IMG/VR virus record: IMGVR_UViG_3300029258_004309
DNA: 64,000 nt
Direction: 5' to 3' (one strand)
Source of the DNA: an uncultured virus (IMG/VR IMGVR_UViG_3300029258_004309)
Taxonomy: Duplodnaviria; Heunggongvirae; Uroviricota; Caudoviricetes
Shown here: positions 1 through 64,000 of the stretch, in pieces
Position numbering within the stretch: position 1 is the first letter of the stretch
How the letters are laid out: each line of letters begins with the position of its first letter
Notes under the pieces: model-generated
What the model was told of the DNA's origin: nothing
The model's input: the letters and a program-made list of their open reading frames with translations, nothing else
Database searches by the model: none
Translations under genes and position numbers: made by a program

Positions 1-509
1 AACGGCGTTGCCGTTCCTCACGACGCCAACATCACGGGCGCCAACTTCGCCAAGCTGTTCGACGGCTCCGACCTCACAGGCCTCGGACTCCACACCCATG
101 GTGGAACGGGGACCGGCGGTGAGTTCACGGCCACGGCCAACGAGACCATCAACGCAGGCGCCGTTGTCGGCGTCGCCTATGACAGCACAGACGCTGGGGC
201 GTTCAACGTCGACATCGGCGCCAACTTGGGCGTCGACACCACCCCGTACCCCATCGGCTTCGCGGTTGCCGCCTCCACGGCCGGCAACCCCGTTCGCCTG
301 GTGAACTCGGGTGAGGTCACCGTTCCGGGAACCCAGTTCACGGGCGGGGCTCCCACGGCAGCGGACGTCGGCAAGCCGGTGTACGCTTCCGCCACGGCCG
401 GTCAGGTCACGTTGACTGCCCCCACATCTACCGCACGAGGGTCGGTTACCTGACCTCCCCCACCACGGTCGCCATCAACATCGGCGACCCGGTCTTCCTT
501 GCTGCGTAA
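1..509 (+). CDS. 3' part of a virion structural protein (Gly/Thr/Ala-rich, capsid-cement/fibre-like C-terminus), apparently frameshifted near 435
   Basis: Frame 1 is open from base 1 to a stop at 453 (...GKPVYASATAGQVTLTAPTS). The natural-looking ending RVGYLTSPTTVAINIGDPVFLAA* continues in another frame to TAA at 507-509. Confidence 0.55.
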
Positions 510-524
510 GTAGCGGGCTGACCT

Positions 525-554
525 GGGCGGCGGGGTGTGACAGCTCCGCCGCCC
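525..554 (+). terminator. GC-rich hairpin after the first gene (possible terminator or processing site)
   Basis: GGGCGGCGGGG...CTCCGCCGCCC inverted repeat; no U-tract. Confidence 0.35.
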
Positions 555-587
555 GCCACGTCTTCGGACGAGTAGGAGATAGAGAAG

Positions 588-3500
588 ATGGCTCTCGAGC
601 GCGCGATCACCATCAACAACAGTACTGGCGGCTCTCCGATCGGGGCGTTCGCAACCATCAACGATGGAGACACGCTGCTCGTTGCCGAGGGCATCCAGTC
701 GACCCAAACGGACATCACCATCACCCCGAACAGCGGGCAGGTGAAGCTTGTGGGCAACGCCCCGGTCATCAACTCTGGGTACTCCGGAGCCGACCAGGAC
801 GTCACCTTGTGGTTCGTGCGGGGCACCGGTGCCAACGTCGGCATTCGATGGGGCCAGACCGGCACCCAGACCATGGAGATTACCAACGACGGCACCAATT
901 GGTACTCCATCGCTACCGCCGGATCCTCCTTGATTGGCTACACGGAGGCCGCTGCCAACTATTCTACGGCTCTTGGCTCTGGTACCGCTGCTGCCGGCGC
1001 CCACGCAAACTCCGTCCTCGTAGGCTTTGAAGCTGGCGCTGCTTTGACTGGGGCCGACAACGTCATTATCGGCTATCGAGCCGGAAAGGCGATGACAACT
1101 GGCATCAACTCGGTGATCATCGGGTCCGGTGCTGCTGCACTAACAGCAGGATCTGCTGAAGACAACGTCATCATCGGTAAGGGGGCGTTTGCTGCCAACA
1201 CCGGTACATCAGACCAGAACATCATTATCGGTTCTGGGGCAGCGGCGAACTATAGCTCATCCAACGGCCACAACATAGTGGTTGGGTACCAGGCCGGTGC
1301 TGGTCTGGACACGGAATCGTATTGCACGATAATTGGATACCAGGCTGGTGCGACGGTGGGTGGCGGCAACGCCATCGCCATCGGGTATCAGGCAGGATAT
1401 CAGATAGGGAGTTACTCGGTTGCCATAGGCGATCAGGCCCTCTACGCTGCAACGGCGACCAACAACGACGTGGTTGCAATAGGCCGTCAAGCTGGCCGCA
1501 ACTCTAACGGTTACGGAACGGTTTACATAGGGCAGTATGCCGGGCGCAACGCTAACGGTGGCTATAACGTTGGCATCGGGTACACCGCTTTGGAGATGAG
1601 TGGAGCGAGTTATGCGGGGTTCAACGTCGGCATCGGGTACAGGACATTAGCCATCTTGAGTTCCGGTGATAGGAACGTGGCGCTTGGCTACCAGGCAATG
1701 GACGTTTCCACCAGTGCATCGAACTCAGTAGCCATCGGCAACTCAGCGTTAGGGTCGAATACGACCTATAGCGGCAACGTTGCGATTGGGTCGAACGCGA
1801 TGAGTGGGGCCAACGGTGGCACCGAAAACGTCGCCGTTGGGGCGTACGCAGGAGCCAGCATCACCACCAGCTACGGAGTCGCCGTTGGCTCGTATGCGGC
1901 ATACAATCGAACGTCGTTCTTGAATGGAGTCGCTCTGGGGAGGCAGGCCGGAAGTGGGGGCAGCGGCTCGGACTGTGTGTACATTGGAGAACGCACTGGA
2001 GAAAGTGTCACCGGCGACAATAACGTCGCCATAGGGTACAACTCACAACGGTATGCGCGCACTGGCACAAGCTCCAACAACATATCCATCGGGTACGAGT
2101 CCCTCAGGAGCAACACAACAAGCGCTGCCAACGACAACATCGCGTTTGGCTATCGGGCCTTGTACAGCACGGTAGCAACAGGCAACATCGCCCTTGGGAG
2201 GATGGCTGGGTACTCAAACACCACCGATAACTACCAAGTGTACATCGGGTGGGGCGCGGGGCTGGACAGCAACTTCAACTGTGAGGGGAACGTAGGTGTC
2301 GGCTACCATGCGCTTTACAACGTACGCGGCATTGGGAGCGGTGGCTGCGGACGGAACACGGCAGTCGGGTATCAGTCCCTCGAAGCCCTCACAATCAACA
2401 CCACGGACACGCAGGCGATCAGCAACACCGCGATTGGCTATCAGTCAGGCCTCAACATTGGGGATGCTGCCGATTACAACACGGCACTTGGTGCAGAGGC
2501 AATCGGCAGTGGGGCGTTGACCGCCAACAACAATACGGCAGTTGGCTTCCAGTCCCTGTACAACGTGACAGGTGGGGGCAACACTGCCGTGGGGACTGCG
2601 AGTGGAGACTCCATCACGAGCGGCGAGAATAACGTTTGCGTAGGGTACAACGCAGACGTATCCGCAAGCACTGACACGAACGAGATCGCAATCGGCTACG
2701 CTGTGACAGGCAAGGGGTCGAACACAACGGTGCTCGGCAACACATCCGTGACCGACACCTACGTTCGAGGCAACCTACGGGTCGGCAACGAATCCACTGC
2801 CGCAAAGTACCTCTACTTCCAGAACAGCACAGGCGCTACTCAGCCTGGTTTCCGGTGGTCGGGATCGGCCGTCGAATGGTCGAACGACGGTACCAGCTGG
2901 TACACGTTTGCGGCGGGAGGCACGTCGCTTACCGGTTACACCCAGTCCGCATCGCCATACGGTACTGCGCTCGGAAGCGGGACTGCTTCTTCCGGTGCCG
3001 CCCTGAACATGACCCTGCTCGGCTACCAGGCCGGTGCGTCGCTTACAACTAATGGCGACGACAACACCCTGTTGGGGTTTCAGGCTGGCTCCTCGATCAC
3101 TTCTGGGTATCAGAACGTATGCGTTGGGTCCAATACCGCCGTCAATGCTACGGCGAGCCTACAAGTGGCTGTGGGGTACAACGCGAGGGTCACGACCAGC
3201 CAGCCAGGGAGCATGCAATTCGGCAATGGTACCAACACGTATGCCAGTCGGACGGCACAGTTCGGGGATGCCTTCTACCAGTACATCCTGTACGCAAACA
3301 GCTACCAAAGCTATTCAGACGTGTCGCTGAAACAAGACATCGAATCGCTTTCCTCCGATGAGGGACTATCACTCATCCAAAAGCTTCGACCCGTATCCTT
3401 CCGCATGAAAACAGGCACAACTGAATACGAAAAGCGGAAGCGGTTTGGACTCATTGCCCAAGAAGTAAAGCTTGCGGTGGAGGAAGCCGGGGTTGGAGCG

Positions 3501-3641
3501 CGTAGCGTATACTTCGACGAAGGTGAGATCTGGGGGCTGGACTACAACCAGTTTGTAGCCCCATTGATCAAGTCAGTACAAGAACTATCCACGATGGTGA
3601 AAGAGCTTCAAGCAGAGGTGGCTCTGCTGAAAGGAACGTGA
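588..3641 (+). CDS. Tail fibre / receptor-binding protein with YadA-head-like beta-roll repeats and a C-terminal intramolecular chaperone (peptidase S74-like) domain
   Basis: Dozens of ~14-aa N(V/T)A(I/V)GYxA repeats. C-terminal SDVSLKQDIESL...LRPVSF...FGLIAQEV...LDYNQFVAPLIKSVQEL followed by a coiled coil. RBS AGGAG. Confidence 0.85.
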   Translation: MALERAITINNSTGGSPIGAFATINDGDTLLVAEGIQSTQTDITITPNSGQVKLVGNAPVINSGYSGADQDVTLWFVRGTGANVGIRWGQTGTQTMEITNDGTNWYSIATAGSSLIGYTEAAANYSTALGSGTAAAGAHANSVLVGFEAGAALTGADNVIIGYRAGKAMTTGINSVIIGSGAAALTAGSAEDNVIIGKGAFAANTGTSDQNIIIGSGAAANYSSSNGHNIVVGYQAGAGLDTESYCTIIGYQAGATVGGGNAIAIGYQAGYQIGSYSVAIGDQALYAATATNNDVVAIGRQAGRNSNGYGTVYIGQYAGRNANGGYNVGIGYTALEMSGASYAGFNVGIGYRTLAILSSGDRNVALGYQAMDVSTSASNSVAIGNSALGSNTTYSGNVAIGSNAMSGANGGTENVAVGAYAGASITTSYGVAVGSYAAYNRTSFLNGVALGRQAGSGGSGSDCVYIGERTGESVTGDNNVAIGYNSQRYARTGTSSNNISIGYESLRSNTTSAANDNIAFGYRALYSTVATGNIALGRMAGYSNTTDNYQVYIGWGAGLDSNFNCEGNVGVGYHALYNVRGIGSGGCGRNTAVGYQSLEALTINTTDTQAISNTAIGYQSGLNIGDAADYNTALGAEAIGSGALTANNNTAVGFQSLYNVTGGGNTAVGTASGDSITSGENNVCVGYNADVSASTDTNEIAIGYAVTGKGSNTTVLGNTSVTDTYVRGNLRVGNESTAAKYLYFQNSTGATQPGFRWSGSAVEWSNDGTSWYTFAAGGTSLTGYTQSASPYGTALGSGTASSGAALNMTLLGYQAGASLTTNGDDNTLLGFQAGSSITSGYQNVCVGSNTAVNATASLQVAVGYNARVTTSQPGSMQFGNGTNTYASRTAQFGDAFYQYILYANSYQSYSDVSLKQDIESLSSDEGLSLIQKLRPVSFRMKTGTTEYEKRKRFGLIAQEVKLAVEEAGVGARSVYFDEGEIWGLDYNQFVAPLIKSVQELSTMVKELQAEVALLKGT

Positions 3642-3642
3642 T

Positions 3643-3957
3643 ATGGCACTTCAGATCGCAAAAGAGACCCCCTCTGGAGTCAGCGTGGAGTATTGGCGGA
3701 TCAACCCGGTCATGACGATCGACATGGTGGAGCGCAAGGTGTACGCCAGGCTGATGGCCTACGTGTCGCAGGCCGCGCGTACGGGCGGCAAGAGGGAGGT
3801 CGTGATGGCCGACGAAGTCGTCGGCTTTGACGCCGTTCAGCGGATCGTGCTCGATGGTGCCGACTTCGGGACGGCCCTTGCGGCGGGTGAGTTCCGAGAC
3901 GTCATGTACGCGAAGCTCAAGACCGAGGACTTCTTCAGCGGGGCCGACGACGTCTAG
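3643..3957 (+). CDS. Small tail-associated protein (hypothetical)
   Basis: 104-aa ORF directly after the tail fibre; MALQIAKETPSGVSVEYWRI start resembles small phage tail accessory proteins. Confidence 0.55.
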   Translation: MALQIAKETPSGVSVEYWRINPVMTIDMVERKVYARLMAYVSQAARTGGKREVVMADEVVGFDAVQRIVLDGADFGTALAAGEFRDVMYAKLKTEDFFSGADDV

Positions 3958-4008
3958 TCTTGTACTTCCTTCTGTTTGGAAGTAACTTTCCGGCAGGAGG
4001 AAGAACAC

Positions 4009-4392
4009 ATGGCGCAGAAGAAGAGCAGTGTAAGGAAGACCATGGCGCAAAAGACCGCGAAGAAGGCTGCGAGTCCCGGTACCCCTCTCCCGTCCGGCGG
4101 GAAGAAGGTCACACCGAAAGACAAGAAGGCCGTCGACGAGATGAAAAAGGCGCTCGACGAGCAGCGTGAAGTTGTCGTGAGAGCGGCCGTTCAGTACGAG
4201 CAGGCCAAGACGATCCACAACCAGCAGGTCGCCAAGCTCTTGCAGCTCGATGGCGAGCTCACCGAGAAGGTCAAGTCGATGCTCGACAAGTACGAGCTCG
4301 ATCCCGAGACCAAGAACTACAGCTACAACTTCGACAGGGGCACCTTCACGGAAGTCGAGCCCCAGCAGCCGCCGTCGGCCCCCAAGGAGTAG
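4009..4392 (+). CDS. Hypothetical protein (Lys-rich N-terminus, coiled coil)
   Basis: ATG 4009 preceded by AGGAGG. Confidence 0.6.
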   Translation: MAQKKSSVRKTMAQKTAKKAASPGTPLPSGGKKVTPKDKKAVDEMKKALDEQREVVVRAAVQYEQAKTIHNQQVAKLLQLDGELTEKVKSMLDKYELDPETKNYSYNFDRGTFTEVEPQQPPSAPKE

Positions 4393-4395
4393 TAG

Positions 4396-7300
4396 ATGGC
4401 GTGCACGCCTCCAGGCTGGAGTACCCAGGCATGGGGCTGGACCCCTTGGGGTAGTCTTCCTGGGGGCAACATCCCGTTCCACGAGCCCTTCACGACGTAC
4501 TGTGTGGGGCCGTGCGGCGAGATGGAGGACATCCTGGCGTACCTGCCGGTGTCCATCTCTGGCGACTTCGGAACGAAGCTACCTGATCAAGACCTGTGCA
4601 TGTGGAGCATTGCCGGCCCTTCCGGCGTGGCGATCCCCACGGTGCTCACGATCGAGCACGTTCCGGACCCGAACTCTCCGGCGCCGGCGGGCACGCCCCC
4701 AAGCTGGACGCTCGAGCTCACGGCCGAGCTCGTCTCCCTCCCCACGGAAGTGGAGAACAGCGTTGAGCACGTTTGGTTTGGTGTGTGGGACGAGGACGGC
4801 AACTCGGTCGGCATCTACGTGTCGCAGACGCAGATTGGATGGGGGCCACGCGTGGGCGAGCAGCCCATCGGCATTCTGACCCCCGCGCAGCTCAACGGGT
4901 TCCACCTTGAGGAAGGTGTTTTCTACACCTTCCGCATCTCGGTCAACGACACGACGCAGGCCGTCTTCATCTACATCACGAAGACGGACGACCTTCTACA
5001 GCCCGGAGGCACCCACGCTTTGCGGGCCATCGTGCCGCTGCCAGGGCAGGTCGGCAGCCACACGGAAGCGACGACCGTCAGCGTGCGCGGCAGCGCCGGG
5101 CACGAGGTGCACATCTGCCTCGACTCCATCTGTCTGGCTCCCGCGTTCATGGCCCCGAACATGCCGCCGATTGCGGACGCCGGCGAGGAGCAGGAGATCA
5201 AGCTCTGCACCCTCGGCGAGCTCGACGGCACCGGCAGCTACGACCCTGAAGGCTCCCCGCTCATCTACTACTGGCGGCTGACGGACGGCCCCGTGGCCAG
5301 CCAGTACGTGTTCGAGGGTCTGGACGGAAGCACCCAGCCACTTGCTATCCCTACCGGCTTCACGAACATCCTGAGCACCACGCTCATGGACGACGAGTTC
5401 CTGAGCAAGGGGCTGCCGATTGGGATCGGTTCAGGGGACGTGCTTCTCATCGAGGGCATCGCCTACGACATCATCGCCGTCAACGCGACGGAGATCACCA
5501 TCAGCGGCGAGTTCCTCGAGGACAACTGGAGCGCCAAGTACTTCAAGGTGCTCAAGCAGTCCATCCTCGACGACCCCTCGAGCCCGACTCCGCACTTCTA
5601 CCCGGACGCCCCGGGCTTCTACCGTTTCGAGCTCATGGTCAGCGACGGCGGCATCTTCTCGGAGCCGGACGTGACGGTGGTCGCCGTCCGCGAGTCCCCC
5701 ATGCCCCGGGGCTGCACGCCGAACGTGGGGTTCATCTGGACCAACCTGTCCGACTTCTGGTCACTGGTAGAAGAAAGAGAAGTGATCGAGACCGTGTGGA
5801 GCGCGATCACGCAGATCGCCGCTGGTCAGCTGCTCACTTTGTGGCAGGTGGACTACAACAAGAGCCTGCGAGACATCCAGCGCTCGATGGTTCGCAAGTG
5901 GCTCTACTACGACCTGCTCATTCAGGAGCCCTTCTACGACCTGACCGAAGTCAAGAAGATGGACAACACGACCGGCTTCCTGACGGGCGCCGGCGGCGTA
6001 GTGCAGCCTCCTCCGTTGGGCGGTGTGACCTACGACTTGGACGCGGACTACAGCGGCGAGGACATCCAAGAGCACGACTGGCTCATCCTCGAGGGCGTGG
6101 GCTACCGAATCAAGAAGACCTCGGTCGTCGGCGGCGTGACGCGTCTGACTCTGTACGATGCCATTTACAACAACCCGCCCATCCCTTCTCTGCCGGACTG
6201 GACCATCGCACGGCCGACCACGAGCTCCCAGATCGACTTCTGGAGCGGGCTGGTGGTCGCCGGCGACAATGCCTTCGTCGAGGTGCTGAACAACGAGACG
6301 GGTGAGGTGTTGTACCTGCAGGTCGACGTGCTCGGTGCGGCTCCGGAGAAGCCGGGCGGCGTCGCCTTGGACCCCACGGAGTACCTGCCGTACACCGACA
6401 ACGACCTGTACACGCTGCACTTCATCGCGGTCTTCCGGCGGAAGTACACGCCGATCAACGACCGCATCCTGGACGTGCCGTACCTGCAGGTCATCCTCAA
6501 GGACCCGCCCGAAGACCAGGTACTTCAGCGCAACGTCGACTTCTTCATCGACATGTTCCGTGACCGTAAGTGCCTGCGCTTCGACAGCGTGTTCGTGCAC
6601 GAGGAGCCCGGGTCAACGGTCCCCATCATCATCGTCGACGACCCGACCCCGCCGGCGAGGTTGTGGGCTGAGTTCACGTACATCGACAACCGCCAGGTCA
6701 TCGAGTCGAACTTCGGCGTCGCTGCGGACTTCACCCTCGACGACCTCGAGAAGATCCAAGCGGCCTCCCCCGGAGACTTGGACTATCTGTCGGCAGTTCA
6801 AGGGCTCTGGTACGTCTTCTTCCACGCGCCCACGCCGTACAATCTGCGCATCGGAACGCAGATTCTTCTTGGTCTGCCGTTCTCGGAAGAAGATGGGCTG
6901 ATAGAGGAGATCAGGCCCAACTTCTCCGCGGCCGGCACGCGCGTCTTGATTCGGGACAAGGAGGAGACGGGCATCGTCCGATCCTACACCTACCAAGATG
7001 GGCTGGACTTGGAGATCAACCCGGAGACGGGGGTCGAGTACGTGGAGGGCGACTCGATCCAGAAGTTCGCTCCGCTGTCCACGGGCGTGGTCGTCTATGA
7101 CTACCTGAACAACCCGCAGTGGATGTCGGTCCTCATCAGTCAGGGCGTGTTTCGGGAGATCGAGAAGTTCCACAAGTTCTTCGTACGCATCGAGAGCCCT
7201 GCCTTCTCTTTGGCCGGCGCCGTGGCGGCGCGCAAGCTGGCGCTGGCGGTCAAGCCCATGCGTACCTATCCCCTTACTGCGGTTCGGTACGAGGTCGGGC

Positions 7301-8280
7301 CCGACGACATCGACATTACGGACATCATGGCCCTGACGGTCAAGCTCGGGCTGCACGACGGCCCATGCTTCGACTTGTGGGGGTCGGCCAACATCTGGAA
7401 TGAGGGCGATCCCGGCGTGGTCACCATCTTCCCGCCTCCGGATGGACGGCCTGATCTGTTGACGGCACCCCCGGTGCCCGGCGTGGACACCTTCACTCAT
7501 CACGAGAACCAGCCTTGGCCTCCGGCCCCTTGGTACTCGAGCTGGGAGTCGGAGTACACGACGCACGAGCAGCATGACGTCGGTATGGCGGGGCTGGACA
7601 AGGCAGGAGGCTTCCACGCCCCCATCGTGTGGCCGCAGTTCCTGGACCCGAACCCTGTGCCCCTCGAGTCCTGGGACTTCGAGCTCGAGGCCATCAGGTT
7701 GTACTTCGAGCTCGATGGGGCGGCCGAGGCGACGCCCACGTACGACCTCGACATTCTGGTCAACAGCTTCGTCGTGCTCACCCTTCCGTTCACGGTCATC
7801 TGGCAGACCAACCCGCACGGCGGCAACGACTTCTTCGAGCTGCGCCACGTCCTGCCGGCGTCCCTCACCATCAATTCTGGTGACACGGTTCAGGTGCGCC
7901 TCTCCCCCAGCGGCGTCGGCACGGGTAACCCGAACTGGACCAACGTCGAGGGTCTGCTCTTCGGCAAGTATCTGTACGAGAACCCCGATCTGATGTGGGG
8001 CTACGGCTATCAAGACCTGTGCCCTGACGACGAGATCCAGCTCACGCACTACATGGCGTGGGCCTCGCCCATGATGGTGCAGTACAACACCATCTTTTCC
8101 TACGGCCTGCCGGTGTACCCGGCTTACGTGGACCCGGTCACGAGCACCATCGTGCTGGACCTGGGCAACCCCACTCTGAGCGTGCCTCCCGGCAGCGGCC
8201 TACCCGGCTGGAGCTTCGGGCAGGTTTTGAATCCGCCCCCGCCCCCGTATACTGGGTACGCATCCATCAAGGTGATCTGA
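4396..8280 (+). CDS. Large virion structural protein, probably baseplate, with a PKD/Ig-like segment
   Basis: 1294 aa, acidic. PPIADAG...LDGTGSYDPEGSPLIYYW and FYPDAPGFYRFELMVSDG are PKD-like. Lies in the tail gene block. Confidence 0.65.
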   Translation: MACTPPGWSTQAWGWTPWGSLPGGNIPFHEPFTTYCVGPCGEMEDILAYLPVSISGDFGTKLPDQDLCMWSIAGPSGVAIPTVLTIEHVPDPNSPAPAGTPPSWTLELTAELVSLPTEVENSVEHVWFGVWDEDGNSVGIYVSQTQIGWGPRVGEQPIGILTPAQLNGFHLEEGVFYTFRISVNDTTQAVFIYITKTDDLLQPGGTHALRAIVPLPGQVGSHTEATTVSVRGSAGHEVHICLDSICLAPAFMAPNMPPIADAGEEQEIKLCTLGELDGTGSYDPEGSPLIYYWRLTDGPVASQYVFEGLDGSTQPLAIPTGFTNILSTTLMDDEFLSKGLPIGIGSGDVLLIEGIAYDIIAVNATEITISGEFLEDNWSAKYFKVLKQSILDDPSSPTPHFYPDAPGFYRFELMVSDGGIFSEPDVTVVAVRESPMPRGCTPNVGFIWTNLSDFWSLVEEREVIETVWSAITQIAAGQLLTLWQVDYNKSLRDIQRSMVRKWLYYDLLIQEPFYDLTEVKKMDNTTGFLTGAGGVVQPPPLGGVTYDLDADYSGEDIQEHDWLILEGVGYRIKKTSVVGGVTRLTLYDAIYNNPPIPSLPDWTIARPTTSSQIDFWSGLVVAGDNAFVEVLNNETGEVLYLQVDVLGAAPEKPGGVALDPTEYLPYTDNDLYTLHFIAVFRRKYTPINDRILDVPYLQVILKDPPEDQVLQRNVDFFIDMFRDRKCLRFDSVFVHEEPGSTVPIIIVDDPTPPARLWAEFTYIDNRQVIESNFGVAADFTLDDLEKIQAASPGDLDYLSAVQGLWYVFFHAPTPYNLRIGTQILLGLPFSEEDGLIEEIRPNFSAAGTRVLIRDKEETGIVRSYTYQDGLDLEINPETGVEYVEGDSIQKFAPLSTGVVVYDYLNNPQWMSVLISQGVFREIEKFHKFFVRIESPAFSLAGAVAARKLALAVKPMRTYPLTAVRYEVGPDDIDITDIMALTVKLGLHDGPCFDLWGSANIWNEGDPGVVTIFPPPDGRPDLLTAPPVPGVDTFTHHENQPWPPAPWYSSWESEYTTHEQHDVGMAGLDKAGGFHAPIVWPQFLDPNPVPLESWDFELEAIRLYFELDGAAEATPTYDLDILVNSFVVLTLPFTVIWQTNPHGGNDFFELRHVLPASLTINSGDTVQVRLSPSGVGTGNPNWTNVEGLLFGKYLYENPDLMWGYGYQDLCPDDEIQLTHYMAWASPMMVQYNTIFSYGLPVYPAYVDPVTSTIVLDLGNPTLSVPPGSGLPGWSFGQVLNPPPPPYTGYASIKVI

Positions 8281-8990
8281 TGCCCTTCAGCGAAGACATC
8301 GACCTCAAGGTCAACGTTCGAATCGAGGCCCGAGAGCGCGGCAAGCTCGTGCGCGTCCACGAGAGCCACAACATCTTCCTGAACACGGGGCGCGACTGGC
8401 TTCGTCAGCTGATGTCCTTTCGAGAGGCGCCGGATCCGATGCCTCCGGAAGGCGTGTACGTCGACCCGTGTCAGGGCGGCACCGTACCGTACTACAACAG
8501 TCGGCACTCTCTCATCAGGTACATGGCCTTGGGCATCGGTGGCTCCAAGCAGATCTATCCGGCCGCGGAGTTCTTGGTGCCGCCGCTCAGCCACTACCAA
8601 CCGCAGTCCTTCTTGCAGACGGACACCGACCCGCTGGTCTTCAAGCTCGAGATTCCGGTCGTGCTGGACCTTCTCGGTCAGCCCGTGCCGCCGCCGGCAG
8701 TGGGCCCGAAGTGGCTGGGGCAGATAGCCAATCCAGTTTTGCTCGGCACAGGCCCAGGGCACGTGAAGTACACCCGCTTGTTCGCGGAGGCCGAGATCTC
8801 TGTTCCTCCATTCGACAACGTCCCTCTCTCGGAGATCGGTCTGTACATCGACGATCCGGACCCGAACTACATACTGACGAAGCCTGACCCGGTCGCACCC
8901 CCGTACAACCTGGTCGCCTACGACCAGTTCAACACCATCGTGAAGACCAACGCCATCGCCCTGCAGGTCGATTGGACGTTCCGCATCTGA
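8280..8990 (+). CDS. Baseplate wedge / tail-fibre-attachment-like protein
   Basis: TGATG coupling with upstream gene. HNIFLNTGR...YMALGIG...LSEIGLY...LVAYDQFNTIVKT...LQVDWTFRI pattern is typical of baseplate/collar proteins. Confidence 0.6.
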   Translation: MPFSEDIDLKVNVRIEARERGKLVRVHESHNIFLNTGRDWLRQLMSFREAPDPMPPEGVYVDPCQGGTVPYYNSRHSLIRYMALGIGGSKQIYPAAEFLVPPLSHYQPQSFLQTDTDPLVFKLEIPVVLDLLGQPVPPPAVGPKWLGQIANPVLLGTGPGHVKYTRLFAEAEISVPPFDNVPLSEIGLYIDDPDPNYILTKPDPVAPPYNLVAYDQFNTIVKTNAIALQVDWTFRI

Positions 8991-8997
8991 GGTTGCA

Positions 8998-11682
8998 ATG
9001 ACGATCTACCGGCTCACCGACATCGACTCCGACGACTACGTCCGCGCAGCCTTCTCCGGGCCCATCCCCCAGGTCGGTGTCGTCGAGTGGATCAACAACA
9101 CCCCTGGGAGCCTCACACAGGCCCCGGTGAACGCTCCCCCGATCGCCCCAAACCCCTATCCAGGCACGCACTTCGTTGCGGACAAAGAGGATGCGTACGA
9201 CGGCAACGCCAACCGGGCCCACGGAGCGTTGGCAGAGGGCATCGACGACCTCGACAACATCATGCATCGGGCCGTGGCGATCCCGTCGTACGTCGACTGG
9301 ACGCCCGCCGTTGGCGCGCACCCTACGTTCACCATTCCGCCGGTGTCCGGCCCCGTCTACTTGGGCGCTCCTATGTCCCCCGGCAACCTGGACCACATCT
9401 CGTTGGTGTACGCCAGCAACCACGCTGCGGTTCTCGACGGAGCCGGCAACCGCATCGTGGCCTCGGGGCTCGTACCCGGTATCGGGGCCGGGTCCCTGAT
9501 CAACGGGTTCTCCCCGGGCACCGGCGTCGACATTACGTGGAGCGCCCCGGTCACCGGGGACGCCGCCACTGTCTACCGCATCTACTACGGAAAGAAGAAC
9601 AGTCTCGGCGCGCTTGGCCGCGGCGATCTGAGCCGGCTGGCCGTGTTCAACACCGAGGCGGTGGGCGCGGCCGTGCAGCAAGTCCTCAAGCTTCTGCACG
9701 CCCCCGCAGCTCTCGGGCAGCAGTGGAACGACCCGTGGCAAACGACGATCTACGACGTCGCTTTCGGGGGCTTCAACTCTCGGTACAATCGAGCGACGCA
9801 GGCCCTGACGGACGAGACCGCGTTGCAAACGTCCCTGGCCGCGCTCGAATGGGGCATCCCCGACGTGACGCTCGACACCCCGGGGGGCGGCTCTTGGCTA
9901 GAACGTACTGGCCCGGCCCCCTTGTCCATCAGCCACAAGGCTGCGGGCGAGTACTACCTCGACAAGTTCGACGCCATGTGGCGCGCGGTGAACCTTGACG
10001 TGAACGCGGCACCCAAGTACGGAGGCTCTTCCGGCTTCGTGATGGTGGGCGCTCGAGGAACGTTCACCGGCATCACGGCTACGCAAAGGGCTCGGGGTCT
10101 GGCGGGGTTCCTCCATACGACCATGCTCGGCATGACGTCCGGATCTTCCTACGCACCGTTCCTTTACACCTGCGTGAGTGACGGGGCGGCGGGGACCCTT
10201 TCGTGGACGACGCCGCCGGGGTCCATCACCACCACCGAGCTCGAGCTCACCGTGGACTCTGCCGACTTTTTCTGGAAGACGGTCGGTGTCGACAGCCGGA
10301 CAGGCATCTGCTGCGGCGTTGACATGATCGAGCTTCGGAACGTTTCCGGTACTCAGACCGGGGTGTACGTCATCTATGCGCTGAACGCCGGGAATGCTCG
10401 AAAGTGTTACCTGCGGCACTTGTCAGGCCATCAGGTCACGGTGGCTTCTCTCGACACGGACGTCACCTACCGGCTGCACAACGTCATCCACTACACCAGC
10501 GACGGCGTGTCGGAGATGGAGTGGAACCTGGCGTTTGTTGGTGGCTTCTCCCACCAGCCGGCTGTGCAGCTGTACGGGTCCGGGTACTTCCAGGCCCCTC
10601 TCATGGGCATGGCAGGGGCCACCCCCCTGCTACCGCCTATGCCTTTCAGTGTGTGGGGTACAGAGGGGCAGGCGATCCCCTCGCTGTGGTGGGGCGGTCG
10701 GGCCCTCAATGTTGACCCGGCCAGCGACCAGACTCCCCTCATACCGAAGGGCATGTTGATGCCCAACGGCAACGTCTGGGCACCCGGGCTGTTCGTCGAC
10801 GACATCGGTCGCTACGACTTCATGAACCCGACTCTCCCCATTGACGTGCACTCGAACATCCGCCTCGACACAGGGCTCGGGTTGGTCGCCGACGGCCTGT
10901 TCACTCTCGGGTTGGCCCCAAGGTCGGGCACTGGCATTACGTGCGATGGCGACTTCACATTGACCCCGCCGACGGCCAAGTTGACCGCACCGTTCGTCGA
11001 CGTGTTGGACACGCTTACCGCTGCCGTGGTCGACACTCCATCCGCGCTTGTCGACGTACTGGACGTGACGGAAGTGCGCAGCATGCCCGGGACATACGTT
11101 CTGTTCTCTCACGACCTGCGGGGCGGCCCCGGTGTAGAGCTCCTCTTCAATCGCGCGAACGTCGACTACATCAAGTCGCGCAGCGGCGGCACCCCCGTCT
11201 ACATGGAGGACGGCTTGTTTTCCATGGGGGCCGCGTCGTTCGACAACAGAACTCAGTGGGTCAGGTCTACGGAGCTGGTGTCGTTCGTCACGGCAAACAC
11301 CATGGCCGTCGAAGTCGCGAACGCCGACATGCCGTACAGAGACATTCGGGTGGACGGCACGTGGGGCGGTGGCACGGCCCTGTGGTACCTGCAGTTGGAG
11401 CTCAACGCCACGAAGTTGGTTCATGGTACCGTGCACTACGTTACGGTGCGGGGCGACTTCAACATGGCCGGCCCGGGTATCCAGATTGAGTTTGTGGGTA
11501 CCAGCGGCACGTTGGTCGTCACTGACTCATCCGACCCGCCCGCTCCACAATACGCCTTGTCGGCGTCTGGAGGCGACCAGACGGCAACATTCAAGTTGTT
11601 CGTGGCTGCGCAGGGCGGCATCGCCGGTACGCCGGCCGGCAAGGTGGTATACGTTGAGCGGATGGGCCAGCTGCTCACCTAG
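8998..11682 (+). CDS. Virion structural protein (tail-associated, hypothetical)
   Basis: 894 aa, Gly/Thr/Pro-rich, beta-strand-like composition, inside the tail block. Confidence 0.6.
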   Translation: MTIYRLTDIDSDDYVRAAFSGPIPQVGVVEWINNTPGSLTQAPVNAPPIAPNPYPGTHFVADKEDAYDGNANRAHGALAEGIDDLDNIMHRAVAIPSYVDWTPAVGAHPTFTIPPVSGPVYLGAPMSPGNLDHISLVYASNHAAVLDGAGNRIVASGLVPGIGAGSLINGFSPGTGVDITWSAPVTGDAATVYRIYYGKKNSLGALGRGDLSRLAVFNTEAVGAAVQQVLKLLHAPAALGQQWNDPWQTTIYDVAFGGFNSRYNRATQALTDETALQTSLAALEWGIPDVTLDTPGGGSWLERTGPAPLSISHKAAGEYYLDKFDAMWRAVNLDVNAAPKYGGSSGFVMVGARGTFTGITATQRARGLAGFLHTTMLGMTSGSSYAPFLYTCVSDGAAGTLSWTTPPGSITTTELELTVDSADFFWKTVGVDSRTGICCGVDMIELRNVSGTQTGVYVIYALNAGNARKCYLRHLSGHQVTVASLDTDVTYRLHNVIHYTSDGVSEMEWNLAFVGGFSHQPAVQLYGSGYFQAPLMGMAGATPLLPPMPFSVWGTEGQAIPSLWWGGRALNVDPASDQTPLIPKGMLMPNGNVWAPGLFVDDIGRYDFMNPTLPIDVHSNIRLDTGLGLVADGLFTLGLAPRSGTGITCDGDFTLTPPTAKLTAPFVDVLDTLTAAVVDTPSALVDVLDVTEVRSMPGTYVLFSHDLRGGPGVELLFNRANVDYIKSRSGGTPVYMEDGLFSMGAASFDNRTQWVRSTELVSFVTANTMAVEVANADMPYRDIRVDGTWGGGTALWYLQLELNATKLVHGTVHYVTVRGDFNMAGPGIQIEFVGTSGTLVVTDSSDPPAPQYALSASGGDQTATFKLFVAAQGGIAGTPAGKVVYVERMGQLLT

Positions 11683-11690
11683 GAGGTATC

Positions 11691-12032
11691 ATGGACTTCG
11701 GACTCGACACGTTCCTCAGTTGGCAGACCGCACTGTTTGCCTGCGGCATCTACGCGGTCGTCTTCATCCTGCGTCGGCTCGTGGAGTTCTTCTACAAGAA
11801 GGCGAAGTACCAGGAGTGGTGGAAGCTCACCCTCACCCTCTTCCCCGGGGCGCTCGGCGCGCTTGCCGGGGTGTTCCTGACCGCGTTCCCGTACCCGGAG
11901 GTGCTCACCAACGGCACCGGGCGAGGGGTGTACGGTCTGGTGATTGGCCTTGCTTCAGGCGTCATCTACCGGATCGTCAAGCGCATCATCAAGCAGAAGT
12001 TCCCACAGGCGTTTGAAGAGAAGAAGGAATGA
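11691..12032 (+). CDS. Putative holin (three hydrophobic segments, basic C-terminus)
   Basis: 113 aa with ~3 TM-like stretches; RBS AGGAGG; follows tail genes. Confidence 0.55.
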   Translation: MDFGLDTFLSWQTALFACGIYAVVFILRRLVEFFYKKAKYQEWWKLTLTLFPGALGALAGVFLTAFPYPEVLTNGTGRGVYGLVIGLASGVIYRIVKRIIKQKFPQAFEEKKE

Positions 12033-12364
12033 CCTTCTTTAGGGCATGGGCGTGGTTCAAGAAGTGGGGAGGTTGGGTCTTCGGCGGCCTAGCTTCCCTG
12101 GTCGCCATGCTCATCTTCTGGCGGAGGGAGCAGGCGGTCAAACCTTCGATCCGCGAGGTTGAAGATGCCGTCGAAGAAGAGGCGGAGCGCAAGAAGCGCG
12201 AGGAAGCTGCAAAAGGCGAGCGCCAGGAAAACGTAGTCCACGAGGAAGCCTCTGGTAAACGAGAGGCCATCATAACCGAACTCGAGGGCAACGCCGAAGG
12301 CAAAGACGACCCCGACAAGGTTGCCGAGTTCTTGAAGGATGTCGGCGACGAGATGAGGCACTGA
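12029..12364 (+). CDS. Membrane-anchored coiled-coil protein (i-spanin-like)
   Basis: N-terminal TM (WGGWVFGGLASLVAMLIFW) followed by a charged helical region; next to the putative holin. Confidence 0.45.
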   Translation: MTFFRAWAWFKKWGGWVFGGLASLVAMLIFWRREQAVKPSIREVEDAVEEEAERKKREEAAKGERQENVVHEEASGKREAIITELEGNAEGKDDPDKVAEFLKDVGDEMRH

Positions 12365-12597
12365 TGGCAACACCGACCGAAGAGTACATGGGGTACGCCG
12401 CCCGCATCATGGTGGTGCTCAACAACCACTCCGGGCCGGGGGAGTCAGAGGAGATCAGCCCTCTGCGTGAGGAGCTGACTCGTTTGGCCGAGGCGTTTCC
12501 GGATGAGATCGGCCCCCTCGACAAGTCCGCATCGGCGGTGGTCCAGTGGGTCATCGCCGGCTACGGGAGCGAGGTGTACACGCCTCCGGAGGTGTGA
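12364..12597 (+). CDS. Hypothetical protein
   Basis: 77-aa ORF translationally coupled to the upstream gene. Confidence 0.5.
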   Translation: MATPTEEYMGYAARIMVVLNNHSGPGESEEISPLREELTRLAEAFPDEIGPLDKSASAVVQWVIAGYGSEVYTPPEV

Positions 12598-12598
12598 C

Positions 12599-13366
12599 GT
12601 GGAAGCTGCCAAGATCGTTCTGAACCTTCCCGAGAAGCCCGGCCAAGATCGAGAGGAGACCCTCATCGAACTGGTGAAGGCCGGGGAGTACCTGCCCATT
12701 CAATGGTGCGCGTTTCGCAGCTCTCACAAGGGGCACAACGCCATCATCTTGTGCACGGCTGACGCGCTTCAGGTGGGGACGCCCGAAGACTCCCTGCGCA
12801 TCAACGTGACGCACACCGGCGCGCAGCGCATCGCCGACATCCTCGGCTTGCGGCTGCCGACCACCAAGATCGCAGACCTCATCCACCAAGAGGCCACCGT
12901 CCGCATCACCCCCTGCACGCAGACGCCTGACGCGCGCATGGCGGACACCTCGAGGATGTACCAGCACAGCCGCGCGGTCGGTGCCAAGACCAAGGGGCGC
13001 GGCGGGCTGACGTCTACCGTGGGCAAGGATTGGGTGTTGACCAACCGGCTCAAGGGCAAGCCCGACAAGGGCGCGAACTTCGGCTGGCACGTGGAGAAGG
13101 GCAGCTACTACAGCCCAGGCGGGCTACCGGTGCTTCAGCCCCTCGGCCTGGCCCACAACCGGCATCACGTGGACTACTCGCAGGTTCTGCGGCTCATCCA
13201 CCCCGTCGTGACAGTGGACGGCAAGGACATGAACCTCGACGACGTTCTTCAGGACGATGAGCTCAGCGGTCTCGTCAGCGACGAGGGGCCGCTTGAGATC
13301 GTCCGGCATCCAGGGGTCGAGCCCCCGAAGCACGTTACGCCGCCGCCCCTTGCCTGCGGCGCTTGA
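12599..13366 (+). CDS. Hypothetical enzyme in the lysis cassette (candidate endolysin)
   Basis: GTG start right after the previous stop. Conserved-looking motifs LPTTKIAD, GKDWVL, NFGWH, QPLGLAHNRHHVDYSQ. Function inferred from position only. Confidence 0.45.
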   Translation: MEAAKIVLNLPEKPGQDREETLIELVKAGEYLPIQWCAFRSSHKGHNAIILCTADALQVGTPEDSLRINVTHTGAQRIADILGLRLPTTKIADLIHQEATVRITPCTQTPDARMADTSRMYQHSRAVGAKTKGRGGLTSTVGKDWVLTNRLKGKPDKGANFGWHVEKGSYYSPGGLPVLQPLGLAHNRHHVDYSQVLRLIHPVVTVDGKDMNLDDVLQDDELSGLVSDEGPLEIVRHPGVEPPKHVTPPPLACGA

Positions 13367-13961
13367 AGTACGCCTCGCTCTGCTGCTGTTGAGCGAACTG
13401 CTTCGGCAGAATCTTCTCGAGCTCGTCCGGCAGCATCCCCGACTTGACCATCTTCACGAGCACCTCGCCGCACGCCCGGGCGTCGGCCGTGGCCTCGTGC
13501 GCGTCCTCGAGGACGACTCCCCAGCGGTTGCACACGTCTCCGAGCTTGCCCCCACGGGCGAACTTGTTCAGGACGCGGTCGATGGTCATCGTGCACAGGA
13601 TGGCGTCGGGCTTTGGCATCTCGAAGCCCAGCCGCTCGAACTCCTGCTGCAGCATCCGCTCATCGAAGCTGGAGTTGTGCGCGACCCACACGGGGTAGCG
13701 GAGGAGCTGCTCGCTGATCTCCTCTACCATCTCCTCGAAGCGGTACGCGGTGGCCAGCTTCTCCATCGTCAGGTGATTGATGTCAAGGGCCTCTCGGACC
13801 TGTGGGTCATTCGGGTCGGCGTGCTTTGGCCGGATCATGGTGTCCCAGACTTCTACTTCCCTCCCATCTTCGAAGAAGACCAGAGACAGTTCGACGATCT
13901 CGTCGGTCTTGCGGAAGCCTGTGGTTTCAGTGTCGAACGCCATTACTCTTTCGTGCCACAT
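13335..13961 (-). CDS. DEDDh 3'-5' exonuclease (DnaQ / Pol III epsilon-like)
   Basis: ExoI FDTETTG, ExoII VAHNSSFD, ExoII HEATADA motifs. Confidence 0.9.
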   Translation of the reverse strand: MWHERVMAFDTETTGFRKTDEIVELSLVFFEDGREVEVWDTMIRPKHADPNDPQVREALDINHLTMEKLATAYRFEEMVEEISEQLLRYPVWVAHNSSFDERMLQQEFERLGFEMPKPDAILCTMTIDRVLNKFARGGKLGDVCNRWGVVLEDAHEATADARACGEVLVKMVKSGMLPDELEKILPKQFAQQQQSEAYFKRRRQGAAA

Positions 13962-14035
13962 GGTCTATTCATCTATCAGAAGATGAAAGAAGAAGCAACT
14001 TGTCTGTTTTGCCCCTCGGCGAGTAGACTGCGAGC

Positions 14036-14689
14036 ATGCAGCCCGCCGTCTATGAATCGTGCGCCCGATCGCTGCTGAAGATTGCGGCCACGAACCAGCA
14101 GATGCACGAAGCCATCTCGAAGATGGCGCCCAAGGGCGTGCACGTGATGACGGACCCGACGAGGGGCCGAGTGCGAGAGAACTGGGGAGGCGGGGTGTTC
14201 GGGCCTCACCACCTACTCGAGGAGGCGCTGGGCCCCAGCCTCAAGAAGAGGCTGCCCAAGGGCAAGATCGTCATGACCTCTTCGGGCAGAGACCCCACTA
14301 CGCTGGCGCACGAGATGGGCCACGCCCAGTTCGACGAGTCGCTCATCGGGCGGACTGTGCAGAACCCGTACGTGCGGGGGCTGAGCTCCCGTCTTGCCCC
14401 CATTGTGGGGGCCGGGGTCGGGTACGCTGCCGGTGCGGCTACGCGCAGTCCTCTCGCGGGTGCCGCCGCCGGCGCAGCGGTGTCGGGCATCGGGCATCTG
14501 CCGACCCTTTTGAGTGAGGGCATGGCCAGCATGAAGGCGGTGGACAACCTGCGCGCCGCCGGCGCAAGCGACGCCCAGGTGGCGGCAGCCAAGCGCGACA
14601 TGGGCAGGTGGCTCCTCACCTACATGAAGGACCCTGCCTTGCACATGGCCGCAGGCGTGATTGCTGGTGGGGCCGGCGGTGCCGCATGA
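14036..14689 (+). CDS. Putative zinc metallopeptidase-motif virion protein
   Basis: TLAHEMGH (HExxH) with downstream LLSEGMAS; Gly/Ala-rich hydrophobic hairpin; N-terminal LLKIA motif. Confidence 0.55.
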   Translation: MQPAVYESCARSLLKIAATNQQMHEAISKMAPKGVHVMTDPTRGRVRENWGGGVFGPHHLLEEALGPSLKKRLPKGKIVMTSSGRDPTTLAHEMGHAQFDESLIGRTVQNPYVRGLSSRLAPIVGAGVGYAAGAATRSPLAGAAAGAAVSGIGHLPTLLSEGMASMKAVDNLRAAGASDAQVAAAKRDMGRWLLTYMKDPALHMAAGVIAGGAGGAA

Positions 14690-15204
14690 GTTGGGACGGT
14701 GACGAAGTGGACACGAAGGTAGAAGGTAAGGGGCGGCCCGAGAAGTCCCCTCATCGCCTGGCGGTGACCCGCCCATCTTGGGACGAGTACTTCCTGAACA
14801 TCGCCGAGGCCGTGTCAGCCCGTAGCCACGACGCGGAGACCAAGGTCGGCTGTGTCATCGTTGACGTCGAACATCGAGTCTTGGCTACGGGGTACAACGG
14901 CTACCCGCCCGGGTACAGCGACGAGCTGCTCCCGAACATCCGACCGTACAAGTACAAGTACATGGTGCACGCGGAGATGAACGCCATTGCGAGCTCGCGC
15001 GCGGACCTGCGCGGCGGCACCTTGTACTGCACCAGCACACCGTGCAACGACTGCGCGAAGGCAATCGTTACGGCCGGCATCAAGCGTGTCGTGTGCGCCA
15101 AAGCGTACTCGATGCACGACGGGGTCGCAGCAGAGGCCCTCGATCTTCTTCGGATGGGCGGGGTCGAGGCTGTGGTAGGCCTGCCCGTGGAGTCTGTCGG
15201 ATGA
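14686..15204 (+). CDS. dCMP deaminase (ComEB-like)
   Basis: RPSWDEYF, KVGCVIV, TGYNG, HAEMNAI, PCNDC zinc motifs. Confidence 0.92.
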   Translation: MSWDGDEVDTKVEGKGRPEKSPHRLAVTRPSWDEYFLNIAEAVSARSHDAETKVGCVIVDVEHRVLATGYNGYPPGYSDELLPNIRPYKYKYMVHAEMNAIASSRADLRGGTLYCTSTPCNDCAKAIVTAGIKRVVCAKAYSMHDGVAAEALDLLRMGGVEAVVGLPVESVG

Positions 15205-15601
15205 GCTACAGTGCGATGAAAGAGGGGCTGCTCAAGATCGCGGTTGATCCTGCGGCAGTTGGGGCCTTCGGACTAGTAACGCGATGCACGGGCACAGCCT
15301 GCCTGGGAACTTGCGCCCACCAAAGTTGCCCCACGCAGGCAAGGAGGCGTTGAAGGCTGGCCTGATCGCGTCCGTCCCACTGGCCCTGACCGGAGCAGCC
15401 ATCCTTGCCCACCCTCAGTCCCGCAGAGAGATTCAGGATCCACGGCTCTACTCCAACATTCGCGGCGGGCTCACCGGGGAGTCGGCGGAGGAGCGGGTGC
15501 GCGCTCACAAGGACATCGAGCGGAGCAACCGAGGCAAGGGCGTGTGGCGCGCCATGAAGGCTGGCTTCTCCCGCTCAGGGGCTAAAAAGAAGAGCGACTG
15601 A
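15201..15601 (+). CDS. Hypothetical (probable virion) protein, apparently split by a frameshift near 15250-15280
   Basis: MSYSAMKEGLLKIAVDPAAVGAFG in one frame continues as TSNAMHGHSLPG...KKKSD* in another. Confidence 0.45.
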
Positions 15602-15606
15602 GCGCT

Positions 15607-15837
15607 CTATCGGGCGGGGTAGTCAGCAGCGCCGAGGATGACGCTGCTGTCGTCGGGGTCGCGGTAGACCTTCAAGTACACGCGCCGGCCGACGATCTGG
15701 CCGAGCGCGTTCTTGAGCAAGACCACCTGCGAGGCAGGGGTCCTTGGGTCTGCCACCGCGCACAGCAGCGCGTTGCACGCTGCTGTGGCCTCCCGCTGTT
15801 CGGTGGGGGAGAGCTTCCACCATGGTTTCTTTCCCAT
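15607..15837 (-). CDS. Hypothetical protein
   Basis: MGKKPWWKLSPTEQ... ORF between two plus-strand genes. Confidence 0.45.
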   Translation of the reverse strand: MGKKPWWKLSPTEQREATAACNALLCAVADPRTPASQVVLLKNALGQIVGRRVYLKVYRDPDDSSVILGAADYPAR

Positions 15838-15925
15838 CACTACTCTTGTGCCCGCTTCCCATCGAGTGTTGCCCGCTGGTAGGATCGTGGGGCAAGACGT
15901 TGCCATCACACCTCAGGAGGTTCCA

Positions 15926-16909
15926 ATGGCATCTGGAAGTGGACTGTTTTCGAACAAGGGGCCGCTCAAGCCTCACCTCACTGAGGGCAAGGGCGGCGTT
16001 GCTGGTGAAGTTGCGGACCTTCGAAGGGACGTAGGGGCCGCTCTTGGCGGCCTAGCGGCCTTGGCGGTCAACCATTGGGACTCGCCGCCAGCGGCTGACA
16101 CCGACGGCATCAAGACGAGCGTGGCGAGCTCCGATGTGGCTGTGGAGTACACCGGTGACGACTTCGACGGCGCCGAGTTCTTGGTTGTGACGGGCACTCG
16201 TGACCTCGACGAGCTCACGTACGGCGCCGGCGGGGCGCTCGACGGCGAGACCTTGTGGGTCAAGGTCGGGGCGTCCGGGGTGCTGCAACACATCACTCTT
16301 GCCGCTCCTGCGGACAAGGCCGCGGTGGCGACGCAGCTCACGGCCTTTACCGGCATCACGGCCACGGTTGACGGCGCGGACCACCTGGTGCTCACCAGCG
16401 CGACGCTGCCCATTCACATCGTGCGCGCGACCGGTAACCTACTCGAGGATCTCGGGCTCGAACTCGGTGTCGGCGTGATGGTGGGGGCTCGGCCGTTCAC
16501 GGTCACGACCTCCGACTCTGCGGCGACGTGGGCCGGCAACTTCACGGTGTGGGGCCGGGACGTTCGCGGGCGTCTTCTCAGCGAGACGAAGGCCTTGGCG
16601 AACAACACGACGATCTCTACCACCACCCACTTCAAGTCGATCGAGAAGTGGGCGGTGGACCCGCAGAACAACGCGGCCGGTACCCTGTTGGCGGGCTTCG
16701 GCGCCACGCTCGGCCTCGAGGCCGCGCCGAAGATGCGTTCGGGCCGCCTCGTGATCATGCAGGAGCTCGAGGATGGGGCTGCGCCGGCGGCGGCGGGCGC
16801 GTTGTCGCTGCCCTCAGCCAACCCGCCGTACGGCGCGTATACCCCCAACAGTGCTCCCAACGGGGCGCGGGACTTCACGCTCTACTTCGAGGCCGACCCG
16901 ACCATCTAG
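15926..16909 (+). CDS. Virion structural protein (hypothetical)
   Basis: ATG 15926 with AGGAGG RBS; Ala/Gly/Thr-rich, beta-rich composition. Confidence 0.6.
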   Translation: MASGSGLFSNKGPLKPHLTEGKGGVAGEVADLRRDVGAALGGLAALAVNHWDSPPAADTDGIKTSVASSDVAVEYTGDDFDGAEFLVVTGTRDLDELTYGAGGALDGETLWVKVGASGVLQHITLAAPADKAAVATQLTAFTGITATVDGADHLVLTSATLPIHIVRATGNLLEDLGLELGVGVMVGARPFTVTTSDSAATWAGNFTVWGRDVRGRLLSETKALANNTTISTTTHFKSIEKWAVDPQNNAAGTLLAGFGATLGLEAAPKMRSGRLVIMQELEDGAAPAAAGALSLPSANPPYGAYTPNSAPNGARDFTLYFEADPTI

Positions 16910-17350
16910 TTGAGCAACTGCTGCTCGTCCTTCTTCTCCACCAACAGATACGGGTTGCGCGTGCAGCCCGGCATGTGCTCCTCGAACACGCGGATTACCC
17001 ACTGGTTGAGGATGTCGGCCGTGGCGGTCGCGTCTCTCGCTCCTGCGGCAGTCAGGGCTTTCAGCTGAGCGCTGGTCACGTCTGCCAGCAGGGAGGGGTG
17101 GTCGGCTACTGCCCTGACCGCGGACAGTACGCGGGCTACCTCCTTCACCCCCTCTGCGCTGACTGAGGCCAGCAGCAGCGCCGAGTCTTCGGGCTGCGTC
17201 TTTTGGATGACGAGGCCCGCAAGGTAGCGTTTGAACGGTGCGGGGAGGTTGTGGTCCGGCACGAGCTTCTCCAGGAAGAACTCGAACAGGGTGCGGTCGA
17301 ACTTCCCCCCCTACGGTCTCCAGCTTCTCAAGGTCGAATTGTACTTTCAT
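16906..17350 (-). CDS. Hypothetical protein with a +1 frameshift in a G7 run (17305-17311)
   Basis: MKVQFDLEKLETVGG joins KFDRTLFEFFLEKLVPDHNL... if the run is G6; GGAGG RBS before ATG 17350. Confidence 0.55.
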
Positions 17351-17379
17351 CTGTTTTCCCTCCTGGTATTCTACCTCAC

Positions 17380-17838
17380 ATGAGAACTTCAACGGTCTTG
17401 TGCCTGGTTTTGCCGCTGGTTTGCTCGCCCGCGTACGCACAAGAGGTGACCCCTCCAACACCGCCAACAGTCCCGCCAGGCGGGGACAAGATCGAGTACC
17501 TAGAAAAAGACGCTCCGGCTCCTTACCCAGGCTTCCTCTACGACGCGGACACGGCAGTGCGGTGGGGCAACTGGCTCACGTTCTGGAAGAAGAGGTACGT
17601 CATCGACATGACCGAACAGAAGAAGGTCTGCGGCATCCGAGAGGACACGCAAACCAAGATTCATCTGATCGAAGTCGAGGCAAGGAACCGGATCATAGAA
17701 GAGCAGCGCAGGCGCCTCGAGGAGGTGGAGAATCCTCCGTGGTACGAGACCCAGTGGTTTGGGGTGGGGGCGGGGGCCACCGGCGCGTTCGGCCTGACGC
17801 TGCTGTCAATCTGGGCTGTGGGGCAGGCTGCTAAGTAA
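17380..17838 (+). CDS. Exported protein with signal peptide, coiled coil and C-terminal TM (spanin-like)
   Basis: MRTSTVLCLVLPLVCSPAYA signal; PAPYPGFLY; coiled coil; PPWYETQWFGVGAG...LLSIWAV hydrophobic tail. Confidence 0.5.
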   Translation: MRTSTVLCLVLPLVCSPAYAQEVTPPTPPTVPPGGDKIEYLEKDAPAPYPGFLYDADTAVRWGNWLTFWKKRYVIDMTEQKKVCGIREDTQTKIHLIEVEARNRIIEEQRRRLEEVENPPWYETQWFGVGAGATGAFGLTLLSIWAVGQAAK

Positions 17839-18013
17839 GCTCGAGGCGCTCGAGCAGCCGCTTGTTGGCCTCGGGGGAGTTGGACGGGGGGACGCCGACG
17901 GCGCGCAGCGCGAGCACGCGCTCACCCGGCTGCATAGTGGCTACCTCTCCTTCGTACTCCACCACTTCCTGCGCGGTGGGACGGCGCGCGGTGTGCCACG
18001 GCTGCGCCGGCAC
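17831..18013 (-). CDS. Small hypothetical protein
   Basis: 60-aa ORF at the end of the minus-strand operon. Confidence 0.4.
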   Translation of the reverse strand: MPAQPWHTARRPTAQEVVEYEGEVATMQPGERVLALRAVGVPPSNSPEANKRLLERLELT

Positions 18014-18018
18014 CCTTC

Positions 18019-18633
18019 CTATCCGTTTCCCTCCTGGTCTCCGTTGTCGAACTGGTCGGCGCCGGCGAAGGACTCCTGCAGATAGTCCTGCACCTTCATG
18101 CCCTCGTAGGCCGCCTCGGCGATCATGCCGGTGCCGATGAGCAGGGCCTTGAGCATCCGGTCCTGGACTTGGGCGTTCTTCTGCATGCCGTCGACCATCT
18201 CCACCAGTGCCTCGATGTTCTTGTTGGCGTCGGAGAGCTGGGACTTGAGCTCCTCGAGGGCGGCCGCGCTGGCCGCGGAGACGGGCTCCGCCTTTGTGGA
18301 GGTGGCCACCGGTGCGGCTTTGGGCTTCTCTTCCTCCTCGGTCTTCTTGCTGGTGTTGCGGGGTGTGCGCTTGGAGGTGGACTCGTTCGACGGCGTCCGC
18401 GCTGCTGCCTTCTTGCTTCCGCTGCCCACGGTCTTGGCTGCGTGCTCAGCGATCTTCTCGGCTTGCTCCTTGGGCTTCATGCCGTCGTACGCGCTCTTCT
18501 CTTTCGGGGTGCTGAGCATCCCGATGGCCTCGGCCGCCATGCGCCGGGGCCAGCCGCTCATGGCAGCGAGGTCGTCCACACTCAGAGCGGCTACTTCTTC
18601 CGGGGTCATCTTCTTCACTTGGGCAAACGCCAT
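18019..18633 (-). CDS. Hypothetical protein (low-complexity linker, coiled coil)
   Basis: 204-aa ORF with GGAGG RBS. Confidence 0.65.
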   Translation of the reverse strand: MAFAQVKKMTPEEVAALSVDDLAAMSGWPRRMAAEAIGMLSTPKEKSAYDGMKPKEQAEKIAEHAAKTVGSGSKKAAARTPSNESTSKRTPRNTSKKTEEEEKPKAAPVATSTKAEPVSAASAAALEELKSQLSDANKNIEALVEMVDGMQKNAQVQDRMLKALLIGTGMIAEAAYEGMKVQDYLQESFAGADQFDNGDQEGNG

Positions 18634-18636
18634 GGT

Positions 18637-19047
18637 TCATTCCCTCCGTTCGTCGATCTCTTCTTCCGACTCAGGGTTCATCAAGATGCACGCCACGACC
18701 TGAGTGTCAGTGCACGTGCGGCACGCGATGTCGATGACCGGCAGGCCCTTCTTCCGTTTGATCTGGGCCGTCAGTCCTGCTGTCCTGTCCTTGTAGGTCC
18801 ACTTCTTGAGGTCCTGGGCGGGGCAGGTAAGCTGCGTTCGCAGCTGCGTCCAGTAGTCCAGGATGAAGTTCATCCATCCGTTTCGCCAGGAGTCGAACAC
18901 GTTCTCGACCTCCGGCGGTTCTTCCCTTCCGGTGATGTAGGCTATCAGCTCCTCTCTGCTGGCCTCCGAGGGCACGGTTAGGCCCTTGGCTCGGCACACT
19001 TGGTACAGTTCTGTTCTGTTCACTTGTTGGTAGTAGCTGTCATCCAT
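18637..19047 (-). CDS. Hypothetical protein with Cys cluster
   Basis: 136 aa; short N-terminal helical (SAP/Rho-N-like) motif; C..CRTC..C. Confidence 0.6.
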   Translation of the reverse strand: MDDSYYQQVNRTELYQVCRAKGLTVPSEASREELIAYITGREEPPEVENVFDSWRNGWMNFILDYWTQLRTQLTCPAQDLKKWTYKDRTAGLTAQIKRKKGLPVIDIACRTCTDTQVVACILMNPESEEEIDERRE

Positions 19048-19048
19048 G

Positions 19049-19528
19049 TCACCCTCCCAGAAGGGAGATGCTCGGCTCCTCCTTCTCCATGTCGTAAAGT
19101 CGAATCGTAACGCGTTCTTCTTCTCCCGCAGCGTTCGGGCTCTTGGTCAGGATCACCACCATGAACTGGCTGTCGTCGATGCCGCAAACGTCGGCGAGGA
19201 CATCCTCCAGAAGTTTGACTCTATTGGTGGCGTCCATCTTCTTGTAACGCGTTCTCGACTGTTTTGGATACGTCTTGTTGAACAGGTTGTTGAAGAAGAA
19301 GACGAAGTGCACGATGTACGGGACGTTCTTCTTGATCTGCGCCAGCGACGACCCGTAGTGCTTGGTCAGGTACACCTTCGACTCCCGCTTGAACGCCTTG
19401 CCCTTGTCCGTGAGCCGCCGCCCGCCGCCGCGCACGATCTTGCCCCTGACTTTCACCGGGGGCACGTTCTCGTAGGCGTGGTTGGTGGTCGGCGGCATGT
19501 CCGGCAGGCGCAGCTCGATCATTGCCAA
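19049..19528 (-). CDS. rusA: RusA-family Holliday junction resolvase
   Basis: PPTTNHAY start; KMDATNRVKLLED...GIDDSQ catalytic Asp pattern. Confidence 0.8.
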   Translation of the reverse strand: MAMIELRLPDMPPTTNHAYENVPPVKVRGKIVRGGGRRLTDKGKAFKRESKVYLTKHYGSSLAQIKKNVPYIVHFVFFFNNLFNKTYPKQSRTRYKKMDATNRVKLLEDVLADVCGIDDSQFMVVILTKSPNAAGEEERVTIRLYDMEKEEPSISLLGG

Positions 19529-20103
19529 CCCCTGCCCATGTTGCTCTCCCTGACCTGGCCGTCGAACTCCGTTTTGCGGATCTCGACTTGGCGGGAGATG
19601 ACCTTGAGGTGCTCCTTGGCGGAGTTGGACCTGTCCCTGAGCAGCATACAGACCTGCTCTTGAACCTGGAGCTCAATGCGCAGGGGGCGGTACATTGGGT
19701 GCAGCTGGAGGTGGTCCTTCTTCTGCTCGACCGTCATCTTCTCCTTCGTGTTCTTGAGCCTCTTGTCCAGGTTCGTGCGGATGCGGGCGGCCACGTCGTC
19801 GATCTCGTTCTCCAGTTGGAGTAGGATGGCGTTGGACTCCGTGAGCCGTTGGTTCACGAACGTTGCCCAGCCCAGGTACTCCACGTAGCGCTCGGAGTAC
19901 TCGGTGCCGGAGATGTCGGCCAGCTCCCCTTTCTTGATGGGCGAGGGGGCGTTGGCTTCCGTGACGCCCATCTGTTCGAGCCGCTGCACCGCGTCGTCGT
20001 AGGTGTCCCACTCGCGCTGTACCTGCTCGTTCTCCTGCTGGCTGATGGTGGGCGGAATGCGGAACTTGACTCCGCGGCTTACCGGCTGCCTTTTCTTTTC
20101 CAT
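19519..20103 (-). CDS. Coiled-coil protein (possible recombination mediator)
   Basis: 194-aa helical ORF in the recombination cluster; function inferred from context. Confidence 0.55.
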   Translation of the reverse strand: MEKKRQPVSRGVKFRIPPTISQQENEQVQREWDTYDDAVQRLEQMGVTEANAPSPIKKGELADISGTEYSERYVEYLGWATFVNQRLTESNAILLQLENEIDDVAARIRTNLDKRLKNTKEKMTVEQKKDHLQLHPMYRPLRIELQVQEQVCMLLRDRSNSAKEHLKVISRQVEIRKTEFDGQVRESNMGRGWQ

Positions 20104-20927
20104 GCGCGCGTCTCCACATTCATGCCGGCTTGTAGCATCGCCATCTCACCCGAGCGGTCCCTCGGTGAGCGGCGCCATGACGGGTGGCAAGTCCATGCGT
20201 ACTTGCACCACTCGCACCAGATGCCCTCCTTGCGCGGTGGTAGTTCGCCCGCCTCGATGAGGGCGTTGAGCTCTACGATGCGGTCCACCACCCTGCTCCA
20301 GATCATCGGTGTGTACTTGACCAGGAACGGTCCGGCGGACGGCGTGATGTTCTCGTTGCCCTTGTTGTAGTACATGAGCCAGGTTGCTGGGAGGTCCAGG
20401 CAGGCCATGTACACGTGCACTTGGTCGAGGTGGTAGTCCCGGGGCTCGGTGAGCTTTTCGAACTGTGCGGCCGACTCGGTTTTGATCTCCAGCCCCATGC
20501 GTGCGATCGGGTTGCCATCCTTGAGGAAGGTGATGACGCCGTCGCACGAGCTGAAGATGTTCCAGTCGGCGGCCACTGTGTTGTTGTCGGGGTTGATCCG
20601 CACCTCGTCTTCGAACTGGTAGGAGTCGAACTTGCCATCCATCTCGTGCATGGCTGCTTGGATGCCGGCGTGCACCCAGTGCCCATGCTCGAACTTCTTG
20701 CGCCAGACCCGCCCGATGACCCCCTTTTTCTCCGTGCCGGTCATCGTGTAGGCGGCGGAGCGCAAGCACCCCGTGATCTCGGAGGCATGCACGCCGGCAG
20801 GACGGTCGTGGTCGTCACGCTCGTCCATGAACCGTTCGTACGCATCCGAGAAGCCGCGGAACAAGTGCCCGTGCTCCTCCCAGTTCTCTTCCCGTTCGCC
20901 GTCTGCGATCGTCAGCAGACTCATCAT
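20079..20927 (-). CDS. Cas4-like PD-(D/E)xK exonuclease
   Basis: HASEITGCLR, GHWVH, SCDG, LEIKT, QVHVY and C-terminal CEWCKYAWTC Fe-S cysteines. Confidence 0.8.
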   Translation of the reverse strand: MMSLLTIADGEREENWEEHGHLFRGFSDAYERFMDERDDHDRPAGVHASEITGCLRSAAYTMTGTEKKGVIGRVWRKKFEHGHWVHAGIQAAMHEMDGKFDSYQFEDEVRINPDNNTVAADWNIFSSCDGVITFLKDGNPIARMGLEIKTESAAQFEKLTEPRDYHLDQVHVYMACLDLPATWLMYYNKGNENITPSAGPFLVKYTPMIWSRVVDRIVELNALIEAGELPPRKEGIWCEWCKYAWTCHPSWRRSPRDRSGEMAMLQAGMNVETRAWKRKGSR

Positions 20928-21277
20928 TCCTCCTTTACCTTGTGTCTCCAGTAGTCGTAGGGGATGACGACCCACTGTTCTTCGACGTTGCGCTGCTCGT
21001 CCGTGAACTGGATCTGCATGAGCGGCACCTCGCCGAGTTCGCAGTGGCCGCGCACCTTCGCCAAGTCGCTGCGCTTGACGGAGAACGACTTCTTGCTCGT
21101 CATCTTCGCCTCGACGCGGAACTTGCCCTCCTTTCGTACGTCGTCCTTGTTCCAAGGCCCGCCTCCGGAGCCAGGCTGCCTGCGACCGCCGATGTCCTTG
21201 GCGATCTTGTGCTCCTGCCTCTCGGAGGCGCGCCTCGTCTTCTTGGCCTTTCGGCTCAGCCCCGTCGGAACAGACAT
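20924..21277 (-). CDS. PD-(D/E)xK nuclease (Hjc-like resolvase)
   Basis: RQEHKIAK...RRQPGSGG...KDDV...VEAKMT. Confidence 0.7.
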   Translation of the reverse strand: MSVPTGLSRKAKKTRRASERQEHKIAKDIGGRRQPGSGGGPWNKDDVRKEGKFRVEAKMTSKKSFSVKRSDLAKVRGHCELGEVPLMQIQFTDEQRNVEEQWVVIPYDYWRHKVKEE

Positions 21278-22521
21278 GGCAGCCCCGTCACCTTGTTGGC
21301 GAGTACCTGCCTGACGTGGACCGACAGCTTCGGGTCCTCGTCCAGCAGGCGGATGAGCTCGGCGACACCATTGATGCCCTCGAGCAGGTTCGAGCCGTTG
21401 GCATCCAGCACGTTGATGCCACCGCGCTTCTCGACGAGCAGCCCGTTTTGAATGAGCGGCTCGATGAGCGAGGCGTTGACGTCGATCATCGACTTCATGG
21501 TGTTGTCGTTGAACATGAACTGGACCTTGCCCTTGCGGCCTTCCCGAACGCCCTCCTTCCCTTTCTGCGTCTCCCACTTGAACCACTTGCCGATCTGCGC
21601 CCCCTTGTCGGCGGAGCGGCCGGACTTGATCTTCTCGCCGTTCTCCACGATGACCGTGACGCTGTTGCCGTGCTTGACCGCCCAGCCGTCCTGGTTCTTG
21701 AACTTGCGACCGTAGGTGCTGGCTTCCATGTCGGCGCGCACCTGGCCCGTTGCGAGGATGGTGGTCTCGTGCTTGAGCCCCCCGAGCTCCGGGAGCTTGC
21801 GCTGGAGCTTGTGGTAGCGGTCGAAGAACTTGCGCTTGAGAAGGGCGCGGGCGGCCATCTTCTCCTTGTCGTCCATGTCCTTTTCGTACTCGGCTTCGGA
21901 CGTGAGCACGCTCAGGGAGTCGATGCCGATGATGTGGTAGAAGCCGGTCTCCAGTGCCTTGAGAAGGATGGTGAGAACCTCTTCCCCGGAGCCGCCGGTT
22001 GCGATGTGGAACGTGCCGGTCTTCTCCATGAGCAAAGTGCGCTCCTCGAGAGTGAGCGGTTCCATGCCCAGCTGCCTGCGGCCCTCTTCCATGTCGTCGA
22101 TGGTGGCGAGCGGCAATCCTACACGGCACCCGACCTTGCGCATGAGCAGGTAGTCCGGCTTCGTCTCCACCCAGATGTGAAGGATGCGGGCGTCATCCCC
22201 GTAGATCGTCTGGTGGAACGCGTAGTAGTAGTCGAGCAGGACGGTCTTGCCAGAGCCATCGGGGCCGACGATGAGTGTGACGGCGTCGGCAGGCAGCCCG
22301 CCCCCGGTGCCCACGTCCAGCCCCGCAATGCCGCACGGTCGCCGCAGCAGGCTGGTATGCCCGGAGTCCTCAACCGTTCCGATTGCGTTGAACCCCATGG
22401 CCTCGTTGACGGCGTTGGCGATGGCCGCGCTCCTCTGCGCGGTGGCGGGCTTGTTCGTTGACGGAGACCGCTTCGCGGGTTTCTTCGCCGCTTTCTTGGT
22501 GGCCGGTTTGCGCGACGCCAT
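21256..22521 (-). CDS. RecA-like recombinase
   Basis: LDVGTGGGLP, Walker A GPDGSGKT, Walker B IIGIDSL, ATGQVR, DGWAVKH. Confidence 0.85.
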   Translation of the reverse strand: MASRKPATKKAAKKPAKRSPSTNKPATAQRSAAIANAVNEAMGFNAIGTVEDSGHTSLLRRPCGIAGLDVGTGGGLPADAVTLIVGPDGSGKTVLLDYYYAFHQTIYGDDARILHIWVETKPDYLLMRKVGCRVGLPLATIDDMEEGRRQLGMEPLTLEERTLLMEKTGTFHIATGGSGEEVLTILLKALETGFYHIIGIDSLSVLTSEAEYEKDMDDKEKMAARALLKRKFFDRYHKLQRKLPELGGLKHETTILATGQVRADMEASTYGRKFKNQDGWAVKHGNSVTVIVENGEKIKSGRSADKGAQIGKWFKWETQKGKEGVREGRKGKVQFMFNDNTMKSMIDVNASLIEPLIQNGLLVEKRGGINVLDANGSNLLEGINGVAELIRLLDEDPKLSVHVRQVLANKVTGLPCLFRRG

Positions 22522-22688
22522 CACTTCTCCTCGATCTCGCCGGTCTCTTCGAAGGGCTCGGTGCCGCAGCTGGGGCACATGAGAACGTCACCATGCCTTT
22601 CGATCTTGGCGCCGCACTTGGGGCAGCCGCCGCTGGCGAACTTCTTCATCTTGTCGTTCTTCGACTCGTCGACTCCGTACTTGTCCAT
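22521..22688 (-). CDS. Small zinc-ribbon protein (55 aa, absent from the ORF track)
   Basis: Translated by hand: MDKYGVDESKNDKMKKFASGGCPKCGAKIERHGDVLMCPSCGTEPFEETGEIEEK*; GGAGG RBS. Confidence 0.7.
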   Translation of the reverse strand: MDKYGVDESKNDKMKKFASGGCPKCGAKIERHGDVLMCPSCGTEPFEETGEIEEK

Positions 22689-22689
22689 C

Positions 22690-23160
22690 TCAACCTCCTG
22701 TGGATGAGTTCTGCTTTGCCGTTTGCATGAGCTCTCGCATCTGCTTGAACCACTGCAGTCGTCGGCCCATCGTCATTCCCTCCAACAGGGCGTATACGTG
22801 GTACCCGTGCAGCTGTGCGAGGATCGCTTCCGCGTACCGATGCCCGGCGTAGATGTAGATGTCGTCCTCTTTGGTGACTCCGAAGCAGGACGTCAGTATG
22901 TTGGCGCAACGAGCCCCCCAGTCCCTTCGTTCGTTGGGGGACTTGGGGAGCTCGCGCTCGTAGGTGTAGACCGGGTAGTCGGGCCGCATCACGTGGTGGA
23001 ACGCGGACACGATGAGAACCCGGTCGTGTGCAAGGCACGCGTAGTCGTACGCGGCCCTGAAGAGGCTGCCGGTGTACAGCTCGCAAGCCGGGACGGGGGT
23101 GTCCCCCGTCTCGATCTTGCTTTTGCCGCACCCGACGAGCGCGATGGATTGCCCGCTCAC
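22690..23160 (-). CDS. DUF6884-like protein
   Basis: IALVGCGKSK...PACELYTGSLF...IVSAFH...YTYE...AGHRY...GRRLQWF pattern; GTG start. Confidence 0.6.
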   Translation of the reverse strand: MSGQSIALVGCGKSKIETGDTPVPACELYTGSLFRAAYDYACLAHDRVLIVSAFHHVMRPDYPVYTYERELPKSPNERRDWGARCANILTSCFGVTKEDDIYIYAGHRYAEAILAQLHGYHVYALLEGMTMGRRLQWFKQMRELMQTAKQNSSTGG

Positions 23161-23453
23161 TTCGCGGCCTTTGCTTCTTTGGCGGCTTCGTGCCTCGCCA
23201 TGTTCATGGCGCTGTACTTGCGAACGCACCCGCACATCGGCATGACCTCTCCGCAGTCCTCGCAGATCTTGCCCTTGCCGGTGCCGTTGCAGGCCATGCA
23301 CCGGTAGTCCTTCGTCCTGAAGTTCCAGTCGTGCAGGCCCGTGCCTCCGCAGATGCGACAGGTCCGGTCCCCTGGCTCGCGGTGTGCGTCGATGGGTTCT
23401 GGGAAGGGCACGACTGGCAGCACCTTCGGCAGCCTGTACTTTCTCTTGCTCAC
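23157..23453 (-). CDS. DnaJ-type zinc-finger small protein
   Basis: CRICGGTG and CMACNGTG repeats plus CEDC. Confidence 0.6.
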   Translation of the reverse strand: MSKRKYRLPKVLPVVPFPEPIDAHREPGDRTCRICGGTGLHDWNFRTKDYRCMACNGTGKGKICEDCGEVMPMCGCVRKYSAMNMARHEAAKEAKAAK

Positions 23454-25507
23454 TTTGCCTCCGCCCAGTGAGCCCCTTTACCTGCGTCAGTGAGAAGCTC
23501 CACAGGAAGGTCGATCAAGAATGGGTGCTCCATGCGGTCCCTGATCTCCTCCATTGCCGCGTCGGCGGTTTCTGCTGGGCACTCGAAGACGATCTCGTCG
23601 TGCACCTGCAGAAGCATCCGGCAGCCGTACTTCTCTTCGAGGTTGGCCTCGTCGCACAGAATCATGGCCATCTTCGCCACGTCTGCCGCCGTGCCCTGAA
23701 TGCGGACGTTGCCGGACTGTCGCTCGGCACGCCATCGCATCTGTTCGTCGTGAGCGTGGATGTCGGGCAGAACCCGACGGCGACCAAGGAAGGTGTGAGC
23801 GCAGGTCGTCTCCCGGACGATGTCGACGGAGTCCTCGAAGAACTTCCGCACGGCCGGGTAGCGATCCATGTACGCTCCCATCTTCTCCTCGGCCTCGGCA
23901 ACCGTGCACTTCAGCCGCTTGGCGAGCTCCCACTTCTTCATGCCGTAGTTCAGCCCGAAGCCGATGGTCTTGGCCGCGGACCTGGCATGAAGGCAGTCTT
24001 GCAGGTACTTGTGCTGAGCGAGGTCCTGTACTTTGAGCGCGCCCCACTCATCCTCGCTCATCTTCTTGGCCCGTTTGATGTCGTCGTACGGGAGGCCGAA
24101 GACCAGAGAGGCGTTGCCGATGTGGATGTCCCACCCCTTCTTGAAGATGTCGATCATGTCCTGTTCACCCGACAGCGCAGCGAGCAGGCGCATCTCCAAC
24201 TGCTTGTAGTCGAAGACGATCATGACGTAGCCCGGAGGCACGATGAATGCCTTGCGGATCTGGTAGATGTCGTCTTCCGGGTTCTTGATGTTCTGCAGGT
24301 TGGGGTCGGACGACGAGAGTCGGCCGGTCCGCGCCACGTCTTGGTTGAACTTGGTACGGATGCGGCCATCTTCGTCCAGACGATCGAGCAGGCCCTCCAC
24401 GTAGGTGCCCTTCGTCTTGGTGATGTCGCGAACTGCGAGGAGCAGGTTGGCGACTGGGTCGTTGTACTTGTCGCTGAGGTAGGTGATGGTCGCTTCATCC
24501 GTGGAAGGCGATCGAACCCCGCCCTTGCCGCCCTTCGTTCGCTTGAGCGGGGTGTACTTCATCACGTCGAAGAAGTACTCCCTGAGCTGCTTGGTGGAGT
24601 TGGGGTTGGTGAGCAGGGCCCCGGCCTTGTCGGCCTCGTGGGCGATCTGCCTGGTGAGCTCGGCGAGCCGCTCTTCCATGGGGGCTTTGAGCCCTTCGAG
24701 GAACTCGACGTCGATGACGACTCCGTTGCGCTCGCACTTCCAAAGCACCTTGGTGAACGGTACCTCGATGATGAAGAACAGGTCGGCCAGGGTACCGATG
24801 ATGGTCCGATGGTTTGGGTCCATCTCTCGCATCATGGCATCCATGCCGCAGTCGACCTCGACCTTCATGAGCAGCTCCTCGAGCTTCTCGAACAGCAGCA
24901 AGGTGCCGTAGGCGTCGTTCGAGGCGTACTCCGTCAGCAGGTCCCGGTCGTTCTCGTAGGCCCAGAGCAATGCGTCCTGTACCGACACGAACTTGCCGCC
25001 TGCCTCGACCTCTTCGGCCGTGGAGCCACGTGTGAGCTTGCCCCCTTTCTGGACCTTGAAGGTGTCCATGAAGTCCTTCCAGGTCCAGCCGAGGATGTGA
25101 TCGCTGATGTACTTGAGCCGGTGCGGGTGCTCTTCGTACAGCAGCGCGTGCATGACTTGGATGTCGACGACTTGCCCTGCGAAGCGGATGCCTACGTTCG
25201 CCAGCATGTGCATGTCGAACTTGGCATTCGCGAACACCCAGCTGATACGTTCGTCGTCGAACAGCTTGTGGAAGCGGTGGAGAAGACCGGCGTGCAGGGT
25301 ACAGCGGTGCACCTGCCCGTCGATCGACCTCCACGACAGCGACCAGAACAGGGGCACGTCTCGTGTCTTGTTCAGGCCGGTGGTCTCCGTGTCGATTGCG
25401 ATGACCCTGACCTTGCTCAGCGTCTCGATCAACTCGGAGGTGATGGCGCCGTCGAGGCCGTCGTCGTAGAAGTACGCCGCCGGCATCCCAACGTTCAGGC
25501 TCCGCAT
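23450..25507 (-). CDS. polA: Family A DNA polymerase (3'-5' exonuclease plus polymerase, no 5'-3' exonuclease)
   Basis: IDTETTG, NAKFD, YASNDA; RTGRLSSSDPNLQNI; DYKQLEMR; AKTIGFGLNYG; IQGTAAD; LQVHDEIV. Confidence 0.95.
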   Translation of the reverse strand: MRSLNVGMPAAYFYDDGLDGAITSELIETLSKVRVIAIDTETTGLNKTRDVPLFWSLSWRSIDGQVHRCTLHAGLLHRFHKLFDDERISWVFANAKFDMHMLANVGIRFAGQVVDIQVMHALLYEEHPHRLKYISDHILGWTWKDFMDTFKVQKGGKLTRGSTAEEVEAGGKFVSVQDALLWAYENDRDLLTEYASNDAYGTLLLFEKLEELLMKVEVDCGMDAMMREMDPNHRTIIGTLADLFFIIEVPFTKVLWKCERNGVVIDVEFLEGLKAPMEERLAELTRQIAHEADKAGALLTNPNSTKQLREYFFDVMKYTPLKRTKGGKGGVRSPSTDEATITYLSDKYNDPVANLLLAVRDITKTKGTYVEGLLDRLDEDGRIRTKFNQDVARTGRLSSSDPNLQNIKNPEDDIYQIRKAFIVPPGYVMIVFDYKQLEMRLLAALSGEQDMIDIFKKGWDIHIGNASLVFGLPYDDIKRAKKMSEDEWGALKVQDLAQHKYLQDCLHARSAAKTIGFGLNYGMKKWELAKRLKCTVAEAEEKMGAYMDRYPAVRKFFEDSVDIVRETTCAHTFLGRRRVLPDIHAHDEQMRWRAERQSGNVRIQGTAADVAKMAMILCDEANLEEKYGCRMLLQVHDEIVFECPAETADAAMEEIRDRMEHPFLIDLPVELLTDAGKGAHWAEAK

Positions 25508-25528
25508 GTGCTCCTCCTGGGCGGCCTA

Positions 25529-26671
25529 CTACCGCTGTTGCCCGTACTCCCTGGTGGAGTTACTCGGGGTGCGCGTGACTTGTTTCGGGCCCAGGATGGC
25601 GACTTGGTCGGCCATGGGGGTCGGTCCGAGCAGCGTCGGGAGATCGAACGGCTGGAGCATGAACTCGGCCTGCTCCTCCGTCAGCCCTTCTGGCAGTTCG
25701 ATGGGGTGGGGCTCGCTGTAGTCGACGAGCTGGAACGTCTTGGTAGACTTGCGCCCCGGGGTCTGCGTCTCGACCATGGCGAAGTGCAGGTCCACGTCGA
25801 AGATGGATGCGGGCTGCGCGTCATCGCAGTTCTCGCACGCGTAGTACTTCTTCGGCAGTGTCGTCTGCTCGCAGTGTGGGCACAGGTACATCTCGTTGGC
25901 CTGCTTGTCGAGCGCTTCGATCTCCTCAGCGTCGAGCTGCGTCTTGCCGCGCTCGTAGAAGGGGTACTCGCACTCGGGGTTGCCACACACGACCGCTTCC
26001 CAGTGGATGCTGTTCTTCGTGCCGCAGTTCTTGCAGCTGTAGAAGATGGCCTTGGCAGTGTCGAGGATGATGCCGCGGTACGTGGAGCCGAAGTCCCAGC
26101 GCATCTTGCGGCAGGGAAGGGTCTCGGCTTGCGGATCGCGACGAGAGCGCTGCCACGCCATGAACGCCGAGCCGTCGTTGCGTGTCTTGACTTGGCCGGT
26201 GCTCTTGTCGAGCTGCGGAAGCAGCTGATACTCGTGGTAGTGGATGAGCGAAACGGAGTGCTGCTGCCTGCGTCCGAGGTAGCCCTCCTTCCAGCGGCCC
26301 CGCTCGTCCTTCGTGCGTGCAGCCAGGTACAGGTCGCAGCCGTGGCAGGGCTCTGCACGATTCGAGTCGAAGAAGTACAGTCCACCGCTGCACGACGTGG
26401 ACTTGTAGGTGCGTGTGTCGCGGTGCTCACGCCAGGTGAAGAACGGCCAGTCTCCGACGACGACCTGGTCGTTGAGCAGCAGCTCTTGTCGGTACATCTG
26501 CGGCAGCAGGCGCACGATGTCCGGGGCGCGGCGGGTGCCGCTGGGGTAGTACGCGTCGTCCATCAGATGATACCCGAGCCGTCCTCCAGCTCCCCTCTGC
26601 CCCGTCTGGGCCATGAGGGCCATCATCTGCGTTACGTCGCCTTGTACGATGACAGGATCTTGTTCAGCCAT
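25529..26671 (-). CDS. Putative ssDNA-binding protein with several zinc motifs
   Basis: Lies between primase and polymerase; VRLLP, H...C...CHGC and three further CxxC pairs. Confidence 0.5.
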   Translation of the reverse strand: MAEQDPVIVQGDVTQMMALMAQTGQRGAGGRLGYHLMDDAYYPSGTRRAPDIVRLLPQMYRQELLLNDQVVVGDWPFFTWREHRDTRTYKSTSCSGGLYFFDSNRAEPCHGCDLYLAARTKDERGRWKEGYLGRRQQHSVSLIHYHEYQLLPQLDKSTGQVKTRNDGSAFMAWQRSRRDPQAETLPCRKMRWDFGSTYRGIILDTAKAIFYSCKNCGTKNSIHWEAVVCGNPECEYPFYERGKTQLDAEEIEALDKQANEMYLCPHCEQTTLPKKYYACENCDDAQPASIFDVDLHFAMVETQTPGRKSTKTFQLVDYSEPHPIELPEGLTEEQAEFMLQPFDLPTLLGPTPMADQVAILGPKQVTRTPSNSTREYGQQR

Positions 26672-27654
26672 TGCTTGTCACTCCTTGTTCTTGTGGCCCA
26701 CAACTCAAAAGGCTCTGCGGATTGCACCGCGCCTACGACTTCATCTGGGGGCATGTGGTCGGGCTGTTTCCCGTACGGCACGTCTGCCACCCGAACCGGG
26801 AAGGAACGGGACAGCTTTCGTCCGGCGATCAGGGTACCACTGAACCCCGCCTTGTCGCCATCAAACATCAGCACGACTCTTCTTCCCAGGCGGGACAGAA
26901 TAGTGCACTGTTCATCGGTCAAACCAGAGCCGATAGTAGCGACAACCTCGTGGATTCCTGCTTGGTGAACCCACATGCAGGCTTTGAATCCTTCGACTAC
27001 TACCAGTGGCCCGTCGTTGAAAGTAAGAAGAGGGATGACCTGGTGCAGGTTCCAAAGAAGGACCTTGCGTTCGGTGCCGACCGTCGGCATGCCCCAGATC
27101 TTGTACTCTTCCTTGTAGATCTTGTACCGGCCGCCTTCTTCTCCTTCTGTTCTTCTTCCGCTGACACCCACCAGACGGCCGTGGATGTCACGCAGGGGGT
27201 AGGTAACGCGCATGTGTGTCTTGTCGAAGCCGACGTCGAAGTACCGCAGCACCTCCTCCTCGAAGCCCTGCTCGAGCAGTTCGACGGGGCACCATTGGAA
27301 GAGGCCGAGCAGCGATTCGGGGATGGTCGGGTTCGACAGCAGGTTGTCTCGAAGAGGATCGTGCCGAGGCACTTGTTCTTCTTCGAGACGCTCGATGAGG
27401 GCGCCGTACCGTATCTTGATGACGGCCGGAGCCTCCCCGATGTCCCGGAGGAACCGGGCGAGGTTGCCCTTGGCGTGACAAGAGAAGCAGAAGAAGAGGC
27501 CACGTGAGATGTTCAGGGACAGTGTGCGCGACCCCCCGGGGTCATCCGAGGTATGGAACGGGCACTCCGCCATGATCTGGTCCGGCCCCGACTTCCGTAC
27601 CTTCTTCAGGTACTTGTACGCAAGATCGAGAACGGCATCTTCTGGCGTAGTCAC
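26632..27654 (-). CDS. DNA primase (CHC2 zinc finger plus TOPRIM)
   Basis: CPFH...FFCFSCHAKG; GVSGRR; VVVEGFKA; LMFDGDKAG; KQPD. Confidence 0.92.
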   Translation of the reverse strand: MTTPEDAVLDLAYKYLKKVRKSGPDQIMAECPFHTSDDPGGSRTLSLNISRGLFFCFSCHAKGNLARFLRDIGEAPAVIKIRYGALIERLEEEQVPRHDPLRDNLLSNPTIPESLLGLFQWCPVELLEQGFEEEVLRYFDVGFDKTHMRVTYPLRDIHGRLVGVSGRRTEGEEGGRYKIYKEEYKIWGMPTVGTERKVLLWNLHQVIPLLTFNDGPLVVVEGFKACMWVHQAGIHEVVATIGSGLTDEQCTILSRLGRRVVLMFDGDKAGFSGTLIAGRKLSRSFPVRVADVPYGKQPDHMPPDEVVGAVQSAEPFELWATRTRSDKQWLNKILSSYKAT

Positions 27655-29102
27655 TTCTTCCCCTTGGTGCTCTTCTTGTTGCTGGGTGTACGTTTGACCG
27701 ACTCCAGTTGCTCCTTGAAGCTCTTGAGTGCGGCTGCTTCTGCGTCTTTCGACGATGGCTTTCTTTTCTTCTTCTTCTCTGCTGGTGATTCGCCAGGGTC
27801 GTTCGCGTCGACCTCCTGAGCCTCACGCAGCTCTTTTTCTGTTACCCTTTCTTTGAAGTAGAAGTCCGTGGCCGGAACTCCTCCGATGCGGAAGCCAGGC
27901 AGGTCCCATTCACGGGAGCCCGCTATGCCCATCATGCAGGTGTTCTGGCTCCGGTCCTCGACCTTCTCGTTGACGACTCGGATGGCCGCAGTGGCGTCTT
28001 GACTGAAGGCGTCAGAGAATGCGAGCTCGTCGAGCTCCGCCATCTTGTGCCCAGCCGCTTTGCGGTTGGCCTGGCTCGTGGCAACGAATGGGATCCCTAG
28101 CCGCAGTTGGAGGTCGCGAGCTTGTCTCGAGATTGCTTGGACCCGAACGTTGTCGCTGACGGCCCGCTTGTGGCCAGAGCTCATCAGGTAGATGCCGTCC
28201 ACGTAGACGATGTGCGGCTTGTACTTGCTGACCTTCGCACCGAGCCACGCGATGGTGTCGCCGCCTTCGGACACGTCCTTGCCGGCCAGGCAGATGAGAC
28301 GGTCGCTGTGTTGAATCTGCTGCGACAGGTCTCGTACCGCCCGGAAGTTGGCTCGGTCCTCTTTGGTCAGCTTGCCCCTGCGGAGCTCTCGGTATGGGAC
28401 CTCTGCGAGACAGGCGGCGACGCGTTTGATGATGTTCTCGGGCGTCATCTCCTTGGTGTAGACCAGGATGTTGAGCCCCTGTGTGAAGTGGAAAGCGATG
28501 AGGTACGACAGGATCCACGACTTCATACTCTTGGGTCGGCCGTAGATGATGACGTAGTCGTCGTGCCACAGGCCGAGCGACTCCTCTTGGATGGCTTCCC
28601 AGGGCCACTTGATGGGCGACTCCCCGAGTCCTTCCTCAGCCAGGCAGTACTTCTCGTAGATGGTGTTCATAGCGGCCCCGAACGTGACGTCCTTGTTGGA
28701 GCCGTCGCTGATCTCCATGAGGATCTGCGTCTGCCTGTTGAGGTTGGAGATGGCTTCCAGGGGACTGACGTCGAGGTTGCCGAGTGCCAGCTCCATGGAC
28801 TGCCTTGCTTGAACGGTGACGCGGTTGGTCCTGACCATCAGGCACAGGGACGCGGTCGTCATGCCGGGGTCGTCGCAAAGCACGAACGTGGGAAGCAGGG
28901 CCTTGAGCGTGTTGGGGCCGATGACCGAGCCCGCCGACTCTTGGAAGAAGCTGTACAGGTGAGTGAACGTGCCCCTACCCAGGTCGGTCTGGAAGTCTTC
29001 GTGGTTGATGCCCCACTCCAGCACCTCGGCCAAGTTCCCGGTGCTGATGATCCTGCTTAGGAGCTGCAACTCTACATGGTGCAGCCCTCCGCTCGATTGC
29101 AT
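27651..29102 (-). CDS. DnaB-like replicative helicase
   Basis: Walker A GRPKSMKS, TKEM, VYVDGIYLM, TSQANR, AFSDAFSQDA; adjacent to primase. Confidence 0.88.
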   Translation of the reverse strand: MQSSGGLHHVELQLLSRIISTGNLAEVLEWGINHEDFQTDLGRGTFTHLYSFFQESAGSVIGPNTLKALLPTFVLCDDPGMTTASLCLMVRTNRVTVQARQSMELALGNLDVSPLEAISNLNRQTQILMEISDGSNKDVTFGAAMNTIYEKYCLAEEGLGESPIKWPWEAIQEESLGLWHDDYVIIYGRPKSMKSWILSYLIAFHFTQGLNILVYTKEMTPENIIKRVAACLAEVPYRELRRGKLTKEDRANFRAVRDLSQQIQHSDRLICLAGKDVSEGGDTIAWLGAKVSKYKPHIVYVDGIYLMSSGHKRAVSDNVRVQAISRQARDLQLRLGIPFVATSQANRKAAGHKMAELDELAFSDAFSQDATAAIRVVNEKVEDRSQNTCMMGIAGSREWDLPGFRIGGVPATDFYFKERVTEKELREAQEVDANDPGESPAEKKKKRKPSSKDAEAAALKSFKEQLESVKRTPSNKKSTKGKK

Positions 29103-29114
29103 TCATACCCCTCC

Positions 29115-29435
29115 TCACAACGGCTTCGTCCCGTCGTTGAAGTGCGCGCCGAGGTCCGCCGGCGGGCCGCCGATCGACGAACCTTCCCCAGCTTCTTCCC
29201 CTCCTTCGAAGGTGACGCTGGCCATGTAACGCTCGATGGAGTCTCGCAGGGCCAGCACCTTTTCCCTGACGTCGGGAGATGAGAACTGGGTGACCGTGGT
29301 GGTGGCGTAAGTGGCGCCGTCCTTAGTGTTGATGAGCTTCGCCTCGGCGCGAATGTCCATGGCGGCGTCCGTCAGCAAGTCGACCTTGATGGACGTGACC
29401 GCCAGCGCGTCGGCCTTTAGCGTTCCTTGGATCAT
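29115..29435 (-). CDS. Hypothetical protein
   Basis: MIQGTLKADAL... ORF coupled to neighbours. Confidence 0.55.
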   Translation of the reverse strand: MIQGTLKADALAVTSIKVDLLTDAAMDIRAEAKLINTKDGATYATTTVTQFSSPDVREKVLALRDSIERYMASVTFEGGEEAGEGSSIGGPPADLGAHFNDGTKPL

Positions 29436-29755
29436 CGCTCTGCCTCCTGCGCCTGCCAGACACGGGCAGGCAGCTCCTTGGACAGCTTCTGAAGACCGTC
29501 GCGGGCGAAGTGCTGGGCAATGGTCAGGCCGGTGGCGTAAGCCTGTTCGATGGCCTTGGTCGTCTGGTTGCAGTGCAGCTTTACTGCCACCGAGCACTTC
29601 GCGTAGCCGAATGGCAGGTTGTAGCCGGCCGTGACCGTGACCTCCGCTGGCGGCCCGTCGCCTACGTCAATCAGGTCAGCCATGAGGGCGCCACCGAGCA
29701 CTTCGTGCAGAGTCCGGCCGTCCTCGTACTCGAAGACACGTTCAGCTTCTACCAC
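29432..29755 (-). CDS. Hypothetical protein
   Basis: GTG/ATG-start ORF in the operon. Confidence 0.5.
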   Translation of the reverse strand: MVEAERVFEYEDGRTLHEVLGGALMADLIDVGDGPPAEVTVTAGYNLPFGYAKCSVAVKLHCNQTTKAIEQAYATGLTIAQHFARDGLQKLSKELPARVWQAQEAER

Positions 29756-30213
29756 GGCAGCACCGCCTTCTTGGGCTTGGAGTAGTTGGGGGTGTACGTG
29801 AGGACTTGGTCCTGCACGTCGGTGGGGACTTCCCCCTGGTCGACGAGCATGAGGAACGAGTCCTTGGGCATCTCGTGGTGTTCGCGCTTGAACACCTTGC
29901 CGCGCCACGTTTCGAACTGCTTCTTGCCGACGAGCTCGAAGCACCTCTCGTGGTCGATCTTGATGGTGAAGTGCTTGAACGAGAAGTCGGAGAAGCTCAC
30001 GCCCATCCCCGTGTCCGCGCACTTGACCCGCAGCTCCTTGTCCACCGCCTCCACCGCATCGTTGTAGCGGTCGACGATGCTCGCGTAGACCTCGAACAGC
30101 TCCCGGTGCATCTCACGGAAGCTCTCGAGCTCCTCCTTTGCGTTGAGGTACTGCTGTCCGCTCGAAAGCTCGGACGCTTCAATCGTGATCGTCTTCTTCC
30201 TCTTGACCGACAT
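29749..30213 (-). CDS. Hypothetical protein
   Basis: MSVKRKKT... with AGGAG RBS. Confidence 0.6.
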   Translation of the reverse strand: MSVKRKKTITIEASELSSGQQYLNAKEELESFREMHRELFEVYASIVDRYNDAVEAVDKELRVKCADTGMGVSFSDFSFKHFTIKIDHERCFELVGKKQFETWRGKVFKREHHEMPKDSFLMLVDQGEVPTDVQDQVLTYTPNYSKPKKAVLPW

Positions 30214-31054
30214 AGGTATCTCCTCTTGGCGCGAACTCACCCTTTGATTCAATCTGGTGTCGCTTGTAGATCTCAGCTGCGAAAGAGACCGCGTTGTACA
30301 TCTTGACGGCGGCGGCATCCTCCAAGTCGTGCTCCGATTCTCGAGTTGAACGAAGCACCCATGCGGGGTGCACAGTTGGAATGCACAGGTACTCCACCTG
30401 ACGCTGGATGACCGGCAGAGACACTTCGCCTTTCGTCTTTCGAGTCCATGCGTTCTTCTTCGCCGTCAGGCTGGGCAGGTAGGTTGCTCCTGGTATGTGA
30501 ATCGATCTGGGTGCCCCGTTTTCCTTGGTGATGGTGATGGGCTTGCCGGTCAAAAACTCTGTGGCCACGGCCCCTAGCGTGACGATGACGACCGGGTCGA
30601 CCTTGTAGATCTCCTGGTAGATACGAGGCGCGCACGCCTTCATGTGAACGGAGGTGGGAGGAGAGTCCTCCCAGGCGATCTGTGGGGGGTCCTTCGACCC
30701 CGGGGGTCGCCGCTCGAACATGACGTTGCCGTCCTTGTCGAGCTTCTCCACGCAGCTTCTGCATGCCACGATGTTGGTGATGTAAGAGATGTCCTTGATG
30801 TGGAGCATGGAGAGCGTCTGCCGCAGCAGCTTGCCGGACGGGCCCACGAACGGGCGGCCGGTTCCTTCCTCCACGAACCCAGGACCCTCTCCGATGAACA
30901 TGATGCCACCGGGGCGGCCCTCTCCCTCGACGAAGCAGCGACGGAGAGCCAGCCTCCGCGCGCCGAGAGAGCACTTGGTGCAGTTGCTCCACTCCTCCGA
31001 TAGCTCTTTCAAGCTCTTTCGGAAGTCTGGAACGAACTCTCGTTCTTCCGCCAA
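30179..31054 (-). CDS. Uracil-DNA glycosylase family 4 (SPO1 DNA-polymerase-associated type)
   Basis: CTKCSL Fe-S motif; MFIGEGPG..E...GRPFVGPSG; YITNIVACR; VTLGAVA; TVHPAW. Confidence 0.88.
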   Translation of the reverse strand: MAEEREFVPDFRKSLKELSEEWSNCTKCSLGARRLALRRCFVEGEGRPGGIMFIGEGPGFVEEGTGRPFVGPSGKLLRQTLSMLHIKDISYITNIVACRSCVEKLDKDGNVMFERRPPGSKDPPQIAWEDSPPTSVHMKACAPRIYQEIYKVDPVVIVTLGAVATEFLTGKPITITKENGAPRSIHIPGATYLPSLTAKKNAWTRKTKGEVSLPVIQRQVEYLCIPTVHPAWVLRSTRESEHDLEDAAAVKMYNAVSFAAEIYKRHQIESKGEFAPRGDTYVGQEEEDDHD

Positions 31055-31090
31055 GCCTCACCTCCTTGGATCTAGTTTCTGTTTGGTGTC

Positions 31091-32860
31091 TTATGGCCGG
31101 TCTACGGCGCGGATGATGTCGTAGTAGTACGGCCCTCCTTCGTCGACTGGCCACTCACGTAGGTGCCTGCGCAGGTTGTGGCAGATGTTGTGCATCAGCG
31201 AGACGTCGTCTTCGAAGATCTCGATGAGCGGCTCTTTCTTCTCCGGCTTCATGCGCAGCGCCCGCCCCATCACCTGCTGAATCCAGCCCTTCTGCGAACC
31301 GGGCTCGAGGATGACGACGGTGTCCAGCTCTTGGCTGTCGAGTCCTTCTCTGCCGTACTTGGCGATGGAGAATGTGATCTGCTTGTCGTGCAGCATCGCC
31401 AGCCGGGTCTCACGCGGGACGTCGTGAATCATCAACCCGGCGTTCGAGTTGTGCCGCATCGCCTCTTTGAGGTAGGCCTCCTGCCTGTTCTTCAGGATGT
31501 TGTCGAGCCGTCGCCTCGCGGAGTCGCAGGCCATCTTGCCCGCTACCCTGTCGAGCTCCCGGCGCTGCCGCTCGGGCAGCAGGGTCGGGGTGACCTCGAG
31601 CTGGGCGCGTAGCTTTTTGATGGCCTTCTCCATGTCCTTTACGGTCTTCACCCGCATCTCTCGGTCCTCTTTGCTCGGCATGAAGGACAGGAAGCGTTGC
31701 AGGGTTCGAATGACGGACAGCTTGTCCCTCTTGTCGAGCGAACACGCCTCCTGCACGTTGGCTGGCGGGTCGAGCTCCTCGAGGGTGGGCTCGGGAATGT
31801 CGGAGTAGAACGTGCCGAGACCGTTCCAAAGCGACAGCAGGTTGACCAGCTCCTCGATGCTGTTGGACAGCACGAGAATCTTCCTGCCCTCGTCGAGAAG
31901 CTCCCCGATGCGGTTGAGGACGAAGTGAAGGCGGTCCGGCCAGCGTCCGAAGAAGCCGGCCAGCATGCCATAGTGCAGCTCCCCCCGGGCGTCGTAGATC
32001 TGTTGAACGACCGAGGGGTCCGCGGTGTTGGGGGCAAAGCCCGTCTCACGGAAGTTGATGTGAGGTTTCAGGTCTTGCGCCAGGTTCTTGTAGAGCACGG
32101 GGCCGACGTGCAGCTCCTGCACGATGTGCATGCCGTCCTTGCGCTCGGGGGTGGCGGTGAGACAGTACCTCCGGCCGTAGAACAGGTTGGCCGTCTTCGA
32201 GAATGTCTCGGCGCCGATGTGGTGGCCCTCGTCCCAGATGATGACGCCGAAGTACCGCCGGAACTCTTCCGAGAACCGGTCGGCCTTCTGCGACAACGTC
32301 TGGTAGGTAGCCAGAACGATGGGGTGCTCCCAGTCGAACTTGCTGCCCTCCACGCGCCCCACCCCGCCAGGCACGTCGAGGAACTCTTCGATGGCCGCCG
32401 CCCATTGGTCGAGCAGCGTGCTGTTGTCGACGATGATGATCGCTGGAACCTTCAGCTGGGCGATGAGCTCGAGGGCGCAGACCGTTTTGCCCTTGCCGCA
32501 CGCCAGCTGAAGGACGCCGCCCCTTGCGAGCAGCATGTTCTTGACGGACTGGCGCTGTGTGAAGTCCTTGCGGTCTCGCCAGTCCAGGATGATGCGGCTG
32601 CTGACTTCCGTTTGTTCGAAGGAGGAAGGTCGGCAGTCGACGATGTCGAAGTCGCGGGGCCGGTTGTACCTCCAGAACTCCCGGGGCACGATCAAGTGGT
32701 GCTCCGTTTCGACGTAGAGCTTGTAGTACTTGATCGTCGTCGTGCCCGGGGAGTCGAAGGTGAGCGCCCGCTTGGTGCCCTCGACGTTCAGAACCTCCTT
32801 AGGTACCCAGAGATCGGAGTCCAGGTACCCCTTACCGCGCTCCCTCCTTACGGCCCTCAT
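31091..32860 (-). CDS. Superfamily 2 helicase (DEAD/DEAH, UvsW/XPB-like)
   Basis: LACGKGKT, WDEGHH, LTATPER, REGLD, QQVMGRALR. Confidence 0.9.
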   Translation of the reverse strand: MRAVRRERGKGYLDSDLWVPKEVLNVEGTKRALTFDSPGTTTIKYYKLYVETEHHLIVPREFWRYNRPRDFDIVDCRPSSFEQTEVSSRIILDWRDRKDFTQRQSVKNMLLARGGVLQLACGKGKTVCALELIAQLKVPAIIIVDNSTLLDQWAAAIEEFLDVPGGVGRVEGSKFDWEHPIVLATYQTLSQKADRFSEEFRRYFGVIIWDEGHHIGAETFSKTANLFYGRRYCLTATPERKDGMHIVQELHVGPVLYKNLAQDLKPHINFRETGFAPNTADPSVVQQIYDARGELHYGMLAGFFGRWPDRLHFVLNRIGELLDEGRKILVLSNSIEELVNLLSLWNGLGTFYSDIPEPTLEELDPPANVQEACSLDKRDKLSVIRTLQRFLSFMPSKEDREMRVKTVKDMEKAIKKLRAQLEVTPTLLPERQRRELDRVAGKMACDSARRRLDNILKNRQEAYLKEAMRHNSNAGLMIHDVPRETRLAMLHDKQITFSIAKYGREGLDSQELDTVVILEPGSQKGWIQQVMGRALRMKPEKKEPLIEIFEDDVSLMHNICHNLRRHLREWPVDEGGPYYYDIIRAVDRP

Positions 32861-33375
32861 CCTCCCCCCTCACCTCCTCCGTGCCGCGTGAACGGGGCGT
32901 TGGAGATGAAGTGTGCCAGGGACATCAGGGCCCCTACAGCAGCGCCTCTGCCCATGGTCAACGCAGCGTTGCGGAAGCTGAACTGCTCCATCGGCTCTAA
33001 GGTCGCGAGCATGGACGGAACGGTATACCAGTTCGACGGGACCATCTCCACCGGGTTCATCTGGATGACCTCGTGGCCGACGGGGACGCCTCTTGTTACA
33101 GGAGTAGCGGAATTTTGGGGGGTAGAGAGAAACGCCGGACGCTTCACCGACGTGGACAGCGCCGCCGGCGGTGTGCCTCGGGTCAGGTTCGTGACCGGGA
33201 CTTGGAATGATTGGGACACTTTCCTCGCTGACTTCTGCGCCCCGCACGATTGGAAGTAGTCGCACACGGGTCTGATGTTCGATCCTCCTGTGCTCATGTA
33301 GTTCGGATCGTATCCGCCCCTGCACTCAACAGCCTGAGCGGACCACAAGTTGCCGAAACAGTCCGGCTTGCCCAT
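32857..33375 (-). CDS. Hypothetical protein with N-terminal Cys motif
   Basis: PDCFG...ECRGG...CDYFQSC; AGGAG RBS. Confidence 0.6.
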   Translation of the reverse strand: MGKPDCFGNLWSAQAVECRGGYDPNYMSTGGSNIRPVCDYFQSCGAQKSARKVSQSFQVPVTNLTRGTPPAALSTSVKRPAFLSTPQNSATPVTRGVPVGHEVIQMNPVEMVPSNWYTVPSMLATLEPMEQFSFRNAALTMGRGAAVGALMSLAHFISNAPFTRHGGGEGGG

Positions 33376-33488
33376 GGTTCTCCTTTCTGGAGCTACGTCT
33401 GTGCTCCGTTTCCCTTATGACCGCTCTCGGGCTATCCTTGCGCGGGCCTCTGCGCCATTGCTAGGATGGCAAGATAAGGAGAAACCCG

Positions 33489-34943
33489 ATGCGTACGAGC
33501 GGCCTGATCCTCGACCTTCAAGACGACAGCCAAGGGCAAGTACTTCGGCAGATCTATTCTTCTTCGGACGATCTACCGGAAGAGGTGAAAGTCGCTCACC
33601 CATTGACCGAGCAGGAGAAGACGACGCTCCCCGACGACGTCTTCGCCCTCGTGCTCGTCAACGGTCAGGAGTCGATGCGGAAGTACGCTTGCGTGGACCC
33701 CGGCAACACCCTGCTCAACGTCGAGTACTTCTTGCGCACCCGGCACAAGCTGCCAGAAGAAGCGCAGAAGGTCGCCGCTGCCAACCTGCGCACCGCCTGC
33801 TCATGGTACGGCCTCGTGCATTCGGAGCTCGAGAAGGTCGCGCTGGGACTGGGGGCAGCCAAGGCGCTGATCGGTCCCGCCATGACCGGGCTGTCCGCGG
33901 CGACTACGGTGGCGGGCACCTCGAAACAGATCAGCGGCAACCTCAATCAAGCACGGCAGTCTGGCGGCATGATCCAGAACTTCCTCAAGCAAGGGGAGGC
34001 CACCTTCACCCCGCTCATGCCCCCTCCGTCGTCTGAGCAGGGCAAGCCAGCCAAGACCAAGGCCGTCATCCGCAAGGTCGGGACGGTTCTTCAAAACAAT
34101 GAGACTGGGCAGAGCATCAAGGGGCAGGAGCTCGTCAGTCAGACCCCTCCCACTCCCCCCAAGCAAAAGCGCGGTCGCCTCATCACCACCCCCAGTTCCC
34201 CCGCCGGCTTCATGGAGACAGCGGAGAAGGTGCTTCATCCTCACGTGGACGTGACGGGCAGCGAGGCCAAGGTCGTCGTCCAGGAGAAGAAGAGCTCTGC
34301 GTTCGCCCTGCGTGACCGCTACCCCTTGGACAACTTGAAGCAGGTCAAGCGCGCCGCCGCCTACTTCGACGAGCAGGGCGTACGGATGTCGCCGGCGGAT
34401 CGCCATGAGTACTGCGTCAACATGACGAAGCGAGCCGGGGCTCTCGGCATCCCCGTCAGCGAAGAGGCGCAGAAGTACGGCTCCGAGACCTACGCCCCGG
34501 AGGAGGAGATCAAGGTGGCGATGGACGTTCGCCGCAACCTCGCCTCGGGCAATGAGAAGCTGATCGGTATGCTCAACGGCCTCATGAGCAAGCAGGCCCA
34601 CATCCCTCCGGAGGTCTTCTGTGAGACTCTTGGCATGATCGACACGACCTTCGGTCTCAACCATCACTACGACCGCTATGTGCCTGACCCGTACTGGACC
34701 ACCTATGGACTCGAAAAGCAGGCCGAGTTCGTCGAGACGATTGGCAACGAGACCATCACCGGGGAGCAGCTGCAAGCGTTCGCGAAGGAGAAGCAGGACG
34801 CTCGTGGTACGTTGGAGAAGGTCTTCGCCATGGATCTGGTCGACGAGTTCTGCAAAGACCCGATCGGCATCTTCAAGTCCCTTCCACGGGAACAGAAGTT
34901 GCTCATCATGCGGATGGCCAGTGCGGTTGCCGGTGGTGAGTGA
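33489..34943 (+). CDS. Head-associated protein (scaffold/internal-protein-like) with repeated KxA motifs
   Basis: First gene of the portal operon; two related units (LPDDVFAL...RKYAC and FAL..RYPLD...VKRAAAYF). Confidence 0.55.
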   Translation: MRTSGLILDLQDDSQGQVLRQIYSSSDDLPEEVKVAHPLTEQEKTTLPDDVFALVLVNGQESMRKYACVDPGNTLLNVEYFLRTRHKLPEEAQKVAAANLRTACSWYGLVHSELEKVALGLGAAKALIGPAMTGLSAATTVAGTSKQISGNLNQARQSGGMIQNFLKQGEATFTPLMPPPSSEQGKPAKTKAVIRKVGTVLQNNETGQSIKGQELVSQTPPTPPKQKRGRLITTPSSPAGFMETAEKVLHPHVDVTGSEAKVVVQEKKSSAFALRDRYPLDNLKQVKRAAAYFDEQGVRMSPADRHEYCVNMTKRAGALGIPVSEEAQKYGSETYAPEEEIKVAMDVRRNLASGNEKLIGMLNGLMSKQAHIPPEVFCETLGMIDTTFGLNHHYDRYVPDPYWTTYGLEKQAEFVETIGNETITGEQLQAFAKEKQDARGTLEKVFAMDLVDEFCKDPIGIFKSLPREQKLLIMRMASAVAGGE

Positions 34944-35731
34944 TGCCCCACGTTCCGCAGGACCAGGACTTCGCGACCATCTTTCTCGACCCTCAGCAGG
35001 ACGCGAAGAACGAACCCACTATCACGGAGGAGAGCCGTCTCGAGCTGCTGTCCACCGAACCGCATCCTCTGGGGCCGGCTGACCCGCAGCCGACGGGCGG
35101 GGTCACCCTCTCCAACTTCTTCCGCCATCCAGAGGCGCACCCTATCGTCTTGGACCTGTGGCTCTCGAACAAGTTCGGCCCCGAGTGGCTCGACTGGGAG
35201 CCGGAGACTATCGAGGCGCAAGTCGAGGCGATGTGCAAGTGCGACCTCAGCTCCTTGAACCTGTCCAAGATCCACGCCCTCAAGTCTCTGCACTTGGTCG
35301 ACTCCTTTTGGGAGCGGTGGGAGGTGTTCGTCTGGTGCGCGATGCCCTTCAACGACCTGTACCCGGACTTCGAGATTATGCAGGTGCCGACGGTTCCGCA
35401 GTGCATGATCGCCGTCGACATCGCCGACCAAGTTCGGGACGACGTCGAGTGGTCGGAAGAGGTGAAGCGGTTCCTCGAAGTGGTGCACCGCCACGACGGC
35501 ATCATGGTGCCGCAGGCTCCGCTCGACTTTGTCACCGTGGACACCGAGGGGTTCCCGCTTGAGCCCGGGGTCATCCAATCTCGGTGGCCCGAGGTCCGCA
35601 AGTCAGGCCGGGCTCCGGGGTGCGACACATCGAACGACTGCCAGCTCACCCGAATGCTTGAATCCTACCAGTTCATGCAGGAGTATCGGGACAGGCTTCA
35701 GCGGCAGCTAAGGACGGTCCTTCATGCCTGA
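34940..35731 (+). CDS. Hypothetical protein (head operon)
   Basis: 263-aa acidic ORF coupled to neighbours. Confidence 0.65.
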   Translation: MMPHVPQDQDFATIFLDPQQDAKNEPTITEESRLELLSTEPHPLGPADPQPTGGVTLSNFFRHPEAHPIVLDLWLSNKFGPEWLDWEPETIEAQVEAMCKCDLSSLNLSKIHALKSLHLVDSFWERWEVFVWCAMPFNDLYPDFEIMQVPTVPQCMIAVDIADQVRDDVEWSEEVKRFLEVVHRHDGIMVPQAPLDFVTVDTEGFPLEPGVIQSRWPEVRKSGRAPGCDTSNDCQLTRMLESYQFMQEYRDRLQRQLRTVLHA

Positions 35732-36755
35732 GTTCGACGAGAACACCATGCGCGGCTTCATCGAGGAGATGGAGAAGCAGGCTCTCACAGGAAACCAGGT
35801 GCTCGGGCTGGCCACGGGCACCGGCGCGGCGCTCGGAGGTCTTTGGCAGGGGGGCAAGGCGTACCGAGAGGCCAAGCAGCAAGGTGCCAGCACTTCGGAG
35901 GCGTTGCAGCAGGCGGGCAAGAAGGGCCTGATTGGTGCGGGCGCCGGTGCGGCGATTGGTGGGGGACTTGGGGGCATCAGCAAGCTGCGTAAGGGCAAGG
36001 GGCTGTTCACCATGCCCAAGTCCTCCCCCATCATGGGGGGCCAGGTCATCGACCCCGGCAAGTCGCTCGCTGAGTTCGGCGGGCATGTCGGGCACATCTG
36101 GACGGGCAAGGGCAACGTTCGCAGTTTCGGCGGGGGAGCCGTGCCCGCCATAAAGGCGGAGTCTGAAGCGGCCAAGGCACTGGAGAAGGTCCGACAGGCC
36201 CCGGTGGGCGAGGTGAAGGATCCTCGGTTCCTATCCTCCATTCGAGGAAAGATCTCTCCCGCTGAGACCAAGCGGCTGGCTGAGGAGAAGGCTCAGAAAG
36301 CGCTGACAGCAGCTCAGGCCAGGGCCAAGGCAATGGAGCGGGCGGAGAAGGCAGGTCTCACCAGCATCCCAGGCACCCTCACCGGTATTGCGCGGGACCC
36401 TCGAGGAACTGCCGGCGCGTTCGGTGACTACATTCGGACCATGAGCGGGGGAGAAAAGGCATTCGCTCTTGGCTTCCCTGCTGCCTTTGCCGGCATGGGG
36501 GCGCTGGCTCCGGAGGAGGGGCAGAGCAGGCTCGGCGGAGCTCTGTCAGGCGCGGCATCGAGCGTGCCGTGGATGATGCCGTGGATGCCCAAGAGCTTCG
36601 CCATGACCATGCTGCCCGGGTCCTCGTCCATCATGCCTCAGATGGCCCTTGGCCGCCCCTTGGAGATGGCGGGCAGCGCTGCCGGTAACGCAGCGACCTC
36701 GGGATACCGTCGGGTCGCCGGCGCGGTTCAGCCGCCGGAGGAACAGGGTAGATGA
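35724..36755 (+). CDS. Gly/Ala-rich virion protein (internal/ejection-like)
   Basis: N-terminal FIEEMEKQA; glycine-zipper hydrophobic segments. Confidence 0.55.
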   Translation: MPEFDENTMRGFIEEMEKQALTGNQVLGLATGTGAALGGLWQGGKAYREAKQQGASTSEALQQAGKKGLIGAGAGAAIGGGLGGISKLRKGKGLFTMPKSSPIMGGQVIDPGKSLAEFGGHVGHIWTGKGNVRSFGGGAVPAIKAESEAAKALEKVRQAPVGEVKDPRFLSSIRGKISPAETKRLAEEKAQKALTAAQARAKAMERAEKAGLTSIPGTLTGIARDPRGTAGAFGDYIRTMSGGEKAFALGFPAAFAGMGALAPEEGQSRLGGALSGAASSVPWMMPWMPKSFAMTMLPGSSSIMPQMALGRPLEMAGSAAGNAATSGYRRVAGAVQPPEEQGR

Positions 36756-38779
36756 GCTTCTTTTCAGGAGGACTGCAGGGGGTGGCCACGGGGCCCGGTT
36801 CGGGGCTGCGCTTTGCGTCTACCCGAGGTCGGATTCAGGGCAGCCCGTCGAACGGGATGAACTACCCGAGCCCGTTCTTCGACATCGGGCACACGTACCT
36901 GCCGGTCACGGTCAAGGCGCTGCTCCGCTGGTGCCGGTACTACTTCATGACGAACCCGCTGCTCAATGCGGGCACGTTCAAGATGGCCGAGTATCCGGTG
37001 ACCGACCTGCTCATCGAGCACGAGAACCCCTCGGTGCAGAAGCGGTGGTCAGAGTACTTCCACGAGCACTTCATGTACCCGGCCTTCCAGATCGAGGTGG
37101 GCCTGGACTACTTCACGTACGGCAACGCGTTCATCACGATCTACTACCCCGTGCGCAAGTGGCTCAAGTGCAGGCAGTGCGGCCATCAGGACCACGAGGC
37201 GGACCTTCGGTCGAACTACATCTTCACCAACTTCGAGTTCCGCCTGACGTGCCCGCGCTGTGGGCACGTGGGGACCGCTGACGTCAAGCAGCAGTACCTC
37301 AAGAACGCCAGCGAGATCCGACTCGTTCGGTGGAACCCCGAGGATGTGGAGATCGACGTCAACGACATCACCGGCGCCGTCGACTACTACTACATCATCC
37401 CGCCGATGATGAAGAACGACATCACGGTGGGCAAGAAGAGTGTGGTCGGGGAGATCCCGCAGATCTTCATCCAGGCTGTGCGAGAGAACAAGGGCGTGAA
37501 GTTCGCGCCCGACAACTTCTTCCACCTCAAGCGGCCGAGCCTCGCCAACCTAGACCGGGGTTGGGGCACTCCGCTGCTTCTGCCCGTGCTCAAGGACGCC
37601 TACTACCTGCAGATCATGAAGAAGGCGCAGGAGGCGATCCTGCTCGAGCACATCATCCCGCTGCGCATCCTGTTTCCGCAGGCCGGCAGCGCGAGCTCGG
37701 ACCCGTACACGACGATCAACCTCACTCAGTGGCGGGAGCACGTCGCCGGCGAGATCGCTCGGTGGAGGTACGACCCGAACTACATTCCCGTCATGCCGCT
37801 GCCCGTGGGGCACCAAACGCTGGGCGGTGACGGCCGGGCCCTGTTGCTGTCCGGTGAGATCCAGCAGTGGAGTGACCACTTGGTGGTCGGCATGGGCGTC
37901 CCGCGGGAGTTCATCTTCGGTGGCATGAGCTACGCTGGCACCAACGTGTCGATGCGGATGCTCGAGAACGCGTTCCTTCGATACATCAGCCGGCACTTGG
38001 CGCTGTCGAAGTTCGTGATGAAGTCCGTGTCCAAGTACATGGATTGGCCCGAGGCCACGTGCAAGTTCAAGCCCTTCAAGATGGCCGACGACCTCCAGCG
38101 CAAGATGTTCCTGCTCAACGTCAACGCGCAGGGCAAGATCAGCGACACTTCCTTCCTGGCCGAGTGCGACTACGACCAGTCGGAAGAGAACAAGATCATG
38201 CTGCGCGAGAACAAGGAGCGCCTCGAGGCCCTCAAGGACCAGCAGGTTGCGCAGGCCGAGGCGCAGGGCGAGGCCATGCTCGTCAACGCTAAGTACCAAG
38301 CGAAGATGCAGCAGGTCATGATGCAGGCACAGCAGGCGCCCGTCGCCCCGGGCGAGCCGGGCGGCCCCGAGCAACAGATGCAGGGCGGAGGTCCTGGCGG
38401 GCAAGGAGCCATGGGCGAACCAATCCCCGGGGGCCAGCCCGCCGAACAGGCGCAGCCCCAAGCGCAGCAGGCCGAGCAGGGCTACTTCCAGCAGCAGGTC
38501 GGCAGCCCGCTCAACATGGGCCAGGACATGCAGTCGAACCAGATGATGAACATCGATCTGCCATCGATGGCGATGCAGCAGGCCCGCATGATCACCCAGC
38601 TCCCGCCCGAACAACAGCAGACCGCCATCCAGAACCTCGAGCAGCAGTCCCCCGAGCTCGCCGAGCTCGTGCGCCAGTACCTCACCCAACTCCAGCCGCA
38701 AAGCGGAGGCGGGGGCGTCGACATGCGCCCGCAACCCAACGTGTACCCGGAACGGCGCGAGACGCCGATGGTGACTTAG
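36752..38779 (+). CDS. Portal protein with a zinc-ribbon insertion and Q/M/G-rich tail
   Basis: DYFTYGNAF, WNPEDVEI, FHLKRPSL...GWGTPLLLPVLK, GMGVPREFIFGG are portal-like; CRQCG/CPRCG insert. Confidence 0.75.
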   Translation: MSFFSGGLQGVATGPGSGLRFASTRGRIQGSPSNGMNYPSPFFDIGHTYLPVTVKALLRWCRYYFMTNPLLNAGTFKMAEYPVTDLLIEHENPSVQKRWSEYFHEHFMYPAFQIEVGLDYFTYGNAFITIYYPVRKWLKCRQCGHQDHEADLRSNYIFTNFEFRLTCPRCGHVGTADVKQQYLKNASEIRLVRWNPEDVEIDVNDITGAVDYYYIIPPMMKNDITVGKKSVVGEIPQIFIQAVRENKGVKFAPDNFFHLKRPSLANLDRGWGTPLLLPVLKDAYYLQIMKKAQEAILLEHIIPLRILFPQAGSASSDPYTTINLTQWREHVAGEIARWRYDPNYIPVMPLPVGHQTLGGDGRALLLSGEIQQWSDHLVVGMGVPREFIFGGMSYAGTNVSMRMLENAFLRYISRHLALSKFVMKSVSKYMDWPEATCKFKPFKMADDLQRKMFLLNVNAQGKISDTSFLAECDYDQSEENKIMLRENKERLEALKDQQVAQAEAQGEAMLVNAKYQAKMQQVMMQAQQAPVAPGEPGGPEQQMQGGGPGGQGAMGEPIPGGQPAEQAQPQAQQAEQGYFQQQVGSPLNMGQDMQSNQMMNIDLPSMAMQQARMITQLPPEQQQTAIQNLEQQSPELAELVRQYLTQLQPQSGGGGVDMRPQPNVYPERRETPMVT

Positions 38780-38784
38780 GGGGT

Positions 38785-38812
38785 AAAAAACGACGCCCCC
38801 CGAATGGGGGGC
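38785..38812 (-). terminator. Probable intrinsic terminator between convergent genes
   Basis: GCCCCCC-GAAT-GGGGGGC hairpin with an A6 run nearby (U-tract on the minus strand). Confidence 0.45.
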
Positions 38813-38888
38813 CCTGCTCCGTCCGGCCCGTCGACTTCGACGTTCAACCCGGACTCACCCCTGAGCGGGGGCGCCGTGTGGTGCAGGC

Positions 38889-39200
38889 TCAGAACCAACC
38901 GTTGTCGGTCTCTGCCTGCACCTTCGCGAGCGTGGCCAGCGCCACCCCAATGCGGCGCCATGCGTTGAGGATCTCCTCCTCAGCACCGGCGCCCTGGGCG
39001 AGCGCAAGCCCCTCTGCAGCGCGGTGAGCGGCGAGCTCGTACTGCTCGGCCGCGTACCGCGCGTCAAGCTCGAGAAGCACGGCGACGCTCGCGTCGTCCT
39101 GCTGCTCCAAGAGCTTGAGGGCCCTGTTATAGGCCCTTCCGCAGAGGTTGCCCGCAACACGGCCGTTTCGGCTTTCGCCGCGGTCGTTGCGTGCCATCAC
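38889..39200 (-). CDS. Hypothetical protein
   Basis: 103-aa helical ORF. Confidence 0.5.
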   Translation of the reverse strand: MMARNDRGESRNGRVAGNLCGRAYNRALKLLEQQDDASVAVLLELDARYAAEQYELAAHRAAEGLALAQGAGAEEEILNAWRRIGVALATLAKVQAETDNGWF

Positions 39201-39222
39201 TACTATTGTACCTTCTTTCTGC

Positions 39223-39849
39223 TTACTTTTGCGTCCACAGATCCATTACCTGTTCGGCCATCAGAGCCATGCAGCTCAGGCACATCAGCTCCATGGACTC
39301 TTCTTCGTCGAAGTGCCCGCCCATGTCGCTAGAAGGAGTTCGGCCGTCCGGGGGAAGCGGCTCCATGGTTCCGTAGACGGCGCGGATCATGGGCTCACCG
39401 TCCACGGGTCTTTTGCAGAAGTCGCAGAAGATGGGAACGTCCGGATCCTCTATCTCTTGCGGGTCTGCGGGCTGAAGCCCTAGCTCCTTCCTCACCTCCT
39501 GTATGGCGAACTGGAGCTCGTCGACCAGGCTGCTCCACACGTCGAACGGAAGCATCTCCTCCAAGACCTCCCATTCGTCTTCTCCAACGTCATCCTCCAT
39601 ACCGTCGATCAGGTCGTATGGCTCCTGGTTGGAGACGATGAAGGAGGGGACCATCGGCTCGTCCCCGTTCATCCAGTACTCGCACATGATCGTCAGATCG
39701 AGGTCCACGTACGGGATGACCCCGTCGAGTCGGACCACTTCCCAGCCGAGCGGGATGTCCCTGTCCGATCCTCTGCAGATGTGGCCGGACGGCACGGGGC
39801 TCAGAACAAGGCTTGGGTCTCGGTACCTGTCGGGGAAGGTCATCGCCAT
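39223..39849 (-). CDS. Hypothetical acidic protein with CxxC pairs
   Basis: MAMTFPDRY start with GGAG RBS; CDFC, CLSC. Confidence 0.55.
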   Translation of the reverse strand: MAMTFPDRYRDPSLVLSPVPSGHICRGSDRDIPLGWEVVRLDGVIPYVDLDLTIMCEYWMNGDEPMVPSFIVSNQEPYDLIDGMEDDVGEDEWEVLEEMLPFDVWSSLVDELQFAIQEVRKELGLQPADPQEIEDPDVPIFCDFCKRPVDGEPMIRAVYGTMEPLPPDGRTPSSDMGGHFDEEESMELMCLSCMALMAEQVMDLWTQK

Positions 39850-40439
39850 TGTATCTTCTCCAGTTGGACTCGGGCCCAGCGCTTGTTGACGGTCTCGAGT
39901 CGCGGGTCGGGGGACATCCCGGTCTCCAGGTCCGCGTCCCACATGAGCGTGAGCAGCTCCTCGTAGTCGAGGCCGTTGATGTGCAGGTGGCGGGTGATCT
40001 CCATGCCTTCAGGCAAGGGCATGCCGCCGTACTCCTCGCGGGCGCCCCACTCCAGGCGGAGCAGGTCGTCCTGCAGGTCGTCGGGTTCGGCGGTGATGCC
40101 GACCCAGTTGAAGTCGTCTTGGGGTAGGTAGGGGGAACCCAACCAGTGGCACCACTGGCCTGGCTGCGCGATCTCCATCAGCACCTCGAGGTCCCGCTGG
40201 TTGCAGAACGACGTGATGCCGAAGTTGTCGATCAGCCAGGCCCGCACGCCTCCCAGAGCCCTTCCGGATGGGAGGTAAAAACCAACGATCTCCCACACCC
40301 GGTTGAGGTACTCGACCTTTTCGCCGATGGCGTCGAACATGGGAGCCGTGGTCGGGTCGCCGGGCACGAGTTCGATTAGCCTCGTACCCGGCAACGCCAC
40401 TGGTGGGCTCGCATACACGTTCGCGAGCCCTCCGTTCAT
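39840..40439 (-). CDS. Hypothetical protein
   Basis: 199-aa ORF coupled to neighbours. Confidence 0.55.
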   Translation of the reverse strand: MNGGLANVYASPPVALPGTRLIELVPGDPTTAPMFDAIGEKVEYLNRVWEIVGFYLPSGRALGGVRAWLIDNFGITSFCNQRDLEVLMEIAQPGQWCHWLGSPYLPQDDFNWVGITAEPDDLQDDLLRLEWGAREEYGGMPLPEGMEITRHLHINGLDYEELLTLMWDADLETGMSPDPRLETVNKRWARVQLEKIQWR

Positions 40440-40600
40440 CAGTCGTCGTCTCCTTCCTCGTCCTGGTCGTCGTCCTCGTGCCAGGCTGATTTTTTAGGGT
40501 CGAAGCCGGCCTCCTTGATGTCCTCCTCCCGCTCTCCGAAGAGAGAGGTGAAGGACTCCTGCGCGATTCGGGCCATGTCATTCAGCTTGCTGGTGGACAT
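40439..40600 (-). CDS. Small acidic protein
   Basis: MSTSKLNDM...DDDQDEEGDDD; AAGGAG RBS. Confidence 0.5.
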   Translation of the reverse strand: MSTSKLNDMARIAQESFTSLFGEREEDIKEAGFDPKKSAWHEDDDQDEEGDDD

Positions 40601-40757
40601 CTCAATCTCCTTGTCGGAGGGCCACCTCCTGACCCTCCGGTTAGAGGGGAAGGGCGCGTACTTCGTCCCTTCAAGGCTCTTATGCCTGCGATCACGCACT
40701 CCTTGCCGCCGCTTCAGCCTGCGCGGTACAGTTGCGAGCAGTCCAGAGAGGAACAGG

Positions 40758-43700
40758 ATGGCGTACCTCGACCCGCAGGAAGCCTTCGACCACTTCCAGA
40801 AGAAAGTAGTTGAGGGAGTAGAGCAACAGTTCCCGGTGAAGGGAAAGCAGCGCAGCCTTCACCTGGAGCGTGTGGAAGTTCCGGAGCCCCCTAGCCCGGA
40901 CGACATCAAAGCGCAGCAGCAGGCGAAGATCGACGGCAAGAGCTGGGGCGTGCCCGTGTACGCCCATCTGACCCTCAAGGACAACGCCACCGGCAAGATC
41001 GTGGACAAGCGCAAGGTGCGCGTCGCCGAAGTCCCGATGATGACGAAGCGCTACAGCTACATCGTCGGCGGGCAGGAGTACCAAGTCGACAGCCAGTGGC
41101 AGCTCAAGCCGGGGGCGTACACCCGCCGCAAGCAGAACCAGCAGCTCGAGACGCAGTTCAACACGACGGGCCCCGGTTCCAAAACGTTCCACTTGAACTT
41201 CCACCCCGACAAGAAGCAGTTCACGGTACGGTGGAACAAGGCGGATATCCCGGCGTACCCGATCCTCAAGACGCTTGGGGTCACTGACGAGCAGCTCAAG
41301 AAGTCCTGGGGTGAGGACATCCTCGACGCCAACAAGAACGCCCGCGGAGTGGACGGGGCGCTCGCCGCGCTGTACCGCTCGGATCGGGGGCGCAACCCTG
41401 AGAACATCGAGCAGGCCAAAGAGCATCTGTGGGACACACTCCAAGCGTCGAAGATGGACAAGAGTGCCACGCACATGACGCTCGGTCGTCCCTTCGAGCA
41501 TGTGAATGGCGACGCGCTGCACATCGCGTCCAAGCGCCTGCTCGACGTGCAGCGAGGCGGCGGCGAGGATGATCGTGACAGCCTGGTGTTCAAGAGGCTC
41601 CGTACGGCTGGCGACTTCGCCCTCGACAAGATGAACAGCCAGAAGTGGGCCGTGCAGAACAAGATGGCCAAGAAGCTCGACACGGCGCAGAGCGTGCGCG
41701 ACGTCGTGAAGTTCGAGCACTTGAACACGGCGGTCCACAAGACCTTCAGCGAGAATCAGGCGTCGCGCGTTGCCAGCCAGATCAATCCGCTCGAGATGGT
41801 CAGCTCCTCGATGCAGACCACGGTCATGGGACCGGGCGGCATCCAATCCGAGCACGCCGTCATCGACCAGACGAAGTGGATCAACCCTTCGCAGTTCGGC
41901 TTCCTCGACCCGATCAACACCCCCGAGGGCCCGAAGACCGGCGTCACCCTGCGGCTGCCCATGGGCGTGCGCAAGAAGGGGGACGAGCCCCGCATCGCCT
42001 TGACGAACATGCAGACGGGCAAGACCGAGTTCGTCTCCCCGGGCCGAGCCATGCAGGAGAACGTGCTGCTGCCTGACCAGGTCGAGTGGAAGGATGGCAA
42101 GCCAAACCCGATCAATGGCAAGAAGTCGAAGATCTTGGGGCCGGGCAACGAGCTCCAGGTGGGCGACGCCAGCAAGGCGAAGTACGTCATGCGGCACCCC
42201 ACGCAGGTGTTCAACATCACCTCGAACATGATCCCGTATCTGCATTCGACGCAGGGTAACCGTGCAGGCATGGCTTCTCGCCACCTCGAACAGGCGGTGA
42301 GCCTCGAAGGAAGGCAGGCCCCTCTGGTGCAGGTAGCCACGGGCGCGGGCAAGGGCCCGTACGACACGTTCGAGGGAATGGTCGGGGCCATGTCGGGGCA
42401 CCAGTCCCCCATCGACGGGACGGTGGAGAAGGTCACCAAGGATGGCATCCACATCAGGGGCAAGGACGGGGTCAAGCACACCGTTCAGCTGTACAACCAC
42501 TACCCGCTCAACGACGTGAAGAGCACCATGCACTCCGAGCCGCTGGTCAAGCCCGGCGACGTGGTGAAGAAGGGGCAGCACATCGGGGACACGAACTTCA
42601 CGAAGGACGGCAAGCTGGCCCTCGGCACCAACCTGCGAGTCGCGTACGCCCCGCTCAAGGGCTACAACTTCGAGGACGGCGTGGTCATCAGCGAGTCCGC
42701 GGCGAAGGCCATGAGCTCGGTGCACATGACGAAGCACTCGTTGGCGGTCGAGCCGGACATGAACTTCGACCCCAAGAGGTTCCGTGCGTTGCACGCCGGT
42801 ACCTACAAGACCGAACAGCTCGATAAGGTGGGGGAGGATGGCGTGGTCGCCGTTGGTACCCGGGTCAAGCCCGGTGACCCCCTCGTGCTCGCCACGCAGC
42901 CCTTCAAGATCAAGGATCGAACGGGCATCGGCGCGTGGAAGAAGAACATGTCGGGCGTGCATACCGACAAGAGCGTGAAGTGGGACGGTGACTACGAGGG
43001 AGAGGTCGTTGGCGTGCACCGTAAGGGCAAGAGCGTGCAGGTACACGTGCGCACAGTCGAGCCCATGCAGGTGGGCGACAAGCTCAGCGGCCGGTACGGC
43101 AACAAGGGCATCGTCACCAAGATCCTCGACAACAGCCAGATGCCGCGCACCAAGGACGGCAGCCACGTCGAGGTGATGCTCAACCCGGCAGGCATCCCCG
43201 GGCGCATCAACCCGTCGCAGGTCTTCGAGACCGTGGCGGCGAAGGTGGCCGACAAGACGGGCAAGCCCATCGTCGTGCAGAACTTCAAGCCTCACGTGGA
43301 CCAGCTGCAAGAGATCAAGAACTTGGCCAAGGCGCACGGGGTGAGCGACACCGAGGAGCTGTACGACCCAGAGACCAACCAGAGCCTCGGGCAGATCCTC
43401 ACCGGCAAGCAGTACATGCTCAAGTTGGTGCACCAAGTAGAGAAGAAGGGCGCGGTGCGCTCTGGCATGTCGCTGCCCGGCACGGACCCGGAGTCGTACG
43501 ACCGCAACCTGCAACCCACGGGCGGCGGGCATCACGGCGGGCAGAGCATGGGCTCTCTTGGCATGTACGCCATGCTGGCCCACGGGGCCAAGGCCAACAT
43601 CCGAGAGATGCAGACGTACAAGAGCGAGGGCCCAGACCCCGCGCCGGCGGAGGCCAAGAAGTGGAAGAGTCAGCACAACGAGGTGTGGCAAGCCATCCAG

Positions 43701-46700
43701 AACGGCTCCCCTCTTCCCCCTCCGAAGCCCTCGTTCGCCTTCTCGAAGTTCAACGACTACCTGAAGGCGTCGGGCGTCAACATGGAGAAGAACGGGCATC
43801 GGTTCGTGCTGACGCCGATGACCGACAAGCAGATCAGGGACATGAGCGCCGGCAAGCTGCCGAAGCCGGACCGCAAGCTCAGCTACAAGCTCGACAAGGA
43901 CGGCAACCCTATGCCCGTGAAGGGTGGGCTGTTTGACGAGCGCATCACCGGCGGGCACGACGGCAAAAACTGGTCGCACATCGAGCTCGCTGAGCCCATC
44001 CCGAACCCCGTGTTCGAGGCCCCCGTACGCGCGCTCACCGGGCTGACGCAGAAGCAGTTCAACGATGTCATGGCCGGCCGCGCCGGCGTCACCCCTGGCG
44101 GCGCCTTCACGGACAACCCCCGAGCAGGGCTGACTGGCGGGCACGCCATCAAGAGCATGCTCAAGAAGGTGGACGTGCAGGCTGACCTCGAGCGCGCCAA
44201 GGCCGAGCTCAAGAGCACGCCCAAGACCAAGGTCGACGCCACGCTCAAGAAGGTCAAGTACCTCGAGGCGCTCAATCGGACTGGGCACACGGCTGAGGAG
44301 GCGTACATCCTGCACAACCTGCCCGTCATTCCTCCGAAGCTGCGCCCCGTCTCCATCCTTCCGGACGGCAGCCTCAACGAGGCGGACTTGAACGGGTTGT
44401 ACTCGGACTTCGGCCAGCTCAACGCGCAGATGGGTGACCCCGTCATTCGCAACAAGCTGCCGGAGGAGCGTAAGGCAAACCTGCGGGGCGCTTACTACGA
44501 CGGCGTCAAGGCGCTCATGGGCATCGGCATTGCCCACAAGGACCAGAAGCAGAAGGGCCTGCTCAACCAGATCCACGGCCCTGAGCCGAAGAAGGGGTTC
44601 TTCCAGAAGACGCTGATGAATCGCCGGCAGGACCTGACGATGCGCTCGACCATCGTGCCCGAGCCCTCCCTGGGCTTGGATGAGGTGGGCATCCCAGAGC
44701 ACTACGCCATGGACCTGTTCCGTCCCTTCGTCGTCAAGCAGCTGGTGCAGTCCGGGTCGGCTAAGTTCGACCTCGACGCGCACAAGATGATCAAGGCGAA
44801 CGATCCTCTCGCGAAGAAAGCACTCGAGCGGGTGATGGACGACAAGCCGGTGCTACTCAAGCGCGACCCTGCGCTGCACAAGTACAACGTGCAGGGCTTC
44901 AAACCGCGGCTCGTCGAGGGCAAGGCCATCAAGATCCACCCCCTGACGTGCTCGGGCTACAACGCGGACTTCGACGGCGACACCATGAGCGTGTACGTGC
45001 CCATCTCTCGGGAAGCCGAGGCTGAGGCGCACAAGATGATGCCCTCGAACAACCTGTTCAGCGACTCGACGGGTAAGGTGATGTACCAGCCGACGCACGA
45101 GTCCGCGCTCGGTCTGTACAAGCTCACGCGCGTCGACAAGAAGACGAACAAGACCTTCGCAAACCCGGGTGACGCCATCAAGGCCGCGCAGGCCGGCAAG
45201 ATCGGGGTGACGGATCTGGTCAGCATCAAGGGTACTGGGCAGACGACGGCGGGGCGCCTTCTGGTGGCCGCCGCGCTTCCGCAGGACATGCAGAAGCAGA
45301 TCGTCAACGACCACAAGTTCGTGCTCGACAAGAAGGGCCTCAACACGATGCTCACGACGCTCGCCAAGCAGAGCGGCGGACTTCAGGAGGGGCAGCGCAA
45401 CACGTACGGCCAGTACGTCGACAGGCTCAAGGATCTGGGCAACGGCGCCGCGTCGGGCATGGCCCCCGTTTACTTCGACAAGTCCCCGGGCAACAACGTG
45501 CTCGACCCCAAGAAGCAGCAGTTCGTTCGCATGGACGCGCACACGCTCAACCTGAACGACCTGTCGCCTGACAAGGCCACGCGCGACCGCATCCTTGCTG
45601 ACACGCAGAAGAAGGTGGATGCAGTCGGCAAGATGAGCCTCTCGCAGGCCGAGAAGGATCGGCGTGCGGTCGATCTGTGGACGCAGGCCGACAAGACGAT
45701 GGGCATGGCCCACAAGCGCAAGATGATGCAGAAGCCTAACAACCTCGGCATCATGAACATGAGCGGCGGCAAGCCGAACTGGGACCAGTACAAGCAGTTC
45801 ACCCTGGCTCCGATGCTCGTAACCGACACCTCAGGCAAGACCGTGCCCATTCCCGTCGACAAGAGCTTCAGCGAGGGGCAGGACGTCTCGGGCTACTGGG
45901 TCGGCATGTACGGAGCTCGCATGGGCGCCGTGCGCAAGGTGCAGGAGGTGCAGGAGCCAGGCGTCATCACCAAGGCCATGCAGAACACCACGATGGACAA
46001 CCTCATCGTGGACCACGACTGCGGGACGACTGGAGGAGTGTCGCTCAACGTCCACGACCGCTCCATCGAGGGCCGGCACCTTGCCAGCGACTTCAAGCAC
46101 GGCAAGTTGCACGTGCCGGCGGGTACCGTGCTGAGCCCCGACATCATTGGGCAGATCCGCTCTGTGAAGAAGGACGCGAATCTCGTCGTGCGCAGCCCGC
46201 TCAAGTGCCAGCACGAAAAGGGCATGTGCCAGAAGTGCATGGGCATCGGCCCCGACGGCAAACACTATGAGGTGGGCACGAACGTGGGCGTCATGGCGGC
46301 GCACTCGCTGGGGGAGAAGACGACGCAGATGATGCTCAACTCCTTCCACACCGGCGGCGTGGCCACGGGCCGCAAGGACCCGTTCGAGCAGTTCAAGCAG
46401 CTGGTGAACCTGCCGGAGAAGGTACCGAACGAAGCGACCCTCGCCGTGCGTTCGGGCACCATCACCAAGGTCGAGCCCCACAAGCTGGGGGCGTACGTGT
46501 ACATCGATGGGCAGCCCCACTTCGTCGGCCGTGACCGTGGGGGCAAACCGCTGAACGAGTCGCTTCCGGTCCCCGGCTTCAGCTACGTGCCTTGGCAGCC
46601 GCCGAAGGCAGGGATGAAAGTCAAGGCGGGGCAGATCCTGAGCGACCCCAACCGCACGACGATCAACCCTCACCACCTTCATCAGGCCACGGGCAAGATC

Positions 46701-47168
46701 GACGTCGTGCGCAACCACCTGTCCAACGAGATCTACGGGCTGTACAAGGACCACGGCGTGGACCGCAAGCACGTGGACGTGCTCGTGAACTCCATGACGT
46801 CGACGACGAAGGTTGTGGACCCGGGCGGCTCCGACGTGCTGCGCGGCGAGTACCGCAACACCAACTGGGTCAAGAACCAGAACAAGCTGCTTCGGGCTCA
46901 GGGCCAGCCCACCGTGCAGCATGCTCCGATCCTCAAGGGGATCAACGAGATGCCCCTGCACATGCGCGAGGACTGGATGGCCAAGCTCCAGCACCAGAAG
47001 CTCAAGCAGACCATCCTCGAGGCCGCGGCCACTGGCGGGTCCACCAGCCTGCATGGCCCGCACCCCGTGCCGGGCATGGCCTACGGCGCCGAGTTCGGCA
47101 TGACCTCCAAGGACGCGCTGCGCCCGGGCAAGTCCCACCTCAAAGACGTCGAACCCTACCACTACTGA
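40758..47168 (+). CDS. Phage DNA-directed RNA polymerase, beta and beta' fused in one ~2136-aa chain
   Basis: beta motifs: DPINTPEGPKTG, GNRAGM, GYNFEDG, GDKLSGRYGNKG, MLNPAGIPGRIN, YMLKLVH, GGQSMG. beta' motifs: GLFDERITG, HIELAEP, LPVIPPKLRP, LLKRDPALH, catalytic YNADFDGD (NADFDGD at 44961-44981), CQKC, trigger loop AAHSLGEKTTQMMLNSFHTGG. Confidence 0.95.
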   Translation: MAYLDPQEAFDHFQKKVVEGVEQQFPVKGKQRSLHLERVEVPEPPSPDDIKAQQQAKIDGKSWGVPVYAHLTLKDNATGKIVDKRKVRVAEVPMMTKRYSYIVGGQEYQVDSQWQLKPGAYTRRKQNQQLETQFNTTGPGSKTFHLNFHPDKKQFTVRWNKADIPAYPILKTLGVTDEQLKKSWGEDILDANKNARGVDGALAALYRSDRGRNPENIEQAKEHLWDTLQASKMDKSATHMTLGRPFEHVNGDALHIASKRLLDVQRGGGEDDRDSLVFKRLRTAGDFALDKMNSQKWAVQNKMAKKLDTAQSVRDVVKFEHLNTAVHKTFSENQASRVASQINPLEMVSSSMQTTVMGPGGIQSEHAVIDQTKWINPSQFGFLDPINTPEGPKTGVTLRLPMGVRKKGDEPRIALTNMQTGKTEFVSPGRAMQENVLLPDQVEWKDGKPNPINGKKSKILGPGNELQVGDASKAKYVMRHPTQVFNITSNMIPYLHSTQGNRAGMASRHLEQAVSLEGRQAPLVQVATGAGKGPYDTFEGMVGAMSGHQSPIDGTVEKVTKDGIHIRGKDGVKHTVQLYNHYPLNDVKSTMHSEPLVKPGDVVKKGQHIGDTNFTKDGKLALGTNLRVAYAPLKGYNFEDGVVISESAAKAMSSVHMTKHSLAVEPDMNFDPKRFRALHAGTYKTEQLDKVGEDGVVAVGTRVKPGDPLVLATQPFKIKDRTGIGAWKKNMSGVHTDKSVKWDGDYEGEVVGVHRKGKSVQVHVRTVEPMQVGDKLSGRYGNKGIVTKILDNSQMPRTKDGSHVEVMLNPAGIPGRINPSQVFETVAAKVADKTGKPIVVQNFKPHVDQLQEIKNLAKAHGVSDTEELYDPETNQSLGQILTGKQYMLKLVHQVEKKGAVRSGMSLPGTDPESYDRNLQPTGGGHHGGQSMGSLGMYAMLAHGAKANIREMQTYKSEGPDPAPAEAKKWKSQHNEVWQAIQNGSPLPPPKPSFAFSKFNDYLKASGVNMEKNGHRFVLTPMTDKQIRDMSAGKLPKPDRKLSYKLDKDGNPMPVKGGLFDERITGGHDGKNWSHIELAEPIPNPVFEAPVRALTGLTQKQFNDVMAGRAGVTPGGAFTDNPRAGLTGGHAIKSMLKKVDVQADLERAKAELKSTPKTKVDATLKKVKYLEALNRTGHTAEEAYILHNLPVIPPKLRPVSILPDGSLNEADLNGLYSDFGQLNAQMGDPVIRNKLPEERKANLRGAYYDGVKALMGIGIAHKDQKQKGLLNQIHGPEPKKGFFQKTLMNRRQDLTMRSTIVPEPSLGLDEVGIPEHYAMDLFRPFVVKQLVQSGSAKFDLDAHKMIKANDPLAKKALERVMDDKPVLLKRDPALHKYNVQGFKPRLVEGKAIKIHPLTCSGYNADFDGDTMSVYVPISREAEAEAHKMMPSNNLFSDSTGKVMYQPTHESALGLYKLTRVDKKTNKTFANPGDAIKAAQAGKIGVTDLVSIKGTGQTTAGRLLVAAALPQDMQKQIVNDHKFVLDKKGLNTMLTTLAKQSGGLQEGQRNTYGQYVDRLKDLGNGAASGMAPVYFDKSPGNNVLDPKKQQFVRMDAHTLNLNDLSPDKATRDRILADTQKKVDAVGKMSLSQAEKDRRAVDLWTQADKTMGMAHKRKMMQKPNNLGIMNMSGGKPNWDQYKQFTLAPMLVTDTSGKTVPIPVDKSFSEGQDVSGYWVGMYGARMGAVRKVQEVQEPGVITKAMQNTTMDNLIVDHDCGTTGGVSLNVHDRSIEGRHLASDFKHGKLHVPAGTVLSPDIIGQIRSVKKDANLVVRSPLKCQHEKGMCQKCMGIGPDGKHYEVGTNVGVMAAHSLGEKTTQMMLNSFHTGGVATGRKDPFEQFKQLVNLPEKVPNEATLAVRSGTITKVEPHKLGAYVYIDGQPHFVGRDRGGKPLNESLPVPGFSYVPWQPPKAGMKVKAGQILSDPNRTTINPHHLHQATGKIDVVRNHLSNEIYGLYKDHGVDRKHVDVLVNSMTSTTKVVDPGGSDVLRGEYRNTNWVKNQNKLLRAQGQPTVQHAPILKGINEMPLHMREDWMAKLQHQKLKQTILEAAATGGSTSLHGPHPVPGMAYGAEFGMTSKDALRPGKSHLKDVEPYHY

Positions 47169-47225
47169 TCCTTCAGACTCCTCCTGTTGCTACGCAACAC
47201 TGGCTCTTTTTCTGTCAGAAGAGGA

Positions 47226-47305
47226 TTGAAGTACAGTCGATATTCCCTGACGTTTGACGTGACACGTTAGAGCTCAGGCGAAAACTATCGACTCTTTTAC
47301 TTCAA
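47226..47305 (+). other. Long imperfect hairpin in the AT-rich leader of the early-type gene block
   Basis: Nested pairings TTGAAGTA/TACTTCAA, AGTCGATA/TATCGACT, CCTGA/TCAGG. Confidence 0.5.
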
Positions 47306-47327
47306 GTTTTACACTTTAGGAGGTAAC

Positions 47328-47918
47328 ATGCCCGTCAAGAAGTGGGTGCTCACCGTCGTCAGAGACGGGGAGAAGACCAAGACCAAAGTAGAAGAGAAGA
47401 TGGTCGTCATGGACCAGACCCACGCGGTCGTCCTCAGTCGAGGCGGCAGCACTGGTACGGTCGTCAAGAAGGAGAGAGTCTTTGACGATGCGAAGTCGGC
47501 GCGCATCGCCGCGGCACGAGGCGGCAAGCCTTGTTGGGTATTCGTGGTGACCCGGGAGCACGTCCGCGGGCTCTCCGACAAACCCGAGCGACCCGAGGTC
47601 TTTTACGCCTACGTCTATCCGGCCCCGTTCGGTGGTTGGACCGTGCAGCGGGTCAACGAGAAGAAGGAGCCACTCGGCCGGCCCATCACCGTGTACCACA
47701 TCTCGAGGCACACCCGGGAGAGCGCGGCCCTCAAGGAGATGGCCAGGTGGGTGGCCATGACCCGCCCCGAGCTTCGCAAGTCCCGCAAGCTGCTCGAGCT
47801 GGAGGAGAAGTACATGGACGAGGTCGTCCGGTCCCTTCGCCGCAAGAAGGTCAAGATTCCCAAGCCCGAGAAGACCAAGGGAGTTCGCTGGCGCCCGCGC
47901 GCAAGGAGGACCCGGTAA
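47328..47918 (+). CDS. Hypothetical basic protein
   Basis: Strong AGGAGG RBS; 196 aa. Confidence 0.65.
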   Translation: MPVKKWVLTVVRDGEKTKTKVEEKMVVMDQTHAVVLSRGGSTGTVVKKERVFDDAKSARIAAARGGKPCWVFVVTREHVRGLSDKPERPEVFYAYVYPAPFGGWTVQRVNEKKEPLGRPITVYHISRHTRESAALKEMARWVAMTRPELRKSRKLLELEEKYMDEVVRSLRRKKVKIPKPEKTKGVRWRPRARRTR

Positions 47919-48193
47919 TGCCCGGCTACACCATCATCACCTGTGATGAGGACGGCATCCGGATCGAGCCGAACGTCCCCGAACAGGAGGTCCTCAAGCG
48001 GGTGACCCCGGACGAGGACGGATGCACTTACTATGGCGACGCCATCTTCTACAAGGAGATGCCGAGAGCATCTGACGGCTTCTTCCAGGACCGTGAGCTC
48101 GGCGAAAGGACGGGAGTCTGCATCCTGCGCGGCGCCCAGGTCGTCACTCCCGTGGCCGAGGAGGTCGTCACCAAGTACAGATTGGAGGGCTAG
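47918..48193 (+). CDS. Hypothetical protein
   Basis: TAATG-coupled ORF MPGYTII... Confidence 0.55.
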   Translation: MPGYTIITCDEDGIRIEPNVPEQEVLKRVTPDEDGCTYYGDAIFYKEMPRASDGFFQDRELGERTGVCILRGAQVVTPVAEEVVTKYRLEG

Positions 48194-48481
48194 ATGAAGA
48201 AGATGCTCGTGCTGGCGGTTCTTCTTACCGCCTGTTGCCCAAGTAGAAGGTATCCGGACGACGTCCGCAACGAGTTCCTCGTCGAGTGCGCGCAGGACGA
48301 CATCCCCGTACGGCCGTGCATCTGCGTGCTCGAGGGGTTCGAGAAGCGCTACACGCTCGAGGAGTTCCGGACCATCTCCGTGGGGATGAAGAAGGGCGCG
48401 CCGATGCCCAAGGAGATGGGAGCCATCGTCGATCGGTGCGCCCTCGAGGAGAGAGAACATGACAAGGAAAAGAAGAGGTAA
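48194..48481 (+). CDS. Putative lipoprotein
   Basis: MKKMLVLAVLLTA-C lipobox; additional Cys. Confidence 0.6.
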   Translation: MKKMLVLAVLLTACCPSRRYPDDVRNEFLVECAQDDIPVRPCICVLEGFEKRYTLEEFRTISVGMKKGAPMPKEMGAIVDRCALEEREHDKEKKR

Positions 48482-49109
48482 GCTCGTAGGGTCTGCGGCG
48501 TACGGGCGGTGGGGCAAGAAGTTCAAGAAGATCTTGGCCGAGAGAGGGCTGACCGCTCGGAACGTGTCGGTTGCTTTGGGGCTGGCGCGCCATACCGTCG
48601 GGGCCTGGTTGCTGGGGCGCCAGGGCATCTCTTGGGAGTCGTACATGCAGGTCGTTGAGTGGGAACCCCGGCTTCGTTCTGATGAGCTGGAGCGCCTCAT
48701 CGTCGTGAATACTCCAGCCAAGGGTGGTGGAAGACCCCCAGGCTCAACCAACTCCGTCAGTTCGCCTGACTCTGAGCCCAAGGAAGAAGAGGAAGTACGC
48801 ACAGAAGCCCCCGGTCTCGCCGTGTTTTGGCCTCATGCCCAGTACCCGTACTTGCTTTGGGGCACCGGGACCAAGTTCGAGGGCCTGTACGCTCGGGTGG
48901 AGGAGTACGGGAACAGTACCTTCCTACCCGTCGCCGTCATGGAGAGGAAGACCGGCGAGGAGTTCTCTCATGTGCTGACCAGGTTGGCGCAGGAGCGCAA
49001 GGAGGCGCTCAGGGCCGTGGGACATGAGTACGACGAGAAGCTGGCGGAGGCCTTGGGCGACATGCGTCTGTCCCTCAACCGAAGGTCGAAGGCCATTACA
49101 AGGAGCTGA
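48459..49109 (+). CDS. XRE-type helix-turn-helix protein
   Basis: LAERGLTARNVSVALGLARHTVGAWLLGRQGIS. Confidence 0.6.
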   Translation: MTRKRRGKLVGSAAYGRWGKKFKKILAERGLTARNVSVALGLARHTVGAWLLGRQGISWESYMQVVEWEPRLRSDELERLIVVNTPAKGGGRPPGSTNSVSSPDSEPKEEEEVRTEAPGLAVFWPHAQYPYLLWGTGTKFEGLYARVEEYGNSTFLPVAVMERKTGEEFSHVLTRLAQERKEALRAVGHEYDEKLAEALGDMRLSLNRRSKAITRS

Positions 49110-49111
49110 AC

Positions 49112-49363
49112 ATGCCGACTGACAAGGACTTCGAGGACTATGACCTCGACGAGAAGGCCGTCGTCACCTGCGACGAGGTCTACTGTGAGAAGGAGACGGA
49201 CCTGGCCCTTCTCATCGTTTTCGACACCAACGACGACGGCTCGCAGGATTCGACGTGGATCCCCAAGTCCTGCGTGCACGACGACTCCGAGGTCTATCAG
49301 GAGAACCAGGCCGGGCTACTCGTCGTCAAGCGCTGGAAGGCGGAGAAGGAGGGCTGGGCATGA
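49112..49363 (+). CDS. Small acidic hypothetical protein
   Basis: ETDLALL...WIPKS motif common in small phage proteins. Confidence 0.6.
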   Translation: MPTDKDFEDYDLDEKAVVTCDEVYCEKETDLALLIVFDTNDDGSQDSTWIPKSCVHDDSEVYQENQAGLLVVKRWKAEKEGWA

Positions 49364-49518
49364 TGGACCACCAGTTCGAAGAGCTCCAAGGGGAGCAGGG
49401 CTGTACTGACGAGACGCTGCTCCAGCTCCTTCTCGACTACGTCAATGAGCACAACCTGAACGAGTCCGTGGGCGAGTACCTCGAGCACCGGGCGCGGGTG
49501 GAGAACAATGAAGTCTGA
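49360..49518 (+). CDS. Small hypothetical protein
   Basis: Coupled ORF MMDHQFEEL... Confidence 0.45.
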   Translation: MMDHQFEELQGEQGCTDETLLQLLLDYVNEHNLNESVGEYLEHRARVENNEV

Positions 49519-50053
49519 GGTCAAAGTCAAGACCAAGCGCTTCATCGATTGCCCGCACTGCGGCGAGGAAGACATGTGCATCGAGCATCTGTTCGACTTC
49601 CAGTCGGGGCAAGAAGAGCGGATGGCTGGTCCGTGGCACTGCAGGCACTGCGGGCACTCGTTCTTCATCTACGTTCGCTCGGATGGTACGGCGCGGATTG
49701 AAGAGCGGGAGGAGGTCAGCTATCCCATCTTCATCCTGCTCGAGATCCCCCCGCAAGAGCAGTCCATCTTCCTGAAGGTGGCCAGCGACTCTTACGGGCG
49801 CCCAGTGGAAGACGACGACCAGCGGTACTTCTACGAGGAGCACACCTGCCCCGTGAACTACTTCCGCAGCGTGAAGGAGATCAAGGTCGGCGACGATGAC
49901 GACCCTCATGGTCTCGCGCTGTATCGGGGATGGTTCGTCGCCGAGTCGAAAGAAGACCAGCACAAGGCGCGCTGGCTCAAGGACAACGGCAACGAGAAGC
50001 AGCACGAACAACTGCCGGAGAAGACAGAAGGAGGTACAGATGAGAACCGTTGA
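49508..50053 (+). CDS. Zinc-ribbon-containing hypothetical protein
   Basis: CPHCG...CRHCG; YFYEEHTCPVN. Confidence 0.6.
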   Translation: MKSEVKVKTKRFIDCPHCGEEDMCIEHLFDFQSGQEERMAGPWHCRHCGHSFFIYVRSDGTARIEEREEVSYPIFILLEIPPQEQSIFLKVASDSYGRPVEDDDQRYFYEEHTCPVNYFRSVKEIKVGDDDDPHGLALYRGWFVAESKEDQHKARWLKDNGNEKQHEQLPEKTEGGTDENR

Positions 50054-50948
50054 ACCAAGCTACGAGATCTTGGCCATTCCCGAGGGTGAGCAGGCTCTTG
50101 CCTTGCTCGAGCGTATCGGGCGCGTGGCCTACAAGAGCGAGGACAAGATCGACAGTGGGTGGGACTGGTGCGAACGCTGTGACGGGCTCGGCTTCATTGA
50201 TGTCAAGAAGGGTGTGGACGAGATCACTGAAGACTGCCCCGAGTGTGGTGGGACGCGGGGGGCACAGGTGCGCGAGCCTTCCAGTCACAAGTTCGTCCGC
50301 ATGATCCTGAAGGCCGAGCGCAAGGCCAAGCTGGTTGAGATGCTCAAAGCGGCGTACCAGGAGACTTGGCGGGACGAAGAGGCCACTACGTTGGCTCACG
50401 ATGACCTGCGGGAGCTTCTGGCGGACAAGACCGTACGTCTCGTGCTCGAGTACATGGAGCAGAACCCGGCACACGAGAGCGTGATCGAACACTGCTCGGC
50501 TACGGTCCTGTTCACGGGCAACCGCGGCTTCACCCACGAGCTCGTTCGCCACCGGCTGGCAGCGTTCACGCAGGAGTCGACGCGCTACTGCAACTACGCC
50601 AAGGGCAAGTTCGGCAGCGACATCACGGTCTCGCCCGATCGGCGCCCCTTGCTCGCGGAGCTCGACAACGGCAAGACCGCCATCGATGCAGCCACGCACT
50701 GGAAGGCGGCAGTGGACGAGGTCAGCTTCCGGTACATCGAGATGGTCAGGGCGGGCATCCCACCGCAGGTCGCCAGGGATGTGCTGCCCCAGGTCTTGAA
50801 GGCCGACATCGTCATGACGGCCAACTTCAGGGAGTGGAGGCACATCTTCCGGATGCGGGACTCCAAGGCCGCGCACCCGGACATGCAGCAGCTCATGCGG
50901 CCGCTGCACGAGGAGTTCCGAAAGCTCGTCCCCATCATCTTCGACTGA
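50040..50948 (+). CDS. thyX: Flavin-dependent thymidylate synthase with a zinc-finger insertion
   Basis: IGRVAYKS, HESVIEH, THELVRHR...QESTRY, ARDVLP, NFREWRH, AHPDM. Confidence 0.92.
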   Translation: MRTVEPSYEILAIPEGEQALALLERIGRVAYKSEDKIDSGWDWCERCDGLGFIDVKKGVDEITEDCPECGGTRGAQVREPSSHKFVRMILKAERKAKLVEMLKAAYQETWRDEEATTLAHDDLRELLADKTVRLVLEYMEQNPAHESVIEHCSATVLFTGNRGFTHELVRHRLAAFTQESTRYCNYAKGKFGSDITVSPDRRPLLAELDNGKTAIDAATHWKAAVDEVSFRYIEMVRAGIPPQVARDVLPQVLKADIVMTANFREWRHIFRMRDSKAAHPDMQQLMRPLHEEFRKLVPIIFD

Positions 50949-50955
50949 GGTGGGG

Positions 50956-51252
50956 ATGAAGACCAAGATTCGGTACGGCCACGACAGGTACTATGTGCTC
51001 GAGGCGGACAGGAAGGCGATGTACGCTCTTCGAGTGATGATCAGCTACGAGCGGCTGATGTCCCGCATCGGCTCGGCGTACGTGTTGACGCTCGCCTTCG
51101 TCCTGATGACTGCCTTGAGGGAGATAGAACTCGGGACCATGTTCGGCCTGTTCGCCTTCAATCTAGCCACGCTTGCGATCCCGCACGTGCACTACATCAT
51201 CGACAGAAACAGGGCGAAAGAAGTCATCGAGAAGGAGGCGGAGGATGGCTGA
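50956..51252 (+). CDS. Small membrane protein
   Basis: Two hydrophobic segments. Confidence 0.5.
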   Translation: MKTKIRYGHDRYYVLEADRKAMYALRVMISYERLMSRIGSAYVLTLAFVLMTALREIELGTMFGLFAFNLATLAIPHVHYIIDRNRAKEVIEKEAEDG

Positions 51253-51405
51253 CCTGCGCTACATCTCCGAGGCAAACAGGCGCGCCGCAGCTCGAAGGCT
51301 GGCGGGACATGACGTCCCCCGAGCCGGCACGCTCCACGAGATCAGCTACTGCAGACGGTGCGGCGCCGCTTTCTACAGCGAGGAGCCGTGCCCAGGGAGG
51401 AGACA

Positions 51406-51648
51406 ATGGGAAGGATGTTCTTCATCATCTGGGACCCCAGGGACGGGGAGCCCCAGCGAGACAACGGCGTCATCACCTCGGACGGCATCATCGGCCGGGT
51501 GACCGAGGAGAACGTGTACATCAAGGCGTACGCTTCCATCAGCGAAGGCGAGAAGAGGCCCGAGGACCTCGAGGTCGGCGCGCACACCTACGCGGAGTTC
51601 TCGTTGTCCGGCTCCAAGGGCCTGTACCGCATCTACCGGGTGGCGTGA
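51406..51648 (+). CDS. Hypothetical protein
   Basis: GGAGG RBS; MGRMFFIIWD... Confidence 0.55.
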   Translation: MGRMFFIIWDPRDGEPQRDNGVITSDGIIGRVTEENVYIKAYASISEGEKRPEDLEVGAHTYAEFSLSGSKGLYRIYRVA

Positions 51649-51892
51649 TGGGCAAGGTCCACTACGCCAGCACCCGGCTGCACAACAACGCCGGCATGCA
51701 GTTCCCGCTGTGTCGGCAGAACGACCGGCTCCTCGACTTGAGTCTCCGCGTCAAGTTCGGCAGGACCACCGAGGTCACCTCAAGGGAGGGCTCAACTACG
51801 GCGGCTGCTACGACCTCGTCAACAAGATCGCCCCGATCTCCAAACCGGCGTTCGAGTCGATGATGTACGAGGCGGACCAGGAGGTACCGTGA
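51648..51892 (+). CDS. Hypothetical protein with an apparent frameshift or deletion junction near 51780
   Basis: MGKVHYAS...GRTTEVT continues as KGGLNYGGCYDLV...DQEVP* in another frame. Confidence 0.35.
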
Positions 51893-52110
51893 ATCGAGAA
51901 TACAAGCAGGGTGACCGGGTCCAGCTGCACCCCGCCACCGACTTTTGGATGAGCGGAGCCCGATACGGCGAGGTCATCCAATGCAGCCTGCGCATGAGCA
52001 AAAAGAAGCCGGACGGCACCAGGACCCACTCGTTCAAGTACAAGGTGCGCTTGGACAGCGGCCACACGGCGTGGTTCAAAGAGCAGGACATCCAGGAGAA
52101 GGTCACATGA
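51889..52110 (+). CDS. Small SH3-like hypothetical protein
   Basis: YKQGDRVQLHPATD.WM.GARYGEV. Confidence 0.55.
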   Translation: MNREYKQGDRVQLHPATDFWMSGARYGEVIQCSLRMSKKKPDGTRTHSFKYKVRLDSGHTAWFKEQDIQEKVT

Positions 52111-52523
52111 GCGGCAGCGACGAGATGGGTAGCCCCTTCAGCATGCAGGACGTGGTGCGGGACATCGTCAGGCGCGGCAGCTATGTGAAGAAGGCGCGGA
52201 TGATCGTGGAGCTCGAGTTGTCGGACGGGCGCCACGCCGTTGCTCGTACCAACGAGTACACGTGCTCCGAGCAGGAGGCTGTTCAAGCTTCCATACGAGG
52301 CCTGGGCAATTCGGCTCTATTCGTGACCGTGAAGCTCGCCATGGACGTGCTGCGGGTGCAGGCCGACCACTTCGTCGAACGCCTCGTCAAACAGGCAGAA
52401 GAAGAGGAGAAAGAAGCCGTCCGCATCAAGCAGTACTTGAACAAGCTTTCGGGCCAGGACGATGAGGAATCCAGGCTTCTTCGTTCGTGGCTACAGGATG
52501 CTCTCAAGCATCGCGGTCTTTGA
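52107..52523 (+). CDS. Hypothetical protein
   Basis: Coupled ORF MSGSDEMG... Confidence 0.55.
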   Translation: MSGSDEMGSPFSMQDVVRDIVRRGSYVKKARMIVELELSDGRHAVARTNEYTCSEQEAVQASIRGLGNSALFVTVKLAMDVLRVQADHFVERLVKQAEEEEKEAVRIKQYLNKLSGQDDEESRLLRSWLQDALKHRGL

Positions 52524-52596
52524 CTTTTCTGTTGACCGAGGTTGCCGTGGGCAGTAGAACAGAAGCCTGCCCAGGCAGCCTGGTCTTTGCATCTTC

Positions 52597-52956
52597 GGGG
52601 GTGACTTGGTTTCGACGTGGATGTCGAAGCGTCTTCTGCGTGCAGGCAGAGGCACCGGAACTGCCTTGACCAAACTGGTGCAGCGTAGTTGCCAACGACA
52701 ACAACGCACTCGCCGCCGTCGCTTGATGGTGGCCGTCGACGGGCGAGGTGTCTCGCGTAGCCCTGAGGCGTCAACCACTCGAGGCTGAGCCCTACCGGTG
52801 GTCTCCTGACGGACCTGAAGAAGGGCGAGATTCATTGGGAGATGACTGGCTGGAAAGACAGCCGAACCCCGCTGGGAGGGTAGACCAGCTACGCACGTGA
52901 ACGAGGAAGCCGTGTAGCTTTCGCGGACCGCAGTTCGATTCTGCGCACCTCCACCA
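52597..52956 (+). ncRNA. ssrA: tmRNA (transfer-messenger RNA), tag (A)ANDNNALAAVA*
   Basis: 5' GGGGGTGACTTGGTTTCGAC. 3' T-arm GCAGTTCGATTCTGC and CACCTCCACCA, giving a G3-U alanyl acceptor stem. Resume codon GCC at 52691; TGA at 52724-52726. Confidence 0.93.
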
Positions 52957-52969
52957 ATAGAAAGGGCAC

Positions 52970-53452
52970 ATGATGGAGTACAACGAGGTTGTACCGCTGT
53001 ACGCGGACAAGTTCTTCGCTCGTGTGGGCTCTCCTACTTCGACAGGGTGCCGAGAGTGGCAAGCCGGACTGGACAAGGACGGTTACGGCCACTTTCAGTT
53101 TCGGCACGAAGGCAAGAAGTACAAGGTTCGAGCTCATCGAGCGGCCTACATGTTGGCCGGCAACTGGCTGCCTCCGGGCGCCATTCTCCGACATACCTGC
53201 GACAATCCTGCGTGCGTGAACCCTGAGCACCTTCTGTGGGGTACACACGCTGACAACGTTCAAGACTGCGTGAGTCGGGGAAGGAACGCGTTTGGGGAAG
53301 GTAACGGCAGGCATGTCATGTGTGACGACGAGGTGTTGGAGCTTCGAGCTTCTGCCTCTTCTTTCATCCATGAGCAAGCGCACAAGTACGGTGTCGATGA
53401 GGCGGCCATACGCGCTGCGTTAGCCCAGCGTACTTGGACCCATGTGCCTTGA
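52970..53452 (+). CDS. HNH homing endonuclease
   Basis: CREWQA...GYGHF...RAHRAAY...LRHTCDNPACVNPEHL..GTHADN. Confidence 0.9.
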   Translation: MMEYNEVVPLYADKFFARVGSPTSTGCREWQAGLDKDGYGHFQFRHEGKKYKVRAHRAAYMLAGNWLPPGAILRHTCDNPACVNPEHLLWGTHADNVQDCVSRGRNAFGEGNGRHVMCDDEVLELRASASSFIHEQAHKYGVDEAAIRAALAQRTWTHVP

Positions 53453-53826
53453 GATCTTTGCTGCTGGGCCGATAACCCAGCGGGCAGAGTAGGTATGTTC
53501 CACCAGAGGGGCTCGCACACCCACTCGAACGGGCCAGCCGGGCCCCTTGCCGTGCGAGGCGAGGGTGGACCGGCACTTGTTCTCATCCCAGGGTGCCGAC
53601 AGGCGTAAAACTGATGATGGCTTAGGTCACCTGGTCCGACCGAAAGCCCCCAGCTGAGCAGGGACCAGCGTGCAAGACGGGAACGTGCGCAGAGCTCAGC
53701 ACACCCTTGGTCGGTTCGTTCTGACCTCGTGGTGCCCGTGACAGCCGGGATAGACCGGCACTTCTTTTGGGCTTCGGCCCTGAAGCCGGGGAACCTTCGC
53801 CAGGCCAGCGAACTGCCATTCCTCGG

Positions 53827-53899
53827 GAGCCTGATACTCGAAGGAACGAGTGCACGAGTTCTTGTCGTGTTTCTGCAGGTTCGAGTCCTGCCAGGCTCG
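53827..53899 (+). tRNA. Aberrant tRNA-like element (nominal anticodon UCU, Arg)
   Basis: Acceptor GAGCCTG/CAGGCTC; D-arm ACTCG/CGAGT; anticodon arm CACGA-GTTCTTG-TCGTG; T-arm GCAGG-TTCGAGT-CCTGC. Lacks U8, purine 37 and CCA. Confidence 0.55.
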
Positions 53900-53949
53900 C
53901 TGGGTACCTGGGTCCCCCTCCGTCGACGGAGGACAGGCCCGGGGTCGGA

Positions 53950-54058
53950 GGGATGGGCTCCTACTCAAGCCCGTGATGATGCTGCATGCGGACCTGGGTC
54001 GCTCAATGGTAGGGTACGTGGGGACACGGTATGCGGGTTCGACTCCCGTCCCATCTCA
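53950..54058 (+). ncRNA. tRNA-like RNA with acceptor and T-arm but a non-canonical core
   Basis: GGGATGGG/CCCATCTC stem stacked on GCGGG-TTCGACT-CCCGT; ~75-nt interior without a normal D/anticodon arm. Confidence 0.45.
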
Positions 54059-54082
54059 TTCAACGTGTGCAGCCTCTCTCAT

Positions 54083-54161
54083 AGCGGGATAGAGGAGTCT
54101 GGTCGTCCTCGCAGGGCTCATAACTCTGAGATCGGTGGTTCGAACCCACCTCCCGCAACCA
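54083..54161 (+). tRNA. tRNA-Met(CAU), initiator-like
   Basis: Cloverleaf; 1:72 mismatch (A/A); CAGGG-CTCATAA-CTCTG anticodon arm; GGTTCGAACC; encoded CCA. Confidence 0.88.
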
Positions 54162-54162
54162 G

Positions 54163-54354
54163 ATGAAAGCTCGAGCAGTAGAGGTGGTGATCACGGTGCT
54201 GTGCTTGGTGGCCGCCGGCGCGGTCGCCTACTTCATGCTTCGGCCTGGTCCATGTGACGGCGTGAAGTGCCCCGAGGGCACCTACCCCATGGAGCAAGGC
54301 GCCGGACTGTTCACCTCGAGGTGCTCGTGCATCGGGCATCCGAAGGATCCGTAG
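54163..54354 (+). CDS. Small membrane-anchored Cys-rich protein
   Basis: 63 aa; N-terminal TM followed by 4 Cys. Confidence 0.5.
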   Translation: MKARAVEVVITVLCLVAAGAVAYFMLRPGPCDGVKCPEGTYPMEQGAGLFTSRCSCIGHPKDP

Positions 54355-54418
54355 CTCAATTGGTGAGAGCCCCCGGCTCATAACCGGGCTGTTGGCGGTT
54401 CGAACCCGCCCGGATCTA
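54345..54418 (+). tRNA. tRNA with CAU anticodon (Ile2/lysidine-type or elongator Met)
   Basis: GGATCCG/CGGATCT acceptor; TAGCTCAATTGG D-arm; CCCGG-CTCATAA-CCGGG; GGTTCGAACC; no encoded CCA. Confidence 0.88.
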
Positions 54419-54420
54419 CT

Positions 54421-54847
54421 GAGTTCTGTCAGGAGGTAGGCCTAGAAGCAGCCATCCTTCAAAGAGTCGCCAATGGCAGCAGCCGGAGTACCAGCGATGG
54501 ACCGCCGGCCCGAGAGGCTTCGGCCTCGAAGCGTCCCACCAGACGTTTGCACCACCAGGTTAGTCCCAGGTGGGAGTCTTAGAGCTCATTGGGGAATGTG
54601 GGCGTAGAGCCATCGGGAAGCGAATGTGGGAGGTAAACCGCGTCAGCCTTTTCAAAGCCTGGTAACAGGTGGAGTTCCTGAGTCCTGACGTGGGGGAAGT
54701 ACCATCAGTAGCACGGCCGGTTTTGCCCGCACGGACGAGAGGAACTGCGGGTTTGACTTGAAGGGATCAGAATGAGCCCTGTGCCCCTTCGGGGATGACC
54801 GGTACAGCCCTAAGAGCGTTTGGCGTAGCAGCACACTGTCAGAACTC
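54421..54847 (+). ncRNA. Large structured RNA containing 23S rRNA GTPase-associated-centre and sarcin-ricin-loop-like elements
   Basis: Closing stem GAGTTCTG/CAGAACTC. H43-like CAGGAGGTAGGCCTAGAAGCAGCCATCCTTCAAAGAGT (54430-54467). H44-like GCGTAGCAGCACACTG (54823-54838). SRL-like CCCGCA-CGGACGAGAGGAAC-TGCGGG (54726-54751). Confidence 0.8.
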
Positions 54848-54952
54848 GCAACTCAGGGACGGCGGCATGGTGTCTGGGGAGACCCCAGGCCGGCCCGCTC
54901 GGGGGTTCATGAAACACCGCCGTCCTCTCTTTTTAGCCGCCAGGAGCAGAAG

Positions 54953-55321
54953 ATGCGTTTGAAAACAAAGCTGAAGAAGATCTTGAGCACCCGTCTCACC
55001 GACGTGACGACGCGCGCGGCCAAGCGACTTCCGACCCGCATGCTCGAGGGCATCGTGTGGGCCGGCTACTATGTGCCGCGCACGCTCAAGCTGCCCATCG
55101 TCGGGTCGCTGCACACCGCCGCGTTCTTCGAGTACGGAGATCGGCTCGAGTCAGAGTCCCCCCTGCCGGCTGGGCGCAAGAGCGCGTACGAGCGCAAGAC
55201 CTCGAATCAGGCTGCGGGGTGCAGGGGCGTCAAAGGCCGGACCACGGTCATCGAGATGAGCGAGCCCTTGGAGAGCTACCCGATCCCGCGACATCGCCCG
55301 GCTACGGAGATCGACGCATGA
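54953..55321 (+). CDS. Hypothetical basic protein
   Basis: AGGAG RBS; 122 aa. Confidence 0.5.
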   Translation: MRLKTKLKKILSTRLTDVTTRAAKRLPTRMLEGIVWAGYYVPRTLKLPIVGSLHTAAFFEYGDRLESESPLPAGRKSAYERKTSNQAAGCRGVKGRTTVIEMSEPLESYPIPRHRPATEIDA

Positions 55322-55776
55322 GCACAGAGAGGTCGCTACGCGACGTGCTCGAGGGCAGGGGCGAGCTGCGCAAGCCCAAGAGGGCGGGCTTCTGGGCCGA
55401 TAACCCACCGAAAGAAGATGGCAAGTCTCAGGGCCTCATGCAGTACCTGCGCATGGAGCATGAGAAGTCGATGCAGGAGTACCCGATTGCACAGCAGCAT
55501 GTAGACCCGCAGTGGGCTATCGACAGCCCGGTAGAATGGGCGGCAGTAGTGACGCACCTTCGCGCCGGCAAGGAGAAGGACTGGTACAAGGGCTCGTCGA
55601 GCTGCCGGTTGTGCGGGTGCACCGACGGATCGGCGGACATGACGGACGGTGAGTGGGTGTGGCCCCAGGGTCTCCTGCACTACATCATCGTGCACGACGT
55701 CAAGCCTCCGAACCAGGAGTTCATCGACCACTGCGTGCGGGAGCTCAAGAGGCGCTTCGCCTTCAAGGACGGTTGA
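55318..55776 (+). CDS. Hypothetical protein
   Basis: YKGSSSCRLCG...GSADMTDGEWVWPQGLLHYI..HDVKPP conserved-looking motif. Confidence 0.65.
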   Translation: MSTERSLRDVLEGRGELRKPKRAGFWADNPPKEDGKSQGLMQYLRMEHEKSMQEYPIAQQHVDPQWAIDSPVEWAAVVTHLRAGKEKDWYKGSSSCRLCGCTDGSADMTDGEWVWPQGLLHYIIVHDVKPPNQEFIDHCVRELKRRFAFKDG

Positions 55777-55807
55777 GTCGTCCGCCGCTCACCTGTACTC
55801 TACCGTC

Positions 55808-56353
55808 ATGGAAGAGCGACTTGTAGAAGAAGAACCGAAGGAAGAGCAGAGCAAGCCGCACGAGCGGATCGCGGAGCTCGAGGTGGAGCTGGCAGCGGCC
55901 AAGGCCAAGAAGGCCGACGCAGAAGCCCGCGCGGCCAACCAGAAGGCCTTCGGGGACAAGGCGCGGGCTTGGAGGGAGTGGGTGCAGCTCGGCCTGCTCA
56001 TTCTCGGCCCGGCGCTAGGCGGCTACGCCGTGCTCACGAAGGCCTCGTCCGAGAAGGTGGAGAAGAATTACGATCGGACCAGGGAGGCCATCGAACGGCT
56101 TGACGAGAACGTACAGGAGCAGCACAAGGCCACGAAAGATGCGGTCGACTTCACAGAGAAGGCGACCAAGGCCGTGGCGAGTGCTCTGCCCGTCCCCGCA
56201 ACCTCCGCGGCTCCCTCAGCGGCAGGGGGCACGGGTGGGGGCACCCACCACGCGGCGAGCGACGAGCCCCCTCAGCCGGACATCCCCGATCCCCCGAAGC
56301 TGTCCGAACCAAAACCTCCAGTTGCGCTGCCCCCTGCCTCTGCCGCATTCTGA
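55808..56353 (+). CDS. Membrane protein with coiled coils and a Pro-rich tail
   Basis: Single TM WVQLGLLILGPALGGYAVL. Confidence 0.55.
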   Translation: MEERLVEEEPKEEQSKPHERIAELEVELAAAKAKKADAEARAANQKAFGDKARAWREWVQLGLLILGPALGGYAVLTKASSEKVEKNYDRTREAIERLDENVQEQHKATKDAVDFTEKATKAVASALPVPATSAAPSAAGGTGGGTHHAASDEPPQPDIPDPPKLSEPKPPVALPPASAAF

Positions 56354-56359
56354 GAGCCC

Positions 56360-57568
56360 ATGGGTCGCTACTTCCCCAACCGAACCACTGAGATTCTGCA
56401 GGCCAGCGTCATCAACATCGACATGGTCCAGTGGACCGTGGACGTGTACTCCAAGAAGGTGGGTCGGTGGTTCCCGAATGTGCAGGTCGGCAACATGTAC
56501 TTGCACCACGCCGCCGGCGAGGGCGTCTACGCCGTGCCGGACCTGGGCGCCACGTGCATGATCTGCCTACCCACGGACCTGTCTCCGCCCTTCATCCTGT
56601 CGTACGTCGCGCCGCCCGAGGTGATCAGCGGCGACGAGGTGGACAACCCCGACGAGGAGCTGGCCGAGGAGCTGGCCAAGGACGGCGATGCGCTGGACCA
56701 GGCCGACAGCTCCTCGAGGACGCGTCCTCTCGGCTTCACGTTCGGGTTGCGGCGTGGGCGCGCCAAGCCGGGCGACATCGTCATGCGGGGCAGGGACGGC
56801 AACTTCGTCATCCTGCACCGAGGCGGGGTGCTCCAGCTCGGCGCCAGCGAACTCGCTCAGCGCATCTATCTGCCCCTGCGCAACCTCATCATGGACATGG
56901 CCGAGCGTTACCGCATGACGACGGCTGCCGGCACCATCCGTTGGGGGATGCAGGAGCTCGACTACGAGAAGCGTGAGACCGAATGGATGCAGACGCTTCG
57001 CGTGTTCGCCGATGACGCCTACGCGGACCTTCGGATCGTTTGCGGGCACGTGAACAACCCCGTGCGCCTGCCCGAGGGGGACGACGACAAGGACATCCTC
57101 GACCAGATGCAGTTTGCCGTGAACGCCCCGGTCGTCTACGAGGTCACGCTGCTGCCGGGGGGCAAAGACAGCGGCTTCAACGCTGAGAGCGGCGAGGTCT
57201 ACAAGAAGAGCTACAACCAGATGAAGCTCCAGTGGAAGTTCGACCGTGACGGCAAGGCGTACGGAAGGTTCGATGGTGACGCGTTCCTGAGCTGTCAGAA
57301 GAACCTGTTCGTGCGCGTCAAAGGGAACCTGGACATTCAGTCCAAGGGCGTGGTCAATCTGACGGGCGACGGCAATGCGACGCTCGGGGGCAAGGGCACC
57401 ACCAAGGTCAAGGGGCAGGAAGTCATCTTGGCCGATGGGGCCTTGGGCGTGGCGCGGATGGCCGACCAGGTTGCAATCGTCCTGCCCCCTAGCCTGGCGG
57501 GGCAGGCGGGGCTGCCTGTGCTGTACGGATCGATCATCACCTCGAGCGCCAAGGTCAAGGTGCCCTGA
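56360..57568 (+). CDS. Baseplate spike / gpV-like protein
   Basis: N-terminal OB-fold-like region (GVYAVPDLGATCMI); PGDIVMRGRDGN; C-terminal beta-helix repeats and VARMADQV...GSIITSSAKVKV. Confidence 0.65.
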   Translation: MGRYFPNRTTEILQASVINIDMVQWTVDVYSKKVGRWFPNVQVGNMYLHHAAGEGVYAVPDLGATCMICLPTDLSPPFILSYVAPPEVISGDEVDNPDEELAEELAKDGDALDQADSSSRTRPLGFTFGLRRGRAKPGDIVMRGRDGNFVILHRGGVLQLGASELAQRIYLPLRNLIMDMAERYRMTTAAGTIRWGMQELDYEKRETEWMQTLRVFADDAYADLRIVCGHVNNPVRLPEGDDDKDILDQMQFAVNAPVVYEVTLLPGGKDSGFNAESGEVYKKSYNQMKLQWKFDRDGKAYGRFDGDAFLSCQKNLFVRVKGNLDIQSKGVVNLTGDGNATLGGKGTTKVKGQEVILADGALGVARMADQVAIVLPPSLAGQAGLPVLYGSIITSSAKVKVP

Positions 57569-58176
57569 TGTTCGACGTGCCGCTTACCGACTATCAGCTG
57601 GTTGACGTCAACGTGGGGCTGGCCGCGGCCCTGAGCGTCATCAACCCCTTGGCCTTGTCGCTGGAGGCTTCGCTGTTCGGGGCCTTCGGCCTCGGCCCGT
57701 TGCAACTCGACTTCCAGGCCCGGCTCGACGCAGCGTTGTCGGTGAGCCTGAACTGGAACCCTTCGGCGCAGATCCAGGCGCTGGGAGAGTTGGCCGGTGC
57801 CATCAGCGCCGGGCTCGTCCTGCCGCTCCCAGCGGTCAACGCCAGTGCCGACGCTGCCGCGGACCTCCAGCTCAAGATTGGCGGCATCCAGATCCTGCTC
57901 GACGCCGGCCTTGCCCTCATTCTACCCAGCCTCGATGCGGTGGCGGCCGGACAGGCAGCGCTGAGCGCGAGTCTCGGGTACTTGGTTTGGCACGGTTCAG
58001 GCGCCCAATTGGCCGCCGAGCTGTACCCGGCTATCACGGCCAAGTACGGTACTGCGGGAGGGGTCTACGCCCTCTGCCTGTTCTTTGACGCTGCTGCTTT
58101 CGCCACCATCAGCGGCAACATCTTCGTGGGCATCCCGGGCGTGCCAAACGCCGCCATGTTCAAGACGACCCCGTAG
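57568..58176 (+). CDS. Hydrophobic Ala/Leu-rich virion protein next to the spike gene
   Basis: TGATG-coupled to the spike gene. Confidence 0.55.
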   Translation: MFDVPLTDYQLVDVNVGLAAALSVINPLALSLEASLFGAFGLGPLQLDFQARLDAALSVSLNWNPSAQIQALGELAGAISAGLVLPLPAVNASADAAADLQLKIGGIQILLDAGLALILPSLDAVAAGQAALSASLGYLVWHGSGAQLAAELYPAITAKYGTAGGVYALCLFFDAAAFATISGNIFVGIPGVPNAAMFKTTP

Positions 58177-58240
58177 CGTATTCCGGCATCATCCCGGTCA
58201 TAAGACCGTCGAAGATAGTCTCAGCTACAGGAGGAAACAG

Positions 58241-59665
58241 ATGGGAAGAGCACTGAGCGACGCCGAGCTCATCATCGGCCATTGGTATCTGGTGGGGGGC
58301 CTGAGCGGCCCCCGCTTCTACTGCGTGACCGGCATGCACGACGGCCTGGTGATGCTCGCTGACGGGCTCACCGAGGCGCAGAGTGACCGCAAGAGCTTCA
58401 AGGAGATGGCCGCGCCATTGCGGCGCTTCAGCTACCCCAACGGGACCATCGTAGCCGTCTTCCACGAGTGCGTTCGCAAGGGCGTCGTGGTCGGCATGGG
58501 GTCCTTGCAGGGCCGGCGCATCGTGCAGCTGGTTTTGGGGGACGGCTCGTGGGCGGAGAAGGTGGAGGTCGACACGAAGTGCATCTGCGAGCTCCGAGAC
58601 GTCGGGTGGGCCGAGGATAAGCAGCTCAAGCCCACGAACCACGGAGACTGGGTGGAGTACGGCAGCATGCCCGTGCTCGTGAGCAGGTTCCAAGAGGACA
58701 CCTGCCAGATCCTCCGCTGTCACGTGGCGCCGGACTGGCTGGAGTTCAAGCGCGATCTGCAGCCGGTGGAGACCCGCTACCTTCGCCCGTGGCGTCTACC
58801 CAAGCGCATGATCATCGGACAGAGGGTGATGACCCCGGCGGGCACGGGGGTGCTCGGTCAGCCCTCCGTCAACCTCAACGTGTGGGAGGTCGTCGTGGAG
58901 TCCGACCATCGTCATCTTCTCTTCACGGAGAGGATGCTCATGCCCGTCGAGATCTTCACGAGGTTGCACGAGATTCAGGGCAAGGAAGAGCTCCCCGACT
59001 ACCCGCAGACCATCACCAGTCCTGGGGTGCGTCTTGCGTGCAGGAACATGGTCGACCAGGAGCGGGGCGGCGAGTTCGGTCCTTCTCCGCTCAGCCACCT
59101 GTTCCAGTACTGGGCCGCTCGGGAGATGGCGCACGATACCGTCCTCGACTCTTTGAACATCGCCAAGGCGGCAACGCCCATGCGCAAAGAGCCCCCGTGG
59201 CCAACGTTCGAGAAGGACGCCAAGGGCATCGGACCCGGGGGCATGGTGACGCGCGACGGCAGGCCCATTGGCCGGGTGATGCTGCTGTCCTCGACGCACG
59301 ACTACCTCGACATCCTCTTTTGGCGCGAAGAGTTCAAGAAGCTGGCCCAAGAGGAGGCGCACGCCCCCATCCGGTCGAAGATGGAGGGCGTGAAGGTTGA
59401 CTTCTCGCGGCAGGGGGAGATGGGCGTCGCCTCTCTTCGGGATGCCGCCGCACGCTGGGCGAACTTCGATCCTACGACCGTGACCGACAAACAGCTCATC
59501 GCCGAGCTCAAGGGCGAGACCGCAAACAGAAAGAAGACCGAGCAGGAACTGCGCGGCACCATCGCTGAGCTCCACGCCGAGGTGGAGCAGCTTCGTCAGA
59601 AGCTCATGCTTCACGGCGACCGCGCGCAGACGTGGTGGGATTCCCTCACGAGAAAGAAGGAATGA
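58241..59665 (+). CDS. Hypothetical protein
   Basis: AGGAGG RBS; C-terminal coiled coil. Confidence 0.6.
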   Translation: MGRALSDAELIIGHWYLVGGLSGPRFYCVTGMHDGLVMLADGLTEAQSDRKSFKEMAAPLRRFSYPNGTIVAVFHECVRKGVVVGMGSLQGRRIVQLVLGDGSWAEKVEVDTKCICELRDVGWAEDKQLKPTNHGDWVEYGSMPVLVSRFQEDTCQILRCHVAPDWLEFKRDLQPVETRYLRPWRLPKRMIIGQRVMTPAGTGVLGQPSVNLNVWEVVVESDHRHLLFTERMLMPVEIFTRLHEIQGKEELPDYPQTITSPGVRLACRNMVDQERGGEFGPSPLSHLFQYWAAREMAHDTVLDSLNIAKAATPMRKEPPWPTFEKDAKGIGPGGMVTRDGRPIGRVMLLSSTHDYLDILFWREEFKKLAQEEAHAPIRSKMEGVKVDFSRQGEMGVASLRDAAARWANFDPTTVTDKQLIAELKGETANRKKTEQELRGTIAELHAEVEQLRQKLMLHGDRAQTWWDSLTRKKE

Positions 59666-60003
59666 TGGACGAAGAGCTACTGGCCCGTACGGAGGAGGCC
59701 TTGAAGAAGGTCGACCCTCTCACCGAACCGCTCTGCAGACTCATCCAAGCAAACATCGAAGGCGACACCGACACGGCAGGGGCGGCGCTCGAGGCCCTCA
59801 GCGTGGACCTCACCCCGTTCGAGATCGCCCTGCTGCTGTCCCAAGCCTCGGCAGCCATGGTCGCCATCATCAGCGTCGACACCGGCACCGGGCCCTTGGG
59901 GGTGAGCACCCTGACGCAAGTACTCAGCGTGGTCCACAGCTCGTATGCAGAGGACATCTACAAGGGAATGGCAGGAGGTAGCCATGAAGACAGTGGAAGA
60001 TAG
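59662..60003 (+). CDS. Hypothetical protein
   Basis: Coupled ORF MMDEELL... Confidence 0.5.
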   Translation: MMDEELLARTEEALKKVDPLTEPLCRLIQANIEGDTDTAGAALEALSVDLTPFEIALLLSQASAAMVAIISVDTGTGPLGVSTLTQVLSVVHSSYAEDIYKGMAGGSHEDSGR

Positions 60004-61075
60004 GGTCGTCGCGCACCTCAACGAATGGGCGAAGCTGAATGAGAGGGACGGCATCGACGAGAATCTCGTGCGCGGTCTGACCGCGCTTGCACGGAAGCTG
60101 CTGCCTCCCGTTCTTCGGAACGAGGTAGCCTTTCTTGCGGATCTCGTGGAGAGCGTCGTCGATGCCCCCACGAACAACCCATACTTCCACCTGACCGTCA
60201 TGATCTTCTCCCACTACGTGGAGAAGTGCGAGCTGCCTGAGCCCCCGGACCCGGGCGAGTCCAACGGTCCTGGCGATGAGGTTCTCGCCCACATGTGGAT
60301 GCAGGGCGCCAAGGCCCTGGCCGACGCCTACCAGGGTAAGTCCGTGCTGTACCCTCGAGGCGTGTCGGCCTTCGCCCTCGATGGGTTTTTGCGTGATATC
60401 GCCGTGGAGACGGCGAAGGACAGGGGAGCCGCCACCAAGGACGCGGAGGAGGCCATCAACGCCTGGGTCATGCAGGCGCACGCCTACATGAACTTCGCCG
60501 TGGCGCTCGATGGTCTCCGCACGGCGGCTGAAGAGATGAGCGAAAAGGACCACGCAGCGAACCGCCGGAAGCTGAAGCAGAAGCTCGCGGAGGTCGACAA
60601 GGTTCGGCTCACTTACGTCATCCCGCCCAAGAAGATGCCGAAGACAGAGGCGCAGAAGAACTTCAAGCCTCCGCCTTTCGACAGCCCTGAGCTGATCGTG
60701 CGGGACATGAACGACGCGCCCAAGAGGATGTCTTCGCTACGCCCGGCGGACTGGACGTTCGTCTACCGAATCAGGGCCCTGCTGGCCAACGCGCCGAAGC
60801 CTCGGGTCATCGTCAAGAACCGAGAGCAGAGGGGGCGCTGGGTCCCCATCGAGCTCAAGACGCGCACCGGCAAGCAGCAGTTCGTCTGCACCTACTGCGG
60901 CCGCGTGTCCATCTACCCTGACAAGGAGTGCCCGATCCCGGGCTACGTTCGGGAGGAGCAGGAACGAGTCGACGGCAAGGCCCTCATATACTGGGGGGAC
61001 TGGTTGCCGTGCCACGAACAGGAAGAAGAAGAAGGCAGGAGGGAGGCACATGGAGTACGAGATTCAGCAGGATGA
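59984..61075 (+). CDS. Hypothetical protein with a C-terminal Cys motif
   Basis: AGGAGG RBS; FVCTYCGR. Confidence 0.6.
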   Translation: MKTVEDRVVAHLNEWAKLNERDGIDENLVRGLTALARKLLPPVLRNEVAFLADLVESVVDAPTNNPYFHLTVMIFSHYVEKCELPEPPDPGESNGPGDEVLAHMWMQGAKALADAYQGKSVLYPRGVSAFALDGFLRDIAVETAKDRGAATKDAEEAINAWVMQAHAYMNFAVALDGLRTAAEEMSEKDHAANRRKLKQKLAEVDKVRLTYVIPPKKMPKTEAQKNFKPPPFDSPELIVRDMNDAPKRMSSLRPADWTFVYRIRALLANAPKPRVIVKNREQRGRWVPIELKTRTGKQQFVCTYCGRVSIYPDKECPIPGYVREEQERVDGKALIYWGDWLPCHEQEEEEGRREAHGVRDSAG

Positions 61076-61607
61076 CGCTGCCGAGAACCCGCGGGCCGAG
61101 TTCGACCATCTCGGTACGATACTGTACACGTCGCATCGGTACCTCTTGGGTGACCGGAAGACTGAAGTGGGAGAGATTCATCAGGTGGAGCGCGACGGCA
61201 ACAACATCGTTCTGCCTGTCTACGCCTACATCCACAGTGGCGTCACACTTTCGACCAACTCGTTCGGCTGCCCGTGGGACAGCGGACAGTGCGGCATCAT
61301 CTACGCGACCAAAGAGGACGCCCTCAAGTGGTTCGGCAAGGACGAGATGACGCCTGAACTCGGCAAGTTGGTGGAGGAGACACTGAAGAAGGAGGTGGAA
61401 GAGTTCAGCCTGTACCTCTCGGGTGGGGTGCTGGCGTGGGTAGTGCGGGACAGCGCCGGCGACATCCTCGAGAGCGTGGGCGGCTACTACGATCGAGAGT
61501 GTGCGGAGGCCGACGCGAAGGCGGCGTTGGAGGGCTACTTGCACAAGCGAGGCAGAAAGAACGAGATCGAGGTCACGTGCCTCGGGGAGCCGGAGGGAGC
61601 AGCATGA
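61050..61607 (+). CDS. Conserved-looking phage hypothetical protein
   Basis: NPRAEFDHLG...LPVYAYIHSGVTLST..FGCPWDSGQCGIIY...ESVGGYY. Confidence 0.7.
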   Translation: MEYEIQQDDAAENPRAEFDHLGTILYTSHRYLLGDRKTEVGEIHQVERDGNNIVLPVYAYIHSGVTLSTNSFGCPWDSGQCGIIYATKEDALKWFGKDEMTPELGKLVEETLKKEVEEFSLYLSGGVLAWVVRDSAGDILESVGGYYDRECAEADAKAALEGYLHKRGRKNEIEVTCLGEPEGAA

Positions 61608-62038
61608 AGGAGAACAACAGCATGGCGTGGGCCGAAGGACAGGCCCAAGGCAGTCAACACCCTCGGGAGGACTTGGCCATCGCCTTGGCCAATCAACAGG
61701 TCCTGTCCGCCGAGAAGGGCAAGGCCCTCATTCAGCTGCAAGATGCCAAGGAGCGCATCCGCAAGCTCGAGGCCCAGCTCACGGCGCCGCGCCGTCCCTT
61801 GGCCGACTTCGTGGCCTTGATGGAGTGCCGCCTCAGAGACAACGACCACAAGGGAGAGCAGGGTTGGAGGAGCGACCTGCCTGCGGAGCTGTACCAGCAC
61901 CTGCTCAAGGAAGTCGTCGAGCTGCACGCCGCCATCCTCGATGGCCGCGGCGTCCCCAAGGAAGCGGCGGACGTCGCGAACATGGCGATGATGATCGCCG
62001 ACGAGTGGAACGATGGCACCGGCTTCGGGCGAGGGTGA
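61604..62038 (+). CDS. MazG-like nucleotide pyrophosphohydrolase-fold protein
   Basis: LLKEVVEL...KEAADVANMAMMIAD (ExxE...ExxD). Confidence 0.6.
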   Translation: MKENNSMAWAEGQAQGSQHPREDLAIALANQQVLSAEKGKALIQLQDAKERIRKLEAQLTAPRRPLADFVALMECRLRDNDHKGEQGWRSDLPAELYQHLLKEVVELHAAILDGRGVPKEAADVANMAMMIADEWNDGTGFGRG

Positions 62039-62237
62039 CGGCACCGTCCTGCGTTTTCCGGCGTTCATTGGGATACGGCAGGACACCCCTGACGGCCCCA
62101 TTCTCGGCACCATCGATCTCGACCTGCAGGTTGCCCATCTGCCCAAGCACGTTCAGAGGCACGTGGCTCGGGCTCTTCAGGGCAGCGGTTTGGCCATCGT
62201 GATGTCGAAGGCGGAGTACGAGGGTACCCGCACCTGA
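62013..62237 (+). CDS. Hypothetical protein
   Basis: 74-aa ORF. Confidence 0.4.
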   Translation: MAPASGEGDGTVLRFPAFIGIRQDTPDGPILGTIDLDLQVAHLPKHVQRHVARALQGSGLAIVMSKAEYEGTRT

Positions 62238-62361
62238 AGCCCCGGCGTTCTGTCGGGCAAGACGCGGCAGCCAGCTCGCGTCTTTCTACCCACCAACTTC
62301 CCTCCCTTCCAGGGAATAAGAGCGATGCTAGCCATCCAGTAGACACAGAAGGGAGACCACT

Positions 62362-62739
62362 ATGACAGAGCGCAACTGGTACGAGATCGTCGAGTGCAAC
62401 CAATGCCGGCAGCACAGCAACCGGGGAACGGAGATCAGCAGCGGGCATGGGTCCATCACGTTCAAGAGTGTCGAGGAAAGGGCCCCGCAGGTCCACCTGC
62501 GCCTCGACTCGGAGGACTACGACTTGTTCGTGCGGCAGGTCAGCAGCAAGAGCTGCGCTCTGCCCGCGAACATGGTCCTGAGGTTCCAGGTGCAGGAGCT
62601 GCTCTGCAAGCACGGAGATGACCCTTGGACAGTCGTCATGCGCCCGCACGACGGCGACAGGTTCGAGTTCGACGTGTCCATGGAAGAGGGCCTCATCCTC
62701 ATGCGCGAGATGCTCGAGGACATGGAGGACAACTACTGA
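62362..62739 (+). CDS. Hypothetical protein
   Basis: GGGAG RBS; CNQC. Confidence 0.55.
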   Translation: MTERNWYEIVECNQCRQHSNRGTEISSGHGSITFKSVEERAPQVHLRLDSEDYDLFVRQVSSKSCALPANMVLRFQVQELLCKHGDDPWTVVMRPHDGDRFEFDVSMEEGLILMREMLEDMEDNY

Positions 62740-62966
62740 TGCCCATCACGTACGACGACGCCGTGCGGGCGTGCTTGGGCGACCCTGCGTTTCTCGAGGA
62801 GTACGACCGGCTGCGGGGCACCACCTTCAGCCAGCGCGGCTCCATCAAGAACCTCATCGACCAGGCCACTGGCAAGTACGACGCGGATGCCAAGGAGCTC
62901 GCCTTCTTCATCCGCGACCACATCTGGCGCCCGGCCGTCGAGCTGGAGAGGAGAGCAGATGAGTGA
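62739..62966 (+). CDS. Hypothetical protein
   Basis: TGATG-coupled ORF MPITYDD... Confidence 0.55.
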   Translation: MPITYDDAVRACLGDPAFLEEYDRLRGTTFSQRGSIKNLIDQATGKYDADAKELAFFIRDHIWRPAVELERRADE

Positions 62967-63252
62967 CATGAAGAAGGTAACAGAAGAACAGTTCATGACG
63001 TTGACGGGTACCGAGATGCTCGGCCACCCCGCCCTGCACGACAACCAGGAGTTCTACGCCGGCGACAGGGCGTGGTGCATCCTCGTGCGTGACCGGGTCG
63101 ACAACGACTTCGGCTTCGTCATCTTCGAGCGTACCCGGGACGGCGTCGAGCCGAGCGAGGTCGCCACGTCCATCGACGACAAGGACAAGGCGCGCGAGCT
63201 CATGCTCGAGCGCGCGGGCAAGCAGAACAAGAAGTACGAGGACCTGAACTAG
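62959..63252 (+). CDS. Hypothetical protein
   Basis: Coupled ORF MSDMKKVT... Confidence 0.55.
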   Translation: MSDMKKVTEEQFMTLTGTEMLGHPALHDNQEFYAGDRAWCILVRDRVDNDFGFVIFERTRDGVEPSEVATSIDDKDKARELMLERAGKQNKKYEDLN

Positions 63253-63260
63253 GAGGGCCT

Positions 63261-63704
63261 ATGAAAGTCGAGTGCAAGTACATCATCTGGCAAGAGAAGA
63301 CCGACCAGCTCCTGCTCATGGCCACCGGCAACAAGAGCTGGCGCGGCGTCCTGTCCTTCGAAGGCGCCACGCCGACGCGCTTCGACGGCACCAGCGAGCA
63401 GGACGTGCTCGACCGCATGAAGAGCTACGTTCGCAAGACCATCGACGACGTGCTCGGTGGGGTCATCGAAGGCACCCTCAGGCAGGGCTCGTTCGTTCAC
63501 GACCACGAGGTGGAGGAAGCGCCCCGTCTCGGTTGCACCGTGACCATCCGGGGGATCGATGTGGACGAGGCGTACTGGGGCACGGACCTGTCGCGCAGCC
63601 ACGTCCACGACAACAAGGCCCTCGTCGCCGAGCTTCGTCGTTTGGCCGACGTGCTCGATGATGACGAGGTCGGGAGCGCCGACGTCATCATCATCCGGAG
63701 GTAG
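63261..63704 (+). CDS. Hypothetical protein
   Basis: AGGAGG RBS; 147 aa. Confidence 0.55.
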   Translation: MKVECKYIIWQEKTDQLLLMATGNKSWRGVLSFEGATPTRFDGTSEQDVLDRMKSYVRKTIDDVLGGVIEGTLRQGSFVHDHEVEEAPRLGCTVTIRGIDVDEAYWGTDLSRSHVHDNKALVAELRRLADVLDDDEVGSADVIIIRR

Positions 63705-64000
63705 CCATGGACGTCAAACAGAAGATAGCAGACCTGCGTGCCTGCGGCGCCTCGAGGAGAACGCCGCTGAGGACTACATCCGCTACCACGGCAGAGAGAC
63801 GGGCGTTGCGGAGGCGTAGCCGAGGGAGATGAGGACATATGGATGGCCCTGCACCTCTTGCAAGAGCTGCACTACAAAGACTCTCTCAAGTCGCTCCCAG
63901 TTACGACACGTGTCAGGCCTTCAGGTCGTATGCGGGGCGTAGTTCAAAACAAGCCCGACGCTTTTCGGCTGATCTCCGGAGGGCTGACGCGCGGGTACCC

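Follow-up and report, generated by a model that had tools for sequence, protein, structure and literature searches.

Layout of the locus, the tmRNA gene and the HNH insertion

The window, i.e. the whole stretch of 64,000 nucleotides that was analysed, derives from an uncultured phage of roughly 180 kb and carries a cluster of RNA genes at 52525-54935. This island reaches from the stop codon of the upstream gene to a hairpin with a U-tract, with every part on the plus strand, and coding sequence interrupts it in only two places, an HNH gene (52970-53452) and a 63-codon ORF (54163-54354). An earlier note on this DNA had described the same one-strand arrangement with the same two interruptions, and had listed a tmRNA, an initiator-like tRNA(CAU), a second tRNA(CAU), two aberrant tRNA-like elements and an RNA mimicking 23S rRNA. 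Our analysis agreed on the orientation and, using ARAGORN and Rfam, recovered the tmRNA, the two tRNAs and the two tRNA-like elements; the 23S mimic was confirmed by comparison with E. coli 23S rRNA.

The tmRNA gene (52597-52956, +) was called by ARAGORN and scored 107.9 bits against a cut-off of 47 with Rfam RF00023, over the full model (1-374 of 374). The Rfam alignment gave an acceptor stem GGGGGUG/CACCUCC with the G3-U70 pair, and the gene further has a T arm, a frame for the tag ANDNNALAAVA that is closed by a stop codon, and an encoded CCA. Since the phage records G002 and G012 gave no match to PF01668 (SmpB), the phage would need the SmpB of its host for this tmRNA. SmpB is not a defining feature of the tmRNA itself. 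A putative, weak promoter-like hexamer pair (TTGACC, 17 nt, TAGAAC; 52532-52560, +) can be read 36 nt 5' of the tmRNA gene; it failed a scan with a sigma-70-like consensus, which returned no promoter-like site in 50000-57500.

A free-standing HNH homing-endonuclease cassette (52957-53452, +) is inserted directly behind the CCA of the tmRNA. Its ORF (52970-53452) matched PF13392 (HNH_3) with 35.4 bits against a cut-off of 24.8 and phrog_59 with an E-value of 7e-28, and is without host-like third-position GC. In the strain variant X6, position 52956 is joined to 53453 with one letter between, so that exactly these 496 nt are missing. This clean presence or absence at a fixed site, together with the predicted endonuclease, marks the HNH gene as mobile as judged from its sequence.

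At the downstream edge of the island, sequence and folding gave a branched hairpin (54857-54934, +) with a 9-bp G+C-rich stem (54857-54865 with 54917-54925) and a following U-tract, which a simple terminator scan missed because its loop is large. It is probably a terminator or attenuator and lies 18 nt 5' of the ATG of the next gene (54953), where an operon of structural genes starts. In the scan, terminator-like sites were no commoner than in shuffled sequences (4 versus 4.5), with one of them, 53744-53768, inside the island.

tRNA genes, tRNA-like elements and spacers

The first tRNA(CAU) with an encoded CCA (54083-54161, +) was called by ARAGORN and scored 48.6 bits in Rfam. Bacterial initiator tRNAs have a CAU anticodon, a mismatch at 1:72, a purine at position 11 paired with a pyrimidine at 24, and three G-C pairs at 29-31/39-41. 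In the alignment of 54083-54158 we found an A1xA72 mismatch, A73 and A11:U24, and the anticodon stem has two G-C pairs and one G-U (G29-C41, G30-U40, G31-C39); because the three consecutive G-C pairs are not present, we call this tRNA initiator-like rather than initiator. With the tRNA-CAU of a related phage, L087, which also has the 1x72 mismatch, it shares 79% identity. The second tRNA(CAU) (54345-54419, +; ARAGORN, Rfam 65.6 bits) is a candidate for an elongator Met or Ile2 tRNA. Its first 10 nt are shared with the end of the 63-codon ORF (54163-54354, +), taken from the ORF list, which has an in-frame third-position GC of 0.84, as in real genes here, and is retained in variant X6. The ORF matched no Pfam or PHROG family; with an N-terminal hydrophobic helix and a Cys-rich tail, its product is predicted to be a small membrane protein.

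The two remaining elements cannot be taken as canonical tRNAs. The element at 53827-53900 (+), which ARAGORN called as tRNA-Arg(tct), has the anticodon UCU followed by a U at position 37, and scored 22.8 bits with the Rfam tRNA model RF00005, below the cut-off of 29 (E 0.014 in a 291-nt search). The element at 53992-54057 (+), found with the same model at 26.7 bits (E 0.0011), also below the cut-off, keeps acceptor, D and T arms and lacks an anticodon loop, its anticodon arm consisting of a 4-bp stem and a 4-nt loop. Duplicated 5' fragments accompany both elements.

Between the HNH gene and these elements lies a 126-nt module (53453-53578, +) with two hairpins, the second of which ends in GACCGGCACTT. 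It is absent from the variant X7, in which 52956 is joined to 53579. The GACCGGCACTT motif occurs as a direct repeat at 53563-53581 and 53748-53766, the second copy lying in the following spacer (53579-53826, +) at a terminator-like hairpin (53744-53759) with a T-rich tail. This spacer gave no Rfam match at E<=10. It is about 97-99% identical in X6 and X7; as the variants are mosaic, with 92-99% identity by segment, such values are no proof of constraint. The HNH gene, the 126-nt module and the segment with the second tRNA-like element and the first tRNA(CAU) (53993-54162) were gained or lost independently among the variants, the likeness of X6 stopping exactly at 53992 and resuming at 54163.

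The earlier note had further counted at least three more structured segments in the island. This could not be upheld: the minimum free energies of the spacers gave z-scores of -0.71 (53453-53826), -0.02 and -0.92 (54420-54935, the whole spacer with the mimic), none of them unusual, and the hairpins past the last tRNA, at 54468-54818, proved to be the inserted domain of the single rRNA-mimic RNA. With nhmmer, no homologues of 53453-53826 were found in 2.33 Mb of relatives and 0.46 Mb of phage tRNA arrays. The nearest tmRNA-bearing relative, L087, has a tmRNA, a terminator, one tRNA-CAU and a terminator in that order and nothing else of the island, and the spacers in 53453-54082 have neither a fold signal nor homologues beyond the strain variants.

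A 429-nt RNA that rebuilds the GTPase-associated centre of 23S rRNA

At the base right after the second tRNA(CAU) begins an RNA of 429 nt (54420-54848, +) whose two ends rebuild the GTPase-associated centre (GAC) of 23S rRNA (H42 tip, H43 and H44; E. coli 1051-1108), H44 carrying an insert of about 350 nt. The 5' half (54420-54467), delimited by blastn, the LSU model and our family model R1, consists of an H42-like strand (54420-54432), a copy of H43 (54434-54458), the mini-hairpin of 1082-1086 (54459-54463) and GAGU (54464-54467). The variable domain (54468-54818, +) is the longest of 64 family inserts compared. The 3' half (54819-54848) reads UUUG, a copy of H44 (54823-54834, loop GUAGCA), A, and an H42-like strand (54836-54848), which pairs with 54420-54432 in 12 standard pairs and one U-U out of 13. 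For the 3' half, the family is defined by UUUGGCGUAnnAGCACA, the H44 copy, and by a subsequent strand pairing back to the 5' flank; 54819-54848 agrees with both. The H43 core, within 54434-54467, is identical to rRNA, and the pairs 1057-1059/1079-1081 and 1082/1086 are A-U, G-C, G-C and U-A, followed by GAGU. In other members a short helix closes the insert; here that helix has just 3 pairs in register.

By blastn, 54426-54465 and E. coli 23S 1048-1087 share 85% identity across 40 nt (E 1.3e-7), and this segment matches the 23S genes in 5426 out of 5426 genomes of E. coli. Elsewhere in 52500-55000, nothing was found that significantly resembles E. coli 23S. The Rfam LSU model aligned 54428-54477 to its positions 1092-1149 with 18.6 bits (E 0.0013), a match that surfaces only in a search space of 556 nt and was not listed in a 2.9-kb search at E<=10. 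A 23S rRNA gene or fragment (RF02541) was rejected on account of this score, 18.6 bits against a cut-off of 50, and of the restriction to 1092-1149 of the model. The family model R1 matched the 5' half with 45.7 bits (E 1.9e-11) and, separately, 54585-54845 with 17.4 bits (E 0.0015). The match is split in two because of the 350-nt insert, and other members with long inserts (L204, L209, L212, L222 and L235), which scored 45-54 bits, are split likewise. With 429 nt, the RNA is the second longest of 66 elements compared.

The variable domain had no nhmmer homologue in the phage tRNA arrays searched. The X6 piece corresponding to 54163-55323 has 11 gaps, and the 1-nt indels listed on this stretch, at least 10, all fall within 54548-54771. 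At 54487-54503, a mimic of the sarcin-ricin loop, with its AGUA/GA bulged-G motif and closing GAGA tetraloop, was considered and rejected: only the flanks AGUAC...GGACC are present, seven other bases replace the tetraloop, and the 14 most enriched 5-mers of the family inserts do not include AGTAC. The window also shows the same flanks at two places in coding DNA.

Related RNAs in phage tRNA arrays

The 18-nt H43 core was found in at least 118 IMG/VR loci. Among the matches listed, likeness to 23S exceeded 200 nt in none of 118, and none ran into a real rRNA gene. Both halves plus a closing helix of at least 6 pairs were present in 66 of 94 distinct instances, with lengths of 107-458 nt and, in the 64 inserts compared, including the one described here, insert lengths of 37-347 nt. 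In 57 anchored elements, from which the pair statistics were drawn, the pair 1058-1080 was standard in 56, with five pair types (mean in shuffles 23.4), and the pair 1082-1086 in 49. The pairs G1091-C1100 and C1092-G1099 were invariant, as were the bases U1060 and A1088, all of which presumably make tertiary contacts of the domain. In an alignment of 28 sequences (A3), 93.8% of the cells pair, compared with 65.9% in shuffles (0 of 500 reached the observed value) and 31-53% with the partner slid, and the covariation score was 0.671 versus 0.160. As elements were selected for at least 6 closing pairs, the covariation of H42 is inflated, and the unbiased support is that of H43, 1082-1086 and the insert-closing helix. 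Outside the set from which it was built, R1 gave whole-model matches in 56 of 58 sources. Neither Rfam 15 nor the literature searched contained a family or description of this kind. Taken together, these sequences describe a large phage RNA family seated in tRNA arrays, new to the databases and literature searched. We are close to certain of the identity of the parts of the island and of the membership of its last RNA in this family.

The members are found in phages with a G+C content of 0.37-0.67. tRNA or tmRNA genes lie within 3 kb of 43 of 51 elements, and all 378 of these genes share the strand of the element, with none facing the other way; a tRNA ends at most 5 nt upstream of 18 of the 51 elements and starts at most 40 nt downstream of 19. 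A tmRNA is nearby in only two of the 51 loci; in L203 and L235, one follows 340-440 nt after the mimic.

Comparison with known systems

Compared with the GAC of 23S rRNA, which binds uL11 and thiostrepton and at which translation factors dock, the mimic preserves both the set of helices and their order: its H43 stem-loop and 1082-1090 junction conform to the bacterial consensus, the stem pairs of H44 and the loop pattern GUAnnA are kept, and an H42-like helix closes the structure, albeit with free sequence. It differs from the GAC in lying outside any rRNA gene, in a likeness that stops at the domain edges, in its seat in phage tRNA arrays, in the variable domain of 37 to about 350 nt between U1090 and G1091, and in position 1101, which is A in 56 of 57 elements and U in the rRNA consensus (Rfam LSU).

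The leaders of ribosomal-protein operons, e.g. of L10 and L1, are loose, partial imitations of rRNA binding sites in 5' leaders. The mimic resembles them in being an off-ribosome RNA that imitates a protein-binding rRNA site, but it copies an entire rRNA domain almost exactly and is placed between tRNA genes. A ribosomal-protein leader was rejected, as the genes that follow are baseplate-like or belong to no family. At E<=10, none of the Rfam leader families matched within 52300-55200 or 54405-54960. The two records of the phage, which span about 177 kb of it, yielded no gene for uL11 or bL12, so the mimic is not the leader of a phage ribosomal-protein gene.

GOLLD and ROOL were described as large structured RNAs that often lie close to tRNA genes, also in prophages, and may share transcripts with tRNAs (PMC5737381). 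They are not reported to copy rRNA, a word with 0 occurrences in that paper, whereas the mimic copies rRNA, and both were rejected, as neither matched at E<=10 in 52300-55200 or 54405-54960. The tmRNA, the tRNAs, the homing endonuclease and the decaying tRNA copies of the island are ordinary for large phages; tmRNAs were reported in huge phages (excerpt of PMC7162821), and the T-even endonuclease SegB was linked to an escape from Septu defence that is based on tRNA(Tyr) (excerpt of PMC13096335). Like such clusters, the island has a tmRNA and tRNAs in one orientation and a mobile endonuclease gene among them, but its endonuclease, an HNH_3 type, directly follows the CCA of the tmRNA, and an rRNA mimic is also present.

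Proposed role of the mimic and alternative explanations

We propose that the mimic and its neighbouring RNAs are co-transcribed with the tRNAs and that the mimic would be cut free by tRNA-processing enzymes, as suggested by its abutting tRNA ends; on this placement, its release from tRNA precursors appears likely. No RNA run was found to contain the stretch. It would then fold as the rRNA domain and act away from the ribosome by binding a normal recogniser of this site, and off-ribosome mimicry of this kind seems equally likely. Our best overall explanation, an RNA-gene cluster that ends in a GAC-mimic RNA released from tRNA precursors and acting off the ribosome, is held with slightly less assurance and on balance probable. 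As a working model, a decoy or sink for a recogniser of this ribosomal site is the most plausible. The mimic would most likely be a decoy for attack on the GAC, as by Tre23-type ADP-ribosylating toxins, and failing that a sink for uL11 or stalk proteins. A toxin decoy specifically is a tentative proposal by analogy with Tre23, which ADP-ribosylates H44 near 1095-1098 and impairs EF-G (PMC8661411, in the portion available).

In the second of these roles, the mimic would capture uL11 or the uL10-bL12 stalk of the host as a sink or lure. It would divert new stalk proteins, or disturb their autoregulation or the activation of RelA, and would thus retune translation or the stringent response with no protection from attack. 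Most cellular uL11 is already bound to ribosomes, the phage has no bL12 or uL11 gene in its two records, and H44 is interrupted by at least 37 nt in all 64 inserts compared, all of which makes this role unlikely, even though the copied domain is the uL11 binding site and G1091-C1100, C1092-G1099, U1060 and A1088 are invariant. Phages do meddle with the stalk, since cultured phages encode bL12 domains that keep the residues contacting uL11 and elongation factors (available portion of PMC6375957).

The earlier note had gone further and suggested that the whole 2.4 kb may be one precursor, processed by tRNA-maturation enzymes, that would provide rescue, replacement tRNAs and decoys as a single counter-defence kit against shut-off of host translation. 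Of this interpretation, the list of parts and the label "translation-focused" hold, and a decoy role is reasonable for the rRNA mimic, but the aberrant tRNA-like elements, whose scores fall short of the tRNA cut-off and whose duplicated fragments are characteristic of decay, resemble degenerating tRNA genes more than decoys. The parts do share one strand between the upstream stop codon and the hairpin with a U-tract, L203 and L235 also combine a mimic with a tmRNA, and it is known that phage tRNAs can take the place of tRNAs cleaved by defence nucleases (excerpts of PMC10264068 and PMC11555353). Against a single kit, the HNH gene, the 126-nt module and 53993-54162 vary independently among strain variants, a terminator-like hairpin lies within the island, two further tRNA genes of the phage are about 25 kb distant, and a tmRNA is rare beside family members. 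In L087, the tmRNA and the one tRNA-CAU have separate terminators and no GAC mimic was found, so that the mimic is dispensable for this phage lineage as a whole. We therefore regard the single kit as quite improbable.

Still less credit is given to an action in cis, by which the mimic would re-use a stable fold for processing, stability or attenuation at the 3' end of the tRNA transcript and the 5' end of the operon at 54953. The mimic is the last RNA before the U-tract hairpin, with the ribosome-binding site of the next gene 18 nt on, and the closing helices of 10-30 bp in the family resemble, as we assume, RNase III processing stems. Yet most family elements sit between two tRNA genes and not ahead of an operon, and mere stability needs neither unchanged H43 and H44 loops nor invariant pairs across the G+C range of the carriers. 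That the rRNA-like stretch is inert host 23S scrap gained with tRNA genes, with the rest of 54420-54935 as spacer, is already disfavoured and hardly credible, despite the LSU score of 18.6 versus 50 and the fold z-score of -0.92, because the likeness is bounded by the 58-nt domain, both halves are present within a closing helix of unrelated sequence, the split architecture recurs with compensatory changes in at least 66 distinct phage elements, and the likeness enters neighbouring rRNA in 0 of 118 cases among the matches listed.

If the GAC mimics are decoys, their abundance in phage tRNA arrays would imply that attack on this rRNA site is common in anti-phage defence. More speculatively still than the toxin decoy, GAC-mimic RNAs in general might be decoys for bacterial immune or competition effectors, attack on the site might form a common, unrecognised arm of anti-phage defence, and in this phage mimic, tmRNA and initiator-like tRNA might jointly sustain translation under such attack; examples of effectors to be soaked up are Tre23-like ADP-ribosyltransferases, nucleases and small molecules. 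A free-standing copy of an rRNA centre in these arrays would carry the logic of phage tRNAs as replacements from tRNAs to the ribosome itself. The mimic points to a binding partner, be it a protein of the ribosome, a translational GTPase or a toxin directed at the site. To this question the window contributes one of the longest members of the family, variants with and without the HNH gene, and the link to a tmRNA and an initiator-like tRNA. Cultured carriers also exist, making the question of function directly testable: in Pseudomonas phage pf16, R1 scores 116 bits in an unannotated gap between tRNA-Asn and tRNA-Pro.

A copy of the 23S GTPase-associated centre follows the last tRNA of the island

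The notable item in the plus-strand RNA island (52525..54935) is a 429-nt mimic of an rRNA domain at 54420-54848, which copies the GTPase-associated centre (GAC; tip of H42, H43 and H44) of 23S rRNA; the remaining island is ordinary. No rRNA match appeared when 2.9 kb were searched with Rfam at E<=10, and the island was not matched by an incomplete 23S (positions 1689-2912, a range without the GAC) of a relative of G001, a metagenome-assembled genome. The lead came from foreign public contigs that matched 54432-54465 and then continued with letters that we took to be 23S rRNA. Using blastn, the segment 54426-54465 was matched by 23S genes in 5426/5426 E. coli genomes, and in a search against one rRNA operon it aligned to positions 1048-1087 of E. 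coli 23S with 85% identity over 40 nt (E 1.3e-7). In a 556-nt search with the Rfam LSU model, 54428-54477 was aligned to model positions 1092-1149 (18.6 bits, E 0.0013), which are exactly the 58-nt uL11/thiostrepton domain.

The first base of the mimic lies directly 3' of the second tRNA(CAU) (54345-54419, plus strand, 65.6 bits). Its 5' half is composed of an H42-like strand (54420-54432), a full copy of H43 (54434-54458), the mini-hairpin of 1082-1086 (54459-54463) and GAGU (54464-54467), and its 3' half of UUUG, a copy of H44 (54823-54834) with the loop GUAGCA, an A and the strand 54836-54848, which forms 12 standard pairs and one U-U with 54420-54432 over 13 positions. Between the halves, about 350 nt are inserted into the 5' strand of H44. 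The earlier note, which had listed a tmRNA, tRNAs, tRNA-like elements, a 23S-like RNA and further structured segments, was largely right in that the listed parts are real; however, since the halves are joined by the insert, the mimic and the segments past the last tRNA are one RNA. Downstream of this RNA, a branched hairpin (9-bp G+C stem) and a U-tract occupy 54857-54934, and the next ATG lies 18 nt further on.

Other rRNA likenesses in the island did not hold: a sarcin-ricin-loop candidate (54487-54503) was rejected in a membership test, and likenesses to the L1 stalk (54568-54583; 14/16, E 4.8) and to another GAC start (53613-53625; 12/13, E 14) were at chance level.

The mimic belongs to a family of split elements

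The 18-nt core of H43 was found at 118 or more loci of IMG/VR. In none of the 118 listed did the likeness to E. coli 23S exceed 200 nt, and it always ended near 1051-1087. A split design, consisting of the 5' half, an insert, the 3' half UUUGGCGUAnnAGCACA and a closing helix of at least six pairs, was present in 66/94 distinct instances (93-94 were counted among the loci), and many of the 28 without the full design had just 300 nt of flank. The total length of the 66 elements ranged from 107 to 458 nt, with a median of 206. The inserts of 64 members had short motifs in common only within subsets, and likeness to other parts of rRNA did not recur among them.

In order to assess the structure, 57 distinct elements were anchored at their conserved halves (E. 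coli 23S numbering). The pair 1058-1080 was standard in 56/57 of them, with five pair types and a shuffled mean of 23.4, the pair 1057-1081 in 54/57 and the pair 1082-1086 in 49/57 (U-A in 27, C-G in 20). G1091-C1100 and C1092-G1099, which in the rRNA domain belong to base triples, were invariant. When 28 short members were aligned with MAFFT, 93.8% of cells paired vs 65.9% in shuffles (0/500 reached the observed value) and 31-53% with partners slid, and the covariation score was 0.671 vs 0.160, with the figures for H42 inflated because the elements had been selected for the H42 helix. The helix closing the insert, which was unused in the selection, paired in 88.4% of cells and had changes on both sides in 4/4 pairs. 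We argue that the rRNA tertiary fold, beyond a hairpin, is needed, because the loops are unchanged and the stem pairs invariant.

A covariance model of the family, R1, gave whole-model matches of 40-128 bits in 56/58 sources outside its building set. The window contained two R1 matches only, at 54423-54482 (45.7 bits, E 1.9e-11) and 54585-54845 (17.4 bits, E 0.0015); the mimic is split in this way because its insert is long, as are other long members, and the model revealed no second copy in the window. Within the insert, R1 also aligned to a short, degenerate hairpin resembling H43 (54591-54616), which may be a decayed internal duplicate.

A scan of the genome_contigs collection with a 15-base pattern of the 3' half was uninformative, with an estimated thousand or so random matches expected in 596 Gb. 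The 5' half was also present in 3/120 of the loci from this collection (L312, L329 and L337), and all three elements were complete and confirmed by R1 with 92-111 bits. They lie on contigs catalogued as parts of a Clostridiaceae isolate and of two MAGs (Acidimicrobiales and Ruminococcus), which may represent prophages or phage contigs that were binned with them. Rfam 15 holds no family for the GAC-mimic RNA, and searches of the openly accessible literature found no account of a phage rRNA or GAC mimic.

Most members of the family lie among phage tRNA genes

For 51 distinct complete elements, 3 kb or more of flank was available; the loci of 43 of them contained tRNA or tmRNA genes, and 378/378 of these genes lay on the strand of the element. 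A tRNA ended at most 5 nt upstream of 18 elements and started at most 40 nt downstream of 19; a tmRNA was present at the loci of two. At two loci, L203 and L235, a tmRNA lies 340-440 nt downstream of the mimic, in the opposite order to the window. An IMG/VR phage (L213) carries two copies, at 3001-3018 and 3319-3336, spaced by 318 nt and lying on either side of a tRNA-Pro.

Unannotated blastn matches were also obtained in eight cultured phages: Cronobacter GAP32, Pectobacterium CBB, Pseudomonas pf16, Pseudomonas Astolliot, Pseudomonas UNO-G1W1, Xanthomonas XacN1, Aeromonas 4_4572 and Paenibacillus Pd_22F. The element of pf16, the only one of the eight checked with R1, scored 116 bits and fills the space that separates tRNA-Asn from tRNA-Pro, where nothing is annotated. 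In Pseudomonas phage AH05 and 11 phages like it, each of about 40 kb, a 34-nt stretch resembles the mimic's 5' half (85-88%); it lies within a gene annotated as a hypothetical protein on the other strand and could be a chance match or a coding-embedded copy.

The other RNA genes of the island

The sequence at 52597-52956 (plus strand) is certainly a tmRNA (107.9 bits vs a cut-off of 47; tag ANDNNALAAVA*). The first tRNA(CAU) (54083-54161, plus strand, 48.6 bits) has an A1xA72 mismatch, A73, A11:U24 and G29-G31; one of these three pairs of its anticodon stem is G-U, and it is initiator-like but short of a textbook initiator. The two tRNA-like elements described as aberrant in the earlier note are real but score under the tRNA cut-off of 29: the one at 53827-53900 (plus strand), called tRNA-Arg(tct) by ARAGORN and with U at position 37, reached 22.8 bits, and the one at 53992-54057 (plus strand), with intact acceptor, D and T arms and a 4-nt loop in place of the anticodon loop, 26.7 bits. 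The 5' end of the latter is directly repeated just past the former (copies 53901-53914 and 53987-54000), as if tRNA copies were being turned over. The HNH gene has matches to PF13392 and phrog_59, and its third-position G+C, unlike that of the genes here, fits a mobile origin. A tmRNA and tRNAs are nothing unusual in a large phage. Published work reports that huge phages carry tmRNAs (PMC7162821) and that phage tRNAs can replace those cut by defence nucleases (PMC10264068, PMC11555353).

The spacers gave little sign of further structured RNAs. The fold energies of all three were unremarkable (z -0.71, -0.02 and -0.92), and 53453-53826 and 53901-53991 had no Rfam match and no homologue beyond strain variants. 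Searching 161 related-phage loci (2.33 Mb) and 118 other phage tRNA-array loci (0.46 Mb) with nhmmer, we obtained no matches for 53453-53826 or the insert of the mimic, and for 53901-54082 only weak ones (E 0.06-0.27) in its tRNA-like part. In a blastn search of the island against INPHARED, the tRNA parts alone were matched. A hairpin ending in GACCGGCACTT occurs in two copies within 53453-53826 and 53901-53991; one of them was flagged as terminator-like, and such sites were not in excess (4 vs 4.5 in shuffles). In the promoter scan, which covered 50000-57500, no site passed, and a weak TTGACC-17-TAGAAC pair was read 36 nt upstream of the tmRNA. With these results, the island may form one transcript or several. 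Among public runs containing 52400-55100, none from RNA was listed.

Modules of the island vary among strain variants and relatives

The idea that the island is a single co-adapted precursor was not supported, as its modules vary independently among strain variants. In public contigs, the variant X6 joins 52956 to 53453 and thus lacks the 496-nt HNH cassette, and the variant X7 joins 52956 to 53579, lacking the cassette and a 126-nt module. The likeness to X6 ends at 53992 and returns at 54163, so that the second tRNA-like element and the first tRNA(CAU) are replaced by other DNA. The aligned piece 54163-55323 counts 11 gaps in X6, and the 1-nt indels among those listed (10 of 11) all lie at 54548-54771, within the insert of the mimic. 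A higher identity of spacers than of flanking genes in X6 and X7 was rejected as a sign of constraint, the identity of segments being a mosaic of 92-99%. X6 also lacks the gene at 55324-55766: 55323 is joined to 55767 with two letters between them, and 55767-58000 is 99% identical.

Synteny was compared using the baseplate-like protein encoded downstream, for which 229 homologues were found. A tmRNA lay near its gene in 0/72 other IMG/VR loci and 1/79 other metagenome loci, and the mimic in none of these 72 and 79 loci. The one relative with a tmRNA (L087), whose baseplate-like protein is 50% identical to that of the window, shares the tmRNA and a tRNA(CAU) but no other island part, in the order tmRNA (tag ANDNAQLAAA*), terminator, one tRNA(CAU), terminator. 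This tRNA is 79% identical to the first tRNA(CAU) and has the 1x72 mismatch too.

Possible role of the mimic

The abutting tRNAs suggest that the mimic would, by the simplest route, be freed by RNase P and 3'-end enzymes. A GAC look-alike outside the ribosome could act solely through being recognised in place of the ribosomal site, and its candidate partners would be uL11 and the stalk, a translation GTPase, or else enzymes or compounds that target the GAC. An enzyme of this kind is Tre23, which modifies H44 near 1095-1098 by ADP-ribosylation and impairs EF-G (PMC8661411). A decoy role, proposed in the earlier note for the island, is plausible for one part of it, the mimic, and a putative decoy is weakly favoured over a protein sink. 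GOLLD and ROOL (PMC5737381) share the neighbourhood of tRNAs and prophages with the mimic, whereas their fold differs. Ribosomal-protein leaders also imitate rRNA sites, loosely and in cis.

The phage and the flanking genes

The window, with a G+C content of about 62%, stems from a large uncultured phage and matches G001 contig C1 at 100% identity. Two overlapping IMG/VR fragments, G002 (85 kb), which stops at window position 48690, and the 92-kb record behind locus L004, which begins near 48546, jointly cover about 177 kb, with CheckV completeness of 46% and 50%. In these about 177 kb, no SmpB, uL11 or bL12 gene was found, and G001 holds no assembled 23S.

Third-position G+C indicated coding up to 52523 and again from 54953, with only 54163-54354 gene-like in between. 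A ThyX gene lies upstream of the island and the baseplate-like module downstream. In the ThyX ORF (49896-50948), the Thy1 domain begins only at residue 147 of 350, and third-position G+C suggests a true start near 50040 and another gene overlapping upstream. A plus-strand ORF of 2217 codons occupies 40515-47168. The island does not hold the full tRNA set of the phage, since two further tRNA genes lie outside the window, about 25 kb past the island (G012:C1:30735-30807, 48.3 bits, and 30871-30949, 45.8 bits). Contig C12 of G001 (L005) carries a tmRNA of its own at 26034-26460 (minus strand, 133.9 bits; no call by ARAGORN), which is very dissimilar to that of the phage.

Follow-up and report, generated by a model that had tools for sequence, protein, structure and literature searches.

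A phage genome segment of 64,000 nt (the window, meaning the whole stretch of DNA analysed) encodes a structured non-coding RNA of about 427 nt that contains a copy of the GTPase-associated centre (GAC) of bacterial 23S rRNA and, inside a long insert, an arm resembling the sarcin–ricin loop (SRL, H95). Judged by Rfam 15 and the open-access literature, a phage RNA with a GAC copy and an SRL copy is apparently undescribed. The GAC copy recurs in a large family of phage RNAs and the arm in a subset of that family.

A structured RNA in a phage tRNA cluster

The window is phage DNA, with a 2217-aa open reading frame for a fused RNA polymerase beta/beta′ and genes for ThyX, an HNH endonuclease, a tail-fibre chaperone domain, a dCMP deaminase, a RecA-like protein and DnaB-like and SNF2-like helicases; no ribosomal-protein gene was seen within it. 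The RNA lies in a same-strand tRNA cluster with phage genes around it, the location that characterizes the family (Table 1). The roughly 530 nt that lie 3′ of the second tRNA-Met hold no credible open reading frame, and the next gene begins at 54953, about 100 nt 3′ of the RNA. The long hairpin between the two was not flagged by a simple terminator scan because its loop is too long.

Table 1. Features of the RNA and of its surroundings, in window coordinates
Feature	Coordinates	Strand	Basis or remarks
tmRNA	52597–52956		RNA-gene cluster upstream of the ncRNA
tRNA-Arg	53827–53900		RNA-gene cluster
tRNA-Met, first of two	54083–54161		RNA-gene cluster
tRNA-Met (CAT)	54345–54419	+	ARAGORN and Rfam; 3′ end 2 nt ahead of the ncRNA closing helix
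Whole structured ncRNA (GAC/SRL-mimic), ~427 nt	54421–54847	+	no credible ORF; full-length homology to 7 members; covarying fold
P1 5′ strand, H42-like closing helix	54421–54432	+	pairs with 54836–54847
H43-like hairpin	54433–54459	+	stem 54433–54441 with 54451–54459; loop CUAGAAGCA at 54442–54450
Junction CAAAGAGU, GAC H43/H44 junction	54460–54467	+	aligned to LSU model consensus; nearly invariant across the family
348-nt insert between H43-like and H44-like parts	54468–54815	+	RNAalifold consensus mapped to the window
Insert helix P2	54468–70 with 54816–18	+	
Insert helix P3	54473–76 with 54610–13	+	
Insert helix P4	54614–17 with 54808–11	+	
Insert hairpin	54657–61 with 54666–70	+	
Insert helix P5	54716–22 with 54797–54803	+	
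SRL-like arm	54725–54752	+	stem 54725–54731 with 54746–54752; direct read, alignment of arms and covariation
Arm: C-GG-A	54732–54735	+	
Arm: closing pair	C54736–G54741	+	
Arm: GAGA	54737–54740	+	
Arm: GAAC	54742–54745	+	
Insert helix P6	54757–60 with 54790–93	+	
H44-like strand, UUUGGCGUAGCAGCACAC region	54819–54836	+	stem 54821–24 with 54831–35, loop GUAGCA
P1 3′ strand	54836–54847	+	consensus fold (RNAalifold)
Long G+C-rich hairpin followed by UCUCUUUUU	54856–54936	+	likely intrinsic terminator of the tRNA/ncRNA transcript (inferred from fold and sequence)

The fold was derived from alignment A6, comprising the window and seven full-length relatives. Its RNAalifold consensus contains 71 pairs, 43 of them with compensatory changes; 90.9% of alignment cells are paired compared with 72.3% in shuffles, a level reached by none of 500 shuffles, for a structure that was itself derived from A6. 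The ends of the RNA come together in the closing helix P1, which in the window forms 11 Watson–Crick pairs and one U–U mismatch and which shows changes on both sides at 12 of 13 pairs in A6 and at 8 of 8 pairs in alignment A3, a set of 25 short family members. The helices of the insert also covary in A6, and the SRL-like arm forms one branch of a three-way junction of P5, the arm and P6. Two further family features are present: the H43-like hairpin with the family loop and inner stem GGCYUAGAAGCAGCC and covarying outer pairs, and, 3′ of the variable insert, the H44-like strand UUUGGCGUARNAGCACAC.

A 405-nt contig from an RNA library, belonging to a relative, aligns to 54435–54839 with 50 differences and 10 gaps. 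It is a possible hint of expression at most, as RNA libraries can contain DNA. Contigs of an RNA-library run from one study (X8) give zero cover over 54852–55000 and almost none before 54420, and are uninformative on the transcript ends.

Likeness to the GAC of 23S rRNA

A DNA search around the nearest genome matched 54430–54467 in 42 of 201 genomes, with 89–95% identity over 36–38 nt; two of these 42 places were examined, and both lie inside 23S (LSU) rRNA genes. When the Rfam model LSU_rRNA_bacteria was run on 54415–54855, it aligned 54428–54477 to model positions 1092–1149 with 18.6 bits (E 0.001), a score under the gathering threshold of 50, so that the RNA does not count as a member of that family. 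These model positions cover the tip of H42, H43 and H44, which make up the GAC, the binding site of uL11 and thiostrepton. The rest of the RNA stretch has no significant similarity to two complete 23S genes, and because the similarity is confined to these 38 nt the RNA is not a captured rRNA gene.

The H43 loop and inner stem, the junction and the H44 loop of the window RNA are near-identical to those of bacterial 23S rRNA. Unlike the ribosomal GAC, however, the RNA is free-standing and phage-encoded, with a covarying closing helix of its own, and in the phage RNAs the H43 and H44 parts are split by an insert of 35–345 nt. The 3′ strand of H44 also differs, reading GCACAC in the phage RNAs and GCUCAC in the LSU model consensus.

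Two further ideas about likeness to 23S rRNA were dropped. Other conserved blocks of the insert (for example, GUAGAACCGCAGGGA) were considered as copies of further 23S helices and have no significant similarity to them. The other idea, that the H43-like stem tracks the 23S rRNA of the host, may not fit Pseudomonas phage pf16, which differs from the 23S of its host. Weak blastn matches of the insert to 6 bacterial places (E 0.0007–0.01 per genome), none with an Rfam family there, were taken as chance because 201 genomes had been searched.

The RNA family

The 18-mer GGCYTAGAAGCAGCCATC from the H43-like part occurs in at least 118 IMG/VR contigs. Among its matches we examined 80 loci, which reduce to 69 distinct ones, and at none of these does the alignment to a 23S reference exceed 57 nt. 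At 55 of the 69, window included, the RNA also has another rRNA-like piece, TTTGGCGTARNAGCACAC, which corresponds to the H44 loop and 3′ strand and is followed by a closing strand complementary to the 5′ flank. Between the two pieces the insert measures 35–345 nt by script count, the window having the longest among the 55 loci measured.

The short members in A3 support the same architecture. Here, TTTGGCGTARNAGCACAC is invariant, the inner H43 stem and H44 are without any variation, and the helix that closes the insert changes on both sides at 6 of 6 pairs, with two outer H43 pairs covarying as well. The proportion of paired cells is 84.8% (63.6% in shuffles) and the covariation score is 0.530 (0.143 in shuffles); no shuffle among 500 was as high.

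Genes for tRNA lie within 1.5 kb in 51 of the 69 loci, all on the strand of the RNA, and in 21 of the 69 a same-strand tRNA ends 15–40 nt ahead of the H43-like 18-mer. Cultured phages are represented: the RNA sits unannotated between tRNA-Asn and tRNA-Pro in the tRNA array of Pseudomonas phage pf16 and, likewise unannotated, inside the tRNA array of Aeromonas phage 4_4572, and several jumbo phages match the H43-like part. At one family locus (L114), a ROOL RNA adjoins the GAC-mimic RNA.

Searches of Rfam 15 with 54415–54855 at E values up to 10 returned only the local LSU match, with no match to ROOL, GOLLD or another family, and Rfam 15 has no family for this phage RNA. A phage RNA that copies the GAC, or joins a GAC copy to an SRL copy, was not found in the open-access full-text literature. 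The distribution of the family is uneven. None of 36 records of phages with a related fused RNA polymerase, 21 of them at least 90% complete, contains the 18-mer at up to 2 mismatches, and the RNA is therefore dispensable and patchily distributed. Searches of 79 loci of RNA polymerase-related phages with 54420–54950 (blastn and nhmmer) gave only a weak match to the terminator hairpin, protein searches for close relatives found nothing beyond the same phage, and the nearest virus record (G002) is without the ncRNA region.

Most family members have no SRL arm, their inserts going down to 35 nt, and we therefore regard the GAC copy as the core of the RNA and the arm as an add-on. In the clade with the arm, the H43-like loop varies (UUGGAAGC, UUAAGAGC and UUGAAGGC) and is degenerate in one member, L229.

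The SRL-like arm

The arm was the starting point of this analysis: the earlier note had reported an SRL-like hairpin, CCCGCA-CGGA-C-GAGA-G-GAAC-TGCGGG, and direct reading confirmed both its letters and its place at 54726–54751 (+), with an extra G54725–U54752 wobble outside. In isolation, it folds into the expected stem with −15.4 kcal/mol (z −1.62). Because 12 of 200 shuffles fold as well, this energy by itself is unremarkable, and the letters are no more so: the window's 9-mer ACGAGAGGA occurs once in the window where 0.85 occurrences are expected (53 of 100 shuffles contain at least one copy), and the canonical SRL 14-mer with up to 3 mismatches has 14 matches where 6.2 are expected. As a bare sequence, the hairpin is at chance level. 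What lifts it beyond chance is that a homologous arm, with a covarying stem, occupies the equivalent place of the equivalent RNA in other phages.

In all, 16 distinct members including the window have a recognizable SRL-like arm, placed 70–100 nt upstream of the H44-like strand, and two more have a degenerate one. The majority reading is AGUA-C-GNRA-G-GAA, and the subfamily consensus is the SRL sequence; the exact 12-mer of rRNA, AGUACGAGAGGA, is present in six members (L222, L224, L225, L229, L232 and L237). In an alignment of the window's arm with nine homologues, 97.5% of stem cells are paired, both sides have changed in 6 of the 7 stem pairs and the covariation score is 0.961 (0.295 in shuffles), higher than in any of 500 shuffles. 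The sequence comparison thus points to a conserved module of a subset of the family. Non-conservation among homologous RNAs, which the earlier note had named as grounds for giving the hairpin up, is not what we find.

Several scans bear on which parts of the arm are kept. Three long-insert members found by the H43-like 18-mer alone (L131, L162 and L149) have a UAGUAC-loop-GGAR hairpin at the corresponding place. A scan for AGTAC....GGA located 65–95 nt ahead of an H44-like strand gave 10 loci, 8 of them distinct and all family members; with four loop bases free, the distinct loops are GAGA (three), GAAA (two) and GGGA, CAGA and AGAA (one each), and CAGC is a further variant seen where the loop was free. 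A scan of metagenomes that used the window's stem as its anchor and left the 5′ strand free also gave 10 loci, one of which (L234) is the window's own phage at 100% identity. Its free slot reads CACAGT four times, CGCAGT twice (one phage type), CAAATT twice, CACTGT once and, in the window's own phage, CACGG, the variants corresponding to AUUA in L231 and L233 and UGUA in L236; GAGA is found in 8 of the 10 with the two middle loop bases free. Finally, when the 3′ junction served as the anchor, independently of the arm, four distinct true members emerged: the window itself, the L225 type, whose arm reads AGUACGAGAGGAA, L242 (C-UGGC-UAGGA-GGAAU) and L244 (C-AAC-UAAAC-GGAAC). As part of the arm was fixed in two of the three scans, the samples free of any demand on arm sequence are small, at three members from the 18-mer and four from the 3′ junction. 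GAGA occurs much more often than would be predicted of a generic GNRA module.

On the comparison of CGGA with AGUA that the earlier note had proposed, AGUA proves to be the majority form. It is read in all three of the unbiased arms (L131, L162 and L149), in 6 of the 10 loci with the slot free and in one of the four distinct members reached through the arm-independent anchor.

Some matches were set aside. The sole match of a scan of genome contigs (L239) has no family features and resembles coding DNA; it was taken as chance, as was L240 from the 3′-junction scan. A fuzzy SRL match in L121 may likewise be chance. Rfam searches at E values up to 10 on four loci with the arm found no LSU match to the arms.

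The shortened strand of the window's arm

The canonical sarcin–ricin motif is an asymmetric internal loop of 5′-AGUA against 5′-GAA, with a bulged G and a U–A trans pair. The window's arm shares with H95 the GAGA tetraloop, its C–G closing pair, the GGAAC 3′ strand and a stable stem, and homologous arms of other phages contain the ribosomal 12-mer exactly; it differs in that its 5′ strand is one nucleotide shorter (GG-A) and lacks the bulged-G asymmetry, in the sequence of its stem, which is unrelated, and in its placement within the P5/arm/P6 junction. In terms of the subfamily, the position, stem, closing pair, GAGA and GGAAC are present and the AGUA strand is absent.

All nine aligned homologous arms read AGUA where the window reads GG-A. 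The idea that AGUA had been exchanged base for base for CGGA is not borne out: homologues read C-AGUA-C and the window C-GG-A-C, a shortening by 1 nt. Two MAFFT alignments disagree on the gap, which falls at the U-equivalent position in the first and at the first-A-equivalent position in the second; in the latter, a G at the U-equivalent position is common to the window and L242, which of the full-length relatives found is the nearest (72% over 248 nt). With CGGA opposite GAAC, the internal loop reads C–C, G–A, G–A and A–G, followed by the C–G closing pair, and is thus symmetric (5 × 5 counting the closing pair); because the stem fixes the register, no space is left for a bulged G. The S-turn is probably gone from this arm.

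The window's nearest relatives, L242 and L244, are eroded further: both lack the tetraloop and its closing pair, while the stem, with a compensatory change of G–C to A–U, and the GGAA strand are kept. This pattern suggests that, in the window's sub-lineage, constraint is weaker on the S-turn and loop than on the stem, and it looks more like relaxed constraint on the arm than like fine tuning. The window's arm would be either altered in specificity or decaying. A finely tuned, selectively recognized, non-cleavable decoy is somewhat disfavoured, as the erosion in L242 and L244 speaks against it; variation of the 5′ strand elsewhere (AUUA and UGUA) has also been set against that idea. Two diverged relatives, a DNA contig (X5; 51 differences and 11 gaps over 701 nt) and X8, show no change at 54703–54760 among the 40 of the 73 differences and the 12 of the 19 indels that were listed, so that a shared CGGAC is no more than possible.

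Discussion

Imitation of an rRNA protein-binding site by another RNA has precedents. Leaders of ribosomal-protein mRNAs, such as the L10 leader, mimic rRNA binding sites and share this principle with the phage RNA, but they are cis-acting elements of bacterial ribosomal-protein operons, whereas the window RNA stands alone in a phage tRNA array and has no match to an Rfam leader. Signal recognition particle (4.5S) RNA has in common with the H43 region a decanucleotide that has been reported to bind EF-G, and EF-G is also bound by synthetic oligonucleotides (‘ribosome-in-pieces’) that represent the SRL and thiostrepton regions. Both show that isolated rRNA copies can bind a translational GTPase off the ribosome; in the former, an unrelated RNA shares 10 nt by coincidence, and the latter are synthetic, whereas here a natural phage RNA carries both full modules. 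ROOL and GOLLD are likewise large structured non-coding RNAs of phages and prophages that lie near tRNA genes and are unexplained in function, but the window RNA has no Rfam match to either, and copying of an rRNA functional site is absent from the descriptions of both (PMC12286853).

Our preferred reading, which we hold to have an even chance of being right, is that the RNA may act as an off-ribosome mimic or decoy of the docking site of translational GTPases. Co-transcribed with the tRNAs, it would rebuild both rRNA docking elements, the GAC (H42 tip, H43 and H44) and, in the subfamily, the SRL, and would titrate or divert proteins that normally recognize these rRNA sites. Mimicry is suggested because the RNA keeps nucleotides that are conserved in rRNA; the loops of H43 and H44 and, in the subfamily, the SRL are conserved to an rRNA-like degree. 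The ligands that we favour, speculatively, are ribosome-inactivating toxins acting on the GAC or the SRL by modification or cleavage, against which the RNA would be a protective decoy. We prefer this class because the RNA sits among phage tRNAs; these are thought to replace or shield translation components under attack by host defences, and a counter-defence role has been proposed for tRNA arrays.

Published accounts bear on both sites. The GAC and SRL together are described as the factor-binding site where EF-G and EF-Tu dock, and the T6SS toxin Tre23 as ADP-ribosylating H44 (PMC8661411); alpha-sarcin is described as recognizing the GAGA loop and the bulged G2655, and the GAC, SRL, L11 and EF-G as one interaction network (PMC2896532). 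The suggestion that the SRL look-alike is a mimic or decoy is reasonable to the extent that the same RNA also copies the GAC and that the arm is conserved; the change on which that suggestion had been built is a 1-nt shortening. The variation of the H43-like loop in the SRL-arm clade, the patchiness of the family and the missing bulged-G asymmetry of the window's arm have been counted against a decoy.

Other ligands would lead to other functions, and the nearest candidate is ribosomal protein uL11, perhaps with uL6 or the uL10 stalk. The RNA could recruit the host protein into a ribonucleoprotein with no toxin involved, either titrating free uL11 (for example, blunting the uL11-dependent activation of the stringent factor) or using it as a scaffold for another activity. 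The parts conserved most strongly, namely the inner H43 stem, the junction and the H44 loop, which are invariant in A3, build the GAC fold, and it is this tertiary fold that uL11 recognizes. Moreover, some members vary at the loop position equivalent to A1067, which is more important to contacts with factors and thiopeptides than to the binding of uL11. Binding of uL11 would nevertheless leave the subfamily's SRL copy, with its exact rRNA dodecamer, unexplained, and the closing helix, the would-be uL10 site, is not conserved in sequence; from these sequence patterns, we consider this reading unlikely. Quite unlikely, in our view, is that the RNA is a sponge or activator that binds EF-G, EF-Tu, IF2, RF3 or RelA-type proteins and re-tunes translation or (p)ppGpp signalling. 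Synthetic oligonucleotides of both regions do bind EF-G, and GAGA is kept at 8 of 10 SRL-arm loci in which the middle loop bases were free, but a general sponge looks costly for phages, which need host translation, and the arm is absent from most family members. The joint role of the GAC and SRL as factor-binding site, as described in PMC8661411 and PMC2896532, also fits a sponge, but the window's arm is without the bulged-G geometry (G2655) that is given as important for EF-G function (PMC2896532).

If the arm were a structural module only, an S-turn with a GNRA hairpin, a building block common in RNA, would serve the tertiary packing of the large insert, and its likeness to H95 would be convergent and drifting in the window's phage. 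Loops do vary where they were free to, as does the 5′ strand (AGUA, AUUA, UGUA and GG-A); L242 and L244 keep the stem and GGAA strand and not the loop, and, taken as bare sequence, the window's 9-mer does not exceed chance. We nonetheless rate a purely structural arm as very unlikely, given that at least six distinct members share the exact 12-nt sequence of rRNA, that GAGA is over-represented (3 of 8 distinct loops with four bases free) and that the RNA hosting the arm copies the very site that partners the SRL on the ribosome. We regard as negligible the possibility that the locus is no stand-alone RNA gene but a remnant of 23S rRNA DNA from the host, or a leader that regulates the downstream gene in cis. 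It would account for the 38 nt of up to 95% identity with the 23S rRNA of bacteria and for the start of a gene at a distance of about 100 nt, but the significant 23S match is limited to those 38 nt, the ends of the RNA pair with covariation, a terminator-like hairpin separates the RNA from the next gene, and the element recurs in the tRNA arrays of many unrelated phages in which the downstream gene is not constant.

The off-ribosome mimic has a bolder form, which we advance tentatively as possible but doubtful: a natural ‘ribosome in pieces’, in which one RNA would hold both GTPase-docking halves, possibly in ribosome-like geometry, and would capture translation or stringent factors, activate them wrongly or else absorb ribosome-inactivating immune toxins before these shut down the infected cell. 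The window's strand would then be a specificity variant, keeping recognition through the loop and losing recognition through the S-turn.

If mimicry of this kind holds, a virus-encoded copy of a ribosomal centre would constitute a new interface between host and virus at the translation apparatus, and part of the unexplained ‘dark’ RNA of phage tRNA arrays would gain a function. The family is large and present in cultured phages (pf16, 4_4572 and several jumbo phages), which makes the idea directly testable. Its SRL-arm subfamily amounts to a set of natural SRL variants (AGUA, AUUA, UGUA and GG-A strands; GAGA, GAAA, GGGA and CAGA loops) that could reveal which features are read by ligands and that may serve as baits for proteins recognizing the GAC or the SRL.

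Variation and companions of the GAC-mimic RNA

Inserts in the GAC-mimic RNA, the phage RNA that copies the GTPase-associated centre of 23S rRNA, appear modular. In a second subfamily, which includes Pseudomonas phage pf16 and Aeromonas phage 4_4572, the insert terminates in a conserved CACCCC-GNNA-YGGUAAGG block and the sarcin-ricin-loop (SRL)-like arm is not present. Within the clade that carries this arm, the H43-like loop differs from the rRNA consensus at L220, L224, L226, L231, L233, L236 and L237, the divergent loops reading UUGGAAGC, UUAAGAGC, UUGAAGGC and UUAGAGGC. At a further locus, L229, the SRL arm is canonical, yet both GAC-like parts are degenerate.

One phage locus, L114, encodes a full ROOL RNA (328 bits) in the same tRNA array as its GAC-mimic RNA; the two large RNAs are thus adjacent in some phages. 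In another phage, the H43-like 18-mer used to collect GAC-mimic loci occurs twice, 318 nt apart, possibly representing tandem GAC-mimic RNAs. Separately, in genome G159, which is related to the genome nearest to the window among those compared, a group I intron (52.7 bits) lies within the 23S rRNA gene.

Coordinates of features in the window and in related loci
Feature	Sequence	Coordinates
RNA polymerase beta and beta′ fused in one ORF, 2217 aa	Window	40515–47168
ThyX ORF	Window	49896–50948
Phage-encoded tmRNA and HNH homing-endonuclease ORF	Window	52597–53452
HNH homing-endonuclease ORF	Window	52970–53452
tRNA gene 1, CAT anticodon	Window	54083–54161
tRNA gene 2, CAT anticodon	Window	54345–54419
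Segment of terminator-like hairpin	Window	54864–54892
GAC-mimic RNA region with CACCCC-GNNA-YGGUAAGG block	L246 (Pseudomonas phage pf16)	1190–1390
GAC-mimic RNA region with CACCCC-GNNA-YGGUAAGG block	L247 (Aeromonas phage 4_4572)	1205–1490
GAC-mimic RNA region with CACCCC-GNNA-YGGUAAGG block	L102, L104, L111, L118, L139	
Full ROOL RNA	L114	2416–2999
H43-like 18-mer pair	L140	1501–1836
Group I intron	L093 (G159)	1971–2671

Genomic surroundings in the window

The window tmRNA has the tag ANDNNALAAVA, and the HNH ORF begins 14 nt 3′ of it, an arrangement suggestive of past homing by the endonuclease to a site beside the tmRNA gene. The two CAT-anticodon tRNA genes are 180 nt apart; gene 1 spans 79 nt, has an atypical D arm and, at 48.6 bits, scores lower than gene 2. 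Part of the terminator-like hairpin 3′ of the GAC-mimic RNA matches L079/L080 and L059/L061 sequences at 90–93% over 28–29 nt. These matches lie on the minus strand, 6–7 kb upstream of an RNA polymerase gene, and the segment may be a regulatory hairpin common to the window and these loci.

The Thy1 domain match spans residues 147–346 of the ThyX ORF, preceded by an N-terminal extension of ~145 aa that may be an additional domain or may mean that the ORF was called too long. For the fused RNA polymerase, a search of candidates of 1219–3880 aa gave 612 relatives at E ≤ 0.001, all within that length range. Some carry an additional domain, PF14528, probably an intein-type insertion. These relatives are markers of a large clade of phages of ~190 kb.
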